DNA of 64,000 bases from Pseudomonadota bacterium (GTDB lineage Bacteria > Pseudomonadota > Alphaproteobacteria > Rickettsiales > UBA1997). Location of the stretch: contig JAZKFV010000012.1 of NCBI GenBank assembly GCA_040386195.1, forward strand, positions 64,342 to 128,341, given 5' to 3'. Numbering within the stretch: position 1 is the first letter of the stretch; each line of letters starts with the position of its first letter. The notes below the pieces were generated by a model, which made no database searches, was not told the DNA's origin, and saw nothing but the letters and a program-made list of their open reading frames with translations. Positions 1 through 64,000 of the stretch are shown piece by piece. The translations under genes and the position numbers were made by a program.

Positions 1-1005
1 GGTTCTACCGATTCTATGCACATAAGATTCAGGATCTTGTGGAATAGAATAGTTGATCACGTGAGTTAAATTATCAACGTCAATACCACGAGCGGCAACG
101 TCGGTTGCAACTAGAATGGTGATTTTTTTATCTTTGAATTTTTTTAGAATTCTTTCGCGTTGACCTTGAGAAACATCGCCGTGTAAGGCTTCTGCTCTGC
201 AGCCACGATTAATTAATTTACTGGAAATTTCGTCAGCATCCAATTTGGTTCTGCAAAAAATCACCCCATAAAAATGTTCTTCAACATCAATGATGCGGTA
301 AAGCGCTTCAAACTTATCAGCTTGCGCAACTTCAAAATAAATTTGTTGAATATTGTTTTGAGTAATGGCGTCTCTTTTAGCGGCGACCACTTCAAAATCT
401 CTCATATAACTTTTTGCCAAACGCATAATGTTGTCAGGCATTGTTGCTGAGAAAAGCAACATTCTTTTTTCTTTAGGAGTTGATTTTAAGATGGTTTCAA
501 TATCTTCAACGAAGCCCATATTTAGCATTTCGTCGGCTTCATCCAAAACTACATATTGAACTTTAGAAAGATTTAAAGTTTTACGATCCAAGTGATCCAT
601 AATTCTGCCTGGAGTTCCAACGACAATATCAACGCCGCGTTTCAAACGATCAATCTGGCGATCAATTGGTTGTCCGCCATAAATGGCAACAACTCTAATT
701 TTGTGATCTGGTGAAAGTGAACTAATTTCTTCAGTAACTTGCACCGCTAATTCTCTGGTTGGAGCCATAATTAAAGCTTGAACATATCCAGAATCAGGAA
801 CGATATTTTCAATGAGTGGAATGCCAAAAGCACCGGTTTTGCCGGTTCCGGTTTGAGCTTGTCCAACAACGTCTTTAGTGCCGCTGAGTAAAAATGGAAT
901 TGTTAAGGCTTGAATTGGCGTAGGTTCTTCGAAACCTTTTTTGCGCAGAGCGTCAATCATTTGGTCAGAAAGACCAAGGGCGCGGAATTTATCTAGATTA
1001 GGCAT
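1..1005 (-). CDS. DEAD-box ATP-dependent RNA helicase (N-terminal part; C-terminus lies beyond the window start)
   Basis: Not in the ORF track because it runs off the window. Hand translation of the minus strand from the ATG at 1003-1005 gives MPNLDKFRALGLSDQMIDALRKKGFEEPTPIQ. It continues through AQTGTGKT (Walker A), PTRELA, VLDEADEM (DEAD box), SAT, ARGID and HRIGRT at the window edge. Confidence 0.9.
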   Translation of the reverse strand, partial: MPNLDKFRALGLSDQMIDALRKKGFEEPTPIQALTIPFLLSGTKDVVGQAQTGTGKTGAFGIPLIENIVPDSGYVQALIMAPTRELAVQVTEEISSLSPDHKIRVVAIYGGQPIDRQIDRLKRGVDIVVGTPGRIMDHLDRKTLNLSKVQYVVLDEADEMLNMGFVEDIETILKSTPKEKRMLLFSATMPDNIMRLAKSYMRDFEVVAAKRDAITQNNIQQIYFEVAQADKFEALYRIIDVEEHFYGVIFCRTKLDADEISSKLINRGCRAEALHGDVSQGQRERILKKFKDKKITILVATDVAARGIDVDNLTHVINYSIPQDPESYVHRIGRT

Positions 1006-1158
1006 TTTGAAATTTTTTAGTTAAGGGAAGTAGGAAATAATTTAAGTTCTATTGTAAACAGCGATTTTGAGATTGGTTGCTTGAAAAGCCGGTGCATCAG
1101 AATTTGAATTGGCGACACTATAAGCGGCGATTCTGAAATGTAAAGACATTAAACCAGA

Positions 1159-2445
1159 TCAATAAAGTATTTTAATATCCGCGCCGCAAGCAATTAGTTT
1201 TTCCGCGAGCCTTTCGTAGCCTCTTTCTAAATGATATAAGCGATTAATTGTGGTTTTGCCTTTGGCAACTAAACCGGCTAGAACCATGGAAACCGAAGCG
1301 CGTAGATCGGTTGCCATAACTTCGGCGCCGTATAATTCTTTCACACCTTTTACCACCGCAACATTGCCATGCGCTTCAATATTGGCGCCCATTCTTACTA
1401 ATTCTAAAACATGCATAAAACGATTCTCAAAAATATTTTCTGAGATTGTCGAAGTGCCTTGGGCAACGCACATTAATGACATAAATTGTGCTTGCATATC
1501 AGTTGGAAAACCTGGGTGCGGATGGGTGGAAATATCGGTGGCGGTTAGATATTCGCCGCTGCGACTTACTTCAATTTGATCATCATTTAAAACTTTAATA
1601 GCAATTCCAGCATTTTCTAATTTGTCTTGAAAGCCAGCTAATAATTCAACATTAAAACCGGAAAGTTTTAAACAACCATTAGTGATTGCGGCGGCGGCGA
1701 TATAAGTTCCAGCTTCAATACGATCAGCAACAATTTTGTGTTTGGCGCTATGTAATTTATCAACACCGATAATGGTTATAACCGAAGTGCCTTCGCCGCT
1801 AATATTGGCGCCCATTGCTTTTAAACATTTGGCTAAATCAACAATTTCGGGTTCGCGCGCTGCGTTGTGAATTTCAGTTTTGCCCTCAGCCAAACTTGCC
1901 GCCATCAAAATATTTTCAGTGGCACCAACTGATGGTTTTTCAAAATGAATCTCGGCGCCTTTTAATTTCCCGTCAACAAAAGCTTCAACATATCCGCCAA
2001 CTAATTCAATTTTGGCACCCATTTTTTCTAATGCTTTAAGATGCAAATCAACCGGGCGAGTTCCAATCGCACAACCGCCGGGAAGTGAAACTTTAGCTTT
2101 GCCAAAGCGCGCCAAAAGCGGGCCTAAAATTAAAATTGAGGCGCGCATTTTGCGAACTAAATCATAAGGCGCAACGGGATTATCCAGATGAGAAGCGTCA
2201 AAAGTTATCACTTTTCCTAAATGCCCACTCTCTTCATCCATGCCGTCCATATTAAAATCAACTCCCAAATTAGAGAGTAAATTTGCCATTGTGGAAATAT
2301 CGGCAACTTGTGGAACATTGCTCAAAGTGAGTTTCTCGGCAGTTAAAATTGAAGCAACCATTAAAGGTAAAGCAGCGTTTTTTGCGCCAGCAATTTGCAC
2401 CGTGCCGTTTAATTTATTACCGCCTTGGAGAATCAGTTTTTTCAT
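1159..2445 (-). CDS. murA: UDP-N-acetylglucosamine 1-carboxyvinyltransferase
   Basis: 428-aa ORF. It has a typical MurA N-terminus ([26 protein letters not shown]) and the catalytic-Cys loop LPGGCAIGTRPVDLHL. Confidence 0.95.
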   Translation of the reverse strand: MKKLILQGGNKLNGTVQIAGAKNAALPLMVASILTAEKLTLSNVPQVADISTMANLLSNLGVDFNMDGMDEESGHLGKVITFDASHLDNPVAPYDLVRKMRASILILGPLLARFGKAKVSLPGGCAIGTRPVDLHLKALEKMGAKIELVGGYVEAFVDGKLKGAEIHFEKPSVGATENILMAASLAEGKTEIHNAAREPEIVDLAKCLKAMGANISGEGTSVITIIGVDKLHSAKHKIVADRIEAGTYIAAAAITNGCLKLSGFNVELLAGFQDKLENAGIAIKVLNDDQIEVSRSGEYLTATDISTHPHPGFPTDMQAQFMSLMCVAQGTSTISENIFENRFMHVLELVRMGANIEAHGNVAVVKGVKELYGAEVMATDLRASVSMVLAGLVAKGKTTINRLYHLERGYERLAEKLIACGADIKILY

Positions 2446-5050
2446 TATTGTTAAGTTGTTCTAATTGATGTTTATTTTTTTGCGATCCATCTCGAGGAGA
2501 AATTGATTTAGATGGTAATAAATCCAATCCAACTTTTCCACCAATAAAATCAAGTAAAGTTTGAGCAGTCTTTAAGCGGTCAGGATTTTTACTTCCAAGA
2601 CCTTGTTGATCGGCGCGACATCTATCGATAAATGAATGTTCAATTACGGTTTGGTGATAAGGATTAGTGCCTAAATGACATCCTTCCAAATGATTTTGAG
2701 CTAAAATTGCTGCTAATTCTCCATCAATTTTATAGGCATAAACCTTAGGAATTTCTGGGTTGGTTGCCGAAGTTGCAATCACTTCAATGCCAGCTGGCAG
2801 ACCTTGAAAACGTTGGTCGATTGGCAATTTTGGATCAGGGCATTGAACTTGCAAGCCTTGATAATGAGCGCTGAATGTTTCGATATTTTGAGTTGGATAA
2901 ATTTGGCTGTGATCATAACAAGCTGGATCTAACTGACTTCCTGCCAATATATCCATTGTATCATTTTTACCTCGCAAATCTTGAGGAGTTTTTAACGCAA
3001 CCATTTTGCCACCCAGCGCTGTTAATGCCACTTGAGTGCCGCCGCATATTGCCCAAATTGGTTTGCCAAGCTCTATAGCAGTTGCAAAGGCAATCATTTC
3101 CACAAAAGCTCTTCTTTGTCCGAGATTTTGCAAATCAATATTTTGATTATCAGTGCACCATTTAGGATCAATATTGCCGTAATTACCTAAAATCACCACG
3201 CCATTACTGTTGATAATTGATTCTCTAATTTGTGCCGCCAATTCTTTTATGGCACTCGTATCTGAAAATAATTGATTATCACCAATGTTATAATCAGGAA
3301 CTTTGACTGAAGCGCCAAAACCTTCTAAAGCTTGCGCTGGGCTTCTCAACCACACAGCATCGGCATAAGGAGTAAAAATTTTTAGCTTTTCACGATAATG
3401 ATGTTTGATTAATTGGTGAGGTAAAAGTCGATCTTTTTGCGCTTCAGATGGATAATCTTGCTGGGTTAAAATATAGCTGGATTGCTTTGATTCGGATAAT
3501 TCTTGATATTCGGCAATCAGCTTTTTTTCATTCTCATCATCAGGATTCAGGTGGCTTTTTTTCAACAAAGAATAAAAAGAATTTAATCCAGCTTTTTCCA
3601 TTTCTAAAGCGAGATGAATTGCGGTTGTGCCGGCATTATTTTTAGAATCAGGGTTTAAGCCTTCTTCTAATAACAGCTCAATTGCCAATTGTGGTTTATC
3701 ACGCTTTAAAGCTAGATGTAAAAGAGTGTCGCCATTTTGATTTTCCCCTAACAACAAATTGCCGCGTTGATTTTGTTTTAGAAATTCTATCAACAAATCC
3801 AATGTCATATCGTCAACCGCCGATATGGCTAATTCGATAAAATCAAAATTTATAATATCAATATTCTTTGCAAAAAAATTATTAATCTCTTCTTCACCAC
3901 AAGCAGAAAGATCTTTGAGCTGTTCAGATAAAGTTAGAGCATCGCTTTGAGATGGAGTTTGATCCGGAATTTTTAAAACAAATTTTCTGACATAATCACT
4001 CATTTTACCGCTGTGCAAATATTCATCACATTGAGCAATTCTTAATTGTGATATTAAAATATTAGCAATTTTTAAATCAGCTTGTTTATCAGGATCGGTC
4101 TTGTCTTTGACTAAATTTTTGGCAATTGCATCAATTGCTTCGATAGAAATATTTTCTGCTAGAGAATATTTTTGCTGAAAGGAATTTATTGCTTGATCAA
4201 GATCAGTAATTTTGCTTTTTTCTAAAGCGGCAACAAGTTTATCTTTTTGGGCTTGAACCGCGCTTCTTCTTTTTTCATCTTCTGCTAAATGATGAGAAAT
4301 ATCTTTAATCGCTCCTGAAGTAATTTTGGTTAATTCTTCAACTAATAATTTTGTAGTTTTATCTTCTAATTCTTGAGTAGCAGCTTCCGGAGTTTGAAGC
4401 ACAAATTGCGTTAAAGATACTTGTGCAGATTGATTGGTGTTTTTGCTTTTATTGGGATCATTTCTGCCAACTGGAATTTGAATTTGTTGCAAAAAGCCAC
4501 TAGCTTCCTCACCCAAAACTTCGCCAATATTTTTAAGACCATTGTGATGTGATTTAAGAAGTTCGGCAGGGCTTGATTGTTTAACGGTAATTGGAGTTTT
4601 TAGTGCAGCAACTTCATCGCCAATAACAAAAACATTTCTAAGTTTGATTGACTCACCAGCTTTGGCGCGATCTTGTAAAAATTGATTGAAGCCAATGCCA
4701 GCATGGTTAATATCACCAAATCCATAGCTGGGGTTTTTGATAGGATTGTTTTGATCATCAACTAAAACTTTTCCATCGGCATCAAATTTATATTCCAAAT
4801 CATTAGGATCTAAAGCTAAAGGTTTGAGTAAAATATATTTAACGCCATCTATTTTTCCTTCAGCAAAAGCATAATTTTGAAAGCTTGTATTTTCTCTTCT
4901 TTGCCACTCACCAAAAACTCGATTACCATTTTGATCTTTGGTTTCTTCCCATAATTTTTCAACTGCACGAAACCCAACATTATGACGACTTGCTTTTAGA
5001 GCTGCTCTTTCGTTTCCTAATCCAACTATTACTTTGATGTTATTGACCAT
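2417..5050 (-). CDS. Multidomain protein with an N-terminal peptidyl-tRNA hydrolase-like domain, central helical region with ankyrin repeats, and a C-terminal class-I glutamine amidotransferase / peptidase C26-like domain
   Basis: 877-aa ORF. The N-terminus KVIVGLGNERAALKASRHNVGF, then VFVIGDEVAAL and HHNGLKNI, aligns by eye with Pth motifs (LIVGLGNP..TRHN.G, HDELDL, GHNGLK). The middle has GDTLLHLALKRDKPQLAIELLLEEGLNPDSKNNAGTTAIHLAL (ANK). The C-terminus has GKPIWAICGGTQVALTALGG, FSAHYQGL and AQNHLEG, resembling GICRGMQ, NSFHHQ and QWHPE. It overlaps the murA start by 29 nt. Confidence 0.7.
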   Translation of the reverse strand: MVNNIKVIVGLGNERAALKASRHNVGFRAVEKLWEETKDQNGNRVFGEWQRRENTSFQNYAFAEGKIDGVKYILLKPLALDPNDLEYKFDADGKVLVDDQNNPIKNPSYGFGDINHAGIGFNQFLQDRAKAGESIKLRNVFVIGDEVAALKTPITVKQSSPAELLKSHHNGLKNIGEVLGEEASGFLQQIQIPVGRNDPNKSKNTNQSAQVSLTQFVLQTPEAATQELEDKTTKLLVEELTKITSGAIKDISHHLAEDEKRRSAVQAQKDKLVAALEKSKITDLDQAINSFQQKYSLAENISIEAIDAIAKNLVKDKTDPDKQADLKIANILISQLRIAQCDEYLHSGKMSDYVRKFVLKIPDQTPSQSDALTLSEQLKDLSACGEEEINNFFAKNIDIINFDFIELAISAVDDMTLDLLIEFLKQNQRGNLLLGENQNGDTLLHLALKRDKPQLAIELLLEEGLNPDSKNNAGTTAIHLALEMEKAGLNSFYSLLKKSHLNPDDENEKKLIAEYQELSESKQSSYILTQQDYPSEAQKDRLLPHQLIKHHYREKLKIFTPYADAVWLRSPAQALEGFGASVKVPDYNIGDNQLFSDTSAIKELAAQIRESIINSNGVVILGNYGNIDPKWCTDNQNIDLQNLGQRRAFVEMIAFATAIELGKPIWAICGGTQVALTALGGKMVALKTPQDLRGKNDTMDILAGSQLDPACYDHSQIYPTQNIETFSAHYQGLQVQCPDPKLPIDQRFQGLPAGIEVIATSATNPEIPKVYAYKIDGELAAILAQNHLEGCHLGTNPYHQTVIEHSFIDRCRADQQGLGSKNPDRLKTAQTLLDFIGGKVGLDLLPSKSISPRDGSQKNKHQLEQLNNNEKTDSPRR

Positions 5051-5154
5051 GGAATTCTCACTAATTAATTATTAACAATACTCATAATGAAATTTAAATT
5101 TCATATGAAGCTTTGTTAGTTATAATTAATGATTTTAAATGTCAAAAATAAAAA

Positions 5155-5724
5155 TTAGACCTTTGGCAAAGTAACGCCAGTTTGCCCCATATATTTGCCG
5201 CTGCGGCTTAGATAAGAAGTTTGGCATTTTTCATTTCCTTTCAAAAATAAAAATTGGCAAGCGCCTTCAAAAGCGTAGATTTTGGCGGGCAGTGGAGTGG
5301 TGTTGGAAAATTCTAAAGTCACATGACCTTCCCAGCCTGGTTCTAGCGGTGTGACATTGACAATAATTCCGCATCTTGCATAAGTTGATTTGCCAACGCA
5401 AATTACTAAAACATCTTCAGGGATTTTAAAATATTCCACAGTTCTAGCCAGCGCAAAGCTGTTCGGTGGAATTATGCAAACATCAGTTTTGCGATCGACA
5501 AAACTATTCTCGGAAAAGTTTTTTGGATCAACAATTGCTGAATCTATGTTGGTGAAAATTTTAAATTCATCCGAAACTCGCGCATCATATCCATAAGAAG
5601 AATTGCCATAAGAAATTAATTTTTGACCATGCTCATCTTGCTTAGTTTGTTTGCCGACAAAAGGAGAAATCATTTGATGTTTTAGAGACATTTCTTCGAT
5701 CCAACGATCAGACATTATTGACAT
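5155..5724 (-). CDS. dcd: dCTP deaminase
   Basis: 189-aa ORF of typical Dcd length. The N-terminus (MSDRWIEEM) and the body ...SSYGYDARV...[18 protein letters not shown]...[10 protein letters not shown]...[10 protein letters not shown] match the family. Confidence 0.9.
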
Positions 5725-5841
5725 ATTTTAAGCTAAATAAATTATTAAAAATGGCGCGAAAACTTACTTGATTTAAAAGAATATTGCAAGTCTAATAGCC
5801 TCTTTATTTGCCTGCCTTAATTCATAAATAAATACCTCAAA

Positions 5842-7569
5842 ATGCACGATATTGGTTATCTAAGAGACATATTGATTTTGCTCTTCGCGTCGGTTGCTAT
5901 TGTCATTATCTTCAAACAATTAGGTTTAAGCCCGGCACTTGGATATTTGGTAGTGGGTGCGGCGATTGGTCCAAATGGTTTTGCGATTTTGCAAGTCAAT
6001 GAAACTACCAGCTCAATTGCTGAATTTGGTGTGGTGTTTTTACTGTTCGCAATTGGTTTAGAATTGACTTTAGATAAGTTGATTTCGATGAAAAAATATG
6101 TTCTTGGTTTTGGTAGTTTGCAAGTAATTCTTACCTCAATTGTGATTGGTGCAATTTGTTATAAGCTGGGATTAAACACCAAATTATCAGTTCTGATCGG
6201 TATAGTTTTATCGCTTTCTTCAACCGCAATTGTAATGCAGGTTATTGAAGAAAATGCCGAACAATCAACCAGAGTTGGGCGCTTATCATTCTCAGTTTTG
6301 CTGCTCCAAGATTTAGCGGTGATTCCAATTTTAGTTTTATTACCACTCTTATCTAACCCCAACATTAATGTTGCTAAAGCAATGGGCGGCGCCATTGTTG
6401 ATGCGGCAATTGCCATGGCAATTATTTTAGTCATTGGTCGCTTTTTGCTGCGCCCAATATTTCGTGTGGTGGTCGCTTCTAAAAGTGATGTTTTGTTTTT
6501 AAGCGTCACTCTTATCGTGGTTTTGGGCTCAGCTTTTGTCACTTATAAATTAGGATTATCCTTTGCCTTTGGCGCTTTTGTGGCGGGTTTGATGGTGGCA
6601 GAAACTGAATTTAAATATCGGGTTGAAAGCGAAATAATGTCGCTAGAATCTTTGCTAATGGGATTATTTTTTATCACCATCGGAATGTCTTTTAATTTTG
6701 ATACATTAGTTGAAAACCTGCCGCTAATTACCGTCATTGCTATTGGTTTAATCACTTGCAAAGCTTTAGTTATTGTGGTTTTGTGTCGCCTCTTTAAATT
6801 TCCTTTAGCCCCATCAGTTCACGCCGGATTATTGCTTTCGCAAGGCAGCGAATTTGCCTTCATCGTTTTTATTATGGCAGTACAACACAAAGTTATGAGC
6901 CCGGAATTATCGCAACTATTAATGACAGTTGTAACTTTGAGCATGGCGGTCACGCCGTTGCTTGGCACTTTAGGCAGAAAAATTAAAGGTCAACTTTATA
7001 TCAAAGATGTGCTGCGCGACAATAAAATCAAAAGAGAAATTGGTGATATTTCTAAACATATTGTGGTGATTGGCTTTGGCAGAGTGGGCAGAATTGTTGG
7101 ACATCTTTTGCGCAAGCGCGATATCAACTATATAATTTTGGACAGCAATCACCGCGTAGTGCGTATTGAAAAAGCTAATGGTTATAACATTTATTACGGC
7201 GATGCGATGAATGTTGATATTCTAAAATATATCGGACTTTCCAGAGCTGAAGCGGTGATTGTGGCAATGGAAGATGAATTTGCTTGTATAAAAATCACCA
7301 GATTTATCCACGAAAATTTTCCGCAAGTGACAGTTATAACTAAAACTGAAACTCTCAATAATGCCGAAAGATTTAGAAGAGTTGGTGCAAGTTTGGTTGT
7401 CTCCAAAAATCTTGAAACTGGTCTGCAACTAGGCAAAGCCGCACTTTCCGCCATCGGCGTTAAAAACAGCGAAATTGACACTGCATTAGAAGCCTTCCGC
7501 GATATTAATTCTGAATTTGTCAAAAATATGATTTTTCAGGATAACGAGCAGTATAGTAAGATGGAGTAA
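5842..7569 (+). CDS. CPA2-family monovalent cation:proton antiporter / K+ efflux protein (KefB/KefC-like) with a C-terminal TrkA-N domain
   Basis: 575-aa ORF. It has about 12 hydrophobic helices followed by a Rossmann motif (HIVVIGFGRVGRIVGHLL), which is the KefB/KefC architecture. Confidence 0.85.
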   Translation: MHDIGYLRDILILLFASVAIVIIFKQLGLSPALGYLVVGAAIGPNGFAILQVNETTSSIAEFGVVFLLFAIGLELTLDKLISMKKYVLGFGSLQVILTSIVIGAICYKLGLNTKLSVLIGIVLSLSSTAIVMQVIEENAEQSTRVGRLSFSVLLLQDLAVIPILVLLPLLSNPNINVAKAMGGAIVDAAIAMAIILVIGRFLLRPIFRVVVASKSDVLFLSVTLIVVLGSAFVTYKLGLSFAFGAFVAGLMVAETEFKYRVESEIMSLESLLMGLFFITIGMSFNFDTLVENLPLITVIAIGLITCKALVIVVLCRLFKFPLAPSVHAGLLLSQGSEFAFIVFIMAVQHKVMSPELSQLLMTVVTLSMAVTPLLGTLGRKIKGQLYIKDVLRDNKIKREIGDISKHIVVIGFGRVGRIVGHLLRKRDINYIILDSNHRVVRIEKANGYNIYYGDAMNVDILKYIGLSRAEAVIVAMEDEFACIKITRFIHENFPQVTVITKTETLNNAERFRRVGASLVVSKNLETGLQLGKAALSAIGVKNSEIDTALEAFRDINSEFVKNMIFQDNEQYSKME

Positions 7570-7603
7570 CTTCTCTTAAAAATTTTATAATCAAAATTGC
7601 AAT

Positions 7604-9505
7604 ATGAAAACCACTAGAACTGAGGCTAAAATTAGTTTTAGTGATATTCCTGACGAGCTTAAAGCTTCAATATTTGGTGAATTAAGAAGTATAAAAGATC
7701 GAGAAAACCTGTCTTTGGTAGATAAAAAATATAGAAAACTTTTTCTAGATTATTTGAGGCAAAAAGAAGAGTTAGATTTAAAGAATATAGCTCAAATAGC
7801 CGAAAAAGATTTTGAGAAATTTACAAAATTTATTGTCAAAATCTTTGCTCAATCAACTCATCAACCCGCTGTTAGAATATCACTGCCTTCATGGATAAAT
7901 AATGATCAATTCAGACATATTATAGCAAGTCTGGGGTTTGAAAATATACAGCTTCTCAACATTAGCTATTGTCAAAAACTAGATCCAAAAACTATTGCAG
8001 AAGTTCTTACGCAATGCACCGCTCTTCAATCAGTTGACTTTGCAGGATTTGCAAGATTGACAGACCTTGATTTATCAAGGTTAGAGAATGTAACCCATCT
8101 TAATTTTACATCTTGTAGTCAAGTAAAAAATATTCAAGAAATTGTAAATCATTTATGTCCAAATGTTGTTGATATCAATTTTGCCCATTGTACTCAAATA
8201 GTAGAGCTAGTATTGCCAGAGAAAGAGAAGGTTAGACGCCTTAATTTCACAGGGTGTGATAAATTAACAACTCTTGATTTATCAAATCTAAAAAATCTTG
8301 AATCTATTAATTTGAGCGGGTGTAGACAGCTAGCAAATCTAACTCTGCCAACAAAGCTGGAAAATCTTAGACATCTTGATTTGAGTGGGTGTAGTCAGTT
8401 AGATATTCAAGCAATTTTAGAAAAATGTCCCAATGTCACATCTATTAATTTGAGCGGTTGTAGTCAATTAACAGATCTTGACTTATCAAAACTAAAAAAT
8501 CTTAAATCTATTAATGTGAGCAAGTGTGAAGAGCTAGTAAAATTAACTCTGCCATCACAGGTGGAAGAAATTACACATCTTGATTTGGGTGGGTGTCATA
8601 AATTAAATATTCAGGAGATTATAGAAAAATGTTCAAACGTTGTATCTATTGATTTGGGTGGGTGTATCAGATTAACAAAGCTCACATTACCAGTAATACA
8701 AAATGTGACCCATATTAGTTTTGCTAATTGTTATCAATTGTCACAATTCGACATTGAATTGATTCTGCAGAATTGTCCAAATGTTACATCTATTAATTTT
8801 GCTGGCTGTAAACAACTAACAAATCTTAGATTACCAAGAATGGAGAAAGTTACTCACATTAATTGTGGGAGATGTGATAGCTTATCAGATCAAGACGTTG
8901 GATTAATTCTAGAGAATTGTCCGAATGCTACATCTGTTAATTTTTTTGGTTGCAGCCAACTAGTCAGCCCTAGATTACCAAGAATGGAAAAGGCTACTAA
9001 TGTTAATTTTGGAAGATGTACTCAATTAAAAAATATTCAAGAAATTCTTAATCAATGTCCAAGTGTTAAATCTGTTGACATTGCAGGGTGTCAACAATTG
9101 CAAACTCTCAAACTATCAGCAAAAAATCTTGAATCGATTAATACCGTTGGATGTAATCAATTAAAGACCGTCACAATATCGGGAACTAGAAGCCTTAGAA
9201 GTATTAATCTGCCATCATGTGAGCGATTAACGACTGTTACAATATCAGGAGGGCCGGTAGATCTTGACGAAGTTCATTTTGGATCCAGTCCAAAATTAGC
9301 TACATTTAATATACCAAATGGCTCAAGAATAAATGGTATTGATGTGACTGGCGACAACTTACCAAGGGTTATAGATTTGCTAGGAAAAATACGTCCAAAA
9401 ATAAATATAACTGAACCCCAGCCAAACGCAGAAATTAAGGAGGCAGTTAACGCAGGCGTGTTGGGTAAAATGAGAGATCAAATGCGCAATATCTTTCACA
9501 AATGA
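7604..9505 (+). CDS. Eukaryote-like F-box protein with cysteine-containing leucine-rich repeats (FBXL/GALA-like)
   Basis: 633-aa ORF. The N-terminal FSDIPDELKASIFGELRSIKDRENLSLVDKKYRKLF fits the F-box consensus (LP.E....I...L...DL..L..V.K.W..L). About 18 repeats of roughly 25 aa follow, of the type L..L.L.GC.QLT. (for example LESINLSGCRQLANLTLP, LRHLDLSGCSQLDIQAI). Confidence 0.8.
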   Translation: MKTTRTEAKISFSDIPDELKASIFGELRSIKDRENLSLVDKKYRKLFLDYLRQKEELDLKNIAQIAEKDFEKFTKFIVKIFAQSTHQPAVRISLPSWINNDQFRHIIASLGFENIQLLNISYCQKLDPKTIAEVLTQCTALQSVDFAGFARLTDLDLSRLENVTHLNFTSCSQVKNIQEIVNHLCPNVVDINFAHCTQIVELVLPEKEKVRRLNFTGCDKLTTLDLSNLKNLESINLSGCRQLANLTLPTKLENLRHLDLSGCSQLDIQAILEKCPNVTSINLSGCSQLTDLDLSKLKNLKSINVSKCEELVKLTLPSQVEEITHLDLGGCHKLNIQEIIEKCSNVVSIDLGGCIRLTKLTLPVIQNVTHISFANCYQLSQFDIELILQNCPNVTSINFAGCKQLTNLRLPRMEKVTHINCGRCDSLSDQDVGLILENCPNATSVNFFGCSQLVSPRLPRMEKATNVNFGRCTQLKNIQEILNQCPSVKSVDIAGCQQLQTLKLSAKNLESINTVGCNQLKTVTISGTRSLRSINLPSCERLTTVTISGGPVDLDEVHFGSSPKLATFNIPNGSRINGIDVTGDNLPRVIDLLGKIRPKINITEPQPNAEIKEAVNAGVLGKMRDQMRNIFHK

Positions 9506-9580
9506 ACCAAGTTGGTTCTTACAACAACTCGAATAAATTCAAAAAATTATAATTTAGAATTTGCAGAAGATTTATTTAGA

Positions 9581-9658
9581 TGGTCGGGGCAGAGAGATTC
9601 GAACTCCCGACCCTCTGGTCCCAAACCAGATGCGCTAGCCAGGCTGCGCTATGCCCCG
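9581..9658 (-). tRNA. tRNA-Pro (anticodon UGG), with CCA encoded
   Basis: The reverse complement reads CGGGGCATAGCGCAGCCTGGCTAGCGCATCTGGTTTGGGACCAGAGGGTCGGGAGTTCGAATCTCTCTGCCCCGACCA. It folds by hand into a cloverleaf with a 7-bp acceptor stem CGGGGCA/TGCCCCG, anticodon stem TCTGG/CCAGA, loop TT-TGG-GA, and T-loop TTCGAAT. Confidence 0.9.
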
Positions 9659-9765
9659 AAAAACTTGAAAAAAAATTTGAAAAGTGTTTAGTTAAATTAA
9701 GTAGAAAAAATTGAATTGTTTTTACTAAATTTGAAGAGCGGTCATTTAATTCACAAATCACCAAA

Positions 9766-10053
9766 ATGTCAACCCATTTCCCAAAAAATATTATTTTGAT
9801 AACAGCATTTTTTCTGATTAATGCTGCCGATTGCTTTGCTTGGACGGGCTATGATCACTCCGGAGGATCGGAGATTGAGATTAGTTCTGGCAATTTAGTT
9901 CGCGAAGGTGAAACGATTAAATTTTATGATTGGAATAATGATGAAGATCGCAATGCTGAGGTGAGGGAGGTGGATTATTTGTTTAGCAGCACAAGGTTGG
10001 AAATTTATGATTATATTGAACAAAAAGTTCGGGTGTTTGATATGGATAATTAG
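9766..10053 (+). CDS. Small hypothetical secreted protein
   Basis: 95-aa ORF with an N-terminal hydrophobic signal-like segment (IILITAFFLINAADCFAW). I recognised no family. Confidence 0.4.
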   Translation: MSTHFPKNIILITAFFLINAADCFAWTGYDHSGGSEIEISSGNLVREGETIKFYDWNNDEDRNAEVREVDYLFSSTRLEIYDYIEQKVRVFDMDN

Positions 10054-10195
10054 ATATTTTGAGCGGTTTAATGATTTGCAGAAAATAATTGAGGAAGAAA
10101 AAGATGTGGGTCGATAATTTTTTAGTTATATTTGATGTTTCAAGCCAAACATCATTCAGGTTCGCCATTATATCAACTTAATCAAAACAAAAAAT

Positions 10196-12298
10196 ATGAG
10201 AACAAGCAACAGAATCAATCCTGAAGAAATTAATTATCTAATATATGAAATTTTCATTAATTTAAACGATGCAACAAGAGATCAATGCCGTGAAAGAATG
10301 TTCAATATATTACGAGATAATCCAGAATTTACCTCTTTGAATCCTACGGGAATTATTTTAGGCACGATTGATGGTGAAGAATTTGCTGAGGCAAAAATGC
10401 AAGTGCTGGTTGATGTTTTAACCAACAACAGAACGCTAACTTCTCTTACTATCGATGGTGATGTTGCTGTTACTAGAATATTGCCAATGTTGGCTACAAT
10501 TTTTGCAAATAACCCAACACTCACCTCTCTTTCCTTGGAAAATATTTTGGATAACTTGCCAGCCGAAGCTTATATTCCAGAAGCTCATCCGAATATTATT
10601 GCGCCGGATCTTGCTGAATTATTACGCACAAACAAAACACTTACCAGCCTGCGTCTATTTTCTGTGCCTCAAAATAATCAATATTTTATCCCTCATGATA
10701 GACAGATGGCGCAAATTGTTGAGGCTTTAAGAGAAAATGAGAATACAGCGATTACCAGCCTTAAGTTGGGTAGCGCTAGCATTGGTGATGAAACGATGAC
10801 GGCAATTGCTCATTTTTTAGAAGAAAATAGAACACTTACCGATCTTGATATAAAGCGGGGTAGAATTAGTGATGAGGCGGCAGAATTATTTGTCAGTAGT
10901 TTGGCAGCCAACACAACACTTGCTAATTTTAGTTTGAGCGGAAGTGCGGTAAATAGAAGATTACCCTTGGTTCTGGCCGATGCTTTAAAAACAGGTGCAA
11001 AGCTTTCCCACCTTGATCTGAGTCATAGTGAAATTGATGATGAAGGAGTGCTGGCAATTGCCAATGCTTTAGAAGTAAATTCAGCACTTGCTAGTCTTAA
11101 TCTGAGTTCGAACAGAGCAATTAGTAATCGAGGAGTTTCTGCTCTTGCTGATTCTTTAGAAAAAAATGCAAAACTTACTAGCCTCGACTTAAGTTCAAGC
11201 CACATTGGCGATGAAGGATTTATAGCTATTTCTCGAGCTTTAAGCGCAAATCGCACACTCACCCATCTTTATTTATCGCGTAGCAAACCTAATAATCCAG
11301 GATTACGGGCGCTTGTTGATAGTTTAAACACAAATACAACACTGACTTACCTTGATCTTGCTTTGAATCAAATTAGTGAGGCAGGATTTTTAGATCTTGC
11401 TCAAGTCTTAACAACAAATACTTCGCTTACTCATCTTAATTTGTCTGATAACAGGCTTAGTGATGCAGGAGCCTTGGCTCTTGCTGGCGCTTTAGAAGCG
11501 AACACAACTTTGACTACTCTTGATCTTTCCGGAACTGAAATTAGTAATGTTGGATTGTTGGCAATTGCTAATGCTTTAAAAACAAATACAACTCTTACTC
11601 GCCTAAATCTTTCTGGAAACGAAATTGATAATGAGGGGTTATTTGCACTTGCTCAGGCTATAAGAGTAAATAAAGGGCTTACTGAGCTTGGTTTAGAAGA
11701 TTTGGAAATGGATGATGAAGCGTTGATAGAAATAGCTGCGTCTGTTCTGTTTAATCTGGAATCGGGCATAATAATAAACACATTGCTGGAGGAAGATGGT
11801 ATTGGAGATGAAATGGCAGAACAAGAAGTAATAGAAGAGGAAGATCGTTCTTATCCAATGCGAGATACCAGACAAGTTTTTCGGCATATTCAAGAATCAA
11901 AATCGATGCTTAATATTGCTTTGCAATCATCGCGAGAAGATCATCCATTATCAAAACTACCTTTGGATTTAATAAGGCTAATCAATAATCGTTTAGGCAG
12001 AGAACAATTAAGCGTTAATTCTGAGAATTTACTGGGAAGGATAAATGTTAGAGTTCAAGAATTAATAAATGCCAGAACTCAAGAATTGATAAATGAAGAT
12101 AATCATCAAGAAAATCCCAATGATCAATCAAAAGAAATGTTATCGGAACATCAAGAAATTTCAGATGAAGAAGCAAGCGAACCAAGATCACCATCAAGAT
12201 CTCCTCGGGTTGATTTAAAAAGATCTGCTTCGGCTGCTAGTTTAAAAGAAGCTGGTCAAGAAGATGGAAGAGCTCAGCGAAGTCTTGGCTCAAAGTAA
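10196..12298 (+). CDS. Eukaryote-like ribonuclease-inhibitor (RNI/NLR)-type leucine-rich repeat protein with an acidic, SR-rich C-terminal tail
   Basis: 700-aa ORF. About 14 repeats of 28 aa are of the type L..N..LT.L.LS.N.I.D.G..ALA.A (for example NAKLTSLDLSSSHIGDEGFIAISRALSA, NTSLTHLNLSDNRLSDAGALALAGALEA). The tail contains EPRSPSRSPRVDLKRSASAASLKE. Confidence 0.8.
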   Translation: MRTSNRINPEEINYLIYEIFINLNDATRDQCRERMFNILRDNPEFTSLNPTGIILGTIDGEEFAEAKMQVLVDVLTNNRTLTSLTIDGDVAVTRILPMLATIFANNPTLTSLSLENILDNLPAEAYIPEAHPNIIAPDLAELLRTNKTLTSLRLFSVPQNNQYFIPHDRQMAQIVEALRENENTAITSLKLGSASIGDETMTAIAHFLEENRTLTDLDIKRGRISDEAAELFVSSLAANTTLANFSLSGSAVNRRLPLVLADALKTGAKLSHLDLSHSEIDDEGVLAIANALEVNSALASLNLSSNRAISNRGVSALADSLEKNAKLTSLDLSSSHIGDEGFIAISRALSANRTLTHLYLSRSKPNNPGLRALVDSLNTNTTLTYLDLALNQISEAGFLDLAQVLTTNTSLTHLNLSDNRLSDAGALALAGALEANTTLTTLDLSGTEISNVGLLAIANALKTNTTLTRLNLSGNEIDNEGLFALAQAIRVNKGLTELGLEDLEMDDEALIEIAASVLFNLESGIIINTLLEEDGIGDEMAEQEVIEEEDRSYPMRDTRQVFRHIQESKSMLNIALQSSREDHPLSKLPLDLIRLINNRLGREQLSVNSENLLGRINVRVQELINARTQELINEDNHQENPNDQSKEMLSEHQEISDEEASEPRSPSRSPRVDLKRSASAASLKEAGQEDGRAQRSLGSK

Positions 12299-12415
12299 CA
12301 TTCTGGCTTTAAAACAGAACATTATTTTTGGTAATATTGTTTGTGGGGATCCTGCCTGCTTAAATGACAAAAGAATAGAGGTTTGGTATTCTCGGGTTGG
12401 TTTTATAAATGGATT

Positions 12416-15400
12416 TTAAAACCCAAAATCCCCATCACTAAAATTAATTTTTCCGATCAAATTAATTACCAAATTATGGCTATCATTGCCGTCGTGATAT
12501 TCAATCACGGTATTTTGGTTTTGATCAAAATGATAACTTAAACCTTGTTCAATCACATTGTCATTTGGATTGGCGTCAAAGCTGATATGATGGTGGGCTA
12601 AATTAAGATTGTGAAGATTGATTTTGTCTTGTCCGCGCTGAAAATCAGCAATCAAATCACGGGCATTAATGGTGGAATCTGAGAAAGAATTAAAATTAAA
12701 AATATCTGCGCCAGCGCCACCAATCAGAAAATCTTGACCTTGATTACCAGTGATTTGATCTGCGCCCAAACCGCCGTTAATCATATTATTATTGGCATCG
12801 CCTGCTAAATTATCGTTGAAGTTAGAGCCGATAATATTTTCAATGTTCAGCAAAATATCACCAGCTGCTGCGCCGCCAATATTGAGATTGGTTTTCAGAT
12901 TCACTACAACAGCCGATGTAGAATCGGTATAAGATGCCGCGTCAATTCCAGCGCCGCCATCAATTTTATCAGCGCCAATTCCACCAATTATTGTATCATT
13001 ACCTTTACCGCCAGACAGAACATTGTTTTTATTATCGCCAACTAGGGTATCGTCAAAATTAGAGCCAGTGATATTTTCAATATTGAGCAACACATCACCC
13101 GCCGCCGCTCCGCCTTTATTGATATTAGTGGCGAGATTGATATTTATTGCTCTCAGAGAATCGACATAAGATGCCGTGTCAATTCCAGCTCCGCCATCAA
13201 TTTTATCAGCGCCAATTCCGCCAATTATTGTATCATTGCCAGCATTACCGTTGATAATATCGCTGCCCAAAGTGCCAAAAATATTATCGTTTCCAGCAGT
13301 GCCGTTAATAACATTACTGACAATATTCAAACTAAAATTTTGTGCTGCCGATAAGCTGCCATCGCTGGCAATAATGGTGATATCCAGATGGCTGGATGTT
13401 GCGGCTGGTGGGGTGCCGGTGAAAGTTTGGTTGCTGGCATTGAAGCTGAGCCAAGCAGGCAAAGCAGCGCCATTGGCGAGTTTGGCGCTGTAACGCAAGG
13501 TTGAATCAACATCACTAAAAATGTTATTTGGCAGTTTGAAGTTAAAATTATTTCCCGCTTGAGCAGTTTGATTATCAAGCTGAATTGCCACTATTGGCGC
13601 GTCGTTAATGGGCACCACATTAATATTGATGGTTTTGGTAATGCTGCCGCCATTGCCATCAATAATGGTATAATTAAAACTGTCGCTACCATTGTAATTA
13701 GCGCCAGGAGTATAGCTGATAGTTTGGCGATTAGTTTGGGGGTTAGTGATAATTCTGGCCGTGCCGTGAGCAGGGCTAGTGATTGAGCCGATTGACAGCA
13801 CATCACCAACATCAATATCGGCAGCCGCCGCCAGAACGTCAATGATTTTAGCAGTATCTTCATTGGTAGCGCTAACAACTAAATTAGCAGTTGGGTTGTG
13901 GTTAATTGATGGTGCAAAAGTAAAATTGCTGGCGCTTAGCTGGGTTTGATTGGGGTTGATAATGTCGATAATTTGCCCATTTGCTAAATTGATCACAGAA
14001 TGACCGGCAGCGTTGGTAATATTGAGGCTGGAAAAATTACGAATATTAGTCAAAGCAGAAAGATCAATTTTTTCATTAGGGTTGCTAAATTCAAAATCAG
14101 TAATTGTGGTTCGGCTGTTATTTGCGGCAGTAATAATAAATTGATCAGCACCCGCGCCGCCAATAATTATATCATTGCCACCGCCGGATTTAATAATGTC
14201 GTTACCCGCACCAGCACTAATTACATCATTGCCGCCCAGAGTAGTGATTTTGTCATCACCACCTTGGGCATCAATGAAATTGTTACCGGTATTTTGAGGA
14301 GTGATAATTTCGCTGAAGTTAGAGCCTTCTGTTTTATTGTAGGTGGTTTGGTTAATTTGTGTGGTTAATTGGGAAGAAAGATTAGGCAATAATGTAGCAA
14401 CTGAATTACCTTTAATGTTTTGAGCAAAATCAACAACTTTTTCGCCCTGAGCATCAAATTTCTGCATAAAAACTCCGTAGCCATCGCCATCTTTGCCACT
14501 ATTAGTCCAGCTTACTACAAAACCACCATCATTAAGAGCTTCTACTGCGGCAAACTGACTATTGCTATCAATCACATTAACCACTCCTAATTTATTGCCA
14601 TTAATATCAAATCTTTGGGTATAAACATTGTAGCTACTATCATTCCAGCTAACTACAAAATTACCATTTTTTAGGGATGTAACTGTTGATGGAATTGAAT
14701 TTTCAAGAAATCTACCGACCACAACTTCCGATCCAACTCGATTGCCGTTAGGATCAAATCTTTGCATCATAATTCCAACATGATTTGGATCACCTAAATT
14801 GCCACCATCATTCCATAAAAGAACGAAGCCGCCGTTATTAAGTGGTGCTAGCGCAGGATTGGTTTTGCTGTCACTATCGTTATTATTAAATGCAATTTCA
14901 GTGCCAATTTTATTGCCATTAGCATCAAATCTTTGCATAAAAATTGTGTTATTATGAGCAGAATTTTGATAATTCTGCCAAGCAACAACAAAGCCACCAT
15001 TATTTAAAGCAGTAATTGCGGGCTTGATTAAGCCAGAACTAATCTGTGTTTCTGAGCCCAATTTATTACCGCTAGCGTCAAATCTTTGCATAAAAACTCC
15101 GGAATTGTTATCCCAGCTAATCACAAAATTACCACTGCTCAATGTTGTAATTGATGGGTGGTAATGAAAATTAGTAATATTGGTATTAACCAGAGTTTCC
15201 GCTCCCAACTTATTGCCATTAACATCAAATCTTTGCATAAAAATTGCAGTGCGCTGATTATAATCTCCAGTCCAGGACATTACAAAACCACCATTGGGTA
15301 AATCAGTGATCGGCAAATAATCATTACTGCTATTATTGCTCACAAAAATTTCTGAGCCCAATTTATTGCCGTTAGCGTCAAATCTTTGCAAATAAGATCC

Positions 15401-16900
15401 TGAGGCATTGCCTTCACTAATCCAGTTAATTACAAATCCTCCATTGCTTAAATGAGTTATTGATTCGTTATATTGATAGCCTTGATTATAAGTATTAACC
15501 TGATTGCGGGCTGGTAAAGAAGTCAATAATCCGATGCCATAATCACCATTGTTAAAATCATTAATCACCACCAAATCAGAACTAGAATCACCAGCTTTAC
15601 CAGAAACAATAGTGAGCCGATTACCGGTCAAATGAAGTTGATACTGACTGCCTTCGATCATCATCTGATAAATTTTATCACCATTAGGATTGCCGCTATT
15701 GGTATGATCAATAATTAACTGTGCCAGACCGCTGATAACCTTACCATTAATCCGAATAACATCATTCTGACCTTGCTTATTTCCCAGCCCATCATCATTA
15801 ATAACATCCCGCCCAAAATTTCCGGAAAAAATATAAGTGTCAGCTCCGGTGCCACCATCTAATGTATCATTTCCATCATCACCATAAAGTTTATCGTTCC
15901 CACCTTCACCAAATATCACATCATTATTGCCATTACCGTGTATCGTATCTTGGGCGTTGGTTGCTCCCCAAATATAGTTGCTGGTGTTGTCTCCGTTTAT
16001 TGTTGCACCAGTTTGGTTTAGGTCGTGTGATCCGCCTAGATTCTGGTTTATATAGTTTATTTTTTGTGCATCGGTAAAGTTTTCTTTGATAAAATATAAA
16101 TCCCAGTAATGAGGATTTTGGTCGTAGGATTTAAAATAATCATAACCGCTACTTGGCCAAGAGGATGCTGTTGAATAGATTTTTGGTTCGCCAGTGGTCG
16201 GATTGAATTGACTCAGGATGCCAAGCATATCATGTTGCTTCAAAGTATAATTGATTAGATAACTGGCCGGAGAAGTTGCTGCTCCAGTTGTTCCGGGATC
16301 AAAGTCAGGATAAATTCTATAATTAATTCCAAAATCGTGAGGATTTGTTGTGTTCACCAAATTTGGTGAGGTCATATAATTAGATATGTTGATACGTGAT
16401 GCTAAATTGGGATTCAAACTATAATTTAAAATCTCATTTGCCATTCCCAAAGTTACTCCGGGGCTATCAAACACAACTGCTTTTGCTCCTGTGCTACCAT
16501 TTTTAAAATCTTCAATGGCACTGAGTTGAGCGAGAACTCCACCTAAAGAATGACCGGTGTAGCTGATGTTGTTCAAATTCAAACCTTCTAGAGTCATTTG
16601 GGCTTTTACTTGTGAGACGAATTGAGTTAGGTCGTTAGTGTATTGGGTGGGGATTTGGTCGAGGGCGAGTTGGAGATCGGCTACGAATAGATCTGTGGAT
16701 AAAAATCCTTCAGTTCCTCTATGAGCAATCACTATTTCACCCGTAGAACGATTAATGTAAGCTTGCCCAGAATAGCCATCAACATTGGTATTTTCTGAAT
16801 CAGATGTTCTATATATTTCCCAACCAGAAGGAAGAAATACTGTTGAATTATGGTATACAAATTTGCTAAATATTGCATAATCGCGAGATGAAATAGTCAT
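12416..16900 (-). CDS. Giant secreted protein: N-terminal class-3 lipase / alpha-beta hydrolase, RTX Ca-binding nonapeptides, roughly 50-aa propeller-like repeats, cadherin/He_PIG-like Ig domains, and a C-terminal RTX block (T1SS-substrate architecture)
   Basis: 1494-aa ORF. It has the nucleophile elbow YTGHSLGGVLAQL and GGxGxD nonapeptides (GNGNNDVIFGEGGNDKLYGDDGNDTLDGGTGAD). About 8 repeats contain (F/I)MQRFDxNGNKLGSE...NGGFVxSW. Further on are VVPINDAPIV and LPAWLSFNASNQTFTGTP. The C-terminus has repeated GNDTIIGGIGADKIDGGAGID and no Cys-rich end. Confidence 0.85.
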   Translation of the reverse strand: MTISSRDYAIFSKFVYHNSTVFLPSGWEIYRTSDSENTNVDGYSGQAYINRSTGEIVIAHRGTEGFLSTDLFVADLQLALDQIPTQYTNDLTQFVSQVKAQMTLEGLNLNNISYTGHSLGGVLAQLSAIEDFKNGSTGAKAVVFDSPGVTLGMANEILNYSLNPNLASRINISNYMTSPNLVNTTNPHDFGINYRIYPDFDPGTTGAATSPASYLINYTLKQHDMLGILSQFNPTTGEPKIYSTASSWPSSGYDYFKSYDQNPHYWDLYFIKENFTDAQKINYINQNLGGSHDLNQTGATINGDNTSNYIWGATNAQDTIHGNGNNDVIFGEGGNDKLYGDDGNDTLDGGTGADTYIFSGNFGRDVINDDGLGNKQGQNDVIRINGKVISGLAQLIIDHTNSGNPNGDKIYQMMIEGSQYQLHLTGNRLTIVSGKAGDSSSDLVVINDFNNGDYGIGLLTSLPARNQVNTYNQGYQYNESITHLSNGGFVINWISEGNASGSYLQRFDANGNKLGSEIFVSNNSSNDYLPITDLPNGGFVMSWTGDYNQRTAIFMQRFDVNGNKLGAETLVNTNITNFHYHPSITTLSSGNFVISWDNNSGVFMQRFDASGNKLGSETQISSGLIKPAITALNNGGFVVAWQNYQNSAHNNTIFMQRFDANGNKIGTEIAFNNNDSDSKTNPALAPLNNGGFVLLWNDGGNLGDPNHVGIMMQRFDPNGNRVGSEVVVGRFLENSIPSTVTSLKNGNFVVSWNDSSYNVYTQRFDINGNKLGVVNVIDSNSQFAAVEALNDGGFVVSWTNSGKDGDGYGVFMQKFDAQGEKVVDFAQNIKGNSVATLLPNLSSQLTTQINQTTYNKTEGSNFSEIITPQNTGNNFIDAQGGDDKITTLGGNDVISAGAGNDIIKSGGGNDIIIGGAGADQFIITAANNSRTTITDFEFSNPNEKIDLSALTNIRNFSSLNITNAAGHSVINLANGQIIDIINPNQTQLSASNFTFAPSINHNPTANLVVSATNEDTAKIIDVLAAAADIDVGDVLSIGSITSPAHGTARIITNPQTNRQTISYTPGANYNGSDSFNYTIIDGNGGSITKTININVVPINDAPIVAIQLDNQTAQAGNNFNFKLPNNIFSDVDSTLRYSAKLANGAALPAWLSFNASNQTFTGTPPAATSSHLDITIIASDGSLSAAQNFSLNIVSNVINGTAGNDNIFGTLGSDIINGNAGNDTIIGGIGADKIDGGAGIDTASYVDSLRAININLATNINKGGAAAGDVLLNIENITGSNFDDTLVGDNKNNVLSGGKGNDTIIGGIGADKIDGGAGIDAASYTDSTSAVVVNLKTNLNIGGAAAGDILLNIENIIGSNFNDNLAGDANNNMINGGLGADQITGNQGQDFLIGGAGADIFNFNSFSDSTINARDLIADFQRGQDKINLHNLNLAHHHISFDANPNDNVIEQGLSYHFDQNQNTVIEYHDGNDSHNLVINLIGKINFSDGDFGF
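14400..15470 (-). repeat. Intragenic tandem repeats of about 150 nt (propeller-blade-like units) inside the lipase-RTX gene
   Basis: The plus-strand motif TCAAATCTTTGCATAAAAA (antisense of FMQRFD) recurs roughly every 150 nt, near 14455, 14600, 14750, 14925, 15075, 15225 and 15375. Confidence 0.8.
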
Positions 16901-16927
16901 AGGTTTAATTGTTTATTGGTTAATAAA

Positions 16928-17284
16928 TTAAAAAAAACTTTTACACAATTCTCCGTTGTGAACGTTACATGCGGCCCAAGTAAGTAAAAAGGCAGACATA
17001 GAAAATACTGTGATCAAAAAGTAGATGATAAGTAATAAGAAGGTCAAAATTTTTGCCACGTAAAACAAAAGGAGTTCATCTTTTTGTAATTTGATATTTT
17101 TCTTACATTTGTTTGTTAGTGCCAAAAAAAATGCCGTTACCAATGAAAACAATAACATTGACGACATGTTATCTAATGTAGATGCAAGAAATAGCATGGA
17201 ACAAATTGAAATAACCCCCACCAAAAACACCTTCCAAAACTTCTCCTCACCTCTCCACGCTTTTGCAAAAAAATTATCTTTCAT
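16928..17284 (-). CDS. Hypothetical small integral membrane protein immediately upstream of the lipase-RTX gene
   Basis: 118-aa ORF with 3-4 hydrophobic segments. It ends 27 nt upstream of the lipase-RTX start on the same strand. I recognised no family. Confidence 0.45.
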   Translation of the reverse strand: MKDNFFAKAWRGEEKFWKVFLVGVISICSMLFLASTLDNMSSMLLFSLVTAFFLALTNKCKKNIKLQKDELLLFYVAKILTFLLLIIYFLITVFSMSAFLLTWAACNVHNGELCKSFF

Positions 17285-17582
17285 ATTTTTATCCTTGTTT
17301 TGTTAATTAGTTAGTATTGTAGTAATCGTTATAAACTGCCCAAGAGCCATTGTTGACGGAGCTTTTAGTGGTTGAATGGTTTTGGTAATTTTTTAATTTA
17401 TTTTTTGTCTGCACTGATTTTTGGTTAGTGGTGAATTAACTTGAAATGATTTTTGAAGATTATTTTTAATAATCAAAACTTCAAGATTTATTGTTATGAA
17501 TTTTCAAATTTATCAAGCTTTGTTTTGAAATTATTAGCTTTGTTGGGAATAATAAGTTGATCGCTTTAAGAGTATTTGGGAG

Positions 17583-18158
17583 TTATTTCTGATATTGTTT
17601 ATGGCGGTTTTTCTTGCGATATTGTTTTGGCTCCTCAAAGGCGCCTTGCCAAACTCCTAATTTTTTATTTTTTGCCTCAATTTCTAAATTTTTTAATTCG
17701 TCATCAGCATCTTTTAAATTATAAATAATCGCCATTCCGTTTTTTACCATTTCATAATTGATGTTAATTTCACCGAGTTTGCAATTGCCTAAAAAGCGTT
17801 GGTAAATATCTTTTTCTTCATAGCTGCACTGGACATTTTTATTGCTGATTAAATTCTTCAAAAAAGCAGTAGAAACTTCGCCGCATAAATATTCAAAATA
17901 ATTTTTATCCAAACATTTTTGTTTAGTTTCTGGCGCGTCAATTAAGATTAAGCGAATGCGGTTTTTGTTGATTTCGATAGTGTCGCCGTCGATGACTCGG
18001 GCGAGGCCAGAGATAATAGTCGTAAGTCGTGAGTCGTAAGTCGTAAGTGGGGGGTTTGATTCTTGATTTTGATTTTTGGTAGCAAAAGAAACCCACCAAA
18101 AAAATAAAGCAAAAAAAAGTATAATTAAAAGAAGAGAAGTATTTTTATATTTCAACAT
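17583..18158 (-). CDS. Secreted staphylococcal-nuclease (SNase/thermonuclease)-like nuclease
   Basis: 191-aa ORF with an N-terminal signal/TM segment (SLLLIILFFALFFWWVSFA). The SNase core motifs are ARVIDGDTIEI...IRLILIDAPE...YQRFLGNC...GMA...KKLGVW. Confidence 0.8.
   Translation of the reverse strand: MLKYKNTSLLLIILFFALFFWWVSFATKNQNQESNPPLTTYDSRLTTIISGLARVIDGDTIEINKNRIRLILIDAPETKQKCLDKNYFEYLCGEVSTAFLKNLISNKNVQCSYEEKDIYQRFLGNCKLGEININYEMVKNGMAIIYNLKDADDELKNLEIEAKNKKLGVWQGAFEEPKQYRKKNRHKQYQK
18018..18048 (+). repeat. Heptanucleotide microsatellite (AGTCGTA)n, about 4.4 units, inside the SNase-like coding sequence
   Basis: Read directly as AGTCGTA AGTCGTG AGTCGTA AGTCGTA AGT, followed by a G6 run (18049-18054). 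On the coding strand it encodes PPLTTYDSRLTTII. Confidence 0.9.
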
Positions 18159-18159
18159 T

Positions 18160-18196
18160 TTACGACTTACAACTTACGACTTACGACTTACGACTA
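18160..18196 (-). repeat. Heptanucleotide microsatellite (AGTCGTA/GTCGTAA)n, about 5 units, inverted copy in the ilvE-nuclease intergenic spacer
   Basis: The plus strand reads TTACGAC TTACAAC TTACGAC TTACGAC TTACGAC TA, the reverse complement of the 18018-18048 array. It ends 1-2 nt before the nuclease ATG (18156-18158). Confidence 0.9.
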
Positions 18197-18201
18197 TTAT
18201 A

Positions 18202-19083
18202 TTATTTCCTAACCAAATCATGATAAGCCTGCATCAAATCTAAAGTCATTTGGCTGGCTTCTGGATAAAAATATTGATCAGCAACGGCGCCAATTCTAGT
18301 TAATTCGGCAGCGCTGCCAGTTAGAAATGCGTCTTTAGCATCGGCTAATTCTTCGGGCATAATGTGTCTTTCAACGACTTTAATTCCCATTTCTTTAGCT
18401 AATTCGATAACGGTTTGTCTGGTTAAACCATTCAAAAAACAATCTGGTTTTGGCGTGTGCAATTCACCATTTTTCATCACCAAAAATAAATTGGCGCCAG
18501 TTGCTTCGGCCAAATAGCCGCGATAATCGAGCATCAATGCGTCGTTATAGCCAGCGTTTTCAGCTTCGTGTTTGCTGATAGTGCAAATCATATAAAGTCC
18601 GGCAGCTTTGGAAGCGGTTGGTGCGCTTTCTGGGGAAGGGCGTTTGTATTTGGCGAAAGTTAATTTCAAACCAACTTTGCGCGCTTCGTCAGAATAATAA
18701 GGAGGCCAAGGCCAGCAGGCAATTGCGGTGTGAATTTTATTTCCTTGCGCTGAGATTGCCATTTTTTCAGAACCGCGCCACGCAAAGCAACGCATATAAC
18801 CATCAACAATATTTTGTTTTTTTGCAGTTTCTTTTTTTGCCGTATCTAACTGCTCAACTGAATAAGGAACTTTGAAGCCAAGCATATCAGCAGATCTATG
18901 CAAACGAGCGCTGTGATCGGTGCATTTGAAAATTTTGCCGTTATAAATTCTTTCACCTTCAAACACGCAAGAAGCATAATGCAAACCGTGATTAAGCACG
19001 TGAACTTTAGCATCTTTCCAAGGAACAAATTCGCCATTATACCAAATATAGCCGTCGCGCTGATCGAAAGGAATAATATCCAT
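18202..19083 (-). CDS. ilvE: Branched-chain amino acid aminotransferase
   Basis: 293-aa ORF of class-IV aminotransferase length. Motifs include HVLNHGLHYASCVFEGERIY and EATGANLFLV. Confidence 0.9.
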   Translation of the reverse strand: MDIIPFDQRDGYIWYNGEFVPWKDAKVHVLNHGLHYASCVFEGERIYNGKIFKCTDHSARLHRSADMLGFKVPYSVEQLDTAKKETAKKQNIVDGYMRCFAWRGSEKMAISAQGNKIHTAIACWPWPPYYSDEARKVGLKLTFAKYKRPSPESAPTASKAAGLYMICTISKHEAENAGYNDALMLDYRGYLAEATGANLFLVMKNGELHTPKPDCFLNGLTRQTVIELAKEMGIKVVERHIMPEELADAKDAFLTGSAAELTRIGAVADQYFYPEASQMTLDLMQAYHDLVRK

Positions 19084-19174
19084 AATTTTTAGTTTATTTA
19101 TTGATTGAATGTTTGTAAGTTTTGGGCGGAAATAAAAATCTATTTAAGAACCACTAATAAGTCAATAATCGCCA

Positions 19175-19672
19175 ATGAACTTTAGCCAAGAACTGCTTGA
19201 TCAAGCCCAGAAACTTGTGGATTTGGCGGTAAAATCCAACATCAAAATTGTCAGCGCTGAATCTTGCACTGGCGGGCTTATTTCATCTTTGATCACTGAA
19301 ATTTCCGGCTCATCAAAAATTTTTGAACGCGGTTTTGTGGTTTATTCTAACTTGGCAAAAGAGCAAAATCTTGGTGTTGATGCAAAAATTTTAAATCAGT
19401 TTGGAGCAGTCAGCGAGCAGGTTGCAAAGGAAATGGCAATTGGCGCGCTTAAAAATTCTGCTGCAAATTTAAGTATTGCCGCAACTGGAATTGCCGGAGA
19501 AAAATCTGACGACACCCAAAAGCCAGTTGGCTTAGTTTATATTTCTAGCTTTAATAATTTGAATCAAAAATTGATCATTAAAAAATTTAATTTTTCGGGC
19601 AATAGAGCCGAGAATAGAATTTTAACCGTTCAAAATGCTCTAACAATTTTAATGTCGCAAATCAATGATTAA
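19175..19672 (+). CDS. CinA C-terminal domain / nicotinamide-nucleotide amidohydrolase PncC-like protein
   Basis: 165-aa ORF with the characteristic VSAESCTGGLISSLITEISGSS and ATGIAGE...PVGLVYI. Confidence 0.8.
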   Translation: MNFSQELLDQAQKLVDLAVKSNIKIVSAESCTGGLISSLITEISGSSKIFERGFVVYSNLAKEQNLGVDAKILNQFGAVSEQVAKEMAIGALKNSAANLSIAATGIAGEKSDDTQKPVGLVYISSFNNLNQKLIIKKFNFSGNRAENRILTVQNALTILMSQIND

Positions 19673-20762
19673 AAAACTCTCAATTCTAACGCTAATTTTT
19701 CTATTCAGCTCTTGCTCTTTCACTAGTTTAATTATCAAAGGCAGAGGTGATTTAAAATTAAAACAAGTGAGTTTTGAAGATTTACCCGGATGGAAAAAAG
19801 ATCAACAAAATCGGGCGGTAATTTCGTTGGCTAATTCTTGTCGTCAATTTGCCAAAATGCCGGAAGACAAACAAATTGGCGGGCAAATTGGCAATATAAA
19901 TGTGGCGGATTTTCATGATGTTTGTGATATTGCTGAGGTGATTAAAGGAATGAATAACCAGCAAGCGCGCAACTTTTTTGAAAATTGGTTTGTGCCGTTT
20001 GAAGTTTCAAATCGTAGTGGCAACAATAAAGGTTTGTTCACCGGCTATTATGTTCCTGAGCTTAAAGGCAGCAAAGTTAAAACTGAAATTTATCAATATC
20101 CAATTTATGCCAAGCCAAAAAATGCTGCTGATTTAGATTTAAACAGAGAAGAAATTGAAGAAGGCGCTTTGGCAAATAAAGATTTGGAATTGCTTTATGT
20201 GGACAATCCGGTGGATTTATTTTTTATGCAAGTGCAAGGCAGCGGCAGAGTTGTTTTGGAAAATGGTGTGATTGTTCGGCTCAGTTTTGCTGGAAAAAAT
20301 AATTTACCATATTCTTCAATTGGCAAATATATTATTGAAAAAAATATTTTGGGATCGCAAAGCCCAACTTATTTCTCGATCAAAAATTGGTTAAAAAGTA
20401 ATTCTGTTGGGGCAAGACAGGTGATGAATGTAAATCAATCTTATGTCTTCTTTAAAATTTCCAACAGCGACGATGTTTTTGGATCGCAGGGCGCGCCTTT
20501 GATGGCGGAAAGATCTTTGGCGGTAGATAGTGAAATTATGCCGCTGGGTTTTCCATTGTGGCTGGATATTAATGCTTCTAGCCCTTATCAAAAATTAGTG
20601 ATTGCTCAGGATACTGGTTCGGCAATTAAAGGCGCGGTGCGTGGTGATGTATTTTTTGGGCGCGGAAAAAATGCTGAAGATTTAGCGGCGAAGATGAATT
20701 ATAAAGGAAGATATTATATTTTATTGCCAACTGCGGCGGTGGATAGAATGGTGGGAAGATAG
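19665..20762 (+). CDS. mltA: Membrane-bound lytic murein transglycosylase A
   Basis: 365-aa ORF with a lipoprotein-like leader (LIFLFSSCSF). MltA/3D-domain motifs are present: FTGYYVPEL, LFFMQVQGSGRV, LAVDSEIMPLG, and AQDTGSAIKGAVRGDVFFG. Confidence 0.85.
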   Translation: MIKKLSILTLIFLFSSCSFTSLIIKGRGDLKLKQVSFEDLPGWKKDQQNRAVISLANSCRQFAKMPEDKQIGGQIGNINVADFHDVCDIAEVIKGMNNQQARNFFENWFVPFEVSNRSGNNKGLFTGYYVPELKGSKVKTEIYQYPIYAKPKNAADLDLNREEIEEGALANKDLELLYVDNPVDLFFMQVQGSGRVVLENGVIVRLSFAGKNNLPYSSIGKYIIEKNILGSQSPTYFSIKNWLKSNSVGARQVMNVNQSYVFFKISNSDDVFGSQGAPLMAERSLAVDSEIMPLGFPLWLDINASSPYQKLVIAQDTGSAIKGAVRGDVFFGRGKNAEDLAAKMNYKGRYYILLPTAAVDRMVGR

Positions 20763-20772
20763 GCGCTTTAGA

Positions 20773-22311
20773 TTAATACATTCCATAAAGAGAAAATACT
20801 GATCCGGCGGCAAAACTTCCGCCGCTAAACTCAACTAATGTTATACTAGTTATCGCTGCAGTACTTTTCCAAGTTCCGCTCCAAGTTTCAGTAATACTTC
20901 CAGCCCCGGTGGAGTTGGAGCTGCCGGATGTTGATTTGACTGCTTTGTAAAGAGATGTTCCGTTATAGAGCGGTATTACAACTTCAAACATACTCGCATA
21001 ACTTGCCACATTTGTCCAATCGGAAATAGGAATGAAGGTATTGGTTCCATAGCCGGCAGAGGCGGTTACGTTAGTTACTCTGATATATTGCGAGATATAA
21101 TTGCCAGAGGTGGAATCACCATTAAAACGCAGCGCCGCCGTTCCACCGCTGGACATTCTTCCATAGCCAACAATTCTTAGGTGAGTAAATGTGCTGGGAA
21201 TGCTACTGAAGGTAACCGTTGAGGAGTTTCCCACCAATGTTTGAGTGCTGATGAGATCTAAGGTATTTCTGCTTACCGGACAAACAGTGCTATTGGTTGT
21301 GCAGGTGGAAATAGATGAAGCACCCCAACTTCCATAGATGCCGCAAGCTCTAATCGTTCCTCCGCCAGTGGCACAAACAGAGCAGCCATAAGAACCGTTA
21401 TTTGCCCACGAAATAGGTCCGGCTGCCGTTGCCTCAGAAGCGCTGCACATCAAGAATTGCAAACCGGCATCTCTAACCAACTGGGTTTTGGTTTTAAATA
21501 AAGTAATGTCGTCAAAATTTGCATTTGTTGAATTGGCAATAAACACTCTATCAAAACCACTGCCGGTGATAACGCAAGGAACGCAGGTATTACTATCTTC
21601 ATCACCACTACCGGAGGTGCCATTTTGAACAGTGCCAGTAGCATTATGGCCGTTAAATTTATTGGCGCCATGGCTTAGCAAAAGCACAATGCCATTTCTA
21701 TTTGATAATAAAGATGTTGATGAAGCATCTCGAATATCAATACCACCAAGATCAGTTGAGCTGGTTTGAGTGCCATTGGGCACGCCTTGAGTAATTTCAA
21801 AACCATCACTAGCGCCTATTCCAACACTTTGTTTGGTAAATCTTTTATCAACAACATAAGTGAATTTTGTTCCCCAACCATCTTCCGCCATATCCGGATC
21901 TAAGCCCAGCGCAATGATTGGCACCATTCCATAGGCTAAATTTAAGTTTGATGCATCGCTTGAATTAAAAGCCTGAGCACAAGCTCCTGTTCCAACAACT
22001 CCGCCAGCTGTGCCGGATTCTTGACCATAATTCATATTATTTGGTGTTGTTGCTGTTCCTGAGTTGTTGCCTTTTGCGATGGTTATTACAGCCGGACAAG
22101 GCAGTCTTCTATTGGTTGCTAAAAAATTAGTTAGAGCTTGATAAACAATATTCATCCGCTCTTTGGTAATTTTGGCTTTGGCATTATTAGTTGCGGTTTT
22201 AGAAATTCCTAAAGAGCCGGTAATTAAAATTGAGACGATTAGGATAACGATGGAAAGTTCAATCAAACTAAACCCTTTTTTTTCGTGGGTGTTTTTATGT
22301 TTTTTCTGCAT
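20773..22311 (-). CDS. Large prepilin-type (type IV pilin / pseudopilin-like) protein with a Cys-rich C-terminal extension, paralog 1
   Basis: 512-aa ORF. It has a class III signal, MQKKHKNTHEKKG/FSLIELSIVILIVSILI (G-1, F+1, E+5). A pseudopilin-like DGWGTKFTYVVD motif follows, then roughly 340 aa of unknown, Cys-rich sequence. Confidence 0.75.
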   Translation of the reverse strand: MQKKHKNTHEKKGFSLIELSIVILIVSILITGSLGISKTATNNAKAKITKERMNIVYQALTNFLATNRRLPCPAVITIAKGNNSGTATTPNNMNYGQESGTAGGVVGTGACAQAFNSSDASNLNLAYGMVPIIALGLDPDMAEDGWGTKFTYVVDKRFTKQSVGIGASDGFEITQGVPNGTQTSSTDLGGIDIRDASSTSLLSNRNGIVLLLSHGANKFNGHNATGTVQNGTSGSGDEDSNTCVPCVITGSGFDRVFIANSTNANFDDITLFKTKTQLVRDAGLQFLMCSASEATAAGPISWANNGSYGCSVCATGGGTIRACGIYGSWGASSISTCTTNSTVCPVSRNTLDLISTQTLVGNSSTVTFSSIPSTFTHLRIVGYGRMSSGGTAALRFNGDSTSGNYISQYIRVTNVTASAGYGTNTFIPISDWTNVASYASMFEVVIPLYNGTSLYKAVKSTSGSSNSTGAGSITETWSGTWKSTAAITSITLVEFSGGSFAAGSVFSLYGMY

Positions 22312-22415
22312 TGTTTTTAGGAGGTTTTGTTGATGAGCAAAGGCAATATTAGAGCGGAGAAATTATCTTTTTGTGGTTTTACAGTTGGGGCGAATAAATC
22401 AAAAATTAGTTGCAA

Positions 22416-23963
22416 CTAATACATTCCATAAAGAGAAAATACTGATCCGGTGGCAAAACTTCCACCGCTAAGTTCAACTAATGTAACGCTAGTTATTGCT
22501 GCGGTATTTTTCCAAGTTCCGCTCCAAGTTTCAGTAATACTTCCAGCTCCAGTGGAGTTGGAGCTGCCGGATACTGATGTGATTGCTTTGTAAAGAGATG
22601 TTCCATTATAGAGTGGTATTACAACTTCAAACATACTCGCATAACTTGCCACATTTGTCCAATCGGAAATAGGAATTGAGGTATAAGTTCCAGCTGCGCT
22701 ATAGCCGGCAGCTGCGCTTGTGTTAAATGCTCTGATAAATTGCGAGATATAATTGGCGGCGGTAGCATCGCCATTAAGACGCAGTGCCGCCGTTCCACCG
22801 CTGGACATTCTTCCATAGCCAATAATTCTTAGATGAGTAAATGTGTTAGGAATGCTACTGAAGGTAACCGTTGTGGAGTTTGCTACTAATGTTTGAGTGC
22901 TGATGAGCTCTAAGGTATTTCTGCTCACCGGACAAACAGTGCTATTGGTTGAACAGCTGGAAGTTGAAGAGGCGCCCCAACTTCCATAAGTGCCACAAGT
23001 TCTAATTGTTCCTCCGCCAGTGGCGCAAACAGAGCAGCTATAAGAGCCATTATTTGCCCATGAAATAGGCCCGGTTGCAGTTGCTTCAGTAGAGCTGCAC
23101 ATCAAAAATTGCAAGCCAGCATCTCTAACCAATTGGGTTTTGGTTTTGAATAAAGAAATGTCATCAAAATTTGGATCTGTTGAATTGGCAAGAAATATTC
23201 TGTTAAAGCTAGTAAGTCCGGAAACAGAGCAAGTATTGCAGCTATTTTCATTTTCATCAGTAACGCCAGTGCCGTTTTGTCCGGTTCCGGTGGCATTAAA
23301 ACCATTAAATTTATTAGCGCCATGACTTAGTAATAATAAAACTCCATTTCTGTTGGATAGCAATAATGTTCCTGATGGACCCTGCACATCAATTCCGGAA
23401 AGATCAGTTGAGCTGGTCTGAATGTCGTTTGGAACTCCTGGAGTAATTTCAAAACCATCACTAGCACTTATGCCAACACTTTGTTTGGTAAATCTTTTAT
23501 CAACAACATAAGTGAATTTTGTTCCCCAACCATCTTCTGCTATATCTGGATCTAAGCCCAGCGCAATGATCGGCACTGCTCCATAAACTAAATTTGGGGC
23601 GTTGGTAGATGAAACATAGCTGTAATTGCAAACTCCGGTGCCAACAGTGGCGGTTGTCACCGCGCCAGTTTCTTGACCATAAGTCATATTATTTGGTGTC
23701 GTCGTCGTTCCTGAAGTGCTGCCTTTCGCTATAGTTATTATAGCCGGACAAGGCAATCTTCTATTGGTTGCTAAAAAATTAGACAGAGCTTGATAAACCG
23801 TGCTCATCCGATCTTTAGTAATCTTAGCTTTGGAATTATTGATCGCGGTTTTAGAAATTCCCAAAGAGCCGGTAATTAAAATTGAGACGATTAGAATAAC
23901 GATGGAGAGTTCAATTAAACTAAACCCTTTTTTTTCGTGAGGCTTTTTATGTTTTTTCTGCAT
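22416..23963 (-). CDS. Large prepilin-type (type IV pilin / pseudopilin-like) protein with a Cys-rich C-terminal extension, paralog 2
   Basis: 515-aa ORF colinear with the 20773-22311 product. The leader and hydrophobic helix are nearly identical (MQKKHKKPHEKKGFSLIELSIVILIVSILI). The C-terminal roughly 100 aa are near-identical, and variable patches lie in between. Confidence 0.75.
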   Translation of the reverse strand: MQKKHKKPHEKKGFSLIELSIVILIVSILITGSLGISKTAINNSKAKITKDRMSTVYQALSNFLATNRRLPCPAIITIAKGSTSGTTTTPNNMTYGQETGAVTTATVGTGVCNYSYVSSTNAPNLVYGAVPIIALGLDPDIAEDGWGTKFTYVVDKRFTKQSVGISASDGFEITPGVPNDIQTSSTDLSGIDVQGPSGTLLLSNRNGVLLLLSHGANKFNGFNATGTGQNGTGVTDENENSCNTCSVSGLTSFNRIFLANSTDPNFDDISLFKTKTQLVRDAGLQFLMCSSTEATATGPISWANNGSYSCSVCATGGGTIRTCGTYGSWGASSTSSCSTNSTVCPVSRNTLELISTQTLVANSTTVTFSSIPNTFTHLRIIGYGRMSSGGTAALRLNGDATAANYISQFIRAFNTSAAAGYSAAGTYTSIPISDWTNVASYASMFEVVIPLYNGTSLYKAITSVSGSSNSTGAGSITETWSGTWKNTAAITSVTLVELSGGSFATGSVFSLYGMY

Positions 23964-24104
23964 TGTTTTTAGGGAGGTTTTTATTGATAAACAAAAGCAA
24001 TATACTTAGTATGGGCGACTTATTTTTAAACAAAGAAACATCACTAAACTGTGCAAAATAATCTAGTGAATTTAAACAAAATTAAAAATTTTAAGAGAGC
24101 CAAA

Positions 24105-24653
24105 ATGATCGCTACTATTTTAATTGTGGTTGCCATCTTATCAACAATTATCTGGGGGCGTTTTGTGCAAAATTCTACTAACAATTTGCCCATTCCTGAG
24201 TCAGAAAATAAAACTTATAGCGCGCCTCTGGCAATTGCTCCTAGTGATATCATCACTCAAATTGACGCTAACTTTGGCAAACCAATTTTACTTTATATTT
24301 ACACTACCTGGTGCGGGGTTTGCAAACAGCAATTTCCAATCATCAACGAAGTGGCAAGAAAATTTCAGCAAACTGATTTAAAAGTTATTGCTGTTGCCAT
24401 TGATAAAAACATCGATGCTAAAAATTTAATCAACTATTTGGAGAATTATAAAAATACTTATTTTGCTCCCGAATATTTAGTTTATAATGATGGGTTGGAA
24501 GATTTACTTAGACAAAAAAATATCAGATATAACAAAATTATTCCGCTCACGGTTTTAATTGATCGCGGCGGTGAAATTGAATTTAGATTTACGGGTTATA
24601 AAGGAGAAAATTATATCACCCGTAAAATTATGAAAACTTTGGCAAAACAATAA
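24105..24653 (+). CDS. TlpA/redoxin-like thioredoxin-fold thiol:disulfide oxidoreductase, membrane anchored
   Basis: The ORF track starts at a GTG at 24051, but the ATG at 24105 (MIATILIVVAIL, a TM anchor) is the more likely start. The active site is WCGVC in IYTTWCGVCKQQFP. Confidence 0.75.
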   Translation: MIATILIVVAILSTIIWGRFVQNSTNNLPIPESENKTYSAPLAIAPSDIITQIDANFGKPILLYIYTTWCGVCKQQFPIINEVARKFQQTDLKVIAVAIDKNIDAKNLINYLENYKNTYFAPEYLVYNDGLEDLLRQKNIRYNKIIPLTVLIDRGGEIEFRFTGYKGENYITRKIMKTLAKQ

Positions 24654-24659
24654 ATCCGA

Positions 24660-26048
24660 ATGATAAAACTATTCAACAGCCTCAACAAAGCCAAAGAAAC
24701 ATTCACTCCAATTGATGCTAGTAATGTTAAAATTTATGTTTGCGGCCCCACAGTTTATGATCGCCCCCATATTGGCAATGCTCGCAGCATCGTAATTTAT
24801 GATTTGTGGTTTCGTTTATTTTCTAGGTTATTTCCTCAAGTAACCTATATCCGCAATATCACCGATGTTGATGATAAAATTAATGCTGCTGCTTTGAATA
24901 AAAAAACTTCAATTCAAAATTTAACTGCAGAGGTTTTAAAACTTTTCTACCAAGATATTTCCGCCTTAAATGTTTTGCCACCAAGCTTTGAACCAAAAGC
25001 CACCGAGCATATTAGTGAAATGATTGTGATGATTGAAAAATTACTAAAAAATGGTCACGCTTATGAAAGTCAAAGCCACATTTTATTCGATGTTAAAAGT
25101 TATAAAAATTATGGCGAACTTTCCAATCGCTTGCTAGATGAGATGATTTCCGGTTCACGAATTGAAATTGCTAAATATAAAAAAGATCCGCTCGATTTTG
25201 TTTTGTGGAAACCAGCCGATCAAAACGACGATATTTCTTCAGTCTTTGCAAGCCCGTGGGGCAATGGTCGCCCGGGTTGGCATATTGAATGCTCGGCAAT
25301 GAGTAATAAATATTTAGGAGAAAATTTTGATATTCACGGCGGCGGCGCTGACCTACAATTTCCTCATCATGAAAATGAAATTGCTCAAAGCAAATGTGCC
25401 AATCCAAATTCTATCTACGCCAAATATTGGGTTCATAATGGTTTTTTGACAGTCAATGGTGAAAAAATGAGCAAGTCTTTGCATAATTTTTTCACCATCA
25501 AAGATTTGCTCGATAAAAATATTCCGGCAATGGCAATCAGATATTTATTGCTGGCAACTCATTATCGCAAACCGTTAGATTTTAACGATAAAGCTTTATT
25601 TGACGCCGAAAAATCAATTGAAAAATTTTACCAAATTATTGCCGATCATAAAATTCCAACCAATACTGACGCAAATAATCCTTACTTAAATAAAATTATT
25701 GAAGATTTAAGCGACGATCTGAACACGCCATTAGCTTTTAGCGTTTTGCATGAAATTGCTAAGCTCATTAAAAATTCTAAAGATGATGTGGAAAAACAAA
25801 ATCTCACTGACAATTTGATTCAATGCCTTGATTTTCTTGGTCTTTTTGACGCTAACTATTTTAAAAAAGCTGCTCAAAATGATATTGATGAGAATTATGT
25901 TTTAGAAAAAATCCAACAAAGAAAAACTGCCAAAGCGGAAAAAGATTGGGCAAAAGCTGATCAAATTAGAGCGGAATTATTAGCGAAAAATATTACTCTC
26001 GAAGATATTGCCGGCGGCGAAACCAAATGGCATTATTCAACCAAATAA
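24660..26048 (+). CDS. cysS: Cysteine--tRNA ligase
   Basis: 462-aa ORF with the HIGH motif (PHIGNARS), the KMSKS motif, and WHIECSAM. Confidence 0.95.
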
Positions 26049-26629
26049 GCTTTATAGCTGATAGTTATTTCTTTGAGATTTTTAAATTGAGGATCTTCTT
26101 CAATTTTAGGATTGATGCGAAAATCCAGCGGCATTGAAGCTTGCCCGCCAACTTTTAAAGGTTGATTTTGAAAACAAATACATTCAATTCTTTCTAAATA
26201 TTTTTCCACCTCTTTAGGTTCCACATCAAAATGCGCTGCAACAATTATATTTTGTGCAGTCAGGTTTTTTGCCATATAAAAATTAGTAATATTTTTGCCA
26301 TTGAGAACAGATTCTCGTTCTTGATCGGGATAAAATTCAATATTTTGTTTGAGTTGATCAGGAATGTTAGCAACAAAATTAATTACCGTTTTTTGATTGC
26401 CATTTTTATGAAAAGAAAAAGAAGAAAATGTGATCGGGCTGCAAGTGTTTTTGAGGCGGCAGAATATGTTGTAAGGCTGAATGACAAGAAAAATTAACAA
26501 CAAAATTCCCAAAACAATATAAATAGTATTTTTAACAAATTTATCTTGAATTTGGCTGGATGTTTCTGTGGATTCTTTTTGGGTCATATTACTTAATAAT
26601 TTTATTTTCAATCGCCGATTTTTTGACAA
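26033..26629 (-). CDS. ctaG: Cytochrome c oxidase assembly protein CtaG/Cox11
   Basis: 198-aa ORF with a single TM and a Cox11-like core (...FDVEP...IECICFQNQPL...). An alternative ATG at 26587 would remove the 41-nt overlap with the upstream gene. Confidence 0.8.
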   Translation of the reverse strand: MSKNRRLKIKLLSNMTQKESTETSSQIQDKFVKNTIYIVLGILLLIFLVIQPYNIFCRLKNTCSPITFSSFSFHKNGNQKTVINFVANIPDQLKQNIEFYPDQERESVLNGKNITNFYMAKNLTAQNIIVAAHFDVEPKEVEKYLERIECICFQNQPLKVGGQASMPLDFRINPKIEEDPQFKNLKEITISYKAYLVE

Positions 26630-26873
26630 TCAAATGGTTGATGATGATGGTGATAATGATATTTAGAGTCAGTAGAATTATGGTTTTTATTCCTAAAATT
26701 ATGGTTGGCGTTTCTAAAAATAATCCGATCAATAATATTGATAAGCCATAAATATTGGCAATAAAAACTAATTTAACTGATAAAAAAACATCCTTACTGC
26801 GCATAAATCCAAAGGCGCAGAGCAAGATAATTAAAGAGCCAATAGCAGATAAAATATTTGCAATAATATCCAT
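26589..26873 (-). CDS. Probable Na+/H+ antiporter (Mrp/Mnh) subunit G
   Basis: 94-aa, 3-TM ORF. The segment LLCAFGFMRSKDVFLSVKL resembles the MnhG AIGLLR..D.Y.R.HA region. The call rests on size, topology and neighbours only. Confidence 0.5.
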   Translation of the reverse strand: MDIIANILSAIGSLIILLCAFGFMRSKDVFLSVKLVFIANIYGLSILLIGLFLETPTIILGIKTIILLTLNIIITIIINHLIVKKSAIENKIIK

Positions 26874-27118
26874 TAATTGTAGGTTTTTTTGTTCAAGAGT
26901 AAAAATAAAATTGCCGCCAACTCCAATAGAAACAATAAAAAAGCAATATCAATCGCTGACTGAAATTTATTAATTGAGTTGGTTAAAATCAGAATAATTA
27001 ATCCGTTAAAGGTAAAATAAAAACCGACAATTTTTTGATAAGAATTATTAGTGGTGATGAATTTTGCGATCACCAAAGTTAAGCCAAGCAAGATTGTGAT
27101 ATTGATGAATATAGTCAT
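26873..27118 (-). CDS. Probable Na+/H+ antiporter (Mrp/Mnh) subunit F
   Basis: 81-aa, 3-TM ORF directly upstream of the MrpG-like gene, overlapping it by 1 nt. The call is weak and based on size, topology and order. Confidence 0.45.
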   Translation of the reverse strand: MTIFINITILLGLTLVIAKFITTNNSYQKIVGFYFTFNGLIILILTNSINKFQSAIDIAFLLFLLELAAILFLLLNKKTYN

Positions 27119-27544
27119 TTATCGGCTAAATTTATTTTTAATTTCCATCATTTTCAAACAAGCCAAAACCGCAAAACCGCCTTTATTTTTTTGAGATACA
27201 TCTGCTCTTGCAATGGCTTGCGCTTCATTTTCGCAAGTGATAATTCCATAACCAATTGCTAAACCATTTTTATAGCCAAGCTCATTCAAACCTCGGGCAC
27301 TCTCGATGCAAACATAATCGTAATGAGTAGTCTCGCCGCGAATCACGCAGCCTAAAGCCACGAAACCTTGATATTTATTGGTTTTAGAAGCAAAGGCAAT
27401 GGCGGCAGGAATTTCAAAGGCGCCGAGCACATCAATAATTTCATAATTCAAATTATTTTTCTTAGCTTCCCCAATCGCTCCTTCAAGCAGCATTGCAGAA
27501 ATATGTTGGTAAAACGGTGCTTGAACAATTAGAATTTTGTGCAT
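27119..27544 (-). CDS. ribH: 6,7-dimethyl-8-ribityllumazine synthase
   Basis: 141-aa ORF with VLGAFEIPAA, ALGCVIRGETTHYDYV, and a typical lumazine synthase length. Confidence 0.9.
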   Translation of the reverse strand: MHKILIVQAPFYQHISAMLLEGAIGEAKKNNLNYEIIDVLGAFEIPAAIAFASKTNKYQGFVALGCVIRGETTHYDYVCIESARGLNELGYKNGLAIGYGIITCENEAQAIARADVSQKNKGGFAVLACLKMMEIKNKFSR

Positions 27545-27606
27545 TACATTATAAAATTGGATTGTAAAATAAACGCCCGGATAAGCTTTAAAACAACCTA
27601 TTTCAT

Positions 27607-31553
<3,947 letters not shown>

Positions 31554-31631
31554 TTTTTGCCTTGTAAAAAATATATTATGCGGATAAGTTCCTGCCTTTT
31601 AAAAACCAAGATAAACATCAGGGCAACAGTA

Positions 31632-31859
31632 ATGAAACTTCCAAAATTTTACCATAAAAAAGAAAGCAAATTTGTAATGCTAACCAGGCATTTGTCTGGG
31701 CGTTTTTTGTTCTGGAGTGCTTTTTTGTTTTTTTCGGTGATGTTTTTGGCGATGATTAGAAAAAACGATATAAAAATTCCGCAAAGAGATGTTACGGTTA
31801 AAGTCAACATCAAGGACAAAATCAATATTTGCTTACCAGATGAGCGTAATAATAAATGA
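31632..31859 (+). CDS. Small hypothetical membrane protein
   Basis: This is the inner ATG (MKLPKFYHKK...) of track ORF 31533-31859. It has one hydrophobic segment (FLFWSAFLFFSVMFLAMI) and no recognised family. Its end overlaps the xerD start. Confidence 0.3.
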   Translation: MKLPKFYHKKESKFVMLTRHLSGRFLFWSAFLFFSVMFLAMIRKNDIKIPQRDVTVKVNIKDKINICLPDERNNK

Positions 31860-32832
31860 AAATCAAACGCTAATTAAATCATTTTTAGAGGTTCTAATTA
31901 GTGAAAATGGTTTGTCCAAAAACACCATCTCTTCTTATCGCAATGATCTGGAATTATTTCTAAAATTTTTGATCACTCAGCGCAAAAATTTTCTTCAAGT
32001 TGACGAAACTATTTTTAAATCATATCTTTCAGAGCTATATAAACAGGGCATAAAACCTTCTAGCTTGAATCGCAAAATTTCTACTACTAAAAGTTTTTTC
32101 AAATTTTTAGCAGATGAAGGAATTAAAAAAGAAAACCCAACTGTCAATATTGATCAGGTTAAAAATAATCCCAAACTTCCTAAATATTTGAGCGAAAAAG
32201 AAGTTTTTTTGCTGCTTGATTCGGTGCAAAAAGATAACACTCATTTTGGCATTCGCCTTTCTTGTATGTTGGAAATTCTTTATGCGGCAGGTTTGCGGGT
32301 TTCAGAATTAGTGTGTTTGCCAATTTCGGCGATTGGAAAAAATTTTAATGATGGAAAAATTGTTTTTAAAAATTATTTAATTGTCAGCGGCAAAGGCAAT
32401 AAAGAGCGCATTGCGCCTTTGAATAAAACCTCGCTGAAGATTTTAGAAAAATATTTAAAAATCAGAGAAGAGATGGGTCATCAAAATTCTAAATGGTTAT
32501 TTTGTGGTAAAATTAGAATTAATAAAGATGTTGACCAAATCAGCAAAGCTATGAATCGCAAGGGAATAGACGAGCATTTGACCAGGCAAAGATTTCATCA
32601 AATGCTCAAAGAATTAGCCAGACAAGTTGGCATTGACGAAAGAAAAGTTTCGCCGCATATAATTCGCCATTCATTTGCTTCGCACCTTTTAAATCAGGGC
32701 GTTGATTTAAGAATTTTGCAAGAATTATTAGGACATAGCGATATTTCCACTACCCAAATTTATACTCACATTCTCGATTCCAAACTCAAAGATTTGGTTT
32801 ATAAATATCATCCTTTAGCACAAACATTATGA
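31840..32832 (+). CDS. xerD: Site-specific tyrosine recombinase XerD
   Basis: The ORF track starts at 31789, but the ATG at 31840 (MSVIINENQTLIKSFLEVL) is more plausible. The catalytic region is RHSFASHLLNQGVDLRILQELLGHSDISTTQIYTH, and the HSD.STTQIYTH form is XerD-like. Confidence 0.9.
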   Translation: MSVIINENQTLIKSFLEVLISENGLSKNTISSYRNDLELFLKFLITQRKNFLQVDETIFKSYLSELYKQGIKPSSLNRKISTTKSFFKFLADEGIKKENPTVNIDQVKNNPKLPKYLSEKEVFLLLDSVQKDNTHFGIRLSCMLEILYAAGLRVSELVCLPISAIGKNFNDGKIVFKNYLIVSGKGNKERIAPLNKTSLKILEKYLKIREEMGHQNSKWLFCGKIRINKDVDQISKAMNRKGIDEHLTRQRFHQMLKELARQVGIDERKVSPHIIRHSFASHLLNQGVDLRILQELLGHSDISTTQIYTHILDSKLKDLVYKYHPLAQTL

Positions 32833-33263
32833 GCGATATAATTGAAATTTACACCGACGGCGCTTGCTCAGGAAACCCCGGAAAAGGCGGTTGGGGCGCG
32901 GTTTTGCTTTATCGTGAACATAAGAAAGAAATTTCCGGATTTCAGCCGGAGACTACCAACAATCAGATGGAATTAATGGCGGTGATTGAAGCCTTGAAGA
33001 TCGTTAAAAAATCATTACAAATTATTATTCACACCGACAGCAAATATGTTCAAGACGGAATTACAAAATGGATTTTGAACTGGAAAAAGAACGGCTGGAA
33101 AACCGCCAAAAAACAACCGGTAAAAAATGATCAACTGTGGAAAGAGCTTGATTCATTGGTTGCCGAGCATCAAATTATTTGGAAATGGGTGAAAGGACAT
33201 AGCGGCAATAAATATAACGACATTGCCGATCAGCTGGCGGTGGATGCGATTAAAAACCATTAG
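32829..33263 (+). CDS. rnhA: Ribonuclease HI
   Basis: 144-aa ORF with IEIYTDGACSGNPGKGGWGAVL, NNQMELMA, HTDSKYV, and WVKGHSGN..ND.AD. Confidence 0.9.
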   Translation: MSDIIEIYTDGACSGNPGKGGWGAVLLYREHKKEISGFQPETTNNQMELMAVIEALKIVKKSLQIIIHTDSKYVQDGITKWILNWKKNGWKTAKKQPVKNDQLWKELDSLVAEHQIIWKWVKGHSGNKYNDIADQLAVDAIKNH

Positions 33264-33666
33264 AAATAATTACAATTGCCTGAGCAATATCTTTGGTGTC
33301 GCTCATTGATAAATCAATTTTAAAATTATTTTGATTCAAATGTTTTTGTAAAAATTGTTTAGCGATGGTGGTTAATTTTATTTTTGGTTTGCCGCTTGCA
33401 TCGTTAATAATTTCAATATCAGTAAAATTTATCCCGCGCCCAATGCCCAGCCCAATTGCTTTGGAGAAGGCTTCTTTGGCAGCAAATCTTTTGGCATAAT
33501 AACTAGTTTTAATCGCCAAATTTCCCTTTGCCAAATTTCCTTTTGAATTAGCAATTAAAATTTCTCCAGAAGTAAAAACTCGCTTCTCAAATCTATCTCC
33601 AAAACACTGCAAAGACTCACCAATTCTACCAATCTCAACAATATCAATTCCAATTCCAATGATCAT
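33250..33666 (-). CDS. acpS: Holo-[acyl-carrier-protein] synthase
   Basis: 138-aa ORF starting MIIGIGIDIVEIGRI, with FAAKEAFSKA further in. Confidence 0.9.
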   Translation of the reverse strand: MIIGIGIDIVEIGRIGESLQCFGDRFEKRVFTSGEILIANSKGNLAKGNLAIKTSYYAKRFAAKEAFSKAIGLGIGRGINFTDIEIINDASGKPKIKLTTIAKQFLQKHLNQNNFKIDLSMSDTKDIAQAIVIISNGF

Positions 33667-33698
33667 TTATAAAATCTTGTTATATTTGTAAAAAATTC

Positions 33699-33726
33699 TT
33701 GCCAGAAAAATATTTTATTAGATAAT
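33699..33726 (+). promoter_or_regulatory. Sigma70-like promoter candidate (TTGCCA, 16 nt spacer, GATAAT) facing the GC-rich structured element
   Basis: TTGCCA lies at 33699-33704 and GATAAT at 21-26, read directly. AT-rich DNA yields many chance -10-like hexamers, so confidence is low. Confidence 0.3.
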
Positions 33727-33733
33727 AATTTAG

Positions 33734-33818
33734 TCGGGCGTTGTGTGAATACAATAGCCTTTACGGTAAATAAACACAACACGCCGGGTTTGCGTGGTGG
33801 TGGCGCCCGGTATTTTAA
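33734..33818 (+). ncRNA. Candidate small structured RNA of unknown family (alternatively a bidirectional terminator/insulator)
   Basis: This is a GC-rich island in an AT-rich spacer. Hairpin 1 pairs GGGCGTTGTGTG (33736-47) with CACAACACGCC (33775-85) across a 2-nt internal mismatch. Hairpin 2 pairs CCGGG (33784-88) with CCCGG (33806-10) and is followed by TATTTTAAT. No protein-coding potential beyond a spurious 68-aa ORF. Confidence 0.3.
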
Positions 33819-33839
33819 TCTATCAAAACCAACTCAATT

Positions 33840-34106
33840 CTATTTTCTTCTCAACAAATCCCGAGTTTTTAAAGCCAGAATTATTCCAGATAAAATAATC
33901 ACTAAAATATTCTTCAAAATAATCGGCAAACTGCTGAGCATCAACCCATAAATCAGCCAGCAAATTACACTCAACATTGACAACAAATACATCCAAAAAG
34001 AAATTGCGTGAGTGTCTTTGGTTTGAATAACCCTGATTGCCTGAGGAACAAAACAAATAGCGCTTAATATTGCGGCGATATAGCCGACTATTTCAACTGT
34101 AGGCAT
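33840..34106 (-). CDS. SemiSWEET / PQ-loop family small transporter
   Basis: 88-aa, 3-TM ORF with the PQ motif in ICFVPQAIRVIQTKDTHAISF. Size and topology are typical of bacterial SemiSWEETs. Confidence 0.7.
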   Translation of the reverse strand: MPTVEIVGYIAAILSAICFVPQAIRVIQTKDTHAISFWMYLLSMLSVICWLIYGLMLSSLPIILKNILVIILSGIILALKTRDLLRRK

Positions 34107-34120
34107 TGGTCATAATAAAG

Positions 34121-35272
34121 TTAGTGAGATAGATAATCTGTGGATCTATTTTTTGATGATTCTTTGTTTTTATCTGGGGACAGCCATTCACCATTATTTT
34201 TATCTACTATTAATAAACGTTTTGAAAATTCTGTAGCAGTTTCCAAAAATCCTTTATCTAATTTTGCGTTAGATTGTATTGCTTGTATAAAGCCCATTCC
34301 CTCTAATGGATGAATGCTTAAACAATCAAATTCCATACCGTGAAATTTGTGATGAGTTTTATTTGGAAAAGATAGTAGTAATACTGAATTTTCTGGAAAA
34401 TCTATTTTTACTTCAGAATCCTGTCTTTGCTCTGGAACTTCTGCAACTCCACAAAAATTCAAAGTCGCTCCCGCTTTTTTGTTTGTGGTAACTATAATTA
34501 AAATTCTATCACCGGGATGATAATGCATATCCGTTGTTTTATCCGGGTCTTCAGCGGCAAAATTCATTAATGTACCACTACTGCGAATTTGAGTTGTTGG
34601 TTTTTGAATTACAGATGTCACTTCTTCATAAAAGTTCTGACTGTGGGGATCGTGAAAAATTTGTGTTTGTATTGCTAAAGATAATTGTTTTGCTTGTTTA
34701 GGAGTTAATTTACAAATTGTACTAATTGAGTATCTTTGTATATTTTCCTCATGATTGCATACTTTGCTTAATTCCATTGTTCTGATTGCTACAACTCGAT
34801 CTGGATTAGTTGAGTTTATGGTAAAAGGAATCAACTCTCCCAATTTTAATACTCCAAAAGATCCTTTGGGAATAGTGATTGTTTTTTTTAAGAGTTCCAT
34901 TGGTGTTTTGGTAGAAGATGGCATAACGCCATAATCGCCATAATGAACCTCAGTTTTTTCTCCCGCCGCAATTATAATACTGCCGATTTTATCATCGGGC
35001 AATCCTATGTCCGGAGAAGACACTTGAAGCACTTCTGGATTTTTCAAATCTAAAACAGTAGATCTGGATTCCTTCCCCTCCAAAGTGCTTGGCAATGCAT
35101 AAAACATATCCATCTCACCACCTGAAATATCCGATCTTAATATTGAATAATAAACTTCTGGGGGAGTTATTAAGTTTCGTACCTTATTTGCAAAGTCCCT
35201 TTGTTGTATGTGATATAATCCAGGACCAAACCTATTAAGAATTTCTTTTAATAATATATTACTACTACGCAT
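34121..35272 (-). CDS. Hypothetical protein with a C-terminal cupin-like fold
   Basis: 383-aa ORF. DMHYHPGDRILIIV and FPNKTHHKFHG resemble cupin motifs 1 and 2. It overlaps the upstream LysR gene by 8 nt. Confidence 0.5.
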   Translation of the reverse strand: MRSSNILLKEILNRFGPGLYHIQQRDFANKVRNLITPPEVYYSILRSDISGGEMDMFYALPSTLEGKESRSTVLDLKNPEVLQVSSPDIGLPDDKIGSIIIAAGEKTEVHYGDYGVMPSSTKTPMELLKKTITIPKGSFGVLKLGELIPFTINSTNPDRVVAIRTMELSKVCNHEENIQRYSISTICKLTPKQAKQLSLAIQTQIFHDPHSQNFYEEVTSVIQKPTTQIRSSGTLMNFAAEDPDKTTDMHYHPGDRILIIVTTNKKAGATLNFCGVAEVPEQRQDSEVKIDFPENSVLLLSFPNKTHHKFHGMEFDCLSIHPLEGMGFIQAIQSNAKLDKGFLETATEFSKRLLIVDKNNGEWLSPDKNKESSKNRSTDYLSH

Positions 35273-36221
35273 TTTCTAATTTTATTTTTTGAGCTTCTAA
35301 TAATTTTTCTGTTTGCAGCATTTTAACAAAATCCTTTGTTAAACCACTGAAAATTTTACCTTTTTTAAATAAAATTCCATAAATCATTTCTGGAAAATAA
35401 TTGGTTAATACTCTTCCCACTAAATCACCATTCTTTTCGCCTTCAAGAACAATATTTGAAATCATCGCTACACCAATATTATTACTAACAAATCTCTTTA
35501 AAATTTCCCAATCAGACATTTCAAATTCTATGCTGGTTCTAAGATTATGTGATTTAATAATTTCTTCAAAGGCTGGCAAAGTAATAAATTTAGGATCAAT
35601 TCTAACCAGCTCATATTTTTTGACATCAGACAAAACTATGTGCTGTTTGCTTGCCAGAGGATGATTTTTTTTTATTAATAAAATTGGCTGATAAGTAACA
35701 ATTGGAATAAATTCTAGCTCCGCAGGCAGATCCGATTTTCCTATCGGATAAATAAAAAAATCAATCTCATCATCAATCAGCCTTTTGATTGCATCATCTT
35801 TAGTTAGATTACGAATTTTAAATTTTACTTCACTGTGAATAGTTTTAAATTTTTCTATATATTTAGGCAATATATAAGAAATACTAACATGATTTGCAGC
35901 CAAGTTTATAGTGGTTGATTTTTTTCTTTCTGCGTGATCAATAAAACTTTTAAATAAGTCGTCAATCCCCTGAATATAAGGAATTGAACACATATAAAGC
36001 ATCTTCCCTTCTTCAGTAATTTTGATTTTCTTTTTATCTCTCTCAAAAAGTTTGGTGTTTAAATCTCGTTCTAAAGATTGAATTTGTAATGTGATTGCTG
36101 ATTGAGTTAAGCCGATTTTTTGTGCGGCTTTAGATATGCTGCCGGTTTGGACGGTGTGATAGAAGCCTTTTAGCTGCTGGAGGCGATTGTGTTTATAGTA
36201 AAATTGTTTGGGTAATTGCAT
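35265..36221 (-). CDS. LysR-family transcriptional regulator
   Basis: 318-aa ORF with the N-terminal wHTH LQQLKGFYHTVQTGSISKAAQKIGLTQSAITLQIQSLERDL and a LysR substrate-binding-length C-terminus. Confidence 0.9.
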   Translation of the reverse strand: MQLPKQFYYKHNRLQQLKGFYHTVQTGSISKAAQKIGLTQSAITLQIQSLERDLNTKLFERDKKKIKITEEGKMLYMCSIPYIQGIDDLFKSFIDHAERKKSTTINLAANHVSISYILPKYIEKFKTIHSEVKFKIRNLTKDDAIKRLIDDEIDFFIYPIGKSDLPAELEFIPIVTYQPILLIKKNHPLASKQHIVLSDVKKYELVRIDPKFITLPAFEEIIKSHNLRTSIEFEMSDWEILKRFVSNNIGVAMISNIVLEGEKNGDLVGRVLTNYFPEMIYGILFKKGKIFSGLTKDFVKMLQTEKLLEAQKIKLENA

Positions 36222-36335
36222 ATGAGTTAATGTAATATTAGTATTCGTTTAAACGATTATAACTAATTTGATTTCAGTTTCTATTTCAATAATTTGTTTC
36301 AATCCATTTAAATAATAATTCAATAATGTTTCATT

Positions 36336-37070
36336 ATGACTCACAATAACCAATTGTTACTTCCTCAAATCACCCACGACCTACGCAACTACATAGGCGG
36401 CATCTCCGGTCTAGCCAATATCGCCCTAGAAAATCTTATCACCTACATAAAAAAACAAGAAGCCATCGGCATCAAACCCGATGCCAATCTCAAAGAAATC
36501 TCCGAATGTATGGAAATGATTGCTCCTTATTCCAATGAAGCTCTTTGTTATGTCGAAGACCTACTCAACAACTCTCAAATGCAATCAGGAAAATTTAGCT
36601 TAGGAAAATTAGAGGAGTGTGATGTGGGTGAATTAGTCAAAGAATTATTAGCATTCAATCAAAGCTTTATATCCGATCATCAAATTACTTTTGAAGTGAA
36701 CATCGCAGAAAATCTTCCTAAATTAAAAACTGACATTCTAAGACTCAAACAAATCCTTATCAACCTGATCACCAACGCCGTTAAATATAGCCCCAAAGGC
36801 AATAAAGTAGAAATCACAATTAGTCAAAATTACAATTCTCAAATTCAAATCATTATCAAAGATTCTGGCATTGGTATGACCAAACAAGAAATCCAAATGG
36901 CGTTGAACGGCTATGGAAAAAATATTGATAAATCAAATCTAAATAAACCAATTGATTCTCACGGTCTTGGAATGCCAATTGTTAAACAATTATGTGAATT
37001 ACTGAGAGCGCAAATGACAATTGAGTCTGAGAAAAATAAAGGAACAAAAGTGACAATTTGTTTTTCTTGA
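36336..37070 (+). CDS. Soluble sensor-less histidine kinase (HisKA + HATPase_c only)
   Basis: 244-aa ORF with the H-box ITHDLRNYIGGISGLANI, N-box LINLITNAVKYS, G1 DSGIGM and G2 GLGMPIV. It has no TM or sensor domain, and no response regulator is adjacent. Confidence 0.8.
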   Translation: MTHNNQLLLPQITHDLRNYIGGISGLANIALENLITYIKKQEAIGIKPDANLKEISECMEMIAPYSNEALCYVEDLLNNSQMQSGKFSLGKLEECDVGELVKELLAFNQSFISDHQITFEVNIAENLPKLKTDILRLKQILINLITNAVKYSPKGNKVEITISQNYNSQIQIIIKDSGIGMTKQEIQMALNGYGKNIDKSNLNKPIDSHGLGMPIVKQLCELLRAQMTIESEKNKGTKVTICFS

Positions 37071-37075
37071 TTTTA

Positions 37076-37119
37076 TTTTTTTAATTACCGTCGGTTTCAA
37101 CCGAGGGTAATTAAAAAAA
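37076..37119. repeat. Long near-perfect palindromic hairpin (T7-ATTACCGTCGG / CCGAGGGTAAT-A7) just after the histidine-kinase stop
   Basis: Hand pairing of 37076-37094 with 37101-37119 gives about 18 bp with one G-G mismatch and a 6-nt loop. Confidence 0.6.
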
Positions 37120-37206
37120 CAAGATCAAAAAATTTGTCAATTGATGCATTACGTTTGATGTAATTAAGAACACCATTACCTCACCACGAAAAATTCTGGC
37201 GGGAAG

Positions 37207-37258
37207 GGCAATTCGGATAGTTACCACATATCTGAATTGCCGTTTTTATTTATTTTTT
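37207..37258 (+). terminator. Rho-independent terminator (plus strand)
   Basis: GGCAATTCGGATA (37207-19) pairs with TATCTGAATTGCC (37229-41) in a 13-bp stem including one G-U. It is followed by GTTTTTATTTATTTTTT. The element overlaps the 3' end of the convergent exonuclease gene. Confidence 0.6.
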
Positions 37259-38106
37259 GAATTTGATTTTAACCAACCATCTAAAAACTCTTGCAAATGC
37301 GGGCGCTCCTCGCCTTCGCTGGCAAGATAATTTGCTAAATCTTCTTGTGCTTGCATAAAATTTTCGGTGCTTAAAGTGCCGATATGGTGCTGATAATGTA
37401 GATAAAGCAAATAGGTGTTGGCAACATCGGTTTCGCAATAATCGCGAATTTCTTTTAATTTGCCGGCATCGTAATAATCGCAAACCATTGAGCCATCGAT
37501 CCCAAGTTTTCCGGGTAAACCAAAAACGGCGCAAAGTTCATTCATTTTTACTCGCGCCGAAGCGCCAAAATCTGAGAAGGCATCAACTAAATCACAATGC
37601 CAATCTAGAGAATATTTTTGATTATAATTATTCCATTTATCACCCATTTTATAAAGCCAAGCGGCGGTGATTCCATATTTGATGGCGCGATATTTTAGAA
37701 CCGGCAAATCAAAATTTTTGCCGTTAAAACTAACAATTCTGGGTGGTTGTTTTTTCATATAAGAAAAAAATCCTTTCACTAATTCTTCTTCATTTGAATC
37801 AATATTTCCGCCACTTCTAATTTCATTTAAAACATATCTTTCCGTTCCATCGCCATCACGAATTATATCGGCTTGCAAAAAGCTAATCGCCACCACTTTT
37901 TGAAAAGGTTGGCGCAAAAAACTATTTTTGCCATCAGTGATTTTTAAATGATAATCAATCAAAGCTTGGCGACACTGGGCCTTGTTTTTGCCTTCTAAAT
38001 CAAGCAAATTTTTTGCGGCGTCAATATCGGGAATGGTTTCAATATCAAAAACAAATAAAGAATTGTGTTGCATAAATTCTGTGATCTTTAAAAATTGAAA
38101 ATTCAA
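37246..38106 (-). CDS. Predicted 3'-5' exonuclease related to the exonuclease domain of family-B DNA polymerases
   Basis: 286-aa ORF with the ExoI-like FVFDIETIPD, then VSFNGKNFDLPVL and CETDVANTYLLY. I recall this as the COG3298-type family. Confidence 0.7.
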   Translation of the reverse strand: MNFQFLKITEFMQHNSLFVFDIETIPDIDAAKNLLDLEGKNKAQCRQALIDYHLKITDGKNSFLRQPFQKVVAISFLQADIIRDGDGTERYVLNEIRSGGNIDSNEEELVKGFFSYMKKQPPRIVSFNGKNFDLPVLKYRAIKYGITAAWLYKMGDKWNNYNQKYSLDWHCDLVDAFSDFGASARVKMNELCAVFGLPGKLGIDGSMVCDYYDAGKLKEIRDYCETDVANTYLLYLHYQHHIGTLSTENFMQAQEDLANYLASEGEERPHLQEFLDGWLKSNSKNK

Positions 38107-38138
38107 TAATTATTCAATTAAAAACAAAAAATTTAGTT

Positions 38139-39107
38139 ATGAAAGCATTTTTAATCAGCAAACCTGGATCACACAATAATTTAGAATTAAAAACTATCGA
38201 AGATCCAAAACCCCAGAGAGATCAAGTTGTAATTAGGCATACCGCGATTGGCATTAATCATTTTGATATTTGCTTTAGAAATGGCGCTTATAAATTAAGC
38301 CAAACCCCTGCCATTCTTGGGCTTGAAGCTTGCGGAATTATTGAGGAAGTAGGCAAAGATGTAACTGATTATAAAGTTGGTGAGCGCGTTGCTTATGCCA
38401 CCGGAGCAATTGGCGCCTACTCAGAGAGAAGGGCAGTGAAACAAAATTATTTAGTTGTGCCTCCACAAGGTTTAACCGACGAACAAGTTGCCGGATCACT
38501 TTTAAAAGGAATGATGGCGCATACTTTATTATTCAGAGTTTATTTGGCTGGGCGGGTGAAAAGAATTTTAATTCATTCGGCAGCTGGCGGAGTTGGGCAT
38601 TTTTTGTGTCAGTGGGCAAAACATTTAGGAATTGAAGTAATCGGAACAGTTGGCAGCGATGCTAAAATAGCAATTGCTAAATCTTTTGGCTGTGATCATG
38701 TCATTAATTATAGCAGCAAAGATTTTTTAGTTGAGTTAGATGCGATCACCAAAGGCGAGGGCGTTGGCATTGTTTATGATGGCGTTGGCAAAGATACAAT
38801 TTTAAAATCAATTGATTGTTTGTGGCCAATGGGAATGTGTGTTAGCTACGGCGAAGCCAGTGGCGCCACTCCGCCAATTGATTTAAATGCTTTATTGCTA
38901 AATTCTCTTTACATCACCCGCCCAACTTTGGCGCTTTATAAAGCTAAAAGAATTGAATTGGTTTTATCCGCCAATGAAGTGTTCAACGCAGTTGAGCGTG
39001 GAATTTTAAAACCCAATATTACGACTTATCAATTTAACGATATTCCAAAAGCGCATTTGGATTTAGAAAGTAGAAAAACCACCGGAGCTTTGGTTATCAA
39101 GGTTTAG
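38139..39107 (+). CDS. qor: NADPH:quinone oxidoreductase (zeta-crystallin / MDR family)
   Basis: 322-aa ORF with the nucleotide-binding motif HSAAGGVGHFLCQWAK and an MDR N-terminal GroES-like region. Confidence 0.8.
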   Translation: MKAFLISKPGSHNNLELKTIEDPKPQRDQVVIRHTAIGINHFDICFRNGAYKLSQTPAILGLEACGIIEEVGKDVTDYKVGERVAYATGAIGAYSERRAVKQNYLVVPPQGLTDEQVAGSLLKGMMAHTLLFRVYLAGRVKRILIHSAAGGVGHFLCQWAKHLGIEVIGTVGSDAKIAIAKSFGCDHVINYSSKDFLVELDAITKGEGVGIVYDGVGKDTILKSIDCLWPMGMCVSYGEASGATPPIDLNALLLNSLYITRPTLALYKAKRIELVLSANEVFNAVERGILKPNITTYQFNDIPKAHLDLESRKTTGALVIKV

Positions 39108-40096
39108 TAATGTTGCCAACCATATTGTAAAATCTTCACCTCTCCACCATTTTTATCTAAAAGACAAACTTTTGGTTTATCTTGAGGTTTTTGTAAATAA
39201 CCAACGCAAGTAAGTTTCACGCCAATTTTTTTAGCTAAATTCACAATCTTTTGCCGATCTTTTTTGTTCACACAAAAAATCAATTCATAATCATCGCCGC
39301 CAGATAAAAGCTGATTCAAGCTAATATTTTTACCAAGACAAGATCGTGCTGCCGCTGATAATGGAATTGCGCTTTGATTGATAATTGCATCAAGATTTGC
39401 AGCTTGGCAAATATGTTTTAAATCCGCCAAAAATCCGTCGGAAATATCAATTGCTGATTGGCAATTTTGTTTGATAAGTTCGATTCCAAGCCTGATTCTT
39501 GGGCTTGGTTGCAAGTGACGATTAGTTAAATATTTATAATGAGTTTTATTTGGGCAGATAATTTTTTCTTGCAATAATTGCAGACCCAAAAACGCATCAC
39601 CAATATTTCCAGAAACAAAAACCAAATCTCCAGCTTTTGCTTTACTGCGTTTCAAAGATTTTCCTTTAGCAACTTCGCCAAAAATTGTTAGGCTAAAACA
39701 TAATTTGTTTTCAGTTCTAATGCTGTCGCCACCAATTAAAACAATACCAAATTCATCGCTGACATCTTTTAAAGCGCGGCAAAATTCTTTAACAAAATTT
39801 TCATCCAAATCAATATTTTGCGAAAAACCCAGCAGATAATATAATGGCTTGGCGCCAGATGCGGCAAGGTCGGAAAGGTTGGTTTTAAGAAGTTTGCTGG
39901 CAATGTTATAAGCGCCGTCAGATTTTTTAAAATGAATATCTTCCGCCATCAAATCTTTACTAATCACTAATTCTTTTTTGGGAGAAAGAGAAATTAGCGC
40001 AACATCATCTTGCAGGGCATTTGATGCTTTGCAGCCTTTGGTTAGAGGTAAAAAATATTTTTTTATAATATCGAATTCACAGTTCATAGCTAGCAA
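39104..40096 (-). CDS. thiL: Thiamine-monophosphate kinase
   Basis: 330-aa ORF with EFDIIKKYF, DDVALI, EDIHF, and the AIR-synthase-like fold motif GGDDYELIF. An alternative ATG lies at 40087. Confidence 0.85.
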   Translation of the reverse strand: MLAMNCEFDIIKKYFLPLTKGCKASNALQDDVALISLSPKKELVISKDLMAEDIHFKKSDGAYNIASKLLKTNLSDLAASGAKPLYYLLGFSQNIDLDENFVKEFCRALKDVSDEFGIVLIGGDSIRTENKLCFSLTIFGEVAKGKSLKRSKAKAGDLVFVSGNIGDAFLGLQLLQEKIICPNKTHYKYLTNRHLQPSPRIRLGIELIKQNCQSAIDISDGFLADLKHICQAANLDAIINQSAIPLSAAARSCLGKNISLNQLLSGGDDYELIFCVNKKDRQKIVNLAKKIGVKLTCVGYLQKPQDKPKVCLLDKNGGEVKILQYGWQHY

Positions 40097-40820
40097 TCAC
40101 GCCGTTGGAAATATATTTATTCATCAAAGATCCAATATCAAAATTCGGATATTTTTTGTTTAAATTTTGATAAATTTGGTAAAGATTTTCGCCTTTTTTA
40201 ATTTGTTTTAAAAACAAAAACTCAGCCTGCGAAAGCTCTGATATATTGGTTTGCCACTTTGCTCTTTCAACTAAAATCCAATTTTTTTTCAAGTGAATTT
40301 TTGCATCAGAAGATTTCCAAATATTATAAATTGAATAATTGCAAGCCAATAAATAACAGGATGGATGCAGTTTAAATTTAACTTTAAACAAATCTTTTTC
40401 TTTTAATTTCTGAAATTTCTCCAAAGCAAAATCAGCAACATCTTGAGCAAAATAAGCAAAATGATATTGCCATTCAAGACGAGCTAAATCCTTTAAATAA
40501 AAGAGTTGGTGCTCGCTTTTTAAATCATTAATTAGCTTATAAAAATATTTTCCATATTCATCCAAATTACCACTTTGAGAAAAATATTGCCGATGAAACT
40601 TAGTGCATAAATAACCAAAATATTTATCACCAACCATTTTTTTTGTGGCTGGATAAAGCATTTCCAAAACCGAATCAAAATTGCCAAAAACATTATTGCG
40701 ATAAATTTGTACACGATCTTTAACGGCAACTTTATAATTTTTAATTTCGCCTAAAATTTTATTTTGTTGCGGATTGTAGATTTGATTGGCAAATTGTTTT
40801 TGTAATTCTTTGAGCTTCAT
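40077..40820 (-). CDS. DUF2063-family protein (MNIO partner, BufC/HvfC-like)
   Basis: 247-aa ORF. ATGA overlaps the upstream DUF692 gene by 4 nt. The N-terminus LQKQFANQIYNP..., the size, and the position immediately after DUF692 match the DUF692/DUF2063 pairing known from bufferin and HvfABC operons. Confidence 0.7.
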   Translation of the reverse strand: MKLKELQKQFANQIYNPQQNKILGEIKNYKVAVKDRVQIYRNNVFGNFDSVLEMLYPATKKMVGDKYFGYLCTKFHRQYFSQSGNLDEYGKYFYKLINDLKSEHQLFYLKDLARLEWQYHFAYFAQDVADFALEKFQKLKEKDLFKVKFKLHPSCYLLACNYSIYNIWKSSDAKIHLKKNWILVERAKWQTNISELSQAEFLFLKQIKKGENLYQIYQNLNKKYPNFDIGSLMNKYISNGVIASYEL

Positions 40821-41662
40821 AATTGGTGTTTGATAATTTTTTCAGCCTTCTTCGCCTCAGCCATCAAAACCGAAAATTCCGGAATATCTTGATCCCATTC
40901 AATTAGAGTTGGTGAGGTTTTAAACTTGCTAACGGCAATTTTATATAAATCCCAAACTGCATCACAAACAAAATTATCATGAGTATCGACCAACATTTTT
41001 TGTTTGCCAAATTTGCGCACCGAATGCCCAGCCAAATGCATTTCGCCAACAATTTTTGCATCAATATTTTGCAAATATTTTTTAGCATCAAAACCATTAT
41101 TTGTAGAGCTAACATAAATATTGTTAATATCTAACAAGATCTTGCAGCCGGTAATTTTAGCGGTTTGATTGATAAATTCATCCTCGGCAATTTGAGAATT
41201 TATAAAGCTTAAATAAGTTGAAGGATTTTCAACTAAAATTTCTCTTTTTAAAAAATCTTGAGTTTGAGAAATATTTCCGCAGAGAATTTTTAATGATTCT
41301 TTGGTATAGGGAATTGGTAGCAAATCATTTAAAACTCTATCTTCAACATTACTCCACGAAATATGATCGGACACCAAAAACGGCTCGGTAATGGCAATTA
41401 ATTTTTTTAGATTCTGTAAATGTTTTTTGTGAATTTTGGTTGCTGATCCCAGTGAAAGACCAACGCCGTGAAGACTTAAAGGATAATGTTGACGAACTTT
41501 TTTGATAAAATTTATGGCAGCGCCGCCAGATGAGAAAAAATTTTCACTATGAACTTCAAGCCAAGGAACTGGTGGTTTTTTTTCAAGAATGTATTGGTGA
41601 TGTATATGCCTTAAACCAACTCCAACAGCGTTTGCTGAAGTTGGCTTGTTAAGATTGAACAC
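40817..41662 (-). CDS. DUF692 / multinuclear non-heme iron oxidative (MNIO) enzyme, BufB/MbnB/HvfB-like
   Basis: 281-aa ORF with VGVGLRHIHHQYIL...PWLEVHSENFF, LSLHGVGLSLGS, VSDHISW, LVENPSTYL, and EMHLAGH, a typical DUF692 TIM-barrel metal-ligand pattern. Confidence 0.85.
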   Translation of the reverse strand: MFNLNKPTSANAVGVGLRHIHHQYILEKKPPVPWLEVHSENFFSSGGAAINFIKKVRQHYPLSLHGVGLSLGSATKIHKKHLQNLKKLIAITEPFLVSDHISWSNVEDRVLNDLLPIPYTKESLKILCGNISQTQDFLKREILVENPSTYLSFINSQIAEDEFINQTAKITGCKILLDINNIYVSSTNNGFDAKKYLQNIDAKIVGEMHLAGHSVRKFGKQKMLVDTHDNFVCDAVWDLYKIAVSKFKTSPTLIEWDQDIPEFSVLMAEAKKAEKIIKHQL

Positions 41663-41668
41663 TTGAAA

Positions 41669-41911
41669 CTATTTTGTTTCAGTTGCTTTTTTGTCAGCCG
41701 GAGTAGCTTTTGCTTTTTTGTTAGCAGCTTTTTTAGAATTACATTTGTGAGCTTCTGCTTTAGTAGCCGAAGTTTGATTAGCTTCTTTTTTAGCTTTGCA
41801 AGTATTAGAAGAACATTTGTGAGCAGTTTCTTTGTTGAACATAGAGCAGCTGGCAACAAGAGTTAAGCCAACAACACCAGTAGCAACGGATTTTAAAAAA
41901 GTTTTTTTCAT
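41669..41911 (-). CDS. Small Lys/Ala-rich lipoprotein with repeated AHKC motifs (candidate RiPP precursor)
   Basis: 80-aa ORF with a signal peptide and lipobox (GLTLVAS/C). Two copies of the motif are present: ETAHKCSSNTCKAKKEANQ and AEAHKCNSKKAANKK. Its stop lies 6 nt upstream of the DUF692 start. Confidence 0.6.
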   Translation of the reverse strand: MKKTFLKSVATGVVGLTLVASCSMFNKETAHKCSSNTCKAKKEANQTSATKAEAHKCNSKKAANKKAKATPADKKATETK

Positions 41912-41953
41912 AATATAAAAAATTAAAGTTAATAAAGTTAAAAAGTGGTAAGT

Positions 41954-42208
41954 TTAAGACAAGCTGCCATTAACAATTCTTTCGCAAGTGCCTTTTGGAA
42001 GAAGAACCCATTCGTCTTTAGCGCCGTCAATTTTGGCGGATCCAGCGCAAGAGTGAGTGCCTTTTTTTGTAGCACAATCATTTTTTCCGGCTTTAACAAC
42101 GCCATAACATTTTTCCATTTTAGCGTTATCGGCTAAAGCTGGAGTGGATGCAATTGCAATTGAAGTGACGCCAAGAATAACTGAGGAAATAAAAGTTTTT
42201 TTGTTCAT
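41954..42208 (-). CDS. DUF2282-family secreted Cys-containing peptide (bufferin BufA1-like RiPP precursor)
   Basis: This uses the inner ATG at 42206-42208 of track ORF 41954-42256. The sequence is [26 protein letters not shown] (Sec signal), then [48 protein letters not shown]. That is the DUF2282 pattern, with 4 Cys. Confidence 0.8.
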
Positions 42209-42311
42209 GTCTTTGTAGGAAAAATTTAATGAAATAAGAAAAAATAACTGCAGCAAAAACTAATTATTTTTTTGTATTTGTCAAAAACAATTTGGCAGCA
42301 AAATTGATTTT

Positions 42312-43097
42312 TTAATAATGCTTTAAAATTCTGCTTCCAAAGCCAATTTTTTGACTATTTTTTATTGTTTTATAAACAAACAAATTGGCTTTTTTAACTG
42401 CACTTTCCAAGTTTAAATTTTGACTCACAAAACAAGTAATTGCAGTGGCTAATGTGCAGCCGGTTCCGTGAACATTTTTGAAAGGTAATTTTTTATTACT
42501 GAAGAATTTTTCTGCGCCATTTTCTTGGAGTAAATAGTTAAAAATTTTATCGCCGCAGTTTAAATGCCCGCCTTTGATTAAAACATTTTTAACCCCAATT
42601 TTTTTAATTTTTTTTGCGGCAATTTTTACATCATCTAAATTTTTTATTTTCATCTCCGCCAAAATTTCTGCCTCAAAAATATTGGGTGTAACTAAATATG
42701 AATTGGCAATTAATTGTTCTTTCAAAACCTTGATAGCATTGGTTTTCAAGAGCAAATCGCCGCTGGTGGCAACCATTACCGGATCGGTTATGATTGGAAT
42801 TTTTTTAGCTTTTTGTTTTAAAATTTCTGCAACCGTTTCAGTGATTTGGGCATTGCCAAGCATACCAATTTTGATCGCATCAATTTTTATATCATCCAAA
42901 ACAACTTCAATTTGTTTGCTTAAAAAATCAACCGGCGGATAGAAAATGTCATAAACTTTTTGGCTATTTTGAGCGGTAAGACAAGTGATTGCAGAAGCGC
43001 AGTAAGTTTGAAGCGCAGTGGCAGTTTTAATGTCAGCTTGCACGCCAGCGCCACCGCAAGAATCTGAGCCGGCAATGATGAGTATTTTGTGTTTCAC
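42312..43097 (-). CDS. thiD: Hydroxymethylpyrimidine / phosphomethylpyrimidine kinase
   Basis: 261-aa ORF with ILIIAGSDSCGGAGVQADIKT, KIGMLG, and VHGTGCTLATAI. Confidence 0.9.
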   Translation of the reverse strand: MKHKILIIAGSDSCGGAGVQADIKTATALQTYCASAITCLTAQNSQKVYDIFYPPVDFLSKQIEVVLDDIKIDAIKIGMLGNAQITETVAEILKQKAKKIPIITDPVMVATSGDLLLKTNAIKVLKEQLIANSYLVTPNIFEAEILAEMKIKNLDDVKIAAKKIKKIGVKNVLIKGGHLNCGDKIFNYLLQENGAEKFFSNKKLPFKNVHGTGCTLATAITCFVSQNLNLESAVKKANLFVYKTIKNSQKIGFGSRILKHY

Positions 43098-43137
43098 AAT
43101 AAATTTATTTTTTTACTGAACGAATTGTGCAAATTAC

Positions 43138-43163
43138 TCACCGCCAAAATAATTGGCGGCTGC
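43138..43163 (-). terminator. Possible terminator hairpin after purE
   Basis: The minus strand reads GCCGCCAA-TTATT-TTGGCGGT about 15 nt after the purE stop. The downstream U-tract is poor (GAGTAATTTG). Confidence 0.35.
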
Positions 43164-43176
43164 GTCATTTGTCATT

Positions 43177-43662
43177 TTAAGGATTTAGCCCAACTGATTT
43201 GGTCTGAGTGTTTCGAAAATCGACTAATTTTTTAGCTAATTTTTCATCATTCAAAGCCAAAATTGCTATTGCCAAAAGCGCCGCATTTTTAGCACCGGCA
43301 GAGCCAATTGCTAAAGTTCCAACCGGAATTCCAAAAGGCATTTGGGCAATTGATAACAAGCTATCTAAACCTTTCAAAGTTTTGCTCTCAACAGGAACGC
43401 CCAAAACCGGAAGTTCAGTCATCGCCGCCGCCATTCCCGGCAAATGCGCCGCACCACCAGCGCCAGCAATTATTACTTTAATCCCGTTTTCTTTAGCGTT
43501 ATGGGCAAAATCATAAAGCCTTTGCGGAGTTCGGTGCGCTGAAACAATTTTGGTTTCATAAGCAATTTTAAATTCATCCAAAATATCGCAAGCAAATTTC
43601 ATCGTTGTGAAATCCGACTTGCTGCCCATTATAATTGCGATTTGATTTTTGTTTTTGCTCAT
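43177..43662 (-). CDS. purE: N5-carboxyaminoimidazole ribonucleotide mutase
   Basis: 161-aa ORF with [17 protein letters not shown], and [13 protein letters not shown]. Confidence 0.9.
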
Positions 43663-43664
43663 AA

Positions 43665-43925
43665 TTATTTATAAATTTTGCTACGATGATTAATTTCAAT
43701 AACTAAAACCACTAATTCTTTTTCTTGTAAATCACAAATAATTCTATAATCGCCAACTCGATAACGCCATAAACCTTTTAAATTAGAGGTTAGAGCTTTG
43801 CCAAATAATTTAGGTGATTTTTTTAAATTTTCCTTATTAAGAAAATTTAATATTTTACTTTGTGTCTGATTATCAAGTTTGCTGATAATTTTTTTTGATT
43901 TTTCACTAAGGCTTATTTCCCACAT
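43665..43925 (-). CDS. Type II toxin, RelE/ParE superfamily
   Basis: 86-aa [36 protein letters not shown] is the classic RelE/StbE C-terminal signature. Confidence 0.8.
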
Positions 43926-43947
43926 TTGGTGATTGTGTTAATTGTTA

Positions 43948-44181
43948 CTATTCAAGTCTAATTCCAAGCTCTTTGGCGATTTCTTCAAGACTATAAGTTT
44001 TGCTGCCACTTTTTTTATGTTCTTTTAAAGCTTTAATGCCAGAGCGGTAATCTTGCCAATCTTCAAGCTTTTCTTGTAAAGCTTTTTTGATCAACCAAGA
44101 TTTGGTGCGATCTTCTTCTTCGCAAAATTTTTCTAGCACTTTTTCAAGATCTGCGGGGATTCTAAAAGTTAAAACTGACAT
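43948..44181 (-). CDS. Type II antitoxin, ribbon-helix-helix (CopG/RelB-like)
   Basis: 77-aa ORF, 22 nt upstream of the toxin gene. The N-terminal RHH is LTFRIPADLEKVLEKFCEEEDRTKSWLIKKAL. Confidence 0.75.
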   Translation of the reverse strand: MSVLTFRIPADLEKVLEKFCEEEDRTKSWLIKKALQEKLEDWQDYRSGIKALKEHKKSGSKTYSLEEIAKELGIRLE

Positions 44182-44247
44182 AATAAAATAAAATTAAAAT
44201 TGATAATGTGCACAATGTAATACAAACAATACTTTGTAGTCAATTAT

Positions 44248-45630
44248 TTATTTTAAATCTTCAACCAGCTTTATAAAAAAATCTCCTCTTACTTCAAAAT
44301 TTTTCCACTGATCAAAAGAAGCGCAAGCGGGGGAAAGAAGGATATTTTTTTCTGCGGATTGATCTTTTAAAGCCAAATCATAAGCCATTGCAAAGGCATT
44401 TTTTAAATTGTCACATTTAAAATATTCAACTTTATTTTCTAAAGTTTTGGCAAATTCGTCGCTGGCGGCGCCGATTAAAAAGGCATATTTGATTTTTGAA
44501 AAATATTGTTCAAGGCTGGCAATGCCGCCATCTTTAGCTTTGCCGCCTAAAATCCAATAAATATTTTGATAAGGTTTAAGAGCGTTTTCGGTGGAATCGG
44601 CGTTGGTGGCTTTGCTGTCGTTGATAAAGTTGATGTTGTTGATAGTTTTAACTAGCTGCATTCTGTGCCTCAAACCTTGAAAAGTTTTGATTGCGGCGAT
44701 GATTTGTTCTTCAGAAATTCCCGATAAAAAACAATTAGCAAAAGCAAAAGCAATATTTTGAGCGTTATGTTCACCCTTCAAAAAGGTTCTGGCGCCTAAG
44801 TCAATAGCTGATTTATTAGCTCCAATATTGTTGTAAATAATATTGCCAATCATCGCAATTCCACCTTTTATGATCTGTGTTGTTGAGATGGGAATTAAAG
44901 TTGATTTGTAATTAGAATCATTTTTTAAATCTTCATAAACTGCTTTAGAATGTTCATTATCAATGCCAATCACAGCAAAATCATCTTTAGTTTGATTCAA
45001 AAAAATTCGTTTTTTTGCAGCAATATAACCATTCATATCTTTATGGCGATCCAAATGATCTGGGGTTATGTTTAAAATATTGGCAATATGAAATCGAGTT
45101 TTATCAATCAAATCCAACTGATAAGACGACATTTCAATAATATAATTTTCACCTGCGTTTAGTTTGGGCAAAGCCAGTGCGCCAATGCCAATATTGCCGC
45201 CAACAGCGTGAGGTTTTTTTGCTGATGCAAAAATATGTCCGCTGAGTGCGGTGGTAGTTGATTTGCCGTTGGTTCCGGTGATGCCGATAAATTGAGCAGC
45301 TTTGTTAAATAAATATAAAATTTCAACATCACAAATAATTGGACAATTGTTTTTATTAGCTTCTAAAACAATTTTATGAGGAGTTGGATATTTTAAAGGA
45401 ATGCCAGCGGCAAGCACCAAAGATTGAGCATTTTGCCAATCAATTGCTTGGATATTTTTAATAATTTTTAAATTAGATTTTAGATCTTGATGTTCTTGCA
45501 AATATTTATTGAGACTTTCCAAAGAACTTTGATTATCATCGCCAACCACAACTTCAGCGCCTTGTTCCAAAAGAAATTTTACCGCCGCATTTCCTGAAAT
45601 TCCTAGACCAAAAACGATAAATTTTTTCAT
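44248..45630 (-). CDS. murD: UDP-N-acetylmuramoylalanine--D-glutamate ligase
   Basis: 460-aa ORF with the N-terminal Rossmann VFGLGISG and the Mur ligase P-loop GITGTNGKSTT. Confidence 0.9.
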   Translation of the reverse strand: MKKFIVFGLGISGNAAVKFLLEQGAEVVVGDDNQSSLESLNKYLQEHQDLKSNLKIIKNIQAIDWQNAQSLVLAAGIPLKYPTPHKIVLEANKNNCPIICDVEILYLFNKAAQFIGITGTNGKSTTTALSGHIFASAKKPHAVGGNIGIGALALPKLNAGENYIIEMSSYQLDLIDKTRFHIANILNITPDHLDRHKDMNGYIAAKKRIFLNQTKDDFAVIGIDNEHSKAVYEDLKNDSNYKSTLIPISTTQIIKGGIAMIGNIIYNNIGANKSAIDLGARTFLKGEHNAQNIAFAFANCFLSGISEEQIIAAIKTFQGLRHRMQLVKTINNINFINDSKATNADSTENALKPYQNIYWILGGKAKDGGIASLEQYFSKIKYAFLIGAASDEFAKTLENKVEYFKCDNLKNAFAMAYDLALKDQSAEKNILLSPACASFDQWKNFEVRGDFFIKLVEDLK

Positions 45631-45700
45631 AGTTTTAATTAAAAATTATTGTAAATTGCGGCTAATCTAATCCAAATAAAAATCAAAATCCAACAAGATT

Positions 45701-46522
45701 ATGCCCGAACTTCCTGAGGTTGAAACCATTTGTCGTGGTATTGAGCAAAATATTATCGGCAAAAAAATTGCTGCAATTCAAACTTCTGATAAAAATTTGC
45801 GTCTGCCATTTCCCAAAAATTTTTCTGAATTAAAAGATCAGAAAATTATTTCGGTTGCCAGAAGAGCTAGATATATTCTGATTAAAATCACTACTCAAAA
45901 AATTTTATTAGTGCATTTGGGAATGAGTGGCAAATTACTTTATTTAGAAAAACTGCCAAAAAAATTAGAAAAGCATGATCATTTTGTAATGCAGTTCAGC
46001 GATGATTCATGCCTGATTTATAATGATCCAAGACGATTTGGTTTGGTAGATTTGGTGGATGAGAAAAAAATTAATTTGCATTCAATGATTAAAAATCTTG
46101 GCTTTGAACCTTTAACAAAAGATTTTAACGGCAAATATTTGCAAGCGAAATTAAAAGGCAAAAAAATCAATATCAAAACTGTAATGATGGATAACGCAAT
46201 TGTGGTTGGTGTTGGCAATATTTATATTAATGAATCTTTATTCGAATCCAAAATTTCACCTTTAAGAGAAGCCGGAAATTTGAGTTTAAAAGAGCTAGAA
46301 ACTCTAATTAACAACATTAAAAAAATTCTCCAAAAAGCCATCAAACTAGGCGGATCAACACTGCGCGACTATGTAAAATCCAACGGCGATGTTGGTGGTT
46401 TTCAGTTTGATTTCAAAGTCTACGGACGCGATAATTGCAGCTGCCTTGTTTGCTCTGGTAAAATTAAAAAAATTAAACAAAATGGCAGATCAAGCTTTTA
46501 TTGCCCATCTTGCCAACATTAA
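45701..46522 (+). CDS. mutM: Formamidopyrimidine-DNA glycosylase
   Basis: 273-aa ORF starting MPELPEVE, with a C-terminal zinc finger CLVCSGKI...FYCPSCQ. Confidence 0.9.
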   Translation: MPELPEVETICRGIEQNIIGKKIAAIQTSDKNLRLPFPKNFSELKDQKIISVARRARYILIKITTQKILLVHLGMSGKLLYLEKLPKKLEKHDHFVMQFSDDSCLIYNDPRRFGLVDLVDEKKINLHSMIKNLGFEPLTKDFNGKYLQAKLKGKKINIKTVMMDNAIVVGVGNIYINESLFESKISPLREAGNLSLKELETLINNIKKILQKAIKLGGSTLRDYVKSNGDVGGFQFDFKVYGRDNCSCLVCSGKIKKIKQNGRSSFYCPSCQH

Positions 46523-46546
46523 ATATCAATTCTAAGCAAAACTAAA

Positions 46547-47977
46547 ATGATTCCCTTTGACGATAAATTAAAAGAAGAATGTGGTGTTTTTGGCATTTTT
46601 AATAGTAAAGATGCGGCGGTGAATACGGCGTTGGGGTTGCATGCTTTGCAGCATCGCGGGCAAGAAGCGGCGGGGGTGGTGGCTTGTCATAATGGTAATT
46701 TTGCGATGCATTTTGCGGATGGGTTGGTGGGTGATAATTTTAATTCGTCGGAAATTGTTAATAAATTGCAGGGCGATATTGCCATTGGGCATGTGCGCTA
46801 TTCTACGGCGGGTAAAAAAACTGCCCGCAATTATCAACCGATTTTTGCTGAGTTTAGTTTTGGCTGTTTGGCGATTGCTCATAATGGCAATTTGACTAAC
46901 GCGGCGGTGCTTAGAAAATCCTTGATTGAGCGTGGTTCAATTTTTCAATCATCAATGGATACCGAAGTGATTATTCATTTAATTGCGCTGAGTCAGAAAA
47001 ACACTTTGATTGACAAAATTGTTGATGCTATTTCCCAAATTGAAGGTGCTTATTCATTAGTTATTCTGCATAAAGACGGCATTATCGCCATTCGCGATCC
47101 TTATGGAGTTCGCCCTTTAGTGCTTGGAAAATTAGGTGAGGCTTATGTTGTTGCAAGTGAAACTTGTGCTTTTGATATTATTGGCGCTGAGTTTGTGCGC
47201 GATATTAAGCATGGGGAATTGGTAATTATTGATAATTTGGGCATTAAAAGTATCGAACCTTTTAGAGCTGCGCCCTCAAAATTTTGTATTTTTGAATATA
47301 TTTATTTTGCCCGCCCGGATAGCGTTTTGGAAGGTAAAAGTGTTTATCAGATGCGTAAAAATATTGGTATTGAGCTGGCTAAAGAAGTGAGTATTGATGC
47401 TGATGTTGTGGTGCCAATTCCTGATTCCGGCGTTCCGGCGGCAATTGGTTATTCTTTGCAATCCAAAATTCCTTTTGAGCTGGGCATTATTAGAAACCAT
47501 TATGTTGGGCGAACTTTTATTGAGCCGTCAGATCGTATTCGCCATTTTGGAGTCAAGCTCAAACACAATGCCAATCTTAATGTTATCAAGGGTAAAAGAG
47601 TGATTTTGGTTGATGATTCTATCGTGCGCGGCACGACTTCGAAAAAGATTGTCCAAATGATTAGAGAAGCGGGAGCCAAAGAAGTTTATATGTTAATTGC
47701 CAGCCCGCCAACCACCGATTCTTGCTTTTATGGCGTGGACACTCCGGATAAAAAAGATTTAATGGCGGCGAATCATAAAATTGCTGAAATGGCAAAATTG
47801 ATTGGCGTCGATCATTTGGCTTATATTTCAATTGATGGTTTATATCGCGCGGTTGGTGAAACTAAAAGAAATGGCGACTTTCCGCAATATTGCGACGCCT
47901 GCTTCACCGGAGAATATCCGATTCGTTTAACCGACCAAGAAGGTGGTGAAATGCCGTTATTTAATTTTGCAAAATAA
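46547..47977 (+). CDS. purF: Amidophosphoribosyltransferase
   Basis: 476-aa ORF with the N-terminal nucleophile region ECGVFGI, the PRPP-binding VILVDDSIVRGTT, and Cys ligands near the C-terminus (CFYGVD, CDACF). Confidence 0.95.
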   Translation: MIPFDDKLKEECGVFGIFNSKDAAVNTALGLHALQHRGQEAAGVVACHNGNFAMHFADGLVGDNFNSSEIVNKLQGDIAIGHVRYSTAGKKTARNYQPIFAEFSFGCLAIAHNGNLTNAAVLRKSLIERGSIFQSSMDTEVIIHLIALSQKNTLIDKIVDAISQIEGAYSLVILHKDGIIAIRDPYGVRPLVLGKLGEAYVVASETCAFDIIGAEFVRDIKHGELVIIDNLGIKSIEPFRAAPSKFCIFEYIYFARPDSVLEGKSVYQMRKNIGIELAKEVSIDADVVVPIPDSGVPAAIGYSLQSKIPFELGIIRNHYVGRTFIEPSDRIRHFGVKLKHNANLNVIKGKRVILVDDSIVRGTTSKKIVQMIREAGAKEVYMLIASPPTTDSCFYGVDTPDKKDLMAANHKIAEMAKLIGVDHLAYISIDGLYRAVGETKRNGDFPQYCDACFTGEYPIRLTDQEGGEMPLFNFAK

Positions 47978-47978
47978 T

Positions 47979-48203
47979 ATGACTAAATCGAAAAATAATA
48001 TTGAAAAACTAGATTTTGAAACCGCCTTAGAAAAGTTGGAAGAAATCGTTGAGAAGTTAGGCAGCGGCAAAGTAAATCTAGAAGAGATGGTTGATTTATA
48101 CGAACAAGGAATTGCCTTAAAAGATCATTGCAGCAAAAAATTATCCGACGCTAAAATGAAAGTTGAAATCCTCGTTAAAAAAGAATCCGCCATCAATAAT
48201 TAA
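47979..48203 (+). CDS. xseB: Exodeoxyribonuclease VII small subunit
   Basis: This uses the ATG at 47979, 1 nt after the purF stop. LDFETALEKLEEIVEKLGSGKVNLEEMVDLYEQGIALKDHC is a typical XseB sequence. Confidence 0.85.
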   Translation: MTKSKNNIEKLDFETALEKLEEIVEKLGSGKVNLEEMVDLYEQGIALKDHCSKKLSDAKMKVEILVKKESAINN

Positions 48204-48312
48204 TTTTTGTCTTTTATTGCGACACGAAAATTATTTTAAAAAATTTTCTTTGCTTTTTAATCCCGATCAATTTATCCGTTAGAGCTCTTTTTAATTAGCC
48301 CGATTGCAGAAC

Positions 48313-48909
48313 ATGAAGAATATACCCAATATTTTGACTCTTTTTCGCATTGCCATAATTCCGATTTTGGTGATGTCATTTTATATTGATGGTTTTGTAG
48401 CAAATATTGTTGCTGCCTCTTTATTTATGATTGCCAGCATCACCGATTTTTTTGATGGTTATTTTGCTAGAAGCTTGAAAGCGCAAACCAATTTTGGTCG
48501 TTGCCTTGATCCGATTGCCGATAAATTATTAGTAATTGTGGCAATCACAATGTTGATTCATTTTGGGCATAAAAATATGGCAATCACTATTCCCGGATTA
48601 ATAATTATTTGCCGAGAAATTTTGGTTTCCGGCTTGAGAGAATTTTTGGCTTCTATCCGTGTTGGCATTCCGGTCAGCAATCTTTCCAAATGCAAAACCG
48701 CGGTGCAGATGATTGCAATTACATTATTATTAATTGGACAACCTGGCTCTGAATATGCGGTTGATCTTTTGGTGGATGTTGACAAAAGTTTAAAATTTAT
48801 TGTTGCGGAAGTAATAATTACTGCCGGAGAAACTTTATTGGCCGTAGCCGCGTTTTTAACGGTTGTAACTGGTTACATTTATTTGAAAATCGGCTTAAAA
48901 AATATGTAA
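48313..48909 (+). CDS. pgsA: CDP-diacylglycerol--glycerol-3-phosphate 3-phosphatidyltransferase
   Basis: The ATG at 48313 is used, whereas the track uses a TTG at 48304. The CDP-alcohol phosphatidyltransferase motif is DFFDGYFAR....FGRCLDPIADKLL. Confidence 0.85.
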   Translation: MKNIPNILTLFRIAIIPILVMSFYIDGFVANIVAASLFMIASITDFFDGYFARSLKAQTNFGRCLDPIADKLLVIVAITMLIHFGHKNMAITIPGLIIICREILVSGLREFLASIRVGIPVSNLSKCKTAVQMIAITLLLIGQPGSEYAVDLLVDVDKSLKFIVAEVIITAGETLLAVAAFLTVVTGYIYLKIGLKNM

Positions 48910-48914
48910 ATATT

Positions 48915-48960
48915 AGTCGTAAGTCGTAAGTCGTAAGTCGTAAGTCGTAAGTCGTAAGTA
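48915..48960 (+). repeat. Heptanucleotide microsatellite (AGTCGTA)6.5 in the pgsA-topA spacer
   Basis: Read directly as six perfect AGTCGTA units plus AGTA. It starts 6 nt after the pgsA stop and ends 12 nt before the topA ATG. Confidence 0.95.
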
Positions 48961-48972
48961 TAAAAATATAAA

Positions 48973-51486
48973 ATGAGAAATTTATTAATTGTTGAGTCTC
49001 CTGCTAAAGCTAAAACTATTGGCAAATATTTGGGGAAGGATTATGAAGTTATTGCATCATTCGGGCATATTCGTGATTTGCCGAGCAAGACTGGATCGGT
49101 TGAGCCGGACAATGATTTTGCTATGCATTATGAAGTGTCGGCTAAATCGGCTAAATATGCTAAGGCGATTGTTGATAGAGCTAAAGGATGCGATAAAATT
49201 ATTCTCGCTCCCGATCCGGATCGGGAAGGAGAATCAATTGCTTGGCACGTTGCTGAAGTGTTGCGTCAGAAAAAAGCGATCACTTCCAAAACTAAAATTG
49301 AAAGAGTTGTCTTTAACTCAATTACTAAAACTTCAATTTTAGAAGCCGTAAAAAATCCTCGTGAAATTGATATTGATTTAGTCAACGCCCAGCAAGCGCG
49401 TCGGGCTTTGGATTATTTAGTGGGCTTTACTTTATCGCCGGTTTTGTGGCGAAAATTGCCGGGCAGTAAATCGGCTGGACGCGTTCAGTCAGTGGCTCTG
49501 CGTATAATTTGTGATCGTGAAGATGAGATTGAGGCATTTAAAAGTGAAGAATATTGGGATGTTAAAGTTGATTTGCAAAGCGACACCAAACAAAAATTAA
49601 CTGCAAATTTAACTCATATTAATGGCGAGAGATTGGATAAATTTACCATTAACAATAAAGTTCAAGCTGAAGAAATTGCTAAATTGCTCGAAAACAAAAA
49701 ATATCAAGTTGTTTCCGTTAATAGAAAAGAGGTTCGCCGCAAGCCTTACGCGCCTTTCACAACTTCGTCACTTCAGCAAGAAGCGGCGCGCAAATTAGGT
49801 TTTTCAGCGAAAAAAACTATGCAAGTGGCGCAAAAACTTTATGAAGGTTTGGATGTTGGTTCGGGCACGATGGGTTTGATTACTTATATGAGAACTGACG
49901 GAGTGGATGTGGCGCCAGAAGCAATTGTTGAAGCTAGAAATTTTATCAATCAAGCTTACGGTAAAAAATATTTACCAGACAGTCCGATTGCTTATAAAAG
50001 CAAAATCAAAAACGCTCAAGAAGCCCACGAAGCAATTCGCCCCACTGATTTTTCCTTACCTCCCAAAGCAATTGCCAGCTATTTAGAAAAAGATTTTTTA
50101 GCGCTCTATGATTTGATCTGGAAAAGAATGGTCGCTTCACAAATGGCGGATGTGGTGATGGATCAAGTTGCGGTGGTGATTAAAACTAATCCAAATTATG
50201 GCGAGCTTAGAGCAGTTGGATCGGTGGTTAAATTTGATGGGTTTTATGTGCTTTATAATGAAGATAAAGATGACGAAGAGGATGAAGCCAGTGAAGATAA
50301 GAAGGCAATTTTGCCGGATGTTAATGTTAATGACAATTTAGCTTTATTAGAAGTTAAGCCAGCGCAACATTTCACCGAGCCATTGCCTAGATATTCTGAA
50401 GCAAGTTTGGTTAAAAAAATGGAAGAGCTTGGAATTGGTCGTCCTTCAACTTATGCCAATATTATTTCAGTTTTACAAGATCGCGGCTATGTAAAATTAG
50501 AGAAAAAAAGATTCACTCCTGAAGAGCGCGGCAGAGTTGTGGTGGTGTTTTTAAAATCATTTTTCCCTAAATATGTTGAATATGATTACACCGCCAAAAT
50601 GGAAGATGATTTGGATATTATTTCCAACGGAAAATTGGATTGGAAAAAATTCTTAGAAAATTTCTGGTTAAATTTTAATAGTAATATTGGTGAGGTTAGC
50701 AAAAAAACTATTCCCGAAATTTTAGATAGTTTGAACCAACATATTTCTCCTTATATTTTTGGAGTTGATGAACATGGCAAAGCTAAACACCAATGCCCGT
50801 CTTGCTCAAAAGGAACGCTTGGAATTAAAATTGGCGGCTTTGGAGTTTTTGTGGGCTGTTCAAATTATCCGGAATGTAAATATACCAAATCATTTTCTGA
50901 CGATAAAAATGCTGGCGAATTAATTGAGAACGCTGACGGCACAACTGAGCGCCGCGTGTTTGAGCCAATTTTTGTGGGCGATGGTGATAATCAAGGTGAT
51001 AAAATCTTTATCAAAAAAGGGCCTTATGGGCTTTATATTGAATTGGCGAATGACACTTTGGTTGCAGCTGAGGAGCCGGAAGTTGAAGTTAAAGAAACTA
51101 AGAAAAAAACTGCAAAAAAATCTAAAGAAAAAACTAAAGATAAAAAAACAACTAAGAAAAAAGCTAAAAAAGATAATAAGCCAAAACCAAAAAGAGTTTC
51201 ACTTCCTAGAAATATTAAGGTTGAAGATGTTGATCTAAAACTCGCTAAAAAACTTTTATCGCTACCAAGAGAAGTTGGAATTCATCCGGAAAATGGTTTG
51301 AAAATTGTTGCTTCAATTGGCCCGTTTGGACCTTATTTATTGCATGATGGCAAATATTCTTCAGTGAAAGAAGATGATATTTTGGAAATTGGTTTGAATC
51401 GTGCGATTGATTTAATCGCTGAAGTGCAAAGCAAAAAAGCGTCTAAATCTAAAACTGGTTCTAACTTTAGAAAAAAACGTAAATAA
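48973..51486 (+). CDS. topA: DNA topoisomerase I
   Basis: 837-aa ORF with the TOPRIM LLIVESPAKAKTIGKYLG and DPDREGE, the active-site ITYMRTDG, a Zn ribbon CPSC...GCSNYPEC, and a Lys-rich C-terminal tail. Confidence 0.95.
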   Translation: MRNLLIVESPAKAKTIGKYLGKDYEVIASFGHIRDLPSKTGSVEPDNDFAMHYEVSAKSAKYAKAIVDRAKGCDKIILAPDPDREGESIAWHVAEVLRQKKAITSKTKIERVVFNSITKTSILEAVKNPREIDIDLVNAQQARRALDYLVGFTLSPVLWRKLPGSKSAGRVQSVALRIICDREDEIEAFKSEEYWDVKVDLQSDTKQKLTANLTHINGERLDKFTINNKVQAEEIAKLLENKKYQVVSVNRKEVRRKPYAPFTTSSLQQEAARKLGFSAKKTMQVAQKLYEGLDVGSGTMGLITYMRTDGVDVAPEAIVEARNFINQAYGKKYLPDSPIAYKSKIKNAQEAHEAIRPTDFSLPPKAIASYLEKDFLALYDLIWKRMVASQMADVVMDQVAVVIKTNPNYGELRAVGSVVKFDGFYVLYNEDKDDEEDEASEDKKAILPDVNVNDNLALLEVKPAQHFTEPLPRYSEASLVKKMEELGIGRPSTYANIISVLQDRGYVKLEKKRFTPEERGRVVVVFLKSFFPKYVEYDYTAKMEDDLDIISNGKLDWKKFLENFWLNFNSNIGEVSKKTIPEILDSLNQHISPYIFGVDEHGKAKHQCPSCSKGTLGIKIGGFGVFVGCSNYPECKYTKSFSDDKNAGELIENADGTTERRVFEPIFVGDGDNQGDKIFIKKGPYGLYIELANDTLVAAEEPEVEVKETKKKTAKKSKEKTKDKKTTKKKAKKDNKPKPKRVSLPRNIKVEDVDLKLAKKLLSLPREVGIHPENGLKIVASIGPFGPYLLHDGKYSSVKEDDILEIGLNRAIDLIAEVQSKKASKSKTGSNFRKKRK

Positions 51487-51487
51487 A

Positions 51488-53308
51488 ATGGCAAAAGAAA
51501 TAGCAGAAGAAAATCTCGATCATAATCCATATTCGCTTAATGAAGATGATAAACGTTTGCTGTTAAAACAATCAATTCAACAAATTTCCAGCCCATCATT
51601 TTTATGTCAGATTGAACCGGAAAATCCTAACTTTCTGGAAATTATTGAATGCAATGAACAATTTTTAAAAAACTTTGCTTTAGAAAAAATTGAAGTGATT
51701 GGCAATAATTATGATTTCTTGTTGCAAGGTGAAGATGTTGAATATGGTTCAAATAATTATTTTGAATATATCAATCTCATCAAAGCAGTCAAAAGCCTAC
51801 AAGTTACTAATATCAAAGTTAGTATTCCTTATCCAAAAGATAAAAATAAAATTGAAGAATTTAAGGTTAGCTTTGTTCCAAGCCGCTATAAAACTCGCAA
51901 TATTTACTGTGTTTTTTCTTTTGAACAATTAGCAAAAAATGCCCAAGAAGAAAATGATGGAACTCATTCAATTGCCTTAATTCAGAATTTAGAAAGAGCA
52001 ATTAGAAATGAAAGAATGCTCAGAAGCATTAGCGATTTAATTGCATCGGAAGCAAATTTGAAAGGCATTGCTCAAACAATTGTCAAAACGATGTGCGAGT
52101 ATTTAAAAGTTGATAGATGTATGCTTTACGATTGCGACAACGGTGATTCTGGATTTGTGGTTGAGCATTGCACTAAAGGCACTCAAAAAATTTCTGAGGC
52201 GGGTGATATTAAAAATCCGGAATCGCCAATTGCGCGCTATATTGAATTTCAAAATCAATTATTTTTAGATATTAATCGTCTCAAAAAAACCACCACAATG
52301 ACGGTTTATGAAGATGTTAAAAATGATCCAAAATTTAAGGTCATTGAAAATGTTTGTGATCATTTTGGGATTGGTTCGCAAATCGTGGTAATAATGATTA
52401 CTAACGACACGATTAGCGGCGGATTTTATCTACAACAATCAGCAAAAAGAAGTTGGCTTTTGGAAGAGAGTGAATTGATTAATATTATTGCCAGTCAGTT
52501 TTCAATGGCAATTGATCGCGCTAACTACACTCACAAATTATTAATTTCCAACCAAGAGCTATTAGAAAAAAGCAATAAACTAGCTGAATCATTAGTTCAG
52601 GAAAAAAGAATGCGTGAATTACAAAGTGAATTTGTTGCTCTGGTTTCTCACGAGTTCAAAACGCCACTACAAATTATCGACGGCGCTCGAGAATTGGTGA
52701 TGAGAAAATTCAAAACAATAAATATTGCCGATGAGGTAATTGATAAATCTTTAGATCGTATCAAAAGCGCGATTGTGAGAATGAGTAACTTGATTCAGAG
52801 TAATTTAAATTTGTCTAAAATTGAAATTGGCGAAGAAGGAATTAAGGTTAATAAACAAAATTTTGACATCAAAGCTTTGGTGCAAGATATAGTTGAAAAA
52901 AACTTTAATTTAGCGCAAGAAAAACACATTAATATTGAAATTAATGTCGATAATTTTCCTGATGCTTATCTTGGTGATCAAAAATTATTAGACCATTCTT
53001 TTACCAACATCATTACTAACGCCATCAAATATTCTAAGGCTAATTCAGTAGTAAAAATTTCTGGCGCTATTAAAGAAAATAAATTGTTTTTAAAAGTTGC
53101 TGATAACGGAATTGGCATTCCTAAAGATGATTTGGATCGGATTGGTAAAAAGTTTTTTAGAGCCAAAAACACTTTGTCAGTTGCTGGAACTGGCATTGGT
53201 TTATATCTTACTAAATATTTTATCGAATTACACGGTGGTTCTGTTTTGATAGAAAGTGAATTGGATGTTGGAACAACCATAACCGCCTTTCTTCCAATTG
53301 CTAATTAA
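51488..53308 (+). CDS. Cytoplasmic sensor histidine kinase (PAS-like N-terminus, GAF, HisKA, HATPase_c)
   Basis: 606-aa ORF with a GAF-like region (IVKTMCEYLKVDRCMLYDCD...). Kinase motifs are the H-box FVALVSHEFKTPL, N-box NIITNAIKYS, G1 DNGIGI and G2 GTGIGL. It starts 1 nt after the topA stop. Confidence 0.8.
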   Translation: MAKEIAEENLDHNPYSLNEDDKRLLLKQSIQQISSPSFLCQIEPENPNFLEIIECNEQFLKNFALEKIEVIGNNYDFLLQGEDVEYGSNNYFEYINLIKAVKSLQVTNIKVSIPYPKDKNKIEEFKVSFVPSRYKTRNIYCVFSFEQLAKNAQEENDGTHSIALIQNLERAIRNERMLRSISDLIASEANLKGIAQTIVKTMCEYLKVDRCMLYDCDNGDSGFVVEHCTKGTQKISEAGDIKNPESPIARYIEFQNQLFLDINRLKKTTTMTVYEDVKNDPKFKVIENVCDHFGIGSQIVVIMITNDTISGGFYLQQSAKRSWLLEESELINIIASQFSMAIDRANYTHKLLISNQELLEKSNKLAESLVQEKRMRELQSEFVALVSHEFKTPLQIIDGARELVMRKFKTINIADEVIDKSLDRIKSAIVRMSNLIQSNLNLSKIEIGEEGIKVNKQNFDIKALVQDIVEKNFNLAQEKHINIEINVDNFPDAYLGDQKLLDHSFTNIITNAIKYSKANSVVKISGAIKENKLFLKVADNGIGIPKDDLDRIGKKFFRAKNTLSVAGTGIGLYLTKYFIELHGGSVLIESELDVGTTITAFLPIAN

Positions 53309-53316
53309 TTTTCTTT

Positions 53317-54441
53317 ATGATCAAAAAATTATCTCTGCTATTTTTTTTAATGATTTCTTTTGGTGCTAATGTTGCCGCAAAAGATGATGAACAATATCCA
53401 AATATTTCCGGCAAAGCTTTATTTGAATTTAGAGGCGACAGCATTACTTCGAGCAAAAAAGATAATATCAATGCCAATAACGGCAATATCAATATTGATA
53501 CTGATTTTGGTCTTAATTTTAACAAAAATTGGTCATTAATCACCAATTGGAGATTTGCGCCAATGAATCAGCAAAGTGCTAATAATCCGGAAAGATATCG
53601 TCAAATTCTAGCCAATAAACGCGGCAACGGTTTGAGTGAAGATGGTTTGGCGGTTGATCAGCTTAAAGGTCAATTTGAAAATGAAGATCTAAGATTTTTT
53701 TTCGGCAAGTTTAATCCAGCTTTTGGAACGGCATTTAGAAAGGAAAAAAGAATTGGGGTTTTTGTAATTGATTTCACTAAAGATTACGAGTTAAGAGGCA
53801 AAATTGGCGTTGGCTTCAGTGCGCTTTTGGAAAAAAGCGAAATAACTGTTGATACTTTTTTTAACGACACCACCGCACTTAGTAACAGCGCTATTGAAAA
53901 AAGAGGAACCGAAAATAGATCCAATGGTTTAGCCGGCAACACTTCCAGCCCATCTTCTTATACCGCCGCAATTGAAGGGCAAGATTTTTTTGGAGTAAAA
54001 GATTTATTCTATAATTTTGGTTATCGAAATTTAGCAGTTGATAATTTGCCAGGCAGAGATAACGAAACTGGTATGGTTGGCGGCTTGGAATATCTCTTTC
54101 CTGTCGGGATAAAAACTTCACTGATTCCTTTTATTGAAATTGCTTCAATTAATAATTTGAGCGGTATTAAAGGTCGCAATTCTACCTACACAACCGTGGC
54201 TTTAATTGGAAAATACAGCAGCTGGACAGCTAGTATTGCCAGAGTTTCTAGAAGCATAAGACAAAAAAATATTCTCACTAGCGAAGATCTCGGTCGTACC
54301 AATGACAAACAAATGCAATATTCGGTTGGTTATAAATTTAGCAATAATATTGCCGTTGATATTAGTAGGGCCAATATTAAAGAAGACGGACGCAAGGCCG
54401 GCTTGCTTGGGGTTTTGGTGTCTTATGTCTACAATTTCTAA
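53317..54441 (+). CDS. Outer-membrane beta-barrel protein (porin-like)
   Basis: 374-aa ORF with a signal peptide (LLFFLMISFGANVAA) and alternating amphipathic strands. It has the C-terminal OMP signature ...VSYVYNF with a terminal Phe. Confidence 0.6.
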   Translation: MIKKLSLLFFLMISFGANVAAKDDEQYPNISGKALFEFRGDSITSSKKDNINANNGNINIDTDFGLNFNKNWSLITNWRFAPMNQQSANNPERYRQILANKRGNGLSEDGLAVDQLKGQFENEDLRFFFGKFNPAFGTAFRKEKRIGVFVIDFTKDYELRGKIGVGFSALLEKSEITVDTFFNDTTALSNSAIEKRGTENRSNGLAGNTSSPSSYTAAIEGQDFFGVKDLFYNFGYRNLAVDNLPGRDNETGMVGGLEYLFPVGIKTSLIPFIEIASINNLSGIKGRNSTYTTVALIGKYSSWTASIARVSRSIRQKNILTSEDLGRTNDKQMQYSVGYKFSNNIAVDISRANIKEDGRKAGLLGVLVSYVYNF

Positions 54442-54484
54442 AAGTTAGTGAACAGTTTTCAATATTAAACCAACAACTTAATTT

Positions 54485-56896
54485 ATGTCAGAAATATTTT
54501 CTCAACTCCCGCATTTCAATCAAATAATTTTATTGGCAGCATTGTTTTTGGCTTACAACTCTTTGCCGGTAATATTTTGGGCAGTTTTGGGTTTGATTTT
54601 TACATTACAATTCAACCCGTCTATTTTTGCTTTGTCGGCTTACTCAATCTTTGCTTTGTTATTTATTTTTCCAGTACTCAGAAAAAACCTGATTACCAGA
54701 CAAATCATTGTTGTAATTAAATATCTTAAACTATTACCAAAAATTTCTGACACTGAAAAAACTGCCTTAAAATCAGGAACAGTATGGGTTGATGGTGAAT
54801 TATTTTCCGGTAGTCCAAACTTTAAAAATATCTTTGCTAATAACTATCCGGTTTTGACCGATGAAGAAAAATCATTTTTAGAAAATGAAGTTGAAGATTT
54901 ATGCGCAATGTGCATCGATAGCGAAGTTTATCACAATAAAGATTTATCGCCGCAAACTTGGCAATATTTAAAAGATAAAAAGTTTTTTGGAATGATCATT
55001 CCTAAAAAATACGGCGGTCTTGGTTTCTCAGCCTTTGCTCACAGTTCGGTGATTCAAAAATTATCTTCAAGATCAGTGCCTTTGGCAATCACAGCAATGG
55101 TTCCTAATTCATTAGGGCCAGCCGAATTGCTTTTACATTACGGAACCAAAGAGCAGCAAGATTATTATCTGCCAAGATTGGCAGTTGGTCTAGAAGTTCC
55201 GTGCTTTGCACTCACCGAACCAATGGCGGGAAGTGACGCAACTTCAATTATTGCTAACGGTTTAGTTTTTCAAGATAAAGATGGTGAGATCAAAATAAAA
55301 TTAAATTGGAATAAACGCTATATAACTCTGGGCGCAGTTGCTACTTTGATTGGGCTAGCTTTTCAGCTTCGTGATCCGGAAAATTTATTAGGATATGGCG
55401 TTGATGTTGGCATCACTTGCGCTTTGATTCCAAATGATACAAAGGGTGTTAAACAAGGCAGAAGACACGATCCGCTCGCCACTCCTTTTGTCAATTCACC
55501 GCTCAATGGCGACGATGTAATTATTGGATTAAATGCAATTATTGGTGGCAAAGATGGTGTGGGTAAAGGTTGGAAAATGTTAATGGAATGTTTGGCGGCA
55601 GGTCGAGGAATTTCTCTACCTTCAACCAGCACTGGCGGAGCCAAATTAGTTGCCAGAGTTGTAACTGCTTATGCCAATGTTAGACAACAATTTGGTCTTT
55701 CTATTGGTAAATTTGAAGGAGTTGAAAAAGTTTTAGCACGAATTATCGGCAAAACTTATACTCTCGAAGCAATGCGTTCTTTCACAGCTGGTGGTATTGA
55801 TTCAGGAGCAAAACCAGCAGTCATCACTGCAATTGTTAAATATCATTCCACCGAAATGTTTCGAGAAGTTGTGAGCGACGGTATGGATATTATGGGCGGC
55901 AGCGGCATTATTCGCGGTAAAAGAAATTTACTTGCTAACGCTTATTTTTCAGTGCCAATTTCCATAACGGTTGAAGGCGCTAACATTATGACCAGAAGCC
56001 TAATTCATTTTGGACAAGGCGCAATTATGTGTCATCCTTTTGTTTATAAGGAGATTGAAGCTTTAGAAAAAAATGATCTCACCAATTTTGATAAAGCTTT
56101 ATTCGGACATATTGCCCATTTCTCACGCAACCTAGTGAAAGCTTTATTTTTAAGCATTAGCCGCGGGCATCTTTATAAGCCAAGCACTAATGGTGTCATT
56201 GGTAAATATGAAAAAAAGTTAGCCTGGGCATCAGCCAGTTTCGCGGTTTTGGCGGATATTGCGATTATAAAATTTGGCGGCAATTTAAAAAGAAAAGAAA
56301 AACTCAATGGCCGTTTTGGCGATATTCTTTCAATGATGTATCTGGCAGTTTGTACACTAAAAAAATTCGATGTTGAAGGAAGAAAACCTGAAGATGAAGT
56401 TGTGATTGATTATATAATGAAAGATTTATTCACCAAAATGCAAAATGCCTTTGATGGTTTGTGGCAAAATTTATTTTCCAGCTGGCTCAATTTATTAACC
56501 ATTCCAATTGCCTTTTATGCAAAAATTAATGCCTTTATTTGTCCGGCAAAAGATGATTTAGAAAATCTTTTAGTTAGAAAAGCCCTTAAATCCGGTGAGT
56601 TCCGCAATAATTTAACTAACGGAATTTATTTACCTAAAGATCAAGACCAAGCTTTAATAAAATTAGAAAATGCGCTGGTTTTATTTGAAAAATCAGAAAT
56701 GGTTTTAACTGTGATCAAAAAAGCAATTAAAGAAAATCTATTACCCAAAAAAGATCTGAATGATTTGTTGGATATTGCTGCCGCTAAAAATATTATTAGC
56801 AAAGAAGATGCTGCAATAGTTAGACAATCCAAAGCGGCAACTTATGACGTTGTTCAGGTTGATGAATACAGCTTAGAAGATTATAAAAATATTTAA
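54485..56896 (+). CDS. fadE: Large membrane-associated acyl-CoA dehydrogenase (FadE-like)
   Basis: 803-aa ORF. N-terminal TM helices are followed by an ACAD core (LTEPMAGSDATSI, GKGWKMLMECLAAGR, SITVEGANIMTR) and a long C-terminal extension, as in E. coli FadE. Confidence 0.8.
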   Translation: MSEIFSQLPHFNQIILLAALFLAYNSLPVIFWAVLGLIFTLQFNPSIFALSAYSIFALLFIFPVLRKNLITRQIIVVIKYLKLLPKISDTEKTALKSGTVWVDGELFSGSPNFKNIFANNYPVLTDEEKSFLENEVEDLCAMCIDSEVYHNKDLSPQTWQYLKDKKFFGMIIPKKYGGLGFSAFAHSSVIQKLSSRSVPLAITAMVPNSLGPAELLLHYGTKEQQDYYLPRLAVGLEVPCFALTEPMAGSDATSIIANGLVFQDKDGEIKIKLNWNKRYITLGAVATLIGLAFQLRDPENLLGYGVDVGITCALIPNDTKGVKQGRRHDPLATPFVNSPLNGDDVIIGLNAIIGGKDGVGKGWKMLMECLAAGRGISLPSTSTGGAKLVARVVTAYANVRQQFGLSIGKFEGVEKVLARIIGKTYTLEAMRSFTAGGIDSGAKPAVITAIVKYHSTEMFREVVSDGMDIMGGSGIIRGKRNLLANAYFSVPISITVEGANIMTRSLIHFGQGAIMCHPFVYKEIEALEKNDLTNFDKALFGHIAHFSRNLVKALFLSISRGHLYKPSTNGVIGKYEKKLAWASASFAVLADIAIIKFGGNLKRKEKLNGRFGDILSMMYLAVCTLKKFDVEGRKPEDEVVIDYIMKDLFTKMQNAFDGLWQNLFSSWLNLLTIPIAFYAKINAFICPAKDDLENLLVRKALKSGEFRNNLTNGIYLPKDQDQALIKLENALVLFEKSEMVLTVIKKAIKENLLPKKDLNDLLDIAAAKNIISKEDAAIVRQSKAATYDVVQVDEYSLEDYKNI

Positions 56897-56898
56897 TT

Positions 56899-57315
56899 AT
56901 GGATCAAAATCACCAACTTATTGATGCGATCAAAAAGCGCTTAAAATTAAGAAAAATTTTAGTTTTTTTATGCGCCATAATCTTAATTTGCGGTCTATTG
57001 TCTTTTTTGTTTTATGGCTTTGACGCCACTAACAGCGCAATCAAATTTATTTCTAAAAAAGATCAAATTGATAATGTTGAAAAAGTTATGCTTAATCCGT
57101 ACATCAAATTTGAACATGATGATAATCAATTTTATGACATTAAAGCCAAAAAGGCAGTTCATAAAAATAAAGATGATGTTGAATTATTTGACGTTAAAGC
57201 ATCGGGAAATAAAGGTGATATAAGCGCCGGCAATCTTTTAATCACCAATAGCGGCAATGATTTACATTTCAGTAATAATCCAATTTTAATTATCAGAGAA
57301 ACTAAAAATGAGTAA
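56899..57315 (+). CDS. Hypothetical membrane-anchored periplasmic protein (possibly LptC-like)
   Basis: 138-aa ORF with an N-terminal TM ([19 protein letters not shown]) and a beta-rich remainder. The LptC idea rests only on size and topology, and no lptA/lptB is adjacent. Confidence 0.35.
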
Positions 57316-58378
57316 TAAATTCGGCAAACTTTTTTCTTTTACAACTTGGGGAGAAAGCCACGGTGAAGCAATTGGTTGTGTGATTGATGGCTGTCCGGCG
57401 CTGATTGATTTATGCGAAGATGATATTCAAAAATATTTAGAAAGAAGAAGACCAGGACAATCAAAATTTACCACTCAAAGGCAAGAAGAAGATAAAGTTA
57501 AAATTCTCTCCGGCGTTTTTGAAGGCAAAACTACTGGCACGCCAATCTCACTTATCATTTATAATCAAGATCAACGCAGCGGCGATTATGGCGATATCAA
57601 AGAAAAATTCCGTCCATCTCACGCCGATTACACCTATTTTCAAAAATACGGCATTCGCGATTATCGCGGCGGCGGGCGTTCTTCGGCAAGAGAAACGGCA
57701 ATGCGCGTTGCAGCTGGCGCAGTGGCAATCAAAGTTTTGGCGCAAGAAAATATTAAAATTATTGGTTATTTAAAACAGCTCGGCGATAAAAAAATTAATC
57801 CTCAAAATATTGATTATAGTCAAATTGATAATAACGATTTTTTCTGCCCCGATTCATCTTGCGTAAAGGATTGGGAAAATTATTTACTCGAAATTAGAAA
57901 AAGTGGTAACTCAGTTGGAGCCGCAATCGAATTGATCGCAACTGGCGTTCCGGTTGGTCTTGGTGAACCAATTTATAATAAATTAGACGCAGCAATTGCT
58001 TCAGCTTTAATGAGCATCAACGCCGTTAAAGCCGTTGAAATTGGCAATGGAGTTGATGCGGCAAATTTAAGTGGCTTCGATAATGCTGATGAAATGTGGA
58101 TGGAAAATAATCAGCTAAATTTTTCTTCCAACAATGCTGGTGGCATTTTGGGTGGCATTTCTAGCGGTCAAGATATTATTGCCAGATTCACCGTTAAGCC
58201 AACCAGCTCAATTTTGCATCCCAGAAGAACCATCGATATTAACGGCAACAACACCGAAATTATCACCAAAGGTCGCCACGATCCTTGCGTCGGCATCCGC
58301 GCCGTTCCAGTTGGCGAAGCAATGCTGGCTTGTGTTTTGCTCGATTTTTTATTGATTAACCGCGCTTATAAAAAGTAA
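57308..58378 (+). CDS. aroC: Chorismate synthase
   Basis: 356-aa ORF with [28 protein letters not shown] and GRHDPCV. Confidence 0.95.
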
Positions 58379-58388
58379 TATTTTCAAA

Positions 58389-60212
58389 GTGAACACCCAA
58401 AATTCTCCCGCATCAATCCTTCAAAAAATCTTCGGTTATAAAAACTTTCGCGGCGCGCAGGAAGAAATTATCGACCACATTATTTCCGGCAAAAATGCTT
58501 TAGTTTTAATGCCCACTGGCGGCGGAAAATCTTTTTGTTACCAAATTCCAGCTTTGTGTTTAGACGGTGTGGCGGTGGTGATTTCGCCTTTAATTGCGCT
58601 GATGCAAGATCAGGTTTTGGCGCTTAAAGAATATGGAGTTGCGGCTGAAGCGATTAACTCTTCAATGTCTTATGGACAAATCGAAAAAGTTAAAAATTCT
58701 CTTACCAATCAACAATTAAAACTACTTTACGTTTCGCCGGAAAGATTATTAATGCCGGAGTTTTTAGAATTTTTAACCAGCATAAAAATTTCATTATTTG
58801 CCATCGACGAAGCTCATTGCGTTTCGCAATGGGGGCACGATTTTCGTCCGGTTTATACTCAGCTTGCTATTTTGCAAAATAAATTCCCCAATGTGGTTAG
58901 AATGGCTCTAACCGCCACCGCCGATGTTCCAACCCGCCAAGATATTATTGAAAAACTCGGATTAAAAAATGCCAAAACTTTTTTAACCAGCTTTGATCGC
59001 CCCAATATTCACTACGCAATTTGCTCACGCAATAACAGCAAAAAACAATTATTAGAATTTATTAAAAGCAAACATTCTGGCGATAGCGGAATTGTTTATT
59101 GTTTATCGCGAAACAAAACTGAAGAAATTGCTGCATGGTTAAAAGAAGAAGGATTCAACGCTTTTGCCTATCACGGCGCAATGAGCGGCGCGGATCGCCA
59201 GAAAAGCCAAGAAAAATTTATTTATCAAGAAAGTGCCATAATGGTGGCAACAATTGCTTTTGGAATGGGCATTGACAAGCCCGATGTTCGTTTTGTGGCG
59301 CATTTAAATATTCCCAAAAACATTGAAGCCTATTATCAAGAAACCGGCAGAGCAGGGCGCGACGGGCTGGCGGCAGATGCTTGGATGTGTTATGGAATGC
59401 AAGATGTGATGATGCAAAGAAATTTTATTGCTGAATCAAATGCTGATGAAAATCAAAAACGCATTGAGAATCAAAAATTAAATTCTTTGCTTGGGCTTTG
59501 CGAAGCTTCTAATTGTCGCCGGCAAATTCTCTTGGAATATTTTGGTGAAAAAACCAGCAAACCTTGCGGCAATTGCGATATTTGTCAAAATCCGCCCCAA
59601 ACTTTTGACGGAACTATTGCCGCGCAAAAAGCCATTTCCTGCGCCTATCGCACTGGGCAAATTTTTGGTGTGGCATATTTGATTGATGTTTTACTTGGCG
59701 CGGATGATCAAAGAATCAAAAATTTTAATCATGATCAAATTAGTGTTTTTGGCATTGGCAAAGAATTTAGCAAGGCTGAATGGCAAAATATTTTTCGTCA
59801 ATTAGTGGCGATGAATTTATTAAAGGTTGATATTGCTGGTCACGGTGGCATAAAAATTACTATGCAAGGGCAAGATTTTTTGCGTGATAAAAAGCGAGTG
59901 ATTCAAATGCGTCGATACGAAAAAGTTGTGAAGATTAAAGACAAGCCAATCAAAATCAGCACCGCAAGAATTAATTTAGAATTAGAAAGCGAAGCAGAAA
60001 ATATTCTATTCGCCAAACTCAAAGCCAAACGCCTAGAAATCTCCAAAGCCCACAACCTCCCGCCTTACATTATTTTTCACGATAAAACTTTGATTGAAAT
60101 GGTAAAATCCAAACCACAAAATTTTGCCGAAATGCTAAAAATCAGCGGCGTTGGACAGCAGAAAATTGATAAATATGGTGAGGATTTTTTACGGATTATT
60201 TTGAGTTTGTAA
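58389..60212 (+). CDS. recQ: ATP-dependent DNA helicase RecQ
   Basis: 607-aa ORF with a GTG start. Motifs are MPTGGGKS, the DEAH box [18 protein letters not shown], the Zn-binding CRRQ...CGNCDIC, and a C-terminal HRDC ([14 protein letters not shown]). Confidence 0.95.
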
Positions 60213-60324
60213 AAAAATATTGCTGCAATACAAATTTTAGTTTGTTATATTTTTTTATCATTTTATTATAACAAAATCTTATCAAAATTCACCACTAACC
60301 GCAAACAAAATTCAAAAACAAACT

Positions 60325-61326
60325 ATGCAAAAATCAACAATCAAAAAACTTCTAATCACCACCACAATAATTTTATCCCCAATTCTTTACTGGCAAATCA
60401 AATATCCAAGTTACACCTATAGATACAAAGTGACTGTTGAGGTTGAAACTCCGCAAGGAATTAAAACTGGGTCTAGTGTGGTTGAGGTGCATACAAATCG
60501 ATATCCTGGCTGGGTGATTCTTAGTAGTGCTAATGTTGTGGTTGATAAAAAGATCAAGGGTGAAGGAACGATTGTGGATATTGCAGAAGGCAAAACCCTA
60601 TTTGTTTTATTAAACGGCGCTCCTTCAGAAGGCAATCCTCATGCCTTGATATATAATGCAGTTAAAGCTCCAGAGGGTTATGGCCGATACGATAAATATT
60701 ATGCGAATACGAAGAATGCCAAAGGAATTCTACCAAGAGATAAATATCCCCGAATGGTGAGTGCCGTCAAAGATCAAGATGGGCAGGTTAAATTTACAAT
60801 TGTTGAACGAACAGGATCTGTTTCGGAGCTGGTAGCTAATTTTTTTGCCGCAATAGAAGGTGATTCCAAAAAATCTGATTTTGATAATTTTATCAGGGAA
60901 CGTAATTTAAAAAACTTATATGAAAAAATCAAAGATCATAAAACAATATTATCAGATTCAGAAGCCTTGTTGATGCTGAGTGATTTAGTTTCTTATATGC
61001 AGCAAAAAAACAATAAATTTGATCCTGAGATCAAAAATATCAAGTGGTTATCGGAATATGAAACGAAGAAGGCTCTATCAAAAATAGAGCAAGAACTTAG
61101 CGGCGATAAGAATCCCTACCTATTAGTTTTTAAGAGGAGTCCAGAATTAGAAAAAGTTTTTGGTGAAGGGGTAAGAATTAAGCAGATAACTGTTGAAACT
61201 ACGAATGATAAGTTGGAGTGGAAGATAGAAAAGTTACCAATATGGAACGAAATAATAAAATACGTAGATGATACTGCTAGGGATAGCAACAACTTTACAT
61301 ATTTGCCATTTTCCATCAAGTACTAA
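60325..61326 (+). CDS. Hypothetical membrane-anchored protein immediately upstream of the second lipase-RTX gene
   Basis: 333-aa ORF with an N-terminal TM (LLITTTIILSPILYW). I recognised no family. It ends 32 nt before the lipase ATG. Confidence 0.5.
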   Translation: MQKSTIKKLLITTTIILSPILYWQIKYPSYTYRYKVTVEVETPQGIKTGSSVVEVHTNRYPGWVILSSANVVVDKKIKGEGTIVDIAEGKTLFVLLNGAPSEGNPHALIYNAVKAPEGYGRYDKYYANTKNAKGILPRDKYPRMVSAVKDQDGQVKFTIVERTGSVSELVANFFAAIEGDSKKSDFDNFIRERNLKNLYEKIKDHKTILSDSEALLMLSDLVSYMQQKNNKFDPEIKNIKWLSEYETKKALSKIEQELSGDKNPYLLVFKRSPELEKVFGEGVRIKQITVETTNDKLEWKIEKLPIWNEIIKYVDDTARDSNNFTYLPFSIKY

Positions 61327-61358
61327 TTAAATTATCAACTCAGAATAAAACTAAAATT

Positions 61359-62831
61359 ATGACAAACAATATAACAAACAAAACCCTCTTAAATGCCATC
61401 TTGGCAATGGATTCTTACAACCGTGGATATGGTGAAAAAGTGAAAGATTTGCCAAGTACAAAAGGAACAAAAATTGGTAATGCTGTGATTCAAAAACAAA
61501 GCGAAATTAATCCAACTTCATCTGAAGTAAACGCCTCCTTCTACGCCATCTCCTACACCCACAACAACGAAACCATAATCTCCTATCGAGGAACCGATAA
61601 CGCTCTGGACACTGCAACTGGCTGGACAACTGGTTCTGGCGCCCATAAATCAGACCAAGCATATCTAGCTGCTGATTTTTACAAATCGGTAATCGGCAAT
61701 ACCAGCCCTTATAATGCCAATGTTGAATTTGTCGGTCATTCGCTGGGTGGTGGTCTTGCTGGTTTAATGGCAAAATTATATAACAAGGAAGCGACCATCT
61801 TTGATAATATGCCCTTTGAAAAATCAGCGACCGGCGCTTATGTTGGTGCTACCGCTATTGATAACAGAACCGGATTGTTAATTGATCAAGAATTAAGGGA
61901 TCGATATTACTTCAATGGTGCAACTCCACAGCCACACGATTTAAACCCTGATTATTCAAAAATCAAAGCCTATGCCACAACTGGTGAGATACTGTCCCTT
62001 ATAAGACCAGCGCAAAGTGCTCCAGTTGATTATTTAGATTCTAACGGTGGATTAAGAAGTCAATTTGATTTACACAGCCAAGCCCTCTTAGTTACCCTTT
62101 TATACTCCCAACAACAAAAGGAGCTAAACAACGTAACCGAAGACTGGATTGCCTTTGGCAAAGAATTAATGGACTCACTATTCAACAATGACATAGCCAA
62201 AAGCCTTAACATTATGGAGAATGAAAACCCACCAGTTGAAGGCAGCGCCGACAAAATGCTCAATAAAATCGCCTATTCCGCACTTCACGCTACAGCTGAA
62301 AGTGGTACAAATGGAGAAATCGCCAACGATGAACTGGTCTTCGGCGATACTTCTATTCAGGCCCTCTTCAACGATGCCAATGAATTTGGTAAAATTCTTC
62401 AGCTAGATAATCTTCCTAAGATTTTCAAAGTTACACCACTTCATGGAACTCCTTATAGTGAATGGAATATTAGAGAAGGTGTTGCCAAAATGCTCGTCCA
62501 ATTTGCTGCCAAATTAGCTGAGGGTAAAACTTTCTACTCAAATCATTCTGAAGCAATAAATGGAATGCTAAACTTCAATTCCAGTTCAAATATTTTAACT
62601 TTAGATGTTTCTAAAGATTCTAACTCCTTATGGGACGATACTTCTCCAATAGAAAAACAAGCAATGCTGAATAATTTATATATAAAATTCGGCATCTCTA
62701 ATTTTTCCCATTTACCAAACGCAGATGATGTTGATCACATCATCATTGCCACCACAGATAACGGCGTTACTAACGATTCTTTCACAGAAGATTCTAACGA
62801 CACAAGCGTAATATTTGGAGGCTATGGTAAT
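61359..62831 (+). CDS. Class-3 lipase-like domain protein: 5' part of a lipase-RTX paralog ending at a frameshift-created stop
   Basis: This ORF is NOT in the supplied ORF track. I hand-translated it from the ATG at 61359: MTNNITNKTLLNAILAMDSYNRGYGEKVKD...ISYRGTDN...VEFVGHSLGGGLAGLMAKLY...SVIFGG, then LW-stop (TAA at 62829-31). I met no internal stops. The coordinates need computational confirmation. Confidence 0.65.
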
Positions 62832-64000
62832 GATACATTGCGAGGATCAGATGGTCAGGATGTTTTAATTGGGGGATTTGGAAATGATAATCTGAGTGGC
62901 GGAATTGGGAATGATATTTTAGATGGTGGAGCAAATGATGGAAACGTTTTACTAAATCAAAACAATGGCTCCTCCGACACTCTCTCCGGCAGCTTTGGCT
63001 CCGACACCTACATTTTCTCCGGCTCCTTCGGCAACGACACCATCATCGATGATGGGCTTGGAGTTAATGTTAACGGGGCTATAATCAAAGATAAAATCAT
63101 CATCAACAATCAAACTATTTTCGGCATTGCCAATTATATAGAAGGTGGCACTAGTTGGAAACTAGGATCTTATATCATCACTAAATCTGGAAGTTCTTTA
63201 CAAATAGTTTCTTCCTCAGCTAATGCCTCAGGCGCCATAAACATAAATAACTTCACCAACGGTGACTTTGGTATCACCCTTCAAGAAAAGCCGGAAGAGC
63301 CCGGAATTGATGATGATGTTTCTCCTCAAATTGGAATAGGTGAGAATGCTAATGCGGCTAGAAGATCTGATCCTTTAACTTTGGATTTGAATCATAATGG
63401 TCGGATTGATCTGATATCTTTAAATCAATCTGATGCCAAATTTGATTTACAAGGTGATGGTCTGAAACGTAAGGTTGGGTGGGTTGGTGGCAATGATAGT
63501 AATAATGACGGAATAATTGATGACATTGCTAATGACGGATCAAGATTAAATGATGCGGATGGATTTTTAGTTTTAGATTCTAATAACAATGGAGTTGTTG
63601 ATAATATCAATGAACTATTCGGTCATAAAAATGCCGATGGAACTACTACCACAGGAACAGATGAGTTAAGTCTTTATGATTTAAACCAAGACGGCAAAAT
63701 TAACAGCAATGACAGCGTTTTCAATCAACTAAAAATCTGGCAAGATTTCAATGGCAACGGCACTACGGAAGCTGGAGAATTATCCAATCTGAGTGATCAC
63801 AACATTGCAAACATTAACCTTGAAACTTCTATTTCTAATCAAAACATTAACGGCAATGTTATTTTATCTTCTGGAACTTTTGAATTTAACGACCCAAACA
63901 ACATCAACCCAATTACCAACCTGCCAAGAACAATAACCTCGGTAATTGCCAACCTTGATTTAGCCTTTGATCCAACTAATTCCGAAGGTTATGGTTATCA
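62815..64000 (+). CDS. RTX Ca-binding repeat region: 3' part of the lipase-RTX paralog, in the +1 frame, running off the window end
   Basis: This frame opens after the TAA at 62809-11. From 62821 it reads GYGNDTLRGSDGQDVLIGGFGNDNLSGGIGNDILDGG...SDTYIFSGSFGNDTIIDDGLG...NNFTNGDFGITL...DPLTLDLNHNGRIDL...IWQDFNGNGTTEAGEL, colinear with residues after the lipase domain of the 12416-16900 product. There is no stop up to position 64000. Confidence 0.65.

Follow-up and report, generated by a model that had tools for sequence, protein, structure and literature searches.

Two inverted arrays of the heptanucleotide AGTCGTA bracket the translation start of an SNase-family nuclease gene in the 64,000-nucleotide stretch analysed here (the window), and we document the anatomy, ancestry, conservation, covariation and energetics of the mRNA stem that they are predicted to form. 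We put at about even the chance that the pair constitutes a conserved cis-acting mRNA stem of heptameric repeats, which locks translation initiation and is a predicted substrate of RNase III. The arrays of the window belong to the over-represented, unexplained bacterial heptamer repeats (heptameric SSR or STRR), the sole bacterial simple-repeat class known to be over-represented yet functionally unexplained. The nuclease locus is a rare datable repeat pair, in which the in-frame arm is old and the upstream arm was added later; it persists across species with compensatory changes, and it has a testable consequence, the predicted sequestration of a translation start formerly coupled to the upstream gene.

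Nuclease gene and inverted heptamer arrays

The nuclease gene (17,583–18,158, minus strand) is intact and encodes a 191-aa protein of the SNase family (thermonuclease/YncB-like), with an N-terminal hydrophobic anchor, a variable linker and an SNase domain at residues 67–171 (Pfam PF00565, E = 6.8e-21). Upstream and co-directional lies an ilvE-like gene for a branched-chain/class IV aminotransferase (18,202–19,083, minus strand), whose stop codon (18,204–18,202) is separated by a 43-nt spacer from the nuclease ATG (18,158–18,156, minus strand). This spacer was searched for a promoter, a terminator and Rfam families, and none was found; because neither a promoter nor a terminator stands between them, the two genes are probably co-transcribed. 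The neighbourhood encodes MltA, CinA, the aminotransferase, the SNase protein, an unknown 118-aa protein and an RTX-like protein. The nuclease had 119 homologues, the nearest in metagenome-assembled genomes of Rickettsiales, and look-up found no exact match to the protein. The catalytic-core columns are invariant in the homologue alignment, and ilvE-nuclease synteny is retained in relatives.

Tandem Repeats Finder places 4.4 copies of AGTCGTA inside the nuclease gene (18,018–18,048, 91% matches), adjoined by a G6 run (18,049–18,054), and 5.1 copies of TTACGAC upstream of it (18,160–18,195, 93% matches; 18,160–18,196 for the array as a whole), 1 nt from the ATG. The upstream array fills the 43-nt spacer and places TAA in all three frames there. 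The inverted repeat reaches 5 nt (ATAAT/ATTAT) past the heptamer arrays, with 36-nt arms (18,013–18,048 and 18,165–18,200) that are 94% complementary and 116 nt apart. On the gene strand, the 5′ arm (18,165–18,200, minus strand) reads ATAAT(AGTCGTA)n, and the 3′ arm (18,013–18,048, minus strand) is the in-frame intragenic array in TTACGAC orientation plus ATTAT, coding for LTTYDSRLTTII in the linker between signal anchor and SNase domain. The intragenic array occupies codons 38–48 and is interrupted by a variant unit, and its longest perfect run is 17 nt. The 116-nt loop between the arms (18,049–18,164, minus strand) comprises the last spacer nucleotides, the nuclease start and codons 1–36, which encode an n-region, a hydrophobic signal/anchor segment and NQNQESNPP. 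These results agree with a preliminary description made from the letters of the DNA, which had given about 4.4 intragenic units at 18,018–18,048 next to a G6 run, about five TTACGAC units in the 43-nt spacer ending by the ATG, and about 116 nt between the arms holding the start and signal-peptide codons. Its reading of the array as PLTTYDSRLTT in an SNase-like nuclease holds in translation and by PF00565, and it was right that one orientation of the repeat carries TAA in every frame whereas the other is open.

In the window, 14-mers of the unit (up to two mismatches) occur 12 times, versus a mean of 0.08 in dinucleotide shuffles, 0 of 100 of which reach 12. Three AGTCGTA arrays, two of them intergenic, are the only good arrays of period 5–11 nt in the 64 kb. 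The one outside the nuclease locus is a perfect solo array, (AGTCGTA)6.4 (48,915–48,959, plus strand), in the 63-nt spacer from the pgsA stop to the topA start; it has the sense orientation of the 5′ arm and a unit identical to that of the arms. The contig of the closest relative stops exactly at the start of this pgsA-topA array.

History of the two arms

The four-unit intragenic array is orthologous in the relatives L122, L123, L124, L206 and L211, and its layout, including the variant third unit, does not change among the window, L122, L124, L206 and L211, at 57–81% protein identity; length differences between species at this array are multiples of 3 nt. Judged from these alignments, the intragenic array is old in Rickettsiales. 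The 5′ arm is a heptamer-periodic insert of 33–48 nt in the window, L122, L123, L124/L125 and L207/L208, and carriers of the insert also have a shortened nuclease N-terminus. The closest relative (P0002) has a 43-nt spacer as in the window. In the arm-less orthologues L126, L127, L128, L129, L206 and L209, the ilvE stop overlaps the nuclease GTG (ATAGTG). The 3′ array exists without a 5′ arm in L206, L209 and L211, which shows that the arms were not acquired as a pair. Complementarity enters native codons, by ATAAT/ATTAT in the window and by AAATAG/CTATTT in L207, and the loop is homologous, as protein and as DNA, to the N-terminus of arm-less relatives; on this comparison the loop is native gene sequence and not mobile-element cargo. 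The unit has been swapped on both arms jointly, being AGTCGTA/TTACGAC in the window and AGTCGTT/TAACGAC in L122. L124 has a separate palindromic insertion within the ilvE-nuclease spacer.

An ilvE look-up matched only one contig, from an independent Logan assembly of the source organism, which is 100% identical to the window, and same-species contigs from different samples are identical, without indels. The arms have a single orientation in the window, the Logan contig and four other arm-bearing species. A metagenome scan returned mostly distant marine SNases without the linker, the useful sequences being L126–L129 only.

In the history that we propose, an in-frame heptamer array would have come first, as an old feature of the linker between signal anchor and SNase domain. 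A sub-clade ancestor would then have acquired an inverted copy of this linker segment, along with a few flanking coding bases, placed after the ilvE stop and ahead of the nuclease start. This insertion would have displaced the overlapping stop/start (ATAGTG) that would have given translational coupling.

Predicted mRNA stem and competing explanations

RNA structure prediction, which the preliminary description had proposed as a check, gives −72.4 kcal/mol for the window sequence versus −35.6 ± 4.0 in shuffles (z = −9.2). The predicted stem has 35 pairs, including one G-U pair, and one A-C mismatch, the same two exceptions as had been counted by hand over a shorter repeat. In this fold, pairing runs from −42 to −7 counted from the AUG and covers the ribosome-binding region, and the stem is predicted to be stable; an RNase III-type stem calls for at least about 20 bp of continuous double-stranded RNA. 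Opening positions −20 to +15 around the AUG is calculated to cost 27.6 kcal/mol with the stem and 8.8 kcal/mol while the 3′ arm is still untranscribed; with a shuffled 3′ arm the cost is 7.2 ± 0.6 kcal/mol. Whole-region folds of relatives are far weaker (z = −3.6, −3.2 and −2.7).

In the RNAalifold consensus, each of the five species keeps a long-range helix of 25 pairs, and 88.5% of helix cells are paired, versus 12–53% with partners slid. In this set of five related sequences, whose alignment also supplied the structure tested, changes on both sides occur in 8 pairs versus 3.3 ± 1.4 in shuffles (1 of 500 reaches 8), and the covariation score is 0.248 versus 0.143 in shuffles (0 of 500 reach it); of the eight double changes, three amount to a single unit-level swap that recurs. 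Pairwise identity is 0.70 in the non-coding 5′ arm, above the 0.56 found at four-fold synonymous sites in the nuclease gene. The mRNA duplex enclosing the start codon, as put forward in the preliminary description, is thus supported by the fold, by the opening energy and by a five-species helix with compensatory changes.

These signals are uneven. Arm-arm duplexes are stronger than shuffles in five species (z = −3 to −13), in L123 barely so, and a matrix of cognate and non-cognate arm duplex energies had no clear diagonal, the cognate partner being clearly better only in the window. Because the stems of relatives are far weaker and the L123 arms barely exceed shuffles, selection on the stem, if any, is not uniformly strong across relatives. 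Non-Watson-Crick cells comprise six G-U and five A-C, so that, in these small numbers, G-U is no commoner and the strand asymmetry expected from RNA-level selection is absent. Homogenisation at the DNA level, free of function, could also be the source of the covariation.

If the stem is functional, the arms on an ilvE-nuclease transcript would pair into a duplex of about 35 bp, with codons 1–36 enclosed. From the moment the 3′ arm is transcribed, de novo ribosome loading would be strongly disfavoured, because the duplex would bury the region upstream of the AUG (−42 to −7). Only ribosomes coming from ilvE or loading during transcription would then make the nuclease. RNase III is also predicted to accept the perfect duplex as a substrate, and its cleavage would cut the nuclease message inside codons 37–48, with tight down-regulation of a potentially harmful exported nuclease as the net result. 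From these models we infer that the stem would form in vivo, be cleaved by RNase III and confer a selective benefit. Evolution would thereby have had a simple way to exchange translational coupling for structural gating, applied in an obligate intracellular lineage to an exported nuclease that is potentially toxic.

In a census of short periods near such arrays, period 7 is the sole over-represented one, with 235 perfect arrays versus 0–20 for the other periods from 4 to 12. The AGTCGTA unit occurs at more than 120 loci in many phyla. Across phyla, arrays lie in long open frames less often than random segments (13% versus 43%), and array pairs are convergent in 43 cases and divergent in none, a polarity rule for which pairs of units other than AGTCGTA are too few to allow generalisation. 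Long-loop pairs in other phyla showed no general bracketing of gene starts. A ‘3′-UTR sense rule’ for the arrays across phyla was rejected, since its first count was biased by the arrays’ own stop codons and a stricter count gave 17 versus 22. Viral contigs are almost devoid of these arrays (4 matches in 2.9 million).

Neutral maintenance via DNA template switching is the main rival to a functional stem, and we regard it as possible but doubtful. Period-7 repeats would be over-produced, convergent inverted pairs would arise and persist for mutational reasons, and complementarity would be kept up either through template switching within the molecule (quasipalindrome correction) or through gene conversion, for example with the topA array, leaving the RNA stem as an unselected, tolerated side effect. 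The census excess and the many loci of the unit fit this account, as do partner arms that are common, often with one long and the other decayed, the decay of arms in relatives, the symmetry of G-U and A-C cells, and the unit that the arms have in common with the solo topA array; an excess of heptameric SSRs and of convergent pairs has also been recorded without known function (PMC4692102, PMC2700814). However, conservation is higher in the 5′ arm than at four-fold sites, and pairing persists at a divergence that nearly saturates synonymous sites. The fixed unit number and the variant third unit argue against active slippage turnover, and the approximately 19 kcal/mol of extra predicted energy to open the initiation region would hardly be neutral for expression.

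It is improbable, though it deserves mention, that period-7 arrays are installed or maintained by an unrecognised sequence-specific activity, of which the nuclease stem would be one conserved product; the activity may belong to an enzyme that adds or repairs repeats, or to a factor that binds heptamers. Such an activity is suggested by the recurrence of AGTCGTA in Cyanobacteria, Bacteroidota, Chloroflexota, Proteobacteria, Patescibacteria and others, by the uniform polarity of inverted pairs (43 versus 0), by the concerted change of the unit between species at the nuclease locus, in both arms and in non-adjacent units, and by the match between the window unit and the distant solo topA array.

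The preliminary description had also proposed a contingency locus, in which the intragenic array would gain or lose units by strand slippage and the resulting frameshift would toggle the nuclease ON and OFF, and this we consider very unlikely. Its arithmetic stands: the unit of 7 nt is not divisible by 3, one or two units more or fewer give a truncated protein of 67–75 aa in silico and a three-unit change keeps the frame. There is a precedent in neuO, whose 5′ coding region carries an AAGACTC repeat (PMC13001214), and the break of the relative’s contig at the topA array is compatible with length heterogeneity there. The observations speak against the switch itself. The array has only 4.4 units and is interrupted by a variant, whereas known heptamer switches are far longer and polymorphic (PMC13001214, PMC12721329). 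The four-unit layout with its variant third unit is orthologous among the window, L122, L124, L206 and L211, species differ by multiples of 3 nt, and all 40+ nuclease homologues are intact open reading frames. Heterogeneity in unit number, which had been named as the thing to look for in related strains, was sought among the relatives’ assemblies and the layout was found fixed; the identical Logan assembly and the same-species contigs from other samples were likewise without indels. An intragenic non-triplet repeat is not automatically a phase switch.

An invertible switch or cruciform, also raised in the preliminary description, is scarcely credible. Recombination between the arms would flip the 116-bp segment and disconnect or swap the start and signal peptide, and the 36-bp inverted repeat flanking that segment and a single-stranded DNA fold of −38.8 kcal/mol (z = −9.05) are in line with it, as is the 116-nt register, by which the flipped form in the window stays open into the SNase domain in silico. 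However, only one orientation is seen in five species and in both assemblies of the source organism, no recombinase was found among the genes neighbouring the nuclease, and the alternative frame is register-dependent and closed in all four orthologues. An inversion-made alternative N-terminus, in frame in the window, was accordingly dropped as not conserved in these four. Cruciform extrusion is kinetically unlikely with a 116-bp spacer.

Equally far-fetched is insertion of a mobile element (a MITE, a foldback element or one like the Rickettsia palindromic elements) with the heptamer arrays as terminal inverted repeats, for although the outside-to-inside polarity of the arms is typical of such repeats (43 convergent versus 0 divergent pairs across phyla), two loops of one genome (L021) have a motif in common, L124 bears its own palindromic insertion in the spacer and Rickettsia genomes reportedly tolerate in-frame palindromic elements, the 116-nt interior is native N-terminal coding sequence that arm-less relatives have as well, the 3′ array can be found where the 5′ arm is absent, no target-site duplication was seen and viral contigs yielded only the 4 matches.

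Comparison with known heptanucleotide repeats

A literature search for the AGTCGTA unit found no bacterial report and unrelated eukaryotic matches only. Within the same bacterial order, Rickettsia palindromic elements are reportedly inserted in frame in genes, and resemble the nuclease locus in that palindromic repeat DNA is tolerated in a permissive region of an open reading frame and encodes a neutral peptide segment. These elements are mobile units of 100–150 bp inserted whole, whereas the nuclease locus has a native interior and simple heptamer arms of different ages.

In the neuO gene of Escherichia coli K1 phage CUS-3, (AAGACTC)n ranges from 3 to 53 units and 65.6% of genomes are phase-OFF (PMC13001214); heptanucleotide switches of this kind, in neuO and in hmw1A, vary between strains (PMC13001214, PMC12721329). 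As in neuO, the nuclease has a heptanucleotide repeat in its 5′ coding region that encodes a heptad peptide and keeps frame at multiples of 3 (PMC13001214), but its four interrupted units are orthologously fixed and always in frame.

The SSRs of Xanthomonas and Nostoc (GGGAATC/GGGGAYT) and the heptanucleotide families of Geobacter metallireducens show the same over-representation of period 7, are mostly intergenic, form convergent plus/minus stem-loop pairs and are flanked by the same genes in relatives (PMC4692102, PMC2700814). Their units are G-rich (G-quadruplex-forming) or GC-rich, and the repeats reportedly vary in length between close relatives; by contrast, the nuclease pair has a fixed unit number and brackets a translation start.

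The 5′ UTR of Haemophilus influenzae hmw1A contains a heptamer-repeat (ATCTTTC)n hairpin that is cleaved by RNase III (PMC12721329). There, too, a heptanucleotide repeat serves as an arm of a long mRNA hairpin on a gene for an exported protein, and double-stranded RNA is a regulatory element, to which the stem predicted here can be likened (PMC12721329). The hmw repeat is hypervariable, with 11 units or more, its pairing partner is a G-rich UTR arm that is not a repeat, and cleavage raises expression (PMC12721329). At the nuclease locus, however, both arms are invariant repeats of 4–5 units, and because one arm lies within the coding sequence, cleavage would destroy the message.

Cyanobacterial 7-bp STRRs (short tandemly repeated repetitive sequences) form hairpins between co-transcribed genes, with proposed roles in transcript stability or translational coupling (PMC2670836). 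The nuclease pair resembles them (for example, the hupS-hupL hairpin) in its dispersed tandem 7-bp units, its position at a spacer between genes that are, here probably, co-transcribed and its hairpin potential (PMC2670836). It differs in occurring in Rickettsiales, in its unit (AGTCGTA), in having one arm translated in frame, in a 116-nt loop of coding sequence with the start codon inside it, and in cross-species conservation with covariation.

Heptamer arrays around the nuclease start

An intact SNase-family ORF is encoded on the minus strand (17583-18158; PF00565, E = 6.8e-21), with its start ATG at 18158-18156 and a 43-nt spacer separating it from the stop codon (18204-18202) of an upstream class IV aminotransferase gene (ilvE-like). 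Tandem-repeat searches recovered (AGTCGTA)4.4 at 18018-18048 within the nuclease gene and (TTACGAC)5.1 at 18160-18195 in the spacer, 1 nt from the ATG, in agreement with the preliminary description; the G6 run that it noted beside the intragenic array lies at 18049-18054. The inverted repeat extends somewhat further than claimed there: its 36-nt arms (18013-18048 and 18165-18200) are 94% complementary, lie 116 nt apart and take in ATAAT/ATTAT outside the heptamer units. RNA folding of the region reproduced the A-C mismatch and the G-U pair within a 35-pair stem of −72.4 kcal/mol (z = −9.2), and DNA folding gave z = −9.05. Two-unit AGTCGTA matches number 12 in the window versus 0.08 expected. 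The heptamer-repeat feature at the nuclease start is real and non-random.

A third, perfect array of AGTCGTA with 6.4 copies (48915-48959) takes up most of the 63 nt that separate the pgsA stop from the topA start. Its sense orientation matches that of the nuclease 5' arm, no inverted partner was found within the window, and beyond these three arrays the 64 kb contain no good array with a period of 5-11. In the closest relative (L214; pgsA 94% identical), the contig stops exactly at the array start, compatible with an assembly break at the repeat. Elsewhere, a 1494-aa protein (12416-16900, minus strand) combines a lipase/phospholipase-like N-terminus, cadherin/Big-type domains and RTX (HemolysinCabind) repeats, and long tandem repeats of 204- and 144-nt period (8241-9019) lie ~3.4 kb past the end of its gene; both represent effector-like content typical of intracellular Rickettsiales genomes.

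Relative ages of the two arms

The 119 nuclease homologues all have a hydrophobic anchor at the N-terminus and an SNase domain, joined by a variable linker; the closest, 57-81% identical over their full length, come from Rickettsiales/Rickettsiaceae metagenome-assembled genomes. The linkers of several close relatives (LTTNDSQLTT, LTTDLRLTT, LTTNDLPLTT, FTTSNLQLTT and ITTQNSQLTT) read as decayed translations of (TTACGAC)n. At five orthologous loci, a four-unit period-7 block lies immediately 5' of the conserved ISG codons: CTAACGA CTAACGA CTCACAA CTAACGA in L122, CTAACGA CTAACGA CTTACCA CTAACAA in L124, a copy with a 3-nt deletion in L123, TCACAAC-type units in L206, and CTAATAA CTAATAA TTCACAA CTAATAA in L211, whose nuclease protein is merely 57% identical. 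The third unit is a variant whose position is retained across orthologues. The intragenic array is old. In L211 and L206, which have no 5' arm, units 1, 2 and 4 share CG-to-TA or CG-to-CA changes and unit 3 is distinct, a pattern of either parallel CpG decay or concerted change in an array that has no arm to pair with.

The upstream arm is younger. At six arm-less loci (L126-L129, L206 and L209), the stop of ilvE and the start of the nuclease overlap as ATAGTG with zero spacer, and the gene table of another relative (P0009) gives the same overlap. Exactly at this junction, the window and the loci L122, L123, L124/L125 and L207/L208 carry a heptamer-periodic insert of 33-48 nt, together with a nuclease N-terminus ~4 residues shorter; the spacer of the closest relative (P0002) is likewise 43 nt. 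The 116-nt interior between the arms is native coding sequence, homologous in arm-less relatives, and arm complementarity runs past the array into neighbouring native codons, consistent with the 5' arm having arisen by inverted copying of the nuclease linker segment. In L124, a ~210-nt palindromic insertion (2745-2960; terminal inverted repeats TAATTTTGCTCAAATTTTTCTGC...GCAGAAAAATTTGAGCAAAATTTA) lengthens the spacer between the ilvE stop and the 5' arm and looks like a MITE or Rickettsia-palindromic-element (RPE) type. In L122, the decayed 5' arm is followed by a five-codon upstream ORF (71-88; ATG AAA AAA GTA GGA TGA) whose stop overlaps the nuclease ATG (ATGA); in this species it may act as a secondary coupling device.

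Arm pairing and predicted expression

The ilvE-nuclease spacer contains neither promoter- or terminator-like sites nor an Rfam family, so the two genes are probably co-transcribed. In the folded RNA, the stem covers positions −42 to −7 relative to the AUG. The cost of opening −20 to +15 is 27.6 kcal/mol for the complete transcript, versus 8.8 prior to transcription of the 3' arm and 7.2 ± 0.6 with that arm shuffled. The ancestral stop/start overlap would have coupled nuclease translation to ilvE, and the insertion would have swapped coupling for a structural gate, passed only by ribosomes loading before the 3' arm is synthesized or arriving from ilvE. A duplex of 35 bp is also a classic RNase III target, and the predicted cut would sever the message inside codons 37-48. 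The mRNA duplex enclosing the start codon, as proposed in the preliminary description, finds support in the computed fold, the opening cost and a helix kept in relatives; its cleavage by RNase III we infer.

Pairing was assessed in five arm-bearing species, which are related sequences, using a structure drawn from the same alignment. Their consensus fold (RNAalifold) contains a 25-pair long-range helix, with standard pairs in 88.5% of helix cells versus 12-53% when partners are slid. Both sides changed at 8 pairs (3.3 ± 1.4 in shuffles; ≥8 in 1/500), three of these double changes being one swap repeated in three units, and the covariation score was 0.248 (0.143 in shuffles; reached in 0/500). 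The clearest covariation exchanges an entire unit, AGTCGTA/TTACGAC in the window versus AGTCGTT/TAACGAC in L122; L207 has additional A-U to G-C changes. Arm-arm duplexes are better than those of shuffled arms in each species (z = −13, −7.4, −3, −6.3 and −3.6), the stems of relatives are much weaker than the window's, and only in the window do cognate arms clearly outperform non-cognate ones. The non-coding 5' arm is conserved at 0.70, versus 0.56 at four-fold sites of the nuclease gene.

The main alternative is that DNA-level processes keep the arms complementary and the stem is a tolerated side effect. Helix cells hold 6 G-U versus 5 A-C pairs, and without a G-U excess the signature that separates RNA-level selection from DNA-level homogenization is missing. 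The feature is best described as a conserved long-range stem of heptameric repeats enclosing the translation start of an exported nuclease; its action as an RNA lock is supported by folding and alignment, if unproven.

A phase switch had also been proposed, and its frame arithmetic stands: gaining or losing one or two units in the intragenic array yields 67-75-aa products in silico. A contingency locus is nevertheless not supported, as interspecies length differences are multiples of 3 nt and all homologues are in frame. Unit number did not vary in relatives or other samples: an independent Logan assembly matches the window exactly over 8.6 kb, and contigs of the same species from different samples carry no indel. 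Known heptanucleotide switches are long and polymorphic (PMC13001214, PMC12721329), with 3-53 units in neuO, OFF in 65.6% of genomes (PMC13001214), and at least 11 in hmw1A (PMC12721329), whereas the nuclease tract is short and interrupted, its unit number and internal layout fixed across species. The suggested inversion is not supported: the locus has a single orientation wherever it is seen, no recombinase lies among the neighbouring genes, and inversion in silico leaves an open in-frame N-terminus in the window only, at one register, and in no orthologue. Nor is the structure a MITE- or RPE-type unit, since the interior is native and the arms differ in age.

A wider class of heptamer repeats

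Three units of AGTCGTA occur at >120 genome loci from many phyla, including Cyanobacteria, Bacteroidota, Chloroflexota, Proteobacteria, Patescibacteria and Planctomycetota, and viral contigs have almost none of these arrays. In 840 kb surrounding such loci, perfect arrays of at least three units number 235 at period 7 (68 unit classes) versus 0-20 for periods 4-12, and heptamer arrays avoid long open frames (13% versus 43%). Partner arms ≤600 nt apart are ordered AGTCGTA...TACGACT in 43 cases and the reverse in 0, a polarity that neighbouring gene orientation does not explain. Among these loci, in other phyla, some arm pairs of one genome share a loop motif, TTCTTCACGCT (L021, 5676-5780 and 7304-7409), and others enclose a GC-rich terminator-like hairpin (L109, 2405-2504 and 5854-5944), which hints at local families of arm-loop-arm elements. 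An open frame across mixed heptamer arrays (L068, 3668-3930) reads ...SRLKTQDLRLTT... and sets the neuO-type unit AAGACTC (peptide RLKTQDS) beside AGTCGTA, two bases different per unit.

The unit AGTCGTA was not found in the bacterial literature searched. For other units, heptameric SSRs are already known to be in excess, to favour intergenic sites and to occur as convergent pairs (PMC4692102, PMC2700814), and 7-bp STRRs that form hairpins are on record between co-transcribed genes of cyanobacteria (PMC2670836). The stem at the nuclease locus belongs to this known but unexplained repeat class, as a variant new to it.

Follow-up and report, generated by a model that had tools for sequence, protein, structure and literature searches.

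Two adjacent genes in a 64,000-nucleotide stretch of DNA (hereafter the window) from an uncultured freshwater Rickettsiales bacterium encode large proteins that begin like type IV pilins. The question raised by this locus is what the remainder of these proteins is, and what it may do for the cell. As described below, a conserved core of ~330 aa serves as the carrier, and it is followed by a module of a type found at the far end of tailed-phage fibre proteins. The phage-fibre-type end of these large pilus-subunit proteins makes them likely adhesins borne by a pilus, and we consider it fairly likely that the two genes code for modular type IV pilins that are displayed on the pilus as adhesins.

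An earlier note on this DNA had reported two tandem minus-strand genes of 512 and 515 aa for oversized, paralogous prepilin-type proteins. Both genes were found, the open reading frames together with prepilin motif matches above curated cut-offs support this description, and all motifs quoted in that note occur in the translations. The features of the locus are as follows, the coordinates of both genes including the stop codon.

20773..22311, minus strand: pilin gene copy 1 (P0001), 512 aa; from the ORF list, the translation and the N_methyl and TIGR02532 matches
22273..22311, minus strand: leader peptide of copy 1, MQKKHKNTHEKKG; read from the translation and the Pfam/NCBIfam motif matches
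21277..22272, minus strand: large pilin core of copy 1, residues 14-345; from AF2 and homologue coverage
20776..21276, minus strand: C-terminal β-sandwich module of copy 1, residues 346-512, of the phage tail-fibre-associated type and without Cys; from AF2 of the module alone, BFVD and cluster matches
22312..22415, minus strand: spacer between the copies; sequence read directly
22416..23963, minus strand: pilin gene copy 2 (P0002), 515 aa; from the ORF list, the translation and alignment to copy 1
22929..23924, minus strand: large pilin core of copy 2, residues 14-345; from alignment to copy 1, with equivalent Cys positions
22419..22928, minus strand: C-terminal β-sandwich module of copy 2, residues 346-515; 85% identity with the copy 1 module

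Both reading frames are intact, and both proteins carry MQKKHKNTHEKKG directly followed by FSLIELSIVILIVSILITGSL, with Gly at position -1, Phe at +1 and Glu at mature position 5; prepilin-peptidase cleavage is predicted after Gly13, so that the mature protein would start with FSLIELSIVILIVSILITGSL. The class III signal claimed earlier scored above the curated cut-offs in both proteins, with 25.6 bits (copy 1) and 24.3 bits (copy 2) for PF07963 N_methyl (cut-off 21.2) and 26.5 and 25.4 for TIGR02532 (cut-off 16.3), and the matches span residues 11-33 in both. In the AF2 prediction, residues 16-67 form an α1 helix, after which come globular α/β elements (pLDDT 85-98). Identity as GspG was rejected, as TIGR01710 reached 20.1 bits against a cut-off of 88.85 and matched residues 12-71 (α1) only.

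The two copies are colinear, as had been stated, but the phrase "mostly identical" was too strong, since the whole-length identity is 79% at the amino acid and 84% at the nucleotide level. The differences lie in discrete variable patches, as the earlier description had it; two of these were located near residues 81-120 and 220-260, and a third patch can be added at 379-420. An insertion in the most variable stretch makes the module of copy 2 longer than that of copy 1 by 3 residues. Counted within the module, the variable stretch spans about residues 50-85. Upstream, the last ~45 nt before the ATG of copy 1 resemble 23964 to ~24010 before the ATG of copy 2, including AACCTCC(C)TAAAAACA. The GGAGG that had been taken for a ribosome-binding site sits on the non-coding strand; the mRNA upstream of the start reads AACCUCC(C)UAAAAACA-AUG, and therefore no Shine-Dalgarno sequence was found upstream of either gene when the sequences were read directly. 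The spacer at 22312..22415 holds no terminator-like site, and because folding of the 5' regions and the spacer was no better than that of shuffled sequences, no function is attached to the conserved CCUCC.

The pilin core and its C-terminal module

The last ~340 residues of each protein had previously been described as one Cys-rich C-terminal module of unknown fold. This description needs to be replaced in two respects. First, the Cys-rich part belongs to the core, and the terminal 167 aa form a separate domain. Second, the fold of this tail is a predicted β-sandwich that is common to thousands of phage proteins.

All 10 Cys residues (72, 111, 243, 246, 289, 310, 313, 323, 337 and 344 in copy 1) lie inside the core (residues 1-345), which also holds the DGWGTKFTYVVD strand region and a middle region with SHGANK and FDDI motifs, and the AF2 pLDDT is mostly >90 across residues 21-340. 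About 70 homologues cover residues 1 to ~345 of the query, many of them stand-alone proteins of 310-360 aa, and the core is kept in most related Rickettsiales genomes, often as tandem arrays. This ~330-aa pilin core family is conserved and unannotated. Its top fold match in the PDB is the ETEC type IVb pilin 9iuf_A (probability 0.93, with a weak E of 0.22), and the core profile matched solved type IV pilins in the α1 region only.

The module (residues 346-512, THLRIVGYG...SLYGMY; ~165 aa) is free of Cys and has an evolutionary distribution that differs from that of the core. When the full-length protein was modelled by AF2 with one mixed alignment, the C-terminal part was poor (pLDDT <50 after residue 346); the Foldseek matches of that tail part, including CUB and C. 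perfringens enterotoxin, are therefore meaningless, and the module was re-folded alone. With its own alignment, it gave a confident model of 12 β-strands (pLDDT 91.3, pTM 0.87). A Pfam search of the protein returned no model for the module region, which has no Pfam/InterPro signature. Its matches among the predicted structures of BFVD reached TM 0.8-0.91 and E values down to 1.9e-18 at 20-30% identity, and phmmer matched it to 13,317 cluster representatives at E <= 1e-3 (E down to 2.7e-35; clusters defined at 50% identity). Among the best 146 of these 13,317 representatives, none has a prepilin motif and 108 carry the module at the protein end, and the fused partners of the module include lambda Stf repeats, collagen repeats, FN3, Phage-tail_3 and tail-fibre PHROGs.

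The viral side of this family is extensive. The module was found in more than 516 IMG/VR contigs and is C-terminal in 227 of 243 ORFs from 80 viral contigs, and it adjoins tail-fibre genes in the two viral contigs checked. Phage copies are mostly stand-alone genes of 160-220 aa, in three tandem paralogues. A tblastn search of cultured-phage records with the module gave two partial matches only; uncultured tailed phages carry the family very commonly, and it is all but restricted to phages that have not been cultured. From this context, we infer that the module has a receptor-contact role in phages. The functional names among the listed structural matches did not go beyond "tail fiber" and "side tail fibre repeat", no solved member was found when the module profile was compared with PDB sequences, and the sole PDB resemblance is weakly galectin-like (TM ~0.4). 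P0035 is the only other pilin-plus-module protein. In a FastTree tree of 266 module copies, which is very deep, the nearest neighbours of P0001 are ~1.8 substitutions per site away. A domain family of >13,000 clusters with neither a Pfam model nor a solved structure merits both a family definition and a structure.

History of the locus and of its heads

The locus is ancestral and syntenic, with the gene order ilvE, cinA, mltA, pilin gene(s), thioredoxin-like (TlpA-type) gene and cysS, and in a congener the syntenic position is occupied by one gene alone, which codes for a core-only protein of 353 aa. Relatives carry at least 14 tail types on the same core, which are mutually unrelated by BLASTP and include one C1q and one Gly_rich_2 tail. 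Because a profile comparison of the module with two of the other tail groups gave no relation, divergence from a single ancestral tail was rejected. In this species, the pilin gene bears the phage-type head and is present as a duplicate pair.

The pattern of differences between the copies had been attributed to diversifying selection or gene conversion, and the two proposals fared differently. The dN/dS between the copies is 0.28 overall with a maximum of 0.94 in any 40-codon window, so that no window exceeds 1 and positive selection is rejected at 40-codon resolution; at the sequence level, these values indicate that both copies are under purifying selection and maintained. Gene conversion gains indirect support from the dS, as the value for the 3' module (0.20) falls significantly below that for the core (0.56; Fisher p = 4.5e-5). 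The lower dS of the module suggests a mosaic history such as gene conversion, and points to a 3' module that was probably homogenised between the copies, or acquired, later than the divergence of the core.

It is possible, and we propose it tentatively, that aquatic Rickettsiales have one conserved chromosomal pilin carrier locus whose head has been repeatedly replaced, with several heads drawn from the pool of phage tail-fibre tips. If this is true, the type IV pilus would be a retractable and re-targetable tail fibre whose head sets the host or prey cell attached to, and the exchange of heads with phages, together with gene conversion between tandem copies, would lead to shifts in host range. 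If the head is the specificity determinant, comparison of heads across strains could be used to predict host or partner range from metagenomes.

Pilus machinery and the role of the two proteins

No pilus gene adjoins the two genes, and the absence of machinery from the window, which had been pointed out before, was confirmed for the four pilus-machinery families searched, all of which are encoded outside it. The earlier note had named a genome devoid of prepilin peptidase and pilus machinery as grounds for refuting its reading, and this refutation fails. The genome encodes a bifunctional-type prepilin peptidase (Peptidase_A24 with A24_N_bact), a PilB/GspE-like ATPase (T2SSE with an MshEN domain), a PilT-family ATPase (429 bits against a cut-off of 319), a GspF/PilC platform (T2SSF) and a secretin. 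A genome search for PilM, PilN, PilO and PilP gave weak hits and no convincing match, and the weak PilM hits are presumably of FtsA or MreB type. Since the ATPase, platform and secretin all scored below the equivalog cut-offs of PilB, GspE, GspF and PilQ, and PilM/N/O/P had no convincing match, the apparatus could be a divergent type IV pilus, an MSHA-like pilus or a T2SS-like system. Among 31 related genomes, the pilin match and the T2SSF platform occur together in 24, are both absent in 6, and the pilin match occurs alone in 1; in some of these genomes, the pilin match is to the N-terminal prepilin region only. The same genome also encodes LamG (PF13385) prepilins and a prepilin of 281 aa (C2:92300) that carries a Cys...Cys loop at its C-terminal end, whereas no small pilin in the range of 130-170 aa came out of a genome-wide motif scan.

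If the two proteins are pilus-displayed adhesins, the PilD-type prepilin peptidase of the genome would remove the basic 13-residue leader after Gly13, and the hydrophobic α1 helix would allow the protein to enter a type IV pilus. The PilB-like ATPase, PilC/GspF platform and secretin would build this pilus, and PilT would retract it. The module, judging from its phage-fibre context, would be an exposed ligand-binding head. Its place would most likely be the pilus tip or close to it, with the protein as a minor subunit of low abundance, and its ligand may be a surface structure of a second cell, be it a eukaryotic host or a different microbe. The C2:92300 prepilin would be the better candidate for the major subunit. 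The surface-exposed, adhesin-like pilin suggested earlier is plausible in view of the prepilin features and the phage-fibre-type tail. The sequence turned up in no RNA run. At 499 aa, the mature copy 1 pilin greatly exceeds in size the pilins examined to date, and it may not fit through the secretin.

An unlikely alternative is that the proteins are not part of a long surface pilus, and instead belong to a short periplasmic T2SS-like pseudopilus or are anchored in the inner membrane by α1, as are archaeal binding proteins with a class III signal peptide, their β-sandwich then working in the periplasm or on the cell surface. The scores of the apparatus are in line with this, as the platform matched GspF best and the ATPase matched PilB and GspE about equally (all below cut-off), and PilMNOP were not detected in the genome. 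In addition, the proteins have a weak N-terminal GspG match (TIGR01710), and DGWGTKFTYVVD resembles D-x-W-G-x-x-Y, the motif of GspG-type pseudopilins. However, that match amounts to 20 bits against 88.85 and covers α1 only, and the PilT-family ATPase, with a score above its cut-off, is what one typically expects with retractile type IV pili but not with T2SS. Inside the periplasm, there would also be little sense in a head that faces outward, changes fast and is of the phage cell-contact type, and the many different tails at one locus fit external recognition.

It is quite unlikely that the two proteins form the filament itself, as major subunits of an unusually thick pilus, in which every subunit would bear a β-sandwich head, the whole shaft would be adhesive and the paralogues would be co-polymerised or alternated. 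With 499 aa, the mature protein has more than double the length of the solved major pilins that were matched (138-208 aa), the head is dispensable in the congener, and modelling of modular pilins places bulky ones best at the tip (bioRxiv 10.1101/2021.01.27.428410). The core family is nevertheless conserved and syntenic, and among the prepilin families of related genomes it is often the one that stands out most, and tandem duplicates of major pilins are known elsewhere, for example PilE1/PilE2 of S. sanguinis (bioRxiv 10.1101/2021.01.27.428410). The lack of a 130-170 aa pilin in the motif scan would also fit a major-subunit role, but the genome offers a better candidate in the 281-aa prepilin with its Cys...Cys loop. 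An artefact of a collapsed or chimeric metagenome assembly, or decaying genes or remnants of a phage insertion, is very improbable: although the metagenome-assembled genome is in 32 contigs, repeats are error-prone and the regional GC of 40-41% is slightly above most of the window, the frames are intact with a dN/dS of 0.28, in independent contigs of a source-like run the two copies and the two junctions are matched without a mismatch or an aberrant joint, both copies lie at about flank depth (source-like sample), the locus is syntenic with that of the congener, and the flanking genes are housekeeping and not phage genes.

Comparison with known systems

Host attachment has been put forward as a function of the type IV pili of aquatic Rickettsiales (PMC9352585; bioRxiv 10.1101/2022.10.13.511287), and the word "pilin" is absent from both of these papers, though they note type IV pilus machinery. 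For the host attachment of early-branching and aquatic Rickettsiales, this locus offers concrete candidate adhesins, composed of a conserved, unannotated core and a changeable head shared with phages.

Modular pilins were defined on Streptococcus sanguinis PilB (pilin and vWA) and PilC (pilin and ConA-like lectin) as a pilin carrier with a grafted effector module that is probably tip-exposed (bioRxiv 10.1101/2021.01.27.428410 / PMC8179133; PMC9934059). The proteins described here likewise combine a pilin part with a module that is not specific to pilus biology. Like modular pilins, they have a class III signal peptide, a pilin carrier and a C-terminal module known from non-pilus proteins as well, by analogy they may mediate adhesion via the grafted module, and the LamG (PF13385) prepilin architecture listed in Raynaud et al. 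2021 is also present in this genome. They differ in that the carrier is a conserved, disulfide-rich ~330-aa core and not a small pilin module, that the module belongs to a phage-dominated family, and that the host is a diderm Rickettsiales bacterium. As the module has no Pfam/InterPro signature, the survey of Raynaud et al. 2021 would have missed it.

The large minor pilins CofB (ETEC CFA/III) and TcpB (Vibrio cholerae) of type IVb pili probably form a trimer located at the tip, according to 10.1101/2021.01.27.428410. They are similar to the proteins described here in size (~500 aa) and in having a pilin domain followed by β-rich domains that end in a β-sandwich, and the sole notable PDB fold match of our core is to an ETEC type IVb pilus. 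When the protein, the core profile and the module profile were compared with PDB chains, neither CofB nor TcpB was found, nor was any sequence relative beyond α1, and neither is among the 50 best Foldseek PDB matches listed for the core or module models. A type IVb operon context is also lacking here, and typical type IVb prepilins differ from the 13-residue leader and Phe mature start seen in these proteins.

With the distal, putatively receptor-binding domains of tailed-phage fibre proteins, represented here by an uncharacterised family from uncultured Caudovirales, the module shares its fold (TM 0.8-0.91), its nearly always C-terminal position and its occurrence with Stf/collagen repeats and tail-fibre N-terminal parts, whereas here the domain is borne by a pilin and not by a fibre shaft. 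The chimeric adhesive MAT fibres of Bdellovibrio bacteriovorus recognise other cells by swappable, phage-fibre-like tip domains; compared by description only, they differ in being trimeric fibre proteins and not pilins. The modular-pilin design is already known, and the phage-fibre-type head on a Rickettsiales pilin is an unusual example of it.

The gene pair and its upstream sequences

Two adjacent genes in the window encode the large prepilin-type proteins P0001 (copy 1) and P0002 (copy 2):

20773..22311, minus strand: P0001 gene, intact ORF of 512 aa
22312-22330, minus strand: CCTCC-bearing stretch before the P0001 ATG
22416..23963, minus strand: P0002 gene, intact ORF of 515 aa
23964-23983, minus strand: CCTCC-bearing stretch before the P0002 ATG

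Both proteins start with MQKKHK..HEKKG|FSLIELSIVILIVSILITGSL, in which a basic leader of 13 residues ending in Gly is followed by Phe, by Glu at mature position 5 and by a hydrophobic stretch, and both exceed the curated cut-offs of Pfam N_methyl and NCBIfam TIGR02532. All motifs quoted in the earlier note were found in the translations, and its pilin interpretation was supported by our analysis; the observation is real, with three details (near-identity of the copies, RBS and a single C-terminal module) in need of correction. First, the copies are colinear with 7 gap positions in the alignment, and their identity is 79% at the protein level and 84% over aligned codons rather than nearly complete. 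Second, the coding strand before each ATG reads AACCTCC(C)TAAAAACA, and the mRNA (AACCUCC(C)UAAAAACA-AUG) therefore carries CCUCC, the complement of the Shine-Dalgarno sequence; the GGAGG taken as the RBS lies on the plus strand. No purine-rich Shine-Dalgarno sequence was present before either ATG in the sequence read there, and no RNA structure upstream of the pilin genes was better than those of shuffled sequences.

A large pilin core joined to a phage-affiliated module

Third, BLAST mapping of 113 database homologues divides P0001 near residue 345, and the "340-aa Cys-rich C-terminal module" proved to span two unrelated parts. In the predicted structures, the fold earlier called unknown falls into two pieces, a large, conserved pilin core (residues 1-345), which holds all 10 Cys (72, 111, 243, 246, 289, 310, 313, 323, 337 and 344), and a phage-fibre-type β-sandwich (the module, residues 346-512), which contains none.

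The core is matched by about 70 of the 113 homologues, many of them complete at 310-360 aa, and those whose source is named belong to MAGs of Rickettsiales or Rickettsiaceae. In the core alignment, an invariant Glu5 (E18 of the precursor) is seen together with LPCP, EDG, S-x-G (SHGANK motif), FDD and four Cys that are invariant or nearly so. The residue at -1 of the predicted cleavage site is mostly Ala in the family (K-x-A|FSLIELS; alignment A3, loci L013-L030) and Gly in P0001 and P0002. In the AF2 model, a long α1 helix (16-67) leads into a globular α/β domain, and pLDDT is >90 for the most part; among PDB folds, only the ETEC type IVb pilus subunit 9iuf_A stands out (probability 0.93, E 0.22), and the profile match to solved pilins is confined to α1.

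On one side of the pilin genes lies a divergent gene for a TlpA-like, membrane-anchored thioredoxin (24051-24653, plus strand) and on the other a convergent gene for an MltA lytic transglycosylase (19665-20762, plus strand), an arrangement also present in a congener. Judged from sequence, these neighbours may have a functional link with an exported protein of 10 Cys.

The module is independent of the core and affiliated with phages. A search with the module by itself against 1.84 billion representatives gave 13,317 proteins at E <= 1e-3, of which 1,516 reach E <= 1e-10; none of the 146 best matches had a prepilin motif, and in 108 of them the module formed the C-terminal end. No model for it was found in Pfam or PHROGs, and no PDB chain was related to it by sequence. 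Folded alone (49 homologues in the alignment), it gives a confident 12-strand β-sandwich (pLDDT 91.3, pTM 0.87) with weak resemblance to galectin-type sandwiches in the PDB (TM ~0.4). Its BFVD matches, at TM 0.8-0.91 (E down to 1.9e-18), are numerous uncharacterised proteins from uncultured tailed phages; several of these contain lambda Stf repeats, collagen repeats or FN3, or are named "tail fiber". In sequence homologues the module is also fused to Phage-tail_3/Rcc01698_C and to tail-fibre or head-decoration PHROGs, among other partners. It is encoded on more than 516 IMG/VR contigs; in the 80 viral loci fetched, it lies at the C-terminal end in 227 of 243 module-bearing ORFs, and the commonest form is a set of three neighbouring paralogues, each a stand-alone gene of 160-220 aa (63/80 loci). 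Tail-fibre genes adjoin the module genes in both viral contigs examined. A three-part (pseudo-trimeric) assembly of the phage module is hinted at. Some viral proteins hold three modules in a single chain (e.g. L109:5348-8826, among viral loci L101-L180). The module points to a very large phage domain family without annotation.

The two parts have also diverged differently. Overall dN/dS between the copies is 0.28, and it reaches 0.5-0.94 in the variable patches (residues 81-120, 220-260 and 379-420) and nowhere exceeds 1; both copies are under purifying selection. dS is 0.56 in the core versus 0.20 in the module (Fisher p = 4.5e-5), so the 3' part was homogenised, or acquired and copied, after divergence of the cores. 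Of the two processes proposed earlier, gene conversion gains indirect support from this difference, and diversifying selection is not borne out by the dN/dS values. Within the module, the variable patch falls where the domain family as a whole varies most and is rich in indels; this stretch may be the ligand-facing side.

Pilus machinery and alternative roles of the pair

According to the earlier note, a genome lacking any prepilin peptidase or pilus machinery would speak against a pilin role. Both are present in the genome (1.70 Mb in 32 contigs, 98% complete), scattered and all outside the window, together with at least five further prepilins:

Contig 18, adjoining the secretin: PilD-type peptidase (A24_N_bact + Peptidase_A24)
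Contig 12, ~60 kb upstream of the window: GspF/PilC platform protein
PilB/GspE-like ATPase, 577 aa, with MshEN domain
PilT-family ATPase, above the curated cut-off (429 vs 319 bits)
Third T2SSE-family ATPase: VirB11, type IV secretion system
C2:92300, minus strand: prepilin gene, 281 aa, Ala at -1, C-terminal Cys...Cys loop
C3:81279, minus strand: prepilin gene, ~300 aa
C14:6758, plus strand: prepilin gene, ~300 aa
C27:33492, plus strand: prepilin gene, ~300 aa
C27:35267, plus strand: prepilin gene, ~300 aa

No convincing PilM/N/O/P was found in the genome search. Among 31 related genomes, a pilin match (in some, to the N-terminal prepilin region only) and the T2SSF platform occur together in 24, neither in 6 and the pilin match only in one, which is 90% complete; a hand-calculated Fisher test that ignores kinship among genomes gives p ~1e-5.

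P0001 and P0002 could themselves be major pilus subunits, and a motif scan of the genome found no small classical pilin; the most plausible candidate for the major pilin is, however, the 281-aa prepilin. Both scanned members of the four ~300-aa prepilins have a LamG-type (PF13385) tail. A non-filament or pseudopilus role is a less probable alternative. The PilB/GspE-like ATPase, platform and secretin are all under equivalog cut-offs, and the apparatus could therefore be a divergent type IV pilus, an MSHA-like pilus or a T2SS-like system. An assembly artefact is the weakest alternative: in a watershed metagenome, the run from which the MAG most probably derives, contigs extend over the two gene copies and the two outer junctions without a mismatch, their depth matches that of the flanks, and no aberrant joint was seen.

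A contig of X1, a source-like metagenome run, matches the start of copy 2 and diverges upstream at 23977 (TTATATTTTTTCTGCATTATTTGGGGGTAT, plus strand), which suggests that the sample also contains a second strain or a related pilin gene. Short near-identical pieces occur in three other freshwater or cave metagenomes, and no RNA run among those searched held pilin-gene sequence.

Tail variation and comparison with modular pilins

The tail at the syntenic pilin locus varies like a cassette. In the congener JAJTCH01 (a MAG named "Rickettsiaceae bacterium"), a single 353-aa core-only gene lies in the same neighbourhood (ilvE, cinA, mltA, pilin, thioredoxin-like gene, cysS). In two others (L093 in G002 and L094 in G005), the core at or near this locus runs into long Cys-rich repeat tails quite unlike the β-sandwich, in ORFs of 590 and 861 aa (the second 854 aa in another analysis). 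Extended core homologues carry at least 14 tail groups with no BLASTP relation among them, including one C1q domain and one Gly_rich_2, and profile comparison with two other groups found no relation to the module. Among the searches made, core and module were combined in only one other protein, P0035. Members of the core family often stand in tandem arrays of 2-5 large prepilin genes.

Other large or numerous prepilin-like frames were seen in relatives. G008 (same family, 1.1 Mb, 96% complete) has 28 separate prepilin N-terminus matches scattered over many contigs, in ORFs mostly of 129-304 aa and one of 435 aa; to judge by sequence, pilin-like genes have expanded strikingly in this reduced genome. 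Giant ORFs with a prepilin motif at the start occur in Alphaproteobacteria/Rickettsiales MAGs (L041:11579-17224, 1,882 aa; L047:9030-15179, 2,050 aa), and G017:C10:44286-45218, within a 2,495-aa frame, matches the first ~340 residues of P0001.

Given the prepilin motif and predicted pilin architecture, we consider modular type IV pilins to be the best-supported interpretation of P0001 and P0002. The leader would be cleaved, and the proteins would be incorporated into a pilus, placed at its tip and bind a cell-surface ligand. Genome surveys that report type IV pilus genes from aquatic and early-branching Rickettsiales link them tentatively to host attachment (PMC9352585; bioRxiv 10.1101/2022.10.13.511287), and the word "pilin" is absent from both papers. 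The main value of the pair lies in providing a concrete candidate adhesin for aquatic Rickettsiales and in pointing to the large unannotated phage family of the module. In modular pilins, a class defined on S. sanguinis PilB and PilC, an effector module is grafted onto a pilin carrier; the module is proposed to lie exposed at the tip and was shown in that species to mediate adhesion, and many such pilins are overlooked because their modules have no database signature (bioRxiv 10.1101/2021.01.27.428410). The locus described here is such a case.

Follow-up and report, generated by a model that had tools for sequence, protein, structure and literature searches.

Bufferins (captophorins) are among the most widespread RiPPs. 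In bufferin 1 of Caulobacter vibrioides (BufA1-BufB1-BufC1-BufD1), which belongs to the captophorin class, the precursor, a DUF2282 protein that has four conserved Cys residues and is preceded by a Sec signal peptide, is followed by an MNIO and its DUF2063/PME1 partner; the central Cys residues of the precursor are modified and the outer two form a disulfide (PMC12452194). BufB and BufC are both necessary and sufficient for this modification (PMC11626156), and 5-thiooxazoles have been found on all tested MNIO-PME1 products (PMC13097082). This finding also revises the chemistry of HvfA, for which an earlier note on the DNA studied here had cited the now outdated oxazolone/thioamide. Lipobox-bearing MNIO precursors are known as well, and two of them, NedA and DybA, are lipidated after modification (PMC13056109); two further groups of MNIO-associated precursors, termed 'CxxxxC' and the lipoprotein-type 'Cluster X', are uncharacterised (PMC12452194, PMC13056109). 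Rickettsiales have been reported to be depleted in MNIO-PME1 clusters (PMC13097082).

Here we describe a cluster of this kind in a 64-kb stretch of DNA, hereafter called the window, from a low-GC Rickettsiales-like bacterium. It shares with C. vibrioides bufferin 1 a precursor of the DUF2282 type, bearing four conserved Cys residues and a Sec signal peptide, along with an MNIO scoring above the NCBIfam cut-off for BufB equivalogs, a DUF2063/PME1 partner, and the gene order precursor, MNIO, partner. It differs from bufferin 1 in its host, in the lack of DoxX (BufD), and in a second, unrelated-looking putative lipobox precursor, designated LP, which is encoded between bufA1 and bufB. Taken by itself, the operon is nothing out of the ordinary for its known family; its value lies in the second precursor. 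Judged by analogy with the described systems, we consider it likely that we are dealing with a Buf1-type bufferin (captophorin) operon in which two different precursors are served by one enzyme pair.

Results

Organization of the gene cluster

The earlier note had described four minus-strand genes forming a bufferin-type DUF2282/MNIO/DUF2063 RiPP operon between thiD and thiL. Coordinates and spacings were confirmed, and the assignment is supported by Pfam, NCBIfam and fold comparison, with HMM matches to DUF2282, DUF692 and DUF2063 far above chance; this is a genuine bufferin/captophorin (copper-peptide) gene cluster. Five genes are tightly packed on the minus strand: bufA1 (41954..42208), LP (41669..41911), bufB (40817..41662), bufC (40077..40820) and the downstream neighbour thiL (39104..40087). 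Gaps of 42 and 6 nt separate bufA1 from LP and LP from bufB, respectively; bufB shares 4 nt (ATGA) with bufC. The overlap of bufC and thiL is 11 nt with a thiL start at the ATG at 40087, or 20 nt with a start at the TTG at 40096. The sole sizeable gap, as read from the sequence, is the 103-nt spacer (42209..42311, minus strand) between bufA1 and the upstream neighbour thiD (42312..43097, minus strand). We infer that it is a candidate promoter region for the cluster; a consensus scan for promoters and terminators found sites to be no more numerous than in shuffled sequence. The bufA1 gene encodes 84 aa from an ATG start, in agreement with an independent gene call and with its homologues; a longer version with a TTG start appears in the mechanical ORF list. 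For bufB, the start codon is GTG, as there is no other in-frame start codon ahead of the conserved GVGLRH motif.

The lack of a DoxX gene in the cluster had been singled out as unusual. The absence itself stands and extends to the entire 64-kb window: an HMM built from 44 downstream genes and validated on the Pfam-annotated DoxX of the related locus L078 (1.8e-28) found no match in it even at E<=10. It is hardly remarkable. DoxX genes are frequent but not obligatory in such clusters. Neither modification nor protection against copper depends on DoxX, and none is encoded in the buf2 operon of Caulobacter (PMC11626156). L078, with the order bufA1-LP-bufB-bufC-doxX-thiL, has retained the gene between PME1 and thiL.

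The DUF2282 precursor and the enzyme pair

BufA1 matches PF10048 (DUF2282) with 94.8 bits (E 3e-27) over 53/53 profile positions. It possesses a Sec signal peptide with predicted cleavage between ALA and DN, and four conserved Cys residues, C34, C45, C54 and C75; the invariant alignment columns are C34, G36, N43, C45, C54, G73, C75 and G81. In the window, C45 is found in the context K-N-D-C and C54 in T-H-S-C-A-G. Among 59 BufA1 sequences, CysII is embedded in K-N-D-C, with Asn at position -2 in 100% of them, and CysIII in G-H-S-C-A-G, with His at -2 in 94%; the contexts of CysI and CysIV are unlike these two. By analogy with Buf1, C45 and C54 are the expected thiooxazole sites.

The 281-aa BufB scores 370.6 bits against the NCBIfam equivalog model NF050167 (MNIO_BufB; cut-off 310) and 335.9 bits (E 2e-100) against PF05114 (MbnB_TglH_ChrH), and reaches 224 bits with the HvfB model, under its cut-off of 360. 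The MNIOs of the clade cluster together with 100% bootstrap support, and their group lies within the DUF2282-associated BufB enzymes. BufB departs at just two positions, V225 (in place of I) and K248 (in place of G), from the columns that 93% or more of 79 relatives conserve. Among the kept columns are H65, H100, E145, D178, N181, H209, D226, H228, E255 and D257, which we take to be the metal ligands and the catalytic Asp by homology to MbnB; the counterpart of D257 in 3BWW is the Asp of its 'ERDF' motif. The putative metal-ligand and catalytic columns are conserved. 3BWW, which is listed among MNIO-PME1 loci (PMC13097082), is the best PDB sequence match of BufB (E 9e-40), a resemblance to HvfABC and FonABC. 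However, a Phe follows the catalytic Asp in 3BWW, as is reported for FonB (PMC13097082), whereas BufB has a Gln (Q258) at this position, as do the DUF2282-type enzymes among those compared.

BufC matches PF09836 (DUF2063) with 63.5 bits (E 2e-17) and, below cut-off, the NCBIfam HvfC model (E 5e-16; positions 1-219 of 237). Its AF2 model (pLDDT 93.7) finds its best PDB fold match in 3DEE (probability 1.0, TM 0.61/0.74), followed by TglI (8HI7_A), and its C-terminal part has weak fold matches to lasso-peptide B1 RRE proteins. As modeled, the product of bufC, the gene that directly follows the MNIO gene, is a PME1 partner with an N-terminal DUF2063 domain and an RRE-like C-terminal domain.

A family of lipobox-bearing Cys-repeat peptides

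The extra peptide gene had been flagged as unusual, and it proved to be more significant than was then realised: LP belongs to a conserved lipobox Cys-repeat family and is the only candidate precursor found beside the MNIO gene in 12 related loci of the 19 examined (L005, L006, L008, L012, L014, L020, L027, L076, L079, L082, L083, L084). The signal peptide of the 80-aa LP of the window, MKKTFLKSVATGVVGLTLVAS, is followed by C22; the lipobox, recognised by pattern match, reads L-V-A-S-C22. Its core contains C33 (A-H-K-C), C38 (S-N-T-C) and C57 (A-H-K-C), and the Lys-rich tail is predicted to be disordered; the AF2 model is confident in the signal-peptide helix only. LP has no match in Pfam or NCBIfam. 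Its family, comprising 86 clusters at 90% identity, and 64 representatives among 1.84 billion, is small and previously unnamed. That the 80-aa ORF is a real, conserved gene under purifying selection is evident from its homologues in the same operon position and from a pN/pS of 0.14 (at pS = 0.47) for its first 32 codons in comparison with L002.

In nearly all of the 86 members first retrieved, the lipobox Cys, again by pattern, lies at position 22. The members contain 2-7 core Cys residues in the context E-[SA]-[NH]-[KG]-C-[SAG]-[AS]-K-K, with paired Cys spaced by 4 (41 cases) or 5 residues (71 cases) and with Lys preceding Cys at 47% of the sites. Asn or His occupies position -2 at 405 of 474 core Cys residues (85%), as compared with 10% in shuffled cores and 6% in the other ORFs of the window. 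This signature agrees with the K-N-D-C and G-H-S-C sites of BufA1 and disagrees with its two disulfide Cys residues. In a profile-profile comparison of LP and BufA1, the alignment is confined to the signal peptides, and common descent of the two cores is therefore unproven.

Like Neisseria dentiae NedABC and other DAG-RiPPs (PMC13056109), LP is short, carries a Cys-repeat core behind a lipobox for signal peptidase II, and is encoded beside an MNIO and a PME1 protein; its predicted product would likewise be a triacylated metal-binding membrane peptide. Two hallmarks of DAG-RiPPs, a lipobox with an invariant Cys (here by pattern) and a location in an MNIO cluster combined with core Cys motifs, are present. 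LP differs from NedABC in its repeat, which replaces EGKCG, in its association with a BufB-type enzyme, and in sharing an operon with a DUF2282 precursor. With the Lys-Cys repeat captophorins, Haemophilus influenzae HvfABC (oxazolin) and FonABC (fontiphorin), LP has in common a variable number of short repeats that contain Lys-Cys, a disordered core and an MNIO-PME1 pair. However, position -2, mostly Asn or His in LP, is Gly in EGKCG, and the HvfA-type/EGKCG models of NCBIfam gave no match at E<=1 with 19 LP members; on this ground and that of the low HvfB score of its enzyme, we rejected membership in the oxazolin/HvfABC group. A signal peptide and a CxxxxC arrangement (C33-SSNT-C38 in LP) recall the 'CxxxxC' precursors (PMC12452194) and Cluster X (PMC13056109), two groups compared by description only. 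Unlike them, the LP family has Cys spacings of 4 or 5 and a longer repeat unit, and the Lactamase_B_2 gene frequent in published CxxxxC clusters was not noted in the loci examined here.

LP across related loci

In 18 of the 19 loci, the LP gene immediately precedes the MNIO gene, with a gap of at most about 25 nt. The remaining one, L077, has an LP gene with its own terminator adjoining thiL, and neither MNIO nor PME1 is encoded at this locus; hence, LP may work unmodified, or its modifying enzyme may lie at another locus. The opposite case, MNIO-PME1-thiL without an adjacent precursor, is seen in L003 and L004.

L077 lends weight to a different view of LP, namely that it is an accessory lipoprotein and no MNIO substrate: a membrane-anchored thiol/imidazole metal binder or a poly-Lys envelope peptide with unmodified Cys, leaving BufA1 as the sole RiPP precursor of the window. 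Several non-RiPP lipoprotein families have indeed been reported inside bufferin clusters (PMC13056109), and a peptide as rich in His, Cys and Lys as LP could bind metal unmodified. Furthermore, Q258 at the specificity site of BufB is of the DUF2282 type, and it is the Phe-type enzymes (3BWW, FonB) that act on Lys-Cys repeats. We nevertheless hold this view to be unlikely. It would leave the enzyme pair without a nearby substrate in the 12 loci where LP is the sole peptide gene found next to MNIO-PME1; LP occupies the canonical precursor position, 6-10 nt before the MNIO gene; and its Cys residues reproduce exactly the contexts of the two modified sites in BufA1, not those of the disulfide sites. 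Position and motifs together suggest that LP is probably a second MNIO substrate.

The thiamine gene neighbours

The embedding of the cluster in thiamine genes, likewise pointed out before, holds as an adjacency, but it consists of two separate pieces of synteny. The downstream neighbour thiL is directly behind PME1 (or DoxX) in 15 related loci of the clade, with genes overlapping or abutting, and this linkage is old. Since the thiL start overlaps the bufC stop, thiL is probably co-transcribed with the cluster, and the consensus scan found no terminator-like site at this junction. By contrast, the linkage to thiD (hydroxymethylpyrimidine / phosphomethylpyrimidine kinase; 283 bits against TIGR00097, cut-off 205, and 283 bits against PF08543) is lineage-specific; thiD precedes bufA1 only in the close relatives of the window (L080, L081 and a JGI contig) and is probably outside the RiPP unit.

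These neighbours could mean that the cluster is coupled to thiamine metabolism, either because the MNIO product or LP takes part in thiamine chemistry, or because a ThiL-like PurM-family ATPase contributes to peptide maturation. In 15 loci PME1 and thiL have stayed adjacent, mostly with stop and start codons overlapping, whereas the upstream flank and more distant genes vary from subclade to subclade; LP adjoins thiL even in L077, and thiD lies upstream in the window. Yet the downstream gene is an equivalog of the thiamine-monophosphate kinase ThiL (TIGR01379, 292 bits; cut-off 184), DoxX separates PME1 from thiL in L078, thiD is present solely in the window's immediate relatives, and BufA, BufB and BufC suffice in characterised bufferin systems (PMC11626156). 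The idea is further weakened by L002, L080, L081 and the JGI contig, in which the full dual-precursor cluster is followed by a DUF2497 gene (an unannotated gene in the JGI contig) and not by thiL. The window contains no TPP riboswitch, and our analysis found no functional tie of the cluster to thiamine. To our knowledge, these families have no link to thiamine function either, and we regard such a coupling as very improbable.

Stepwise losses in related loci (of DoxX, of BufA1, of all precursors in L003 and L004, of the enzymes in L077) might suggest a decaying remnant in a shrinking genome that no longer makes a functional product, but this is scarcely credible for the window, where all four genes are intact, the tight gene overlaps are preserved, BufB keeps its near-invariant columns bar two, the catalytic Asp and all presumed ligands being among those kept, BufC is modeled with confidence (pLDDT 93.7), and LP is under purifying selection.

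Discussion

The reading that we prefer, two precursors served by one enzyme pair, lends itself to a mechanism modeled on the characterised Buf1, Fon and Ned systems. BufB would be a multinuclear non-haem iron oxidase that acts in the cytoplasm together with BufC, whose RRE-like C-terminal domain would hold the substrate, and the pair would oxidise selected Cys residues to 5-thiooxazoles with a mass change of -4 Da per Cys. As the first substrate, BufA1 would be modified at C45 and C54, exported via Sec and cut by signal peptidase I, and would subsequently fold into a mini-protein, soluble in the periplasm, that contains a C34-C75 disulfide and buffers copper. As the second, LP would be a disordered peptide whose residues C33, C38 and C57, present in [N/H]-x-C-[small residue] contexts, copy the modified sites of BufA1. 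Once modified, LP would be exported, receive a diacylglyceryl group on C22 and be cut by signal peptidase II; with Ser as residue +2, its destination would probably be the outer membrane. This would yield a metal-binding thiooxazole peptide anchored by lipid, and thiL would be a passenger, carried along at the operon's 3' end. For the ancestor of this Rickettsiales-like clade, the probable gene order is bufA1-LP-bufB-bufC-doxX-thiL, still seen in L078; doxX would then have been lost in the lineage of the window, and both bufA1 and doxX in a sister subclade that kept LP alone.

Taken to its full extent, the proposal is that one BufB/BufC pair matures both a folded, soluble DUF2282 bufferin and a disordered, Lys-rich, lipid-anchored peptide with stripped-down [N/H]-x-C sites, providing the cell with periplasmic and membrane-tethered thiooxazole metal buffers, and that LP has replaced BufA1 in most of the clade. 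Our judgment of this proposal in its entirety is evenly balanced. If true, LP would constitute a new, lineage-restricted class of captophorin precursors, and Asn or His at position -2 would provide a simple recognition rule for BufB-type MNIOs.

Lipidated MNIO peptides are already known, and in the reading that fits best, LP adds to them a lipid-anchored [N/H]-x-C variant. It bears on the question of how a BufB-type MNIO picks its Cys residues and on the number of substrates that one enzyme may serve. The clade offers a natural experiment in this respect, as one group of enzymes occurs in combination with BufA1 and LP, with only LP, or without an adjacent precursor, and is missing from a locus that retains LP. 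By reducing the BufA1 sites to a short repeat, LP suggests that a target Cys is marked by Asn or His at position -2. For host-associated Rickettsiales-like bacteria, LP would represent a lipid-anchored addition to their repertoire of copper peptides; host cells that poison them with copper would be a plausible source of selection.

Organization and family assignment of the gene cluster

Our reading of the open reading frames places six closely spaced genes, all on the minus strand, between positions 39104 and 43097 of the window. The first of them, thiD (43097..42312), is followed after a gap of 103 nt by bufA1 (42208..41954), whose 84-aa product is the DUF2282 bufferin precursor. A 42-nt gap separates bufA1 from the gene (41911..41669) for an 80-aa peptide with a lipobox and repeated Cys residues, here termed LP, and after a further 6 nt the GTG-started bufB (41662..40817) encodes the MNIO (DUF692) enzyme. 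A 4-nt ATGA overlap joins bufB to bufC (40820..40077), the gene for its DUF2063/PME1 partner, which in turn overlaps the ATG-started thiL (40087..39104) by 11 nt. The same six products are present in an independent gene call on a public contig that is identical over the locus, and every coordinate and spacing given in the earlier note proved to be correct.

The proposal of that note that these genes form a bufferin-type DUF2282/MNIO/DUF2063 operon is borne out by HMM matches to all three families, and the fold of BufC agrees with it. BufA1 matches DUF2282 with 94.8 bits over all 53 profile positions. BufB scores 335.9 bits against PF05114 and 370.6 bits against the NCBIfam BufB equivalog, thereby passing the curated cut-off of 310, and it stays under the cut-offs of each of the HvfB, ApyH, MbnB and ChrH models. 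Of the alignment columns with at least 93% conservation among 79 relatives, BufB departs from two; D257, one of the retained positions, corresponds to the Asp in the "ERDF" motif of the PDB structure 3BWW. The retained His/Asp/Glu/Asn set presumably corresponds, by its spacing, to the iron ligands of MbnB. The catalytic Asp is followed by Gln, a feature shared with the DUF2282-type enzymes that were compared.

The N-terminus of BufC matches DUF2063 with 63.5 bits, and nearly its full length aligns with the HvfC model (E 5e-16) at a score under that model's cut-off. A sequence search of the PDB returned nothing for BufC, so modeling and a fold search were needed. A model derived from 49 homologues (pLDDT 93.7) has its best fold matches in the PDB in 3DEE, a PME1 protein from Neisseria gonorrhoeae (TM 0.61/0.74), and in TglI; its C-terminal part bears a weak likeness to RRE proteins of lasso-peptide systems. 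Both flanking genes, thiD and thiL, score over their equivalog cut-offs and are bona fide. By every criterion that sequence can test, the operon belongs to the bufferin 1/captophorin group; apart from its second precursor, it is an unexceptional representative of a very large family.

An HMM built from 44 genes located after bufC in gamma- and betaproteobacterial loci recovered the Pfam-annotated DoxX protein (BufD) of the related locus L078 at 1.8e-28, and with the threshold relaxed to E<=10 it still matched nothing across the 64 kb of the window or in the remaining close loci. The absence of DoxX claimed earlier is consequently real, but it is not unusual: DoxX of Caulobacter is required for neither modification nor copper protection, and the buf2 operon of this bacterium is without it (PMC11626156).

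A conserved family of small lipoproteins

The extra peptide gene singled out in the earlier note is real as well; LP represents a conserved family that has no match in Pfam or NCBIfam and recurs in 19 independent loci, the window included. Searches of 5.8 billion proteins yielded 11 homologues with the single sequence as query and 86 clusters with the family profile, and when the profile was run exhaustively against 1.84 billion representatives, only 64 matched at E<=0.001. All three members with an organism in their source name are labelled "Rickettsiales bacterium". Family members are 53-123 aa long, with the exception of a single 160-aa product, apparently the result of a frameshift fusion. 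They possess a lipoprotein-type signal peptide, in which nearly all members have, by pattern matching, their lipobox Cys at position 22 and most a Ser at +2, followed by two to seven further (core) Cys residues in the context E-[SA]-[NH]-[KG]-C-[SAG]-[AS]-K-K, spaced by 4-5 and 9-10 residues. Mature LP consists family-wide of about 28% Lys and is almost without aromatic or hydrophobic residues. In the window (41669..41845), it is predicted to be disordered and ends in a poly-Lys/Ala/Thr tail, the length of which varies across the family; the AlphaFold model is confident for the signal-peptide helix only. Because pN/pS between the window and the related locus L002 is 0.14 at a pS of 0.47 (first 32 codons), we judge LP to be a translated and constrained gene.

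Six of the 19 loci have the dual-precursor arrangement BufA1-LP-MNIO-PME1 (the window, L002, a JGI contig, L078, L080 and L081), and L078 carries the full set BufA1-LP-MNIO-PME1-DoxX-thiL. Twelve consist of LP-MNIO-PME1, with no DUF2282 gene found upstream of that for the MNIO (L005, L006, L008, L012, L014, L020, L027, L076, L079, L082, L083 and L084). In the remaining one, L077 (6001..7305), LP stands alone and is followed by a perfect hairpin with a T8 terminator and then by thiL-RDD-lpxC; this locus contains neither MNIO nor PME1, nor remnants of either. An orphan precursor of this type may have an unmodified function, or its modifying enzyme may be encoded elsewhere. Two further loci, L003 (5986..8540) and L004 (5998..8643), comprise MNIO-PME1-thiL without an adjacent precursor. 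The large ORF that abuts the MNIO gene of L003 upstream may encode a glutamyl-tRNA synthetase. L003 is labelled "Lentimonas sp." yet groups with the Rickettsiales-like clade, and is probably mis-binned.

A bootstrapped neighbor-joining tree groups the MNIOs of the LP-clade loci in a single clade (bootstrap 100%), which lies among the BufB enzymes that accompany DUF2282 proteins in other Proteobacteria. Its subclade A (99%) unites L078, L003 and the window group, and subclade B (90%) the LP-only loci and L004. The simplest history would start from an ancestor that had DoxX and the two precursors and proceed by losses in several steps.

LP as a probable second substrate of BufB

Our analysis suggests that BufB probably acts on two substrates, BufA1 and LP. 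LP takes the place usual for a precursor gene, and in 12 loci no other candidate is found; the sequence contexts of its Cys residues are the stronger argument. Published work has the two central Cys residues of BufA1 converted to thiooxazoles and a disulfide between the outer pair (PMC12452194). Among 59 BufA1 sequences, the second conserved Cys lies in K-N-D-C, with Asn at -2 in 100%, and the third in G-H-S-C-A-G, with His at -2 in 94%; the contexts of the first and fourth are quite different. In the LP family, Asn or His is found at -2 of 405 of the 474 core Cys residues (85%), with small residues after them, versus 10% in composition-preserving shuffles and 6% in the other ORFs of the window. 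All three core Cys residues of the window LP fit (A-H-K-C, S-N-T-C and A-H-K-C). As the core Cys residues copy the contexts of the two central BufA1 positions, LP resembles a series of BufA1 modification sites in minimal form, which would be presented on a disordered, lipid-anchored chain.

That LP serves instead as an accessory lipoprotein is distinctly less probable given these Cys contexts, although several observations speak for it. LP persists at L077 without enzymes at the locus, non-RiPP lipoproteins are known within bufferin clusters (PMC13056109), and BufB has Gln after its catalytic Asp, where Phe is reported for FonB, a Lys-Cys-repeat enzyme (PMC13097082). A further caveat on the dual-substrate reading is the persistence of the L003 and L004 enzymes without an adjacent precursor. 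It is for these reasons, and because our argument is built on sequence rather than chemistry, that we regard LP as a probable and not an assured substrate and leave the accessory role a minor share.

The idea that LP is a diverged DUF2282 protein found no support, as hhalign of the LP and BufA1 profiles aligned 18 signal-peptide columns only; the likeness between profiles does not extend past the signal peptides into the cores. BLASTP between LP and BufA1 of the window gave a weak match (16/56 identical, E 8e-5). The LP profile matches the signal peptides of co-resident BufA1 proteins with 23-32 bits, and among BufA1 proteins of other clades it found one weak match only (L060, 17 bits). Co-resident BufA1 and LP signal peptides are alike, with the pattern KKTF[IL]xSVxxGV (window 41954..42208 and 41669..41911; L002, L078, L080 and L081), which hints at an origin by duplication or at shared handling or recognition. 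Membership of LP in HvfA, BufA2 or another curated family was rejected for want of any such NCBIfam or Pfam match.

Thiamine genes and genomic context

The cluster does lie between thiD and thiL, as the earlier note had stressed, but among the loci examined only the window has both neighbors, and they reflect two separate syntenies. In 15 loci of the clade, thiL directly follows PME1 (or DoxX), and their codons usually overlap. The gene after thiL in subclade B codes for an RDD-family membrane protein, and lpxC comes next where seen; the RDD gene overlaps thiL at its 3' end in L004 (8615..9310), L005 (8626..9285) and L012 (5451..6203), and also in L076, L077, L079 and L082-L084, and the block precursor-MNIO-PME1-thiL-RDD is conserved in this subclade. 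The closest relatives of the window (L002, L080, L081 and the JGI contig) share its upstream purE-thiD genes where visible, with fpg and murD also present in L081. Downstream they carry not thiL, but a DUF2497 gene (L002, L080 and L081) or an unannotated gene (JGI contig). From this pattern we conclude that the thiL adjacency is an old and frequently kept operon synteny and the thiD adjacency is lineage-specific. A phmmer comparison with all window ORFs found only the cluster and thiL to recur in the related loci compared, and nothing in these loci links the cluster functionally to thiamine.

A promoter and terminator scan of 38900..43800 returned sites no commoner than in shuffled sequence and is thus uninformative on transcription units, except that no terminator-like site lies at the bufC-thiL junction. 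The 11-nt overlap makes co-transcription of thiL with bufC likely. An Rfam scan of the whole window detected no TPP riboswitch, despite the presence of thiD and thiL; its only match was a single tRNA (9584..9658), and the cluster itself contained no Rfam element.

Between purE and murD, the window carries genes for a ParE toxin (86 aa) and an RHH/DUF6290 antitoxin (77 aa) on the minus strand (43665..44181). Since murD and purE are adjacent in L081 without this pair, it looks like a toxin-antitoxin insertion in the window lineage. The GC content of the window is 32-41%, and the nearest MNIO and LP relatives come from MAGs labelled Rickettsiales or clearly mislabelled ("Rickettsia typhi", "Lentimonas"); the source organism may reasonably be described as a host-associated Rickettsiales-like alphaproteobacterium. 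The window further encodes a 1494-aa RTX/cadherin-like/Ig-domain protein (12416..16900, minus strand), a 700-aa leucine-rich-repeat (LRR_6) protein (10196..12298, plus strand), and an 877-aa ORF (2417..5050, minus strand) with a peptidyl-tRNA hydrolase N-terminus, ankyrin repeats and a Peptidase_C26 segment, which may have been miscalled or may represent a fusion. RTX/cadherin, LRR and ankyrin domains are typical of host-interacting bacteria.

Relation to known MNIO systems

Bufferin clusters with precursor genes in tandem are on record, and hundreds of unclassified small Cys-containing ORFs with signal peptides have been reported before MNIO genes (PMC12452194). NedA and DybA are lipobox-bearing MNIO precursors that are modified and then triacylated, and a CxxxxC motif marks a further lipoprotein group, as yet uncharacterised (PMC13056109). 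MNIO-PME1 clusters were reported to be depleted in Rickettsiales (PMC13097082). The motifs HKCS, NKCS and CGAKNGC were not found in the supplements of PMC13097082 and PMC12452194. What appears to be new is the LP family with its [N/H]-x-C repeat mimicking BufA1 sites (the published CxxxxC group being compared by description only), the joint occurrence of LP and a DUF2282 precursor alongside a single BufB-type enzyme, and the reductive series across the Rickettsiales-like clade. The second precursor offers a concrete and testable hypothesis on how MNIO enzymes select their sites.

Follow-up and report, generated by a model that had tools for sequence, protein, structure and literature searches.

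A Rickettsiales-restricted family of small lipoproteins encoded next to BufB-type MNIO maturases: candidate lipid-anchored metallophore precursors

Gene content of the locus

The window analysed here (a stretch of 64,000 nucleotides from a Pseudomonadota bacterium, GCA_040386195.1 JAZKFV010000012.1:64342-128341) carries on its minus strand an operon in which genes for a DUF2282/BufA1 protein, a small lipoprotein, an MNIO, a DUF2063 protein and a ThiL-like protein follow each other in this order. The bufA1 gene (41954..42208, minus strand) encodes a precursor of the bufferin-1 type (Pfam PF10048, E = 3e-27); its start is likely the ATG of MNKK, the ORF finder having listed a TTG at 42256. The product of bufB (40817..41662, minus strand) is an MNIO (DUF692) maturase, an iron enzyme, recognised by the Pfam profile MbnB_TglH_ChrH (E = 2e-100, 335.9 bits) and matching PDB entry 3BWW (E = 9e-40). 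It passes the cut-off of the NCBIfam MNIO_BufB model (370.6 bits for a cut-off of 310) and stays under that of the HvfB model (224 bits for a cut-off of 360). MNIOs of this clade present the sequence G-V-G-L-R-[H/S] instead of the Arg-Arg pair found among the FonB specificity residues (Arg15, Arg16, Asp249 and Phe250). The next gene, bufC (40077..40820, minus strand), encodes the DUF2063/PME1 partner (Pfam DUF2063, E = 2e-17; 59 bits, under the cut-off, with the NCBIfam HvfC-family model) and overlaps at its end by 20 nt with the thiL-like gene (39104..40096, minus strand), whose product has AIRS and AIRS_C domains (Pfam). MNIO-PME1 pairs of the BufB/BufC type convert cysteines to 5-thiooxazoles in the cytoplasm, acting on precursors with Sec signal peptides.

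The MNIO cluster sits among thiamine genes, with thiD upstream (42312-43097) and the thiL-like gene downstream. The window also contains a type II toxin-antitoxin pair between purE and murD (43665-44181, minus strand), composed of a ParE-family toxin (43665-43925, Pfam E = 4e-10) and an RHH/DUF6290 antitoxin (43948-44181, E = 1e-13), and a stand-alone predicted 3'-5' exonuclease of the PolB-exonuclease type (37246-38106, minus strand; DNA_pol_B_exo2, E = 6e-71), which is found beside the same gene neighbourhood in one related locus (L004).

The small lipoprotein gene, a candidate gene for a lipid-anchored MNIO precursor, is an ORF with an ATG start (41669..41911, minus strand) encoding 80 amino acids (MKKTFLKSVATGVVGLTLVASCSMFNKETAHKCSSNTCKAKKEANQTSATKAEAHKCNSKKAANKKAKATPADKKATETK). 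Its stop codon (41669-41671) is separated by 6 nt from the GTG start of the MNIO gene at 41662, and the ORF coordinates and profile searches thus confirm the placement in the usual position of a precursor, directly before the DUF692 gene, on which the original prediction was built. bufA1 and the lipoprotein gene are 42 nt apart, and their spacer includes a short 9-nt tandem repeat (TAAAGTTAA, 2.7 copies, 41924-41946). The Sec/lipobox leader proposed at the outset was borne out by pattern matching, the sole means by which signal peptides and lipoboxes were assigned here and in all family members: codons 1-22 (41846..41911, minus strand) encode MKKTFLKSVATGVVGLTLVAS followed by C, that is, a Lys-rich n-region, a hydrophobic h-region and the lipobox V19-A20-S21-C22, in which Cys22 is the predicted lipidation site.

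Beyond Cys22, the peptide has three cysteines (33, 38 and 57), distributed over the two short motif copies that the original prediction had described and that are present as stated. Motif 1 (ETAHKCSSNTCKAKK, E28-K42; 41786..41830, minus strand) contains Cys33 and Cys38 as a C-x4-C pair (C33-SSNT-C38), and motif 2 (AEAHKCNSKKAANKK, A52-K66; 41714..41758, minus strand), which repeats an [N/H]-K-C-[small] unit, contains Cys57. Two E-x-A-H-K-C units can be read in the peptide. Of these three cysteines, only C33 has the strict form of the family motif, [N/H]-x-C-[small], C38 being followed by Lys and C57 by Asn.

Pfam searches with the lipoprotein returned no family at E<=1 and NCBIfam searches only sub-threshold noise; the same searches gave no match to LptM-type models or to models of other non-RiPP lipoproteins of bufferin clusters. 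A promoter and terminator scan found sites no more numerous than in shuffled controls, and we detected neither a DNA tandem repeat within the lipoprotein gene nor Rfam elements near it. AlphaFold2, run with the family alignment, predicts a single helix at residues 3-29, corresponding to the signal peptide, and a disordered mature part (pLDDT about 50). In summary of its architecture, the lipoprotein combines features by which MNIO-PME1 precursors are recognised, namely position, Sec signal peptide and conserved Cys motif, with one that characterises DAG-RiPPs, a lipobox with an invariant Cys at the cleavage site (VAS/C22).

A lipoprotein family with a constrained cysteine motif

A word-index search retrieved 11 close homologues, whose signal peptides hardly vary. 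When 1.84 billion representatives were then searched exhaustively with a profile, 39 matches emerged, and a second profile search with a widened alignment gave 121 clusters. Pooled, these searches define a family of about 150 members, 53-123 amino acids long, of which about 140 lie beyond the 11 close ones. Genome and metagenome pattern scans gave only three loci and exact-protein matches far more. All named members are annotated as 'MAG: Rickettsiales bacterium'.

The ORF is a genuine and conserved gene under purifying selection: Nei-Gojobori dN/dS ratios range from 0.08 to 0.41 with pS up to 0.62 (first 38 codons, 21 pairwise comparisons), length differences among relatives are multiples of three only, and lipobox and Cys motifs are kept. 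A non-conserved ORF, one of the outcomes that would have spoken against the original prediction, is thus not what relatives show. The gene is short and of low complexity and overlapping ORFs exist on both strands, features that could be expected if the reading frame had arisen by chance in AT-rich intergenic DNA; given the selection pattern, the in-frame indels and the about 150 homologues with intact lipobox, this explanation is vanishingly improbable, and we rule out a spurious ORF.

None of the 145-150 family members lacks the lipobox, which most commonly reads VASC, IASC or AASC. C22 is invariant in both the close (A1) and the wide (A2) alignment, and Ser directly follows the lipid Cys in 121 of 145 members. 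Family-wide, the mature part is composed of 27% Lys, 14% Ala and 12% Ser, with aromatic residues almost absent. A conserved E-x-K-x-N tail, typically KTEEKKN, closes the protein in 46 of 150 members (e.g., P0114, P0143, P0078, P0131 and the product of L008 5001-5246); in the subclade of the window, the C-terminus reads TETK or TTDKK (window 41669-41690). This tail, which is separate from the Cys motifs, could be a signal for sorting or surface exposure or for binding a partner.

Every member possesses two to seven cysteines in addition to that of the lipobox. Among the 551 non-lipobox cysteines of the family, position -2 is occupied by Asn or His in 91% of cases (Asn 62%, His 29%; background 9%), position -1 by Lys in 47%, and position +1 by Ser, Ala or Gly in 81% and by Lys in only 10%, while Ser, Ala or Lys are found at position -3. 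The -2 and +1 preferences are combined in 77% of these cysteines, which conform to [N/H]-x-C-[S/A/G], for an expectation of 2.9%. The spacing between cysteines is x5 in 103 cases, x4 in 66 and close to x9 in many others, which corresponds to paired cysteines (C-x4/5-C) and to a repeat unit, KKE-x-[N/H]-K-C-S-A, about 10 residues in length.

In the close subclade, H31, C33 and S34 never vary and C38 hardly does; across the wide alignment, conservation of C33 is at least 90%. The number of further [N/H]-K-C-[small] copies varies among relatives from zero to three: P0003 has four AHKC copies in total, and P0005 and P0009 have the first motif only, without the Cys of the second. Conservation of the HKC motif, suggested as a check on the original prediction, therefore holds for the Cys of the first motif and fails for the second AHKC, which is absent even from these close relatives. 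The neighbouring His, which had been read as a sign of a metal-binding site, fares less well: Asn being commoner than His at position -2, an obligatory His metal ligand is doubtful. Judging from the alignments, HKC is this subclade's version of the broader [N/H]-K-C-[small] unit.

A related cysteine context is found in the bufferin encoded upstream. The BufA1 alignment (A3) has four conserved cysteines, of which the central two lie in K-N-D-C-A and H-S-C-A-G and are invariant; the outer, disulfide-forming ones (E-K-C-Y and G-T-C-E) do not fit [N/H]-x-C-[small]. Such matching contexts would explain in a simple manner how a single active site could act on both BufA1 and the lipoprotein.

The signal peptides of the two proteins are also unusually alike (window 42130-42208 for BufA1 and 41846-41911 for the lipoprotein, MKKTFLKSVATGV). 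We considered an origin of one gene by duplication of the other and did not adopt it: tblastn cross-hits are weak, an hhalign comparison aligns the signal peptide up to the first Cys only (95% probability, 33 columns), and likeness at the DNA level is limited to AAAAAAACTTTT. The likeness of the leaders themselves may reflect either common origin or convergence.

Gene order and probable gene losses in related loci

We examined 15 distinct loci (L005 is the same as L004). In 12 of them the lipoprotein gene is co-oriented with, and located 6-22 nt upstream of, a gene encoding a BufB-type MNIO, these MNIOs being 50-84% identical to each other; the linkage of homologues to DUF692 genes, on which the original prediction depended, is therefore the prevailing arrangement. 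The tandem BufA1-lipoprotein-MNIO-DUF2063 occurs in the window, in L003, L004, L006 and L007, on the contig of P0007 and in the distant L012. DoxX is found only in L012, and none of the loci has a Lactamase_B_2 gene. A thiL-like neighbour is also present in L004, L008-L010, L012, L013 and L014; this link is kept where the MNIOs are only about 50% identical, and also after deletion of the MNIO and DUF2063 genes (L013 and L014).

The lipoprotein and MNIO-DUF2063 genes are found without DUF2282 at the locus in L001, L002, L008, L009, L010 and on the contig of P0112. In L001 and L002, the lipoprotein gene is preceded by gltX and some 600 nt without coding sequence; the genes upstream are divergent in L008, L009, L010 and on the P0112 contig, where thiL-RDD is found downstream. 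The MNIOs of the loci without DUF2282 score 341-371 bits, above the BufB cut-off, and those of L001 and L008-L010 show the same HvfB/BufB pattern as the window enzyme. Since the lipoprotein is the sole peptide encoded before the MNIO in these six of the 12 linked loci, it is the constant partner of the MNIO and bufA1 is facultative. The lipoprotein is thus not the extra gene, added to a bufferin operon, for which it had been taken.

In a midpoint-rooted neighbour-joining tree of the MNIOs, L008, L009 and L010 are separated from a group in which L012 is sister to a clade made up of the L001-L002 pair and a second group with the window, L003, L004, L006 and L007. A recent gain of DUF2282 in the subclade of the window is ruled out by the tandem in the distant L012 and in L011, and bufA1 was probably lost in L001 and L002. 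In L001, the spacer between gltX and the lipoprotein gene (3330-3950) has overlapping ORFs on the two strands, whose translations are oddly repetitive (RLKVRNRELENREDEDVKLG), and may be a repeat or palindromic element at the place that bufA1 occupies in other lineages.

Three loci depart from the linked arrangement. In L011, the lipoprotein gene follows sigma-70/NrsF and BufA1 genes and is followed by rph in convergent orientation; no MNIO lies within 4 kb, so that the precursors are uncoupled from enzyme genes. The segment 2508-4231 of this locus comprises an ECF sigma factor split into two ORFs (region 2 and region 4), the NrsF anti-sigma factor, a 34-aa ORF, BufA1 and the lipoprotein. In the metagenomic loci L013 and L014, the lipoprotein genes (177-401 and 330-554, respectively) are directly followed by thiL-RDD-lpxC, which is the L008 arrangement minus MNIO and DUF2063. 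Their products, P0143 and P0145, have no motif-compliant Cys and possess instead a single CxxC, K-C-H-T-C-K or K-C-R-T-C-K. This change is consistent with relaxation of a constraint imposed by the enzyme, as seen in one lineage only. A terminator-like GC hairpin with a T-run follows the lipoprotein gene in L014.

Candidate function and relation to known systems

The lipoprotein is probably a lipid-anchored, disordered precursor of a thiooxazole metallophore of the bufferin/captophorin type. This reading is suggested by its location, in 12 of 15 loci, immediately before a BufB-type MNIO gene and by the lack of any other adjacent candidate in the six loci whose MNIOs pass the BufB cut-off. It is further suggested by the signal peptide and the at least two additional cysteines of all members, which are defining traits of MNIO-PME1 precursors, by a constrained Cys context equal to that of the central cysteines of BufA1, and by a variable repeat number combined with predicted disorder, as in short oxazolin-type precursors. 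Motif-compliant cysteines have disappeared where MNIO and DUF2063 are gone (L013 and L014), and a precedent exists in the lipidated NedA, which is modified by NedBC. Several observations count against it: L013 and L014 keep the lipoprotein gene without MNIO and DUF2063, L011 has it with no MNIO close by, only C33 is strictly motif-compliant in the window peptide, and P0005 and P0009 have kept the first motif alone.

In the proposed mechanism, cytoplasmic BufB (MNIO) and BufC (DUF2063) would turn the cysteines in [N/H]-x-C-[small] contexts (Cys33, Cys57 and possibly also Cys38) by oxidation into 5-thiooxazoles, after which the modified lipoprotein would be exported by Sec. Cys22 would then receive a diacylglyceryl group, followed by cleavage by signal peptidase II and N-acylation. 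The expected product would be a disordered, Lys-rich and lipid-anchored metallophore on the periplasmic face of a membrane, binding most likely copper, which we assume by analogy. In the window, the same BufB/BufC would also serve the folded, soluble DUF2282 bufferin, yielding both soluble and membrane-bound products.

Two rival explanations do without such a modification. The protein could be an unmodified periplasmic lipoprotein rich in Cys, His and Lys that works with the bufferin and is no MNIO substrate, for instance a membrane-anchored thiol metal sponge, a metal chaperone or receptor for BufA1, or a redox partner replacing DoxX. It would be in line with such roles that the gene persists without MNIO and DUF2063 in L013 and L014 and beside BufA1 without a nearby MNIO in L011, that DoxX is missing in all loci but L012, and that non-RiPP lipoproteins are known in bufferin clusters (Clusters V-IX; PMC13056109). 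Indeed, these three loci make either a modification-free function or an enzyme encoded elsewhere possible. We nevertheless regard an unmodified protein as unlikely, the gene occupying the precursor slot 6-22 nt before the MNIO, such that in six loci the MNIO-PME1 pair would be left with no adjacent substrate. Moreover, the strongly constrained [N/H]-x-C-[small] matches the modified cysteines of BufA1, and it gives way to CxxC precisely where the enzyme genes have gone.

Alternatively, the association with the MNIO could be inherited synteny only, the protein being a polycationic envelope lipoprotein (binding, e.g., the outer membrane or peptidoglycan) with no tie to the enzyme. The mature part is indeed of low complexity with 27% Lys, the often conserved EEKKN tail is unrelated to the cysteines, the lipoprotein-thiL neighbourhood outlives the deletion of the MNIO gene, and the whole family forms one clade whose loci are not phylogenetically independent. 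Synteny alone would however leave unexplained why every member keeps at least two additional cysteines in a non-random context (77% against 3% expected) and why members outside MNIO-bearing contexts are restricted to L011, L013 and L014, and the 6-22 nt between the genes imply that lipoprotein and MNIO are co-transcribed and may be coupled; we therefore hold it to be quite improbable.

A further and more tentative proposal concerns the window and the other tandem loci, for which we give it somewhat less than an even chance: one BufB/BufC pair may natively mature two structurally unrelated precursors of the same operon, recognising both the folded, soluble bufferin (DUF2282) and the disordered repeat peptide with its lipid anchor by the shared local [N/H]-x-C-[small] context and not by leader or fold. 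Metal buffering might then have two tiers, one soluble and one tethered to the membrane, with the lipopeptide and not the bufferin as the indispensable component in the Rickettsiales clade.

The presentation of this protein as a candidate for an undescribed substrate class was overstated, as lipidated MNIO substrates, Lys-Cys repeats and tandem precursors were reported in 2025-2026 (PMC12452194, PMC13056109, PMC13097082). The concept of a lipoprotein MNIO precursor is already known; what appears to be new is a Rickettsiales-restricted family of a described kind. As far as the literature examined shows, the family itself, its motif, its pairing with BufB, the heterotypic tandem of BufA1 and a lipopeptide, and the series of losses are apparently undescribed. 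Lipoprotein-type MNIO precursors have been predicted and tandem precursor genes noted (PMC12452194), and hundreds of unclassified small ORFs combining a signal peptide with cysteines precede MNIO genes (PMC12452194, PMC13056109).

The closest parallels are the lipidated oxazolins and captophorins, i.e., NedA of Neisseria dentiae and other DAG-RiPPs (PMC13056109) and HvfA/FonA (PMC13097082, PMC11252979). The lipobox-bearing precursors NedA and DybA are modified first and triacylated afterwards, NedBC removing 4 Da per EGKCG repeat of NedA (PMC13056109). Three captophorin groups are recognised, DUF2282, Lys-Cys repeat and Cys-Lys, and FonBC prefers a small residue after the Cys (PMC13097082). 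The family described here shares with this group the SPII-type signal with lipobox, short repeated motifs with Lys before and a small residue after the Cys, the variable repeat number and the gene position directly upstream of MNIO and DUF2063 (PME1); by analogy, the product would likewise be a membrane-anchored, copper-binding thiooxazole peptide. In contrast to this group (Buf_EGKCG), the window peptide has neither EGKCG nor the 17-residue repeat, the family motif being [S/A/K]-[N/H]-K-C-[S/A/G], and no homology is detectable with NCBIfam or Pfam models. The enzyme is a BufB and not an HvfB, DoxX is usually absent, DUF2282 is often paired with the lipoprotein, and the members come only from MAGs labelled Rickettsiales. 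Lys-Cys repeats have been counted in only 21 of 15,077 DUF2282 BGCs in a table whose meaning is not fully clear (PMC13097082, Table S2).

In bufferin 1 of Caulobacter vibrioides, the two central cysteines become copper-binding thiooxazoles, and modification does not require the signal peptide (PMC11626156); the order bufA-bufB-bufC is the rule for bufferin clusters (PMC12452194). The window has the same BufB equivalog and partner, Sec export and a BufA1 in the same operon, and the N-x-C-A and H-x-C-A contexts of the modified cysteines resemble the lipoprotein repeats. BufA1 is however a folded protein with four cysteines and an SPI signal, whereas the lipoprotein is predicted to be disordered, has an SPII signal and two to seven additional cysteines, and does not match PF10048. 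Some Buf2 precursors (BUF_6/12Cys) are also Cys-rich and of lipoprotein type, with lipoprotein signal peptides in 16% of them (PMC12452194). They are modified by BufB2/C2 and are folded, with 6 or 12 conserved cysteines and Cys-Lys dyads, unlike the window peptide with its three additional cysteines and predicted disorder and the Lys-Cys order of its family.

A last comparison concerns the CxxxxC family (PMC12452194) and Cluster X, which consists of uncharacterised lipoproteins with a conserved CxxxxC (PMC13056109). These too are signal peptide- or lipoprotein-type precursors upstream of MNIO-PME1, and the window peptide has a C33-x4-C38 pair. In the present family, however, x5 spacing (103 cases) is commoner than x4 (66 cases), and the BGCs lack Lactamase_B_2 and mostly DoxX, both of which are reported there. 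On these descriptions, the lipoprotein family may be either identical with CxxxxC/Cluster X or distinct from it. The motif strings of the family and three nr accessions had no match in those portions of the supplement texts of published surveys that were searched. With respect to taxonomy, only five BGCs from Rickettsiales were included in the captophorin survey, where the order was called depleted (PMC13097082). The sizeable unannotated family reported here, about 150 sequences, is an addition to this order. The known chemistry and logic of the MNIO system are left unchanged by it.

Few RiPP systems are as widespread as the MNIO-PME1 clusters, and a current question is what makes a Cys a substrate. 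The Rickettsiales loci would provide a dual-substrate case, in which a BufB-type enzyme is associated with a lipopeptide that is neither a DUF2282 protein nor of the EGKCG type, often with both precursors in tandem. Together with the natural knock-outs formed by the lineages without bufA1 and by those without the enzyme genes, they may thus constitute a natural test of the substrate rules.
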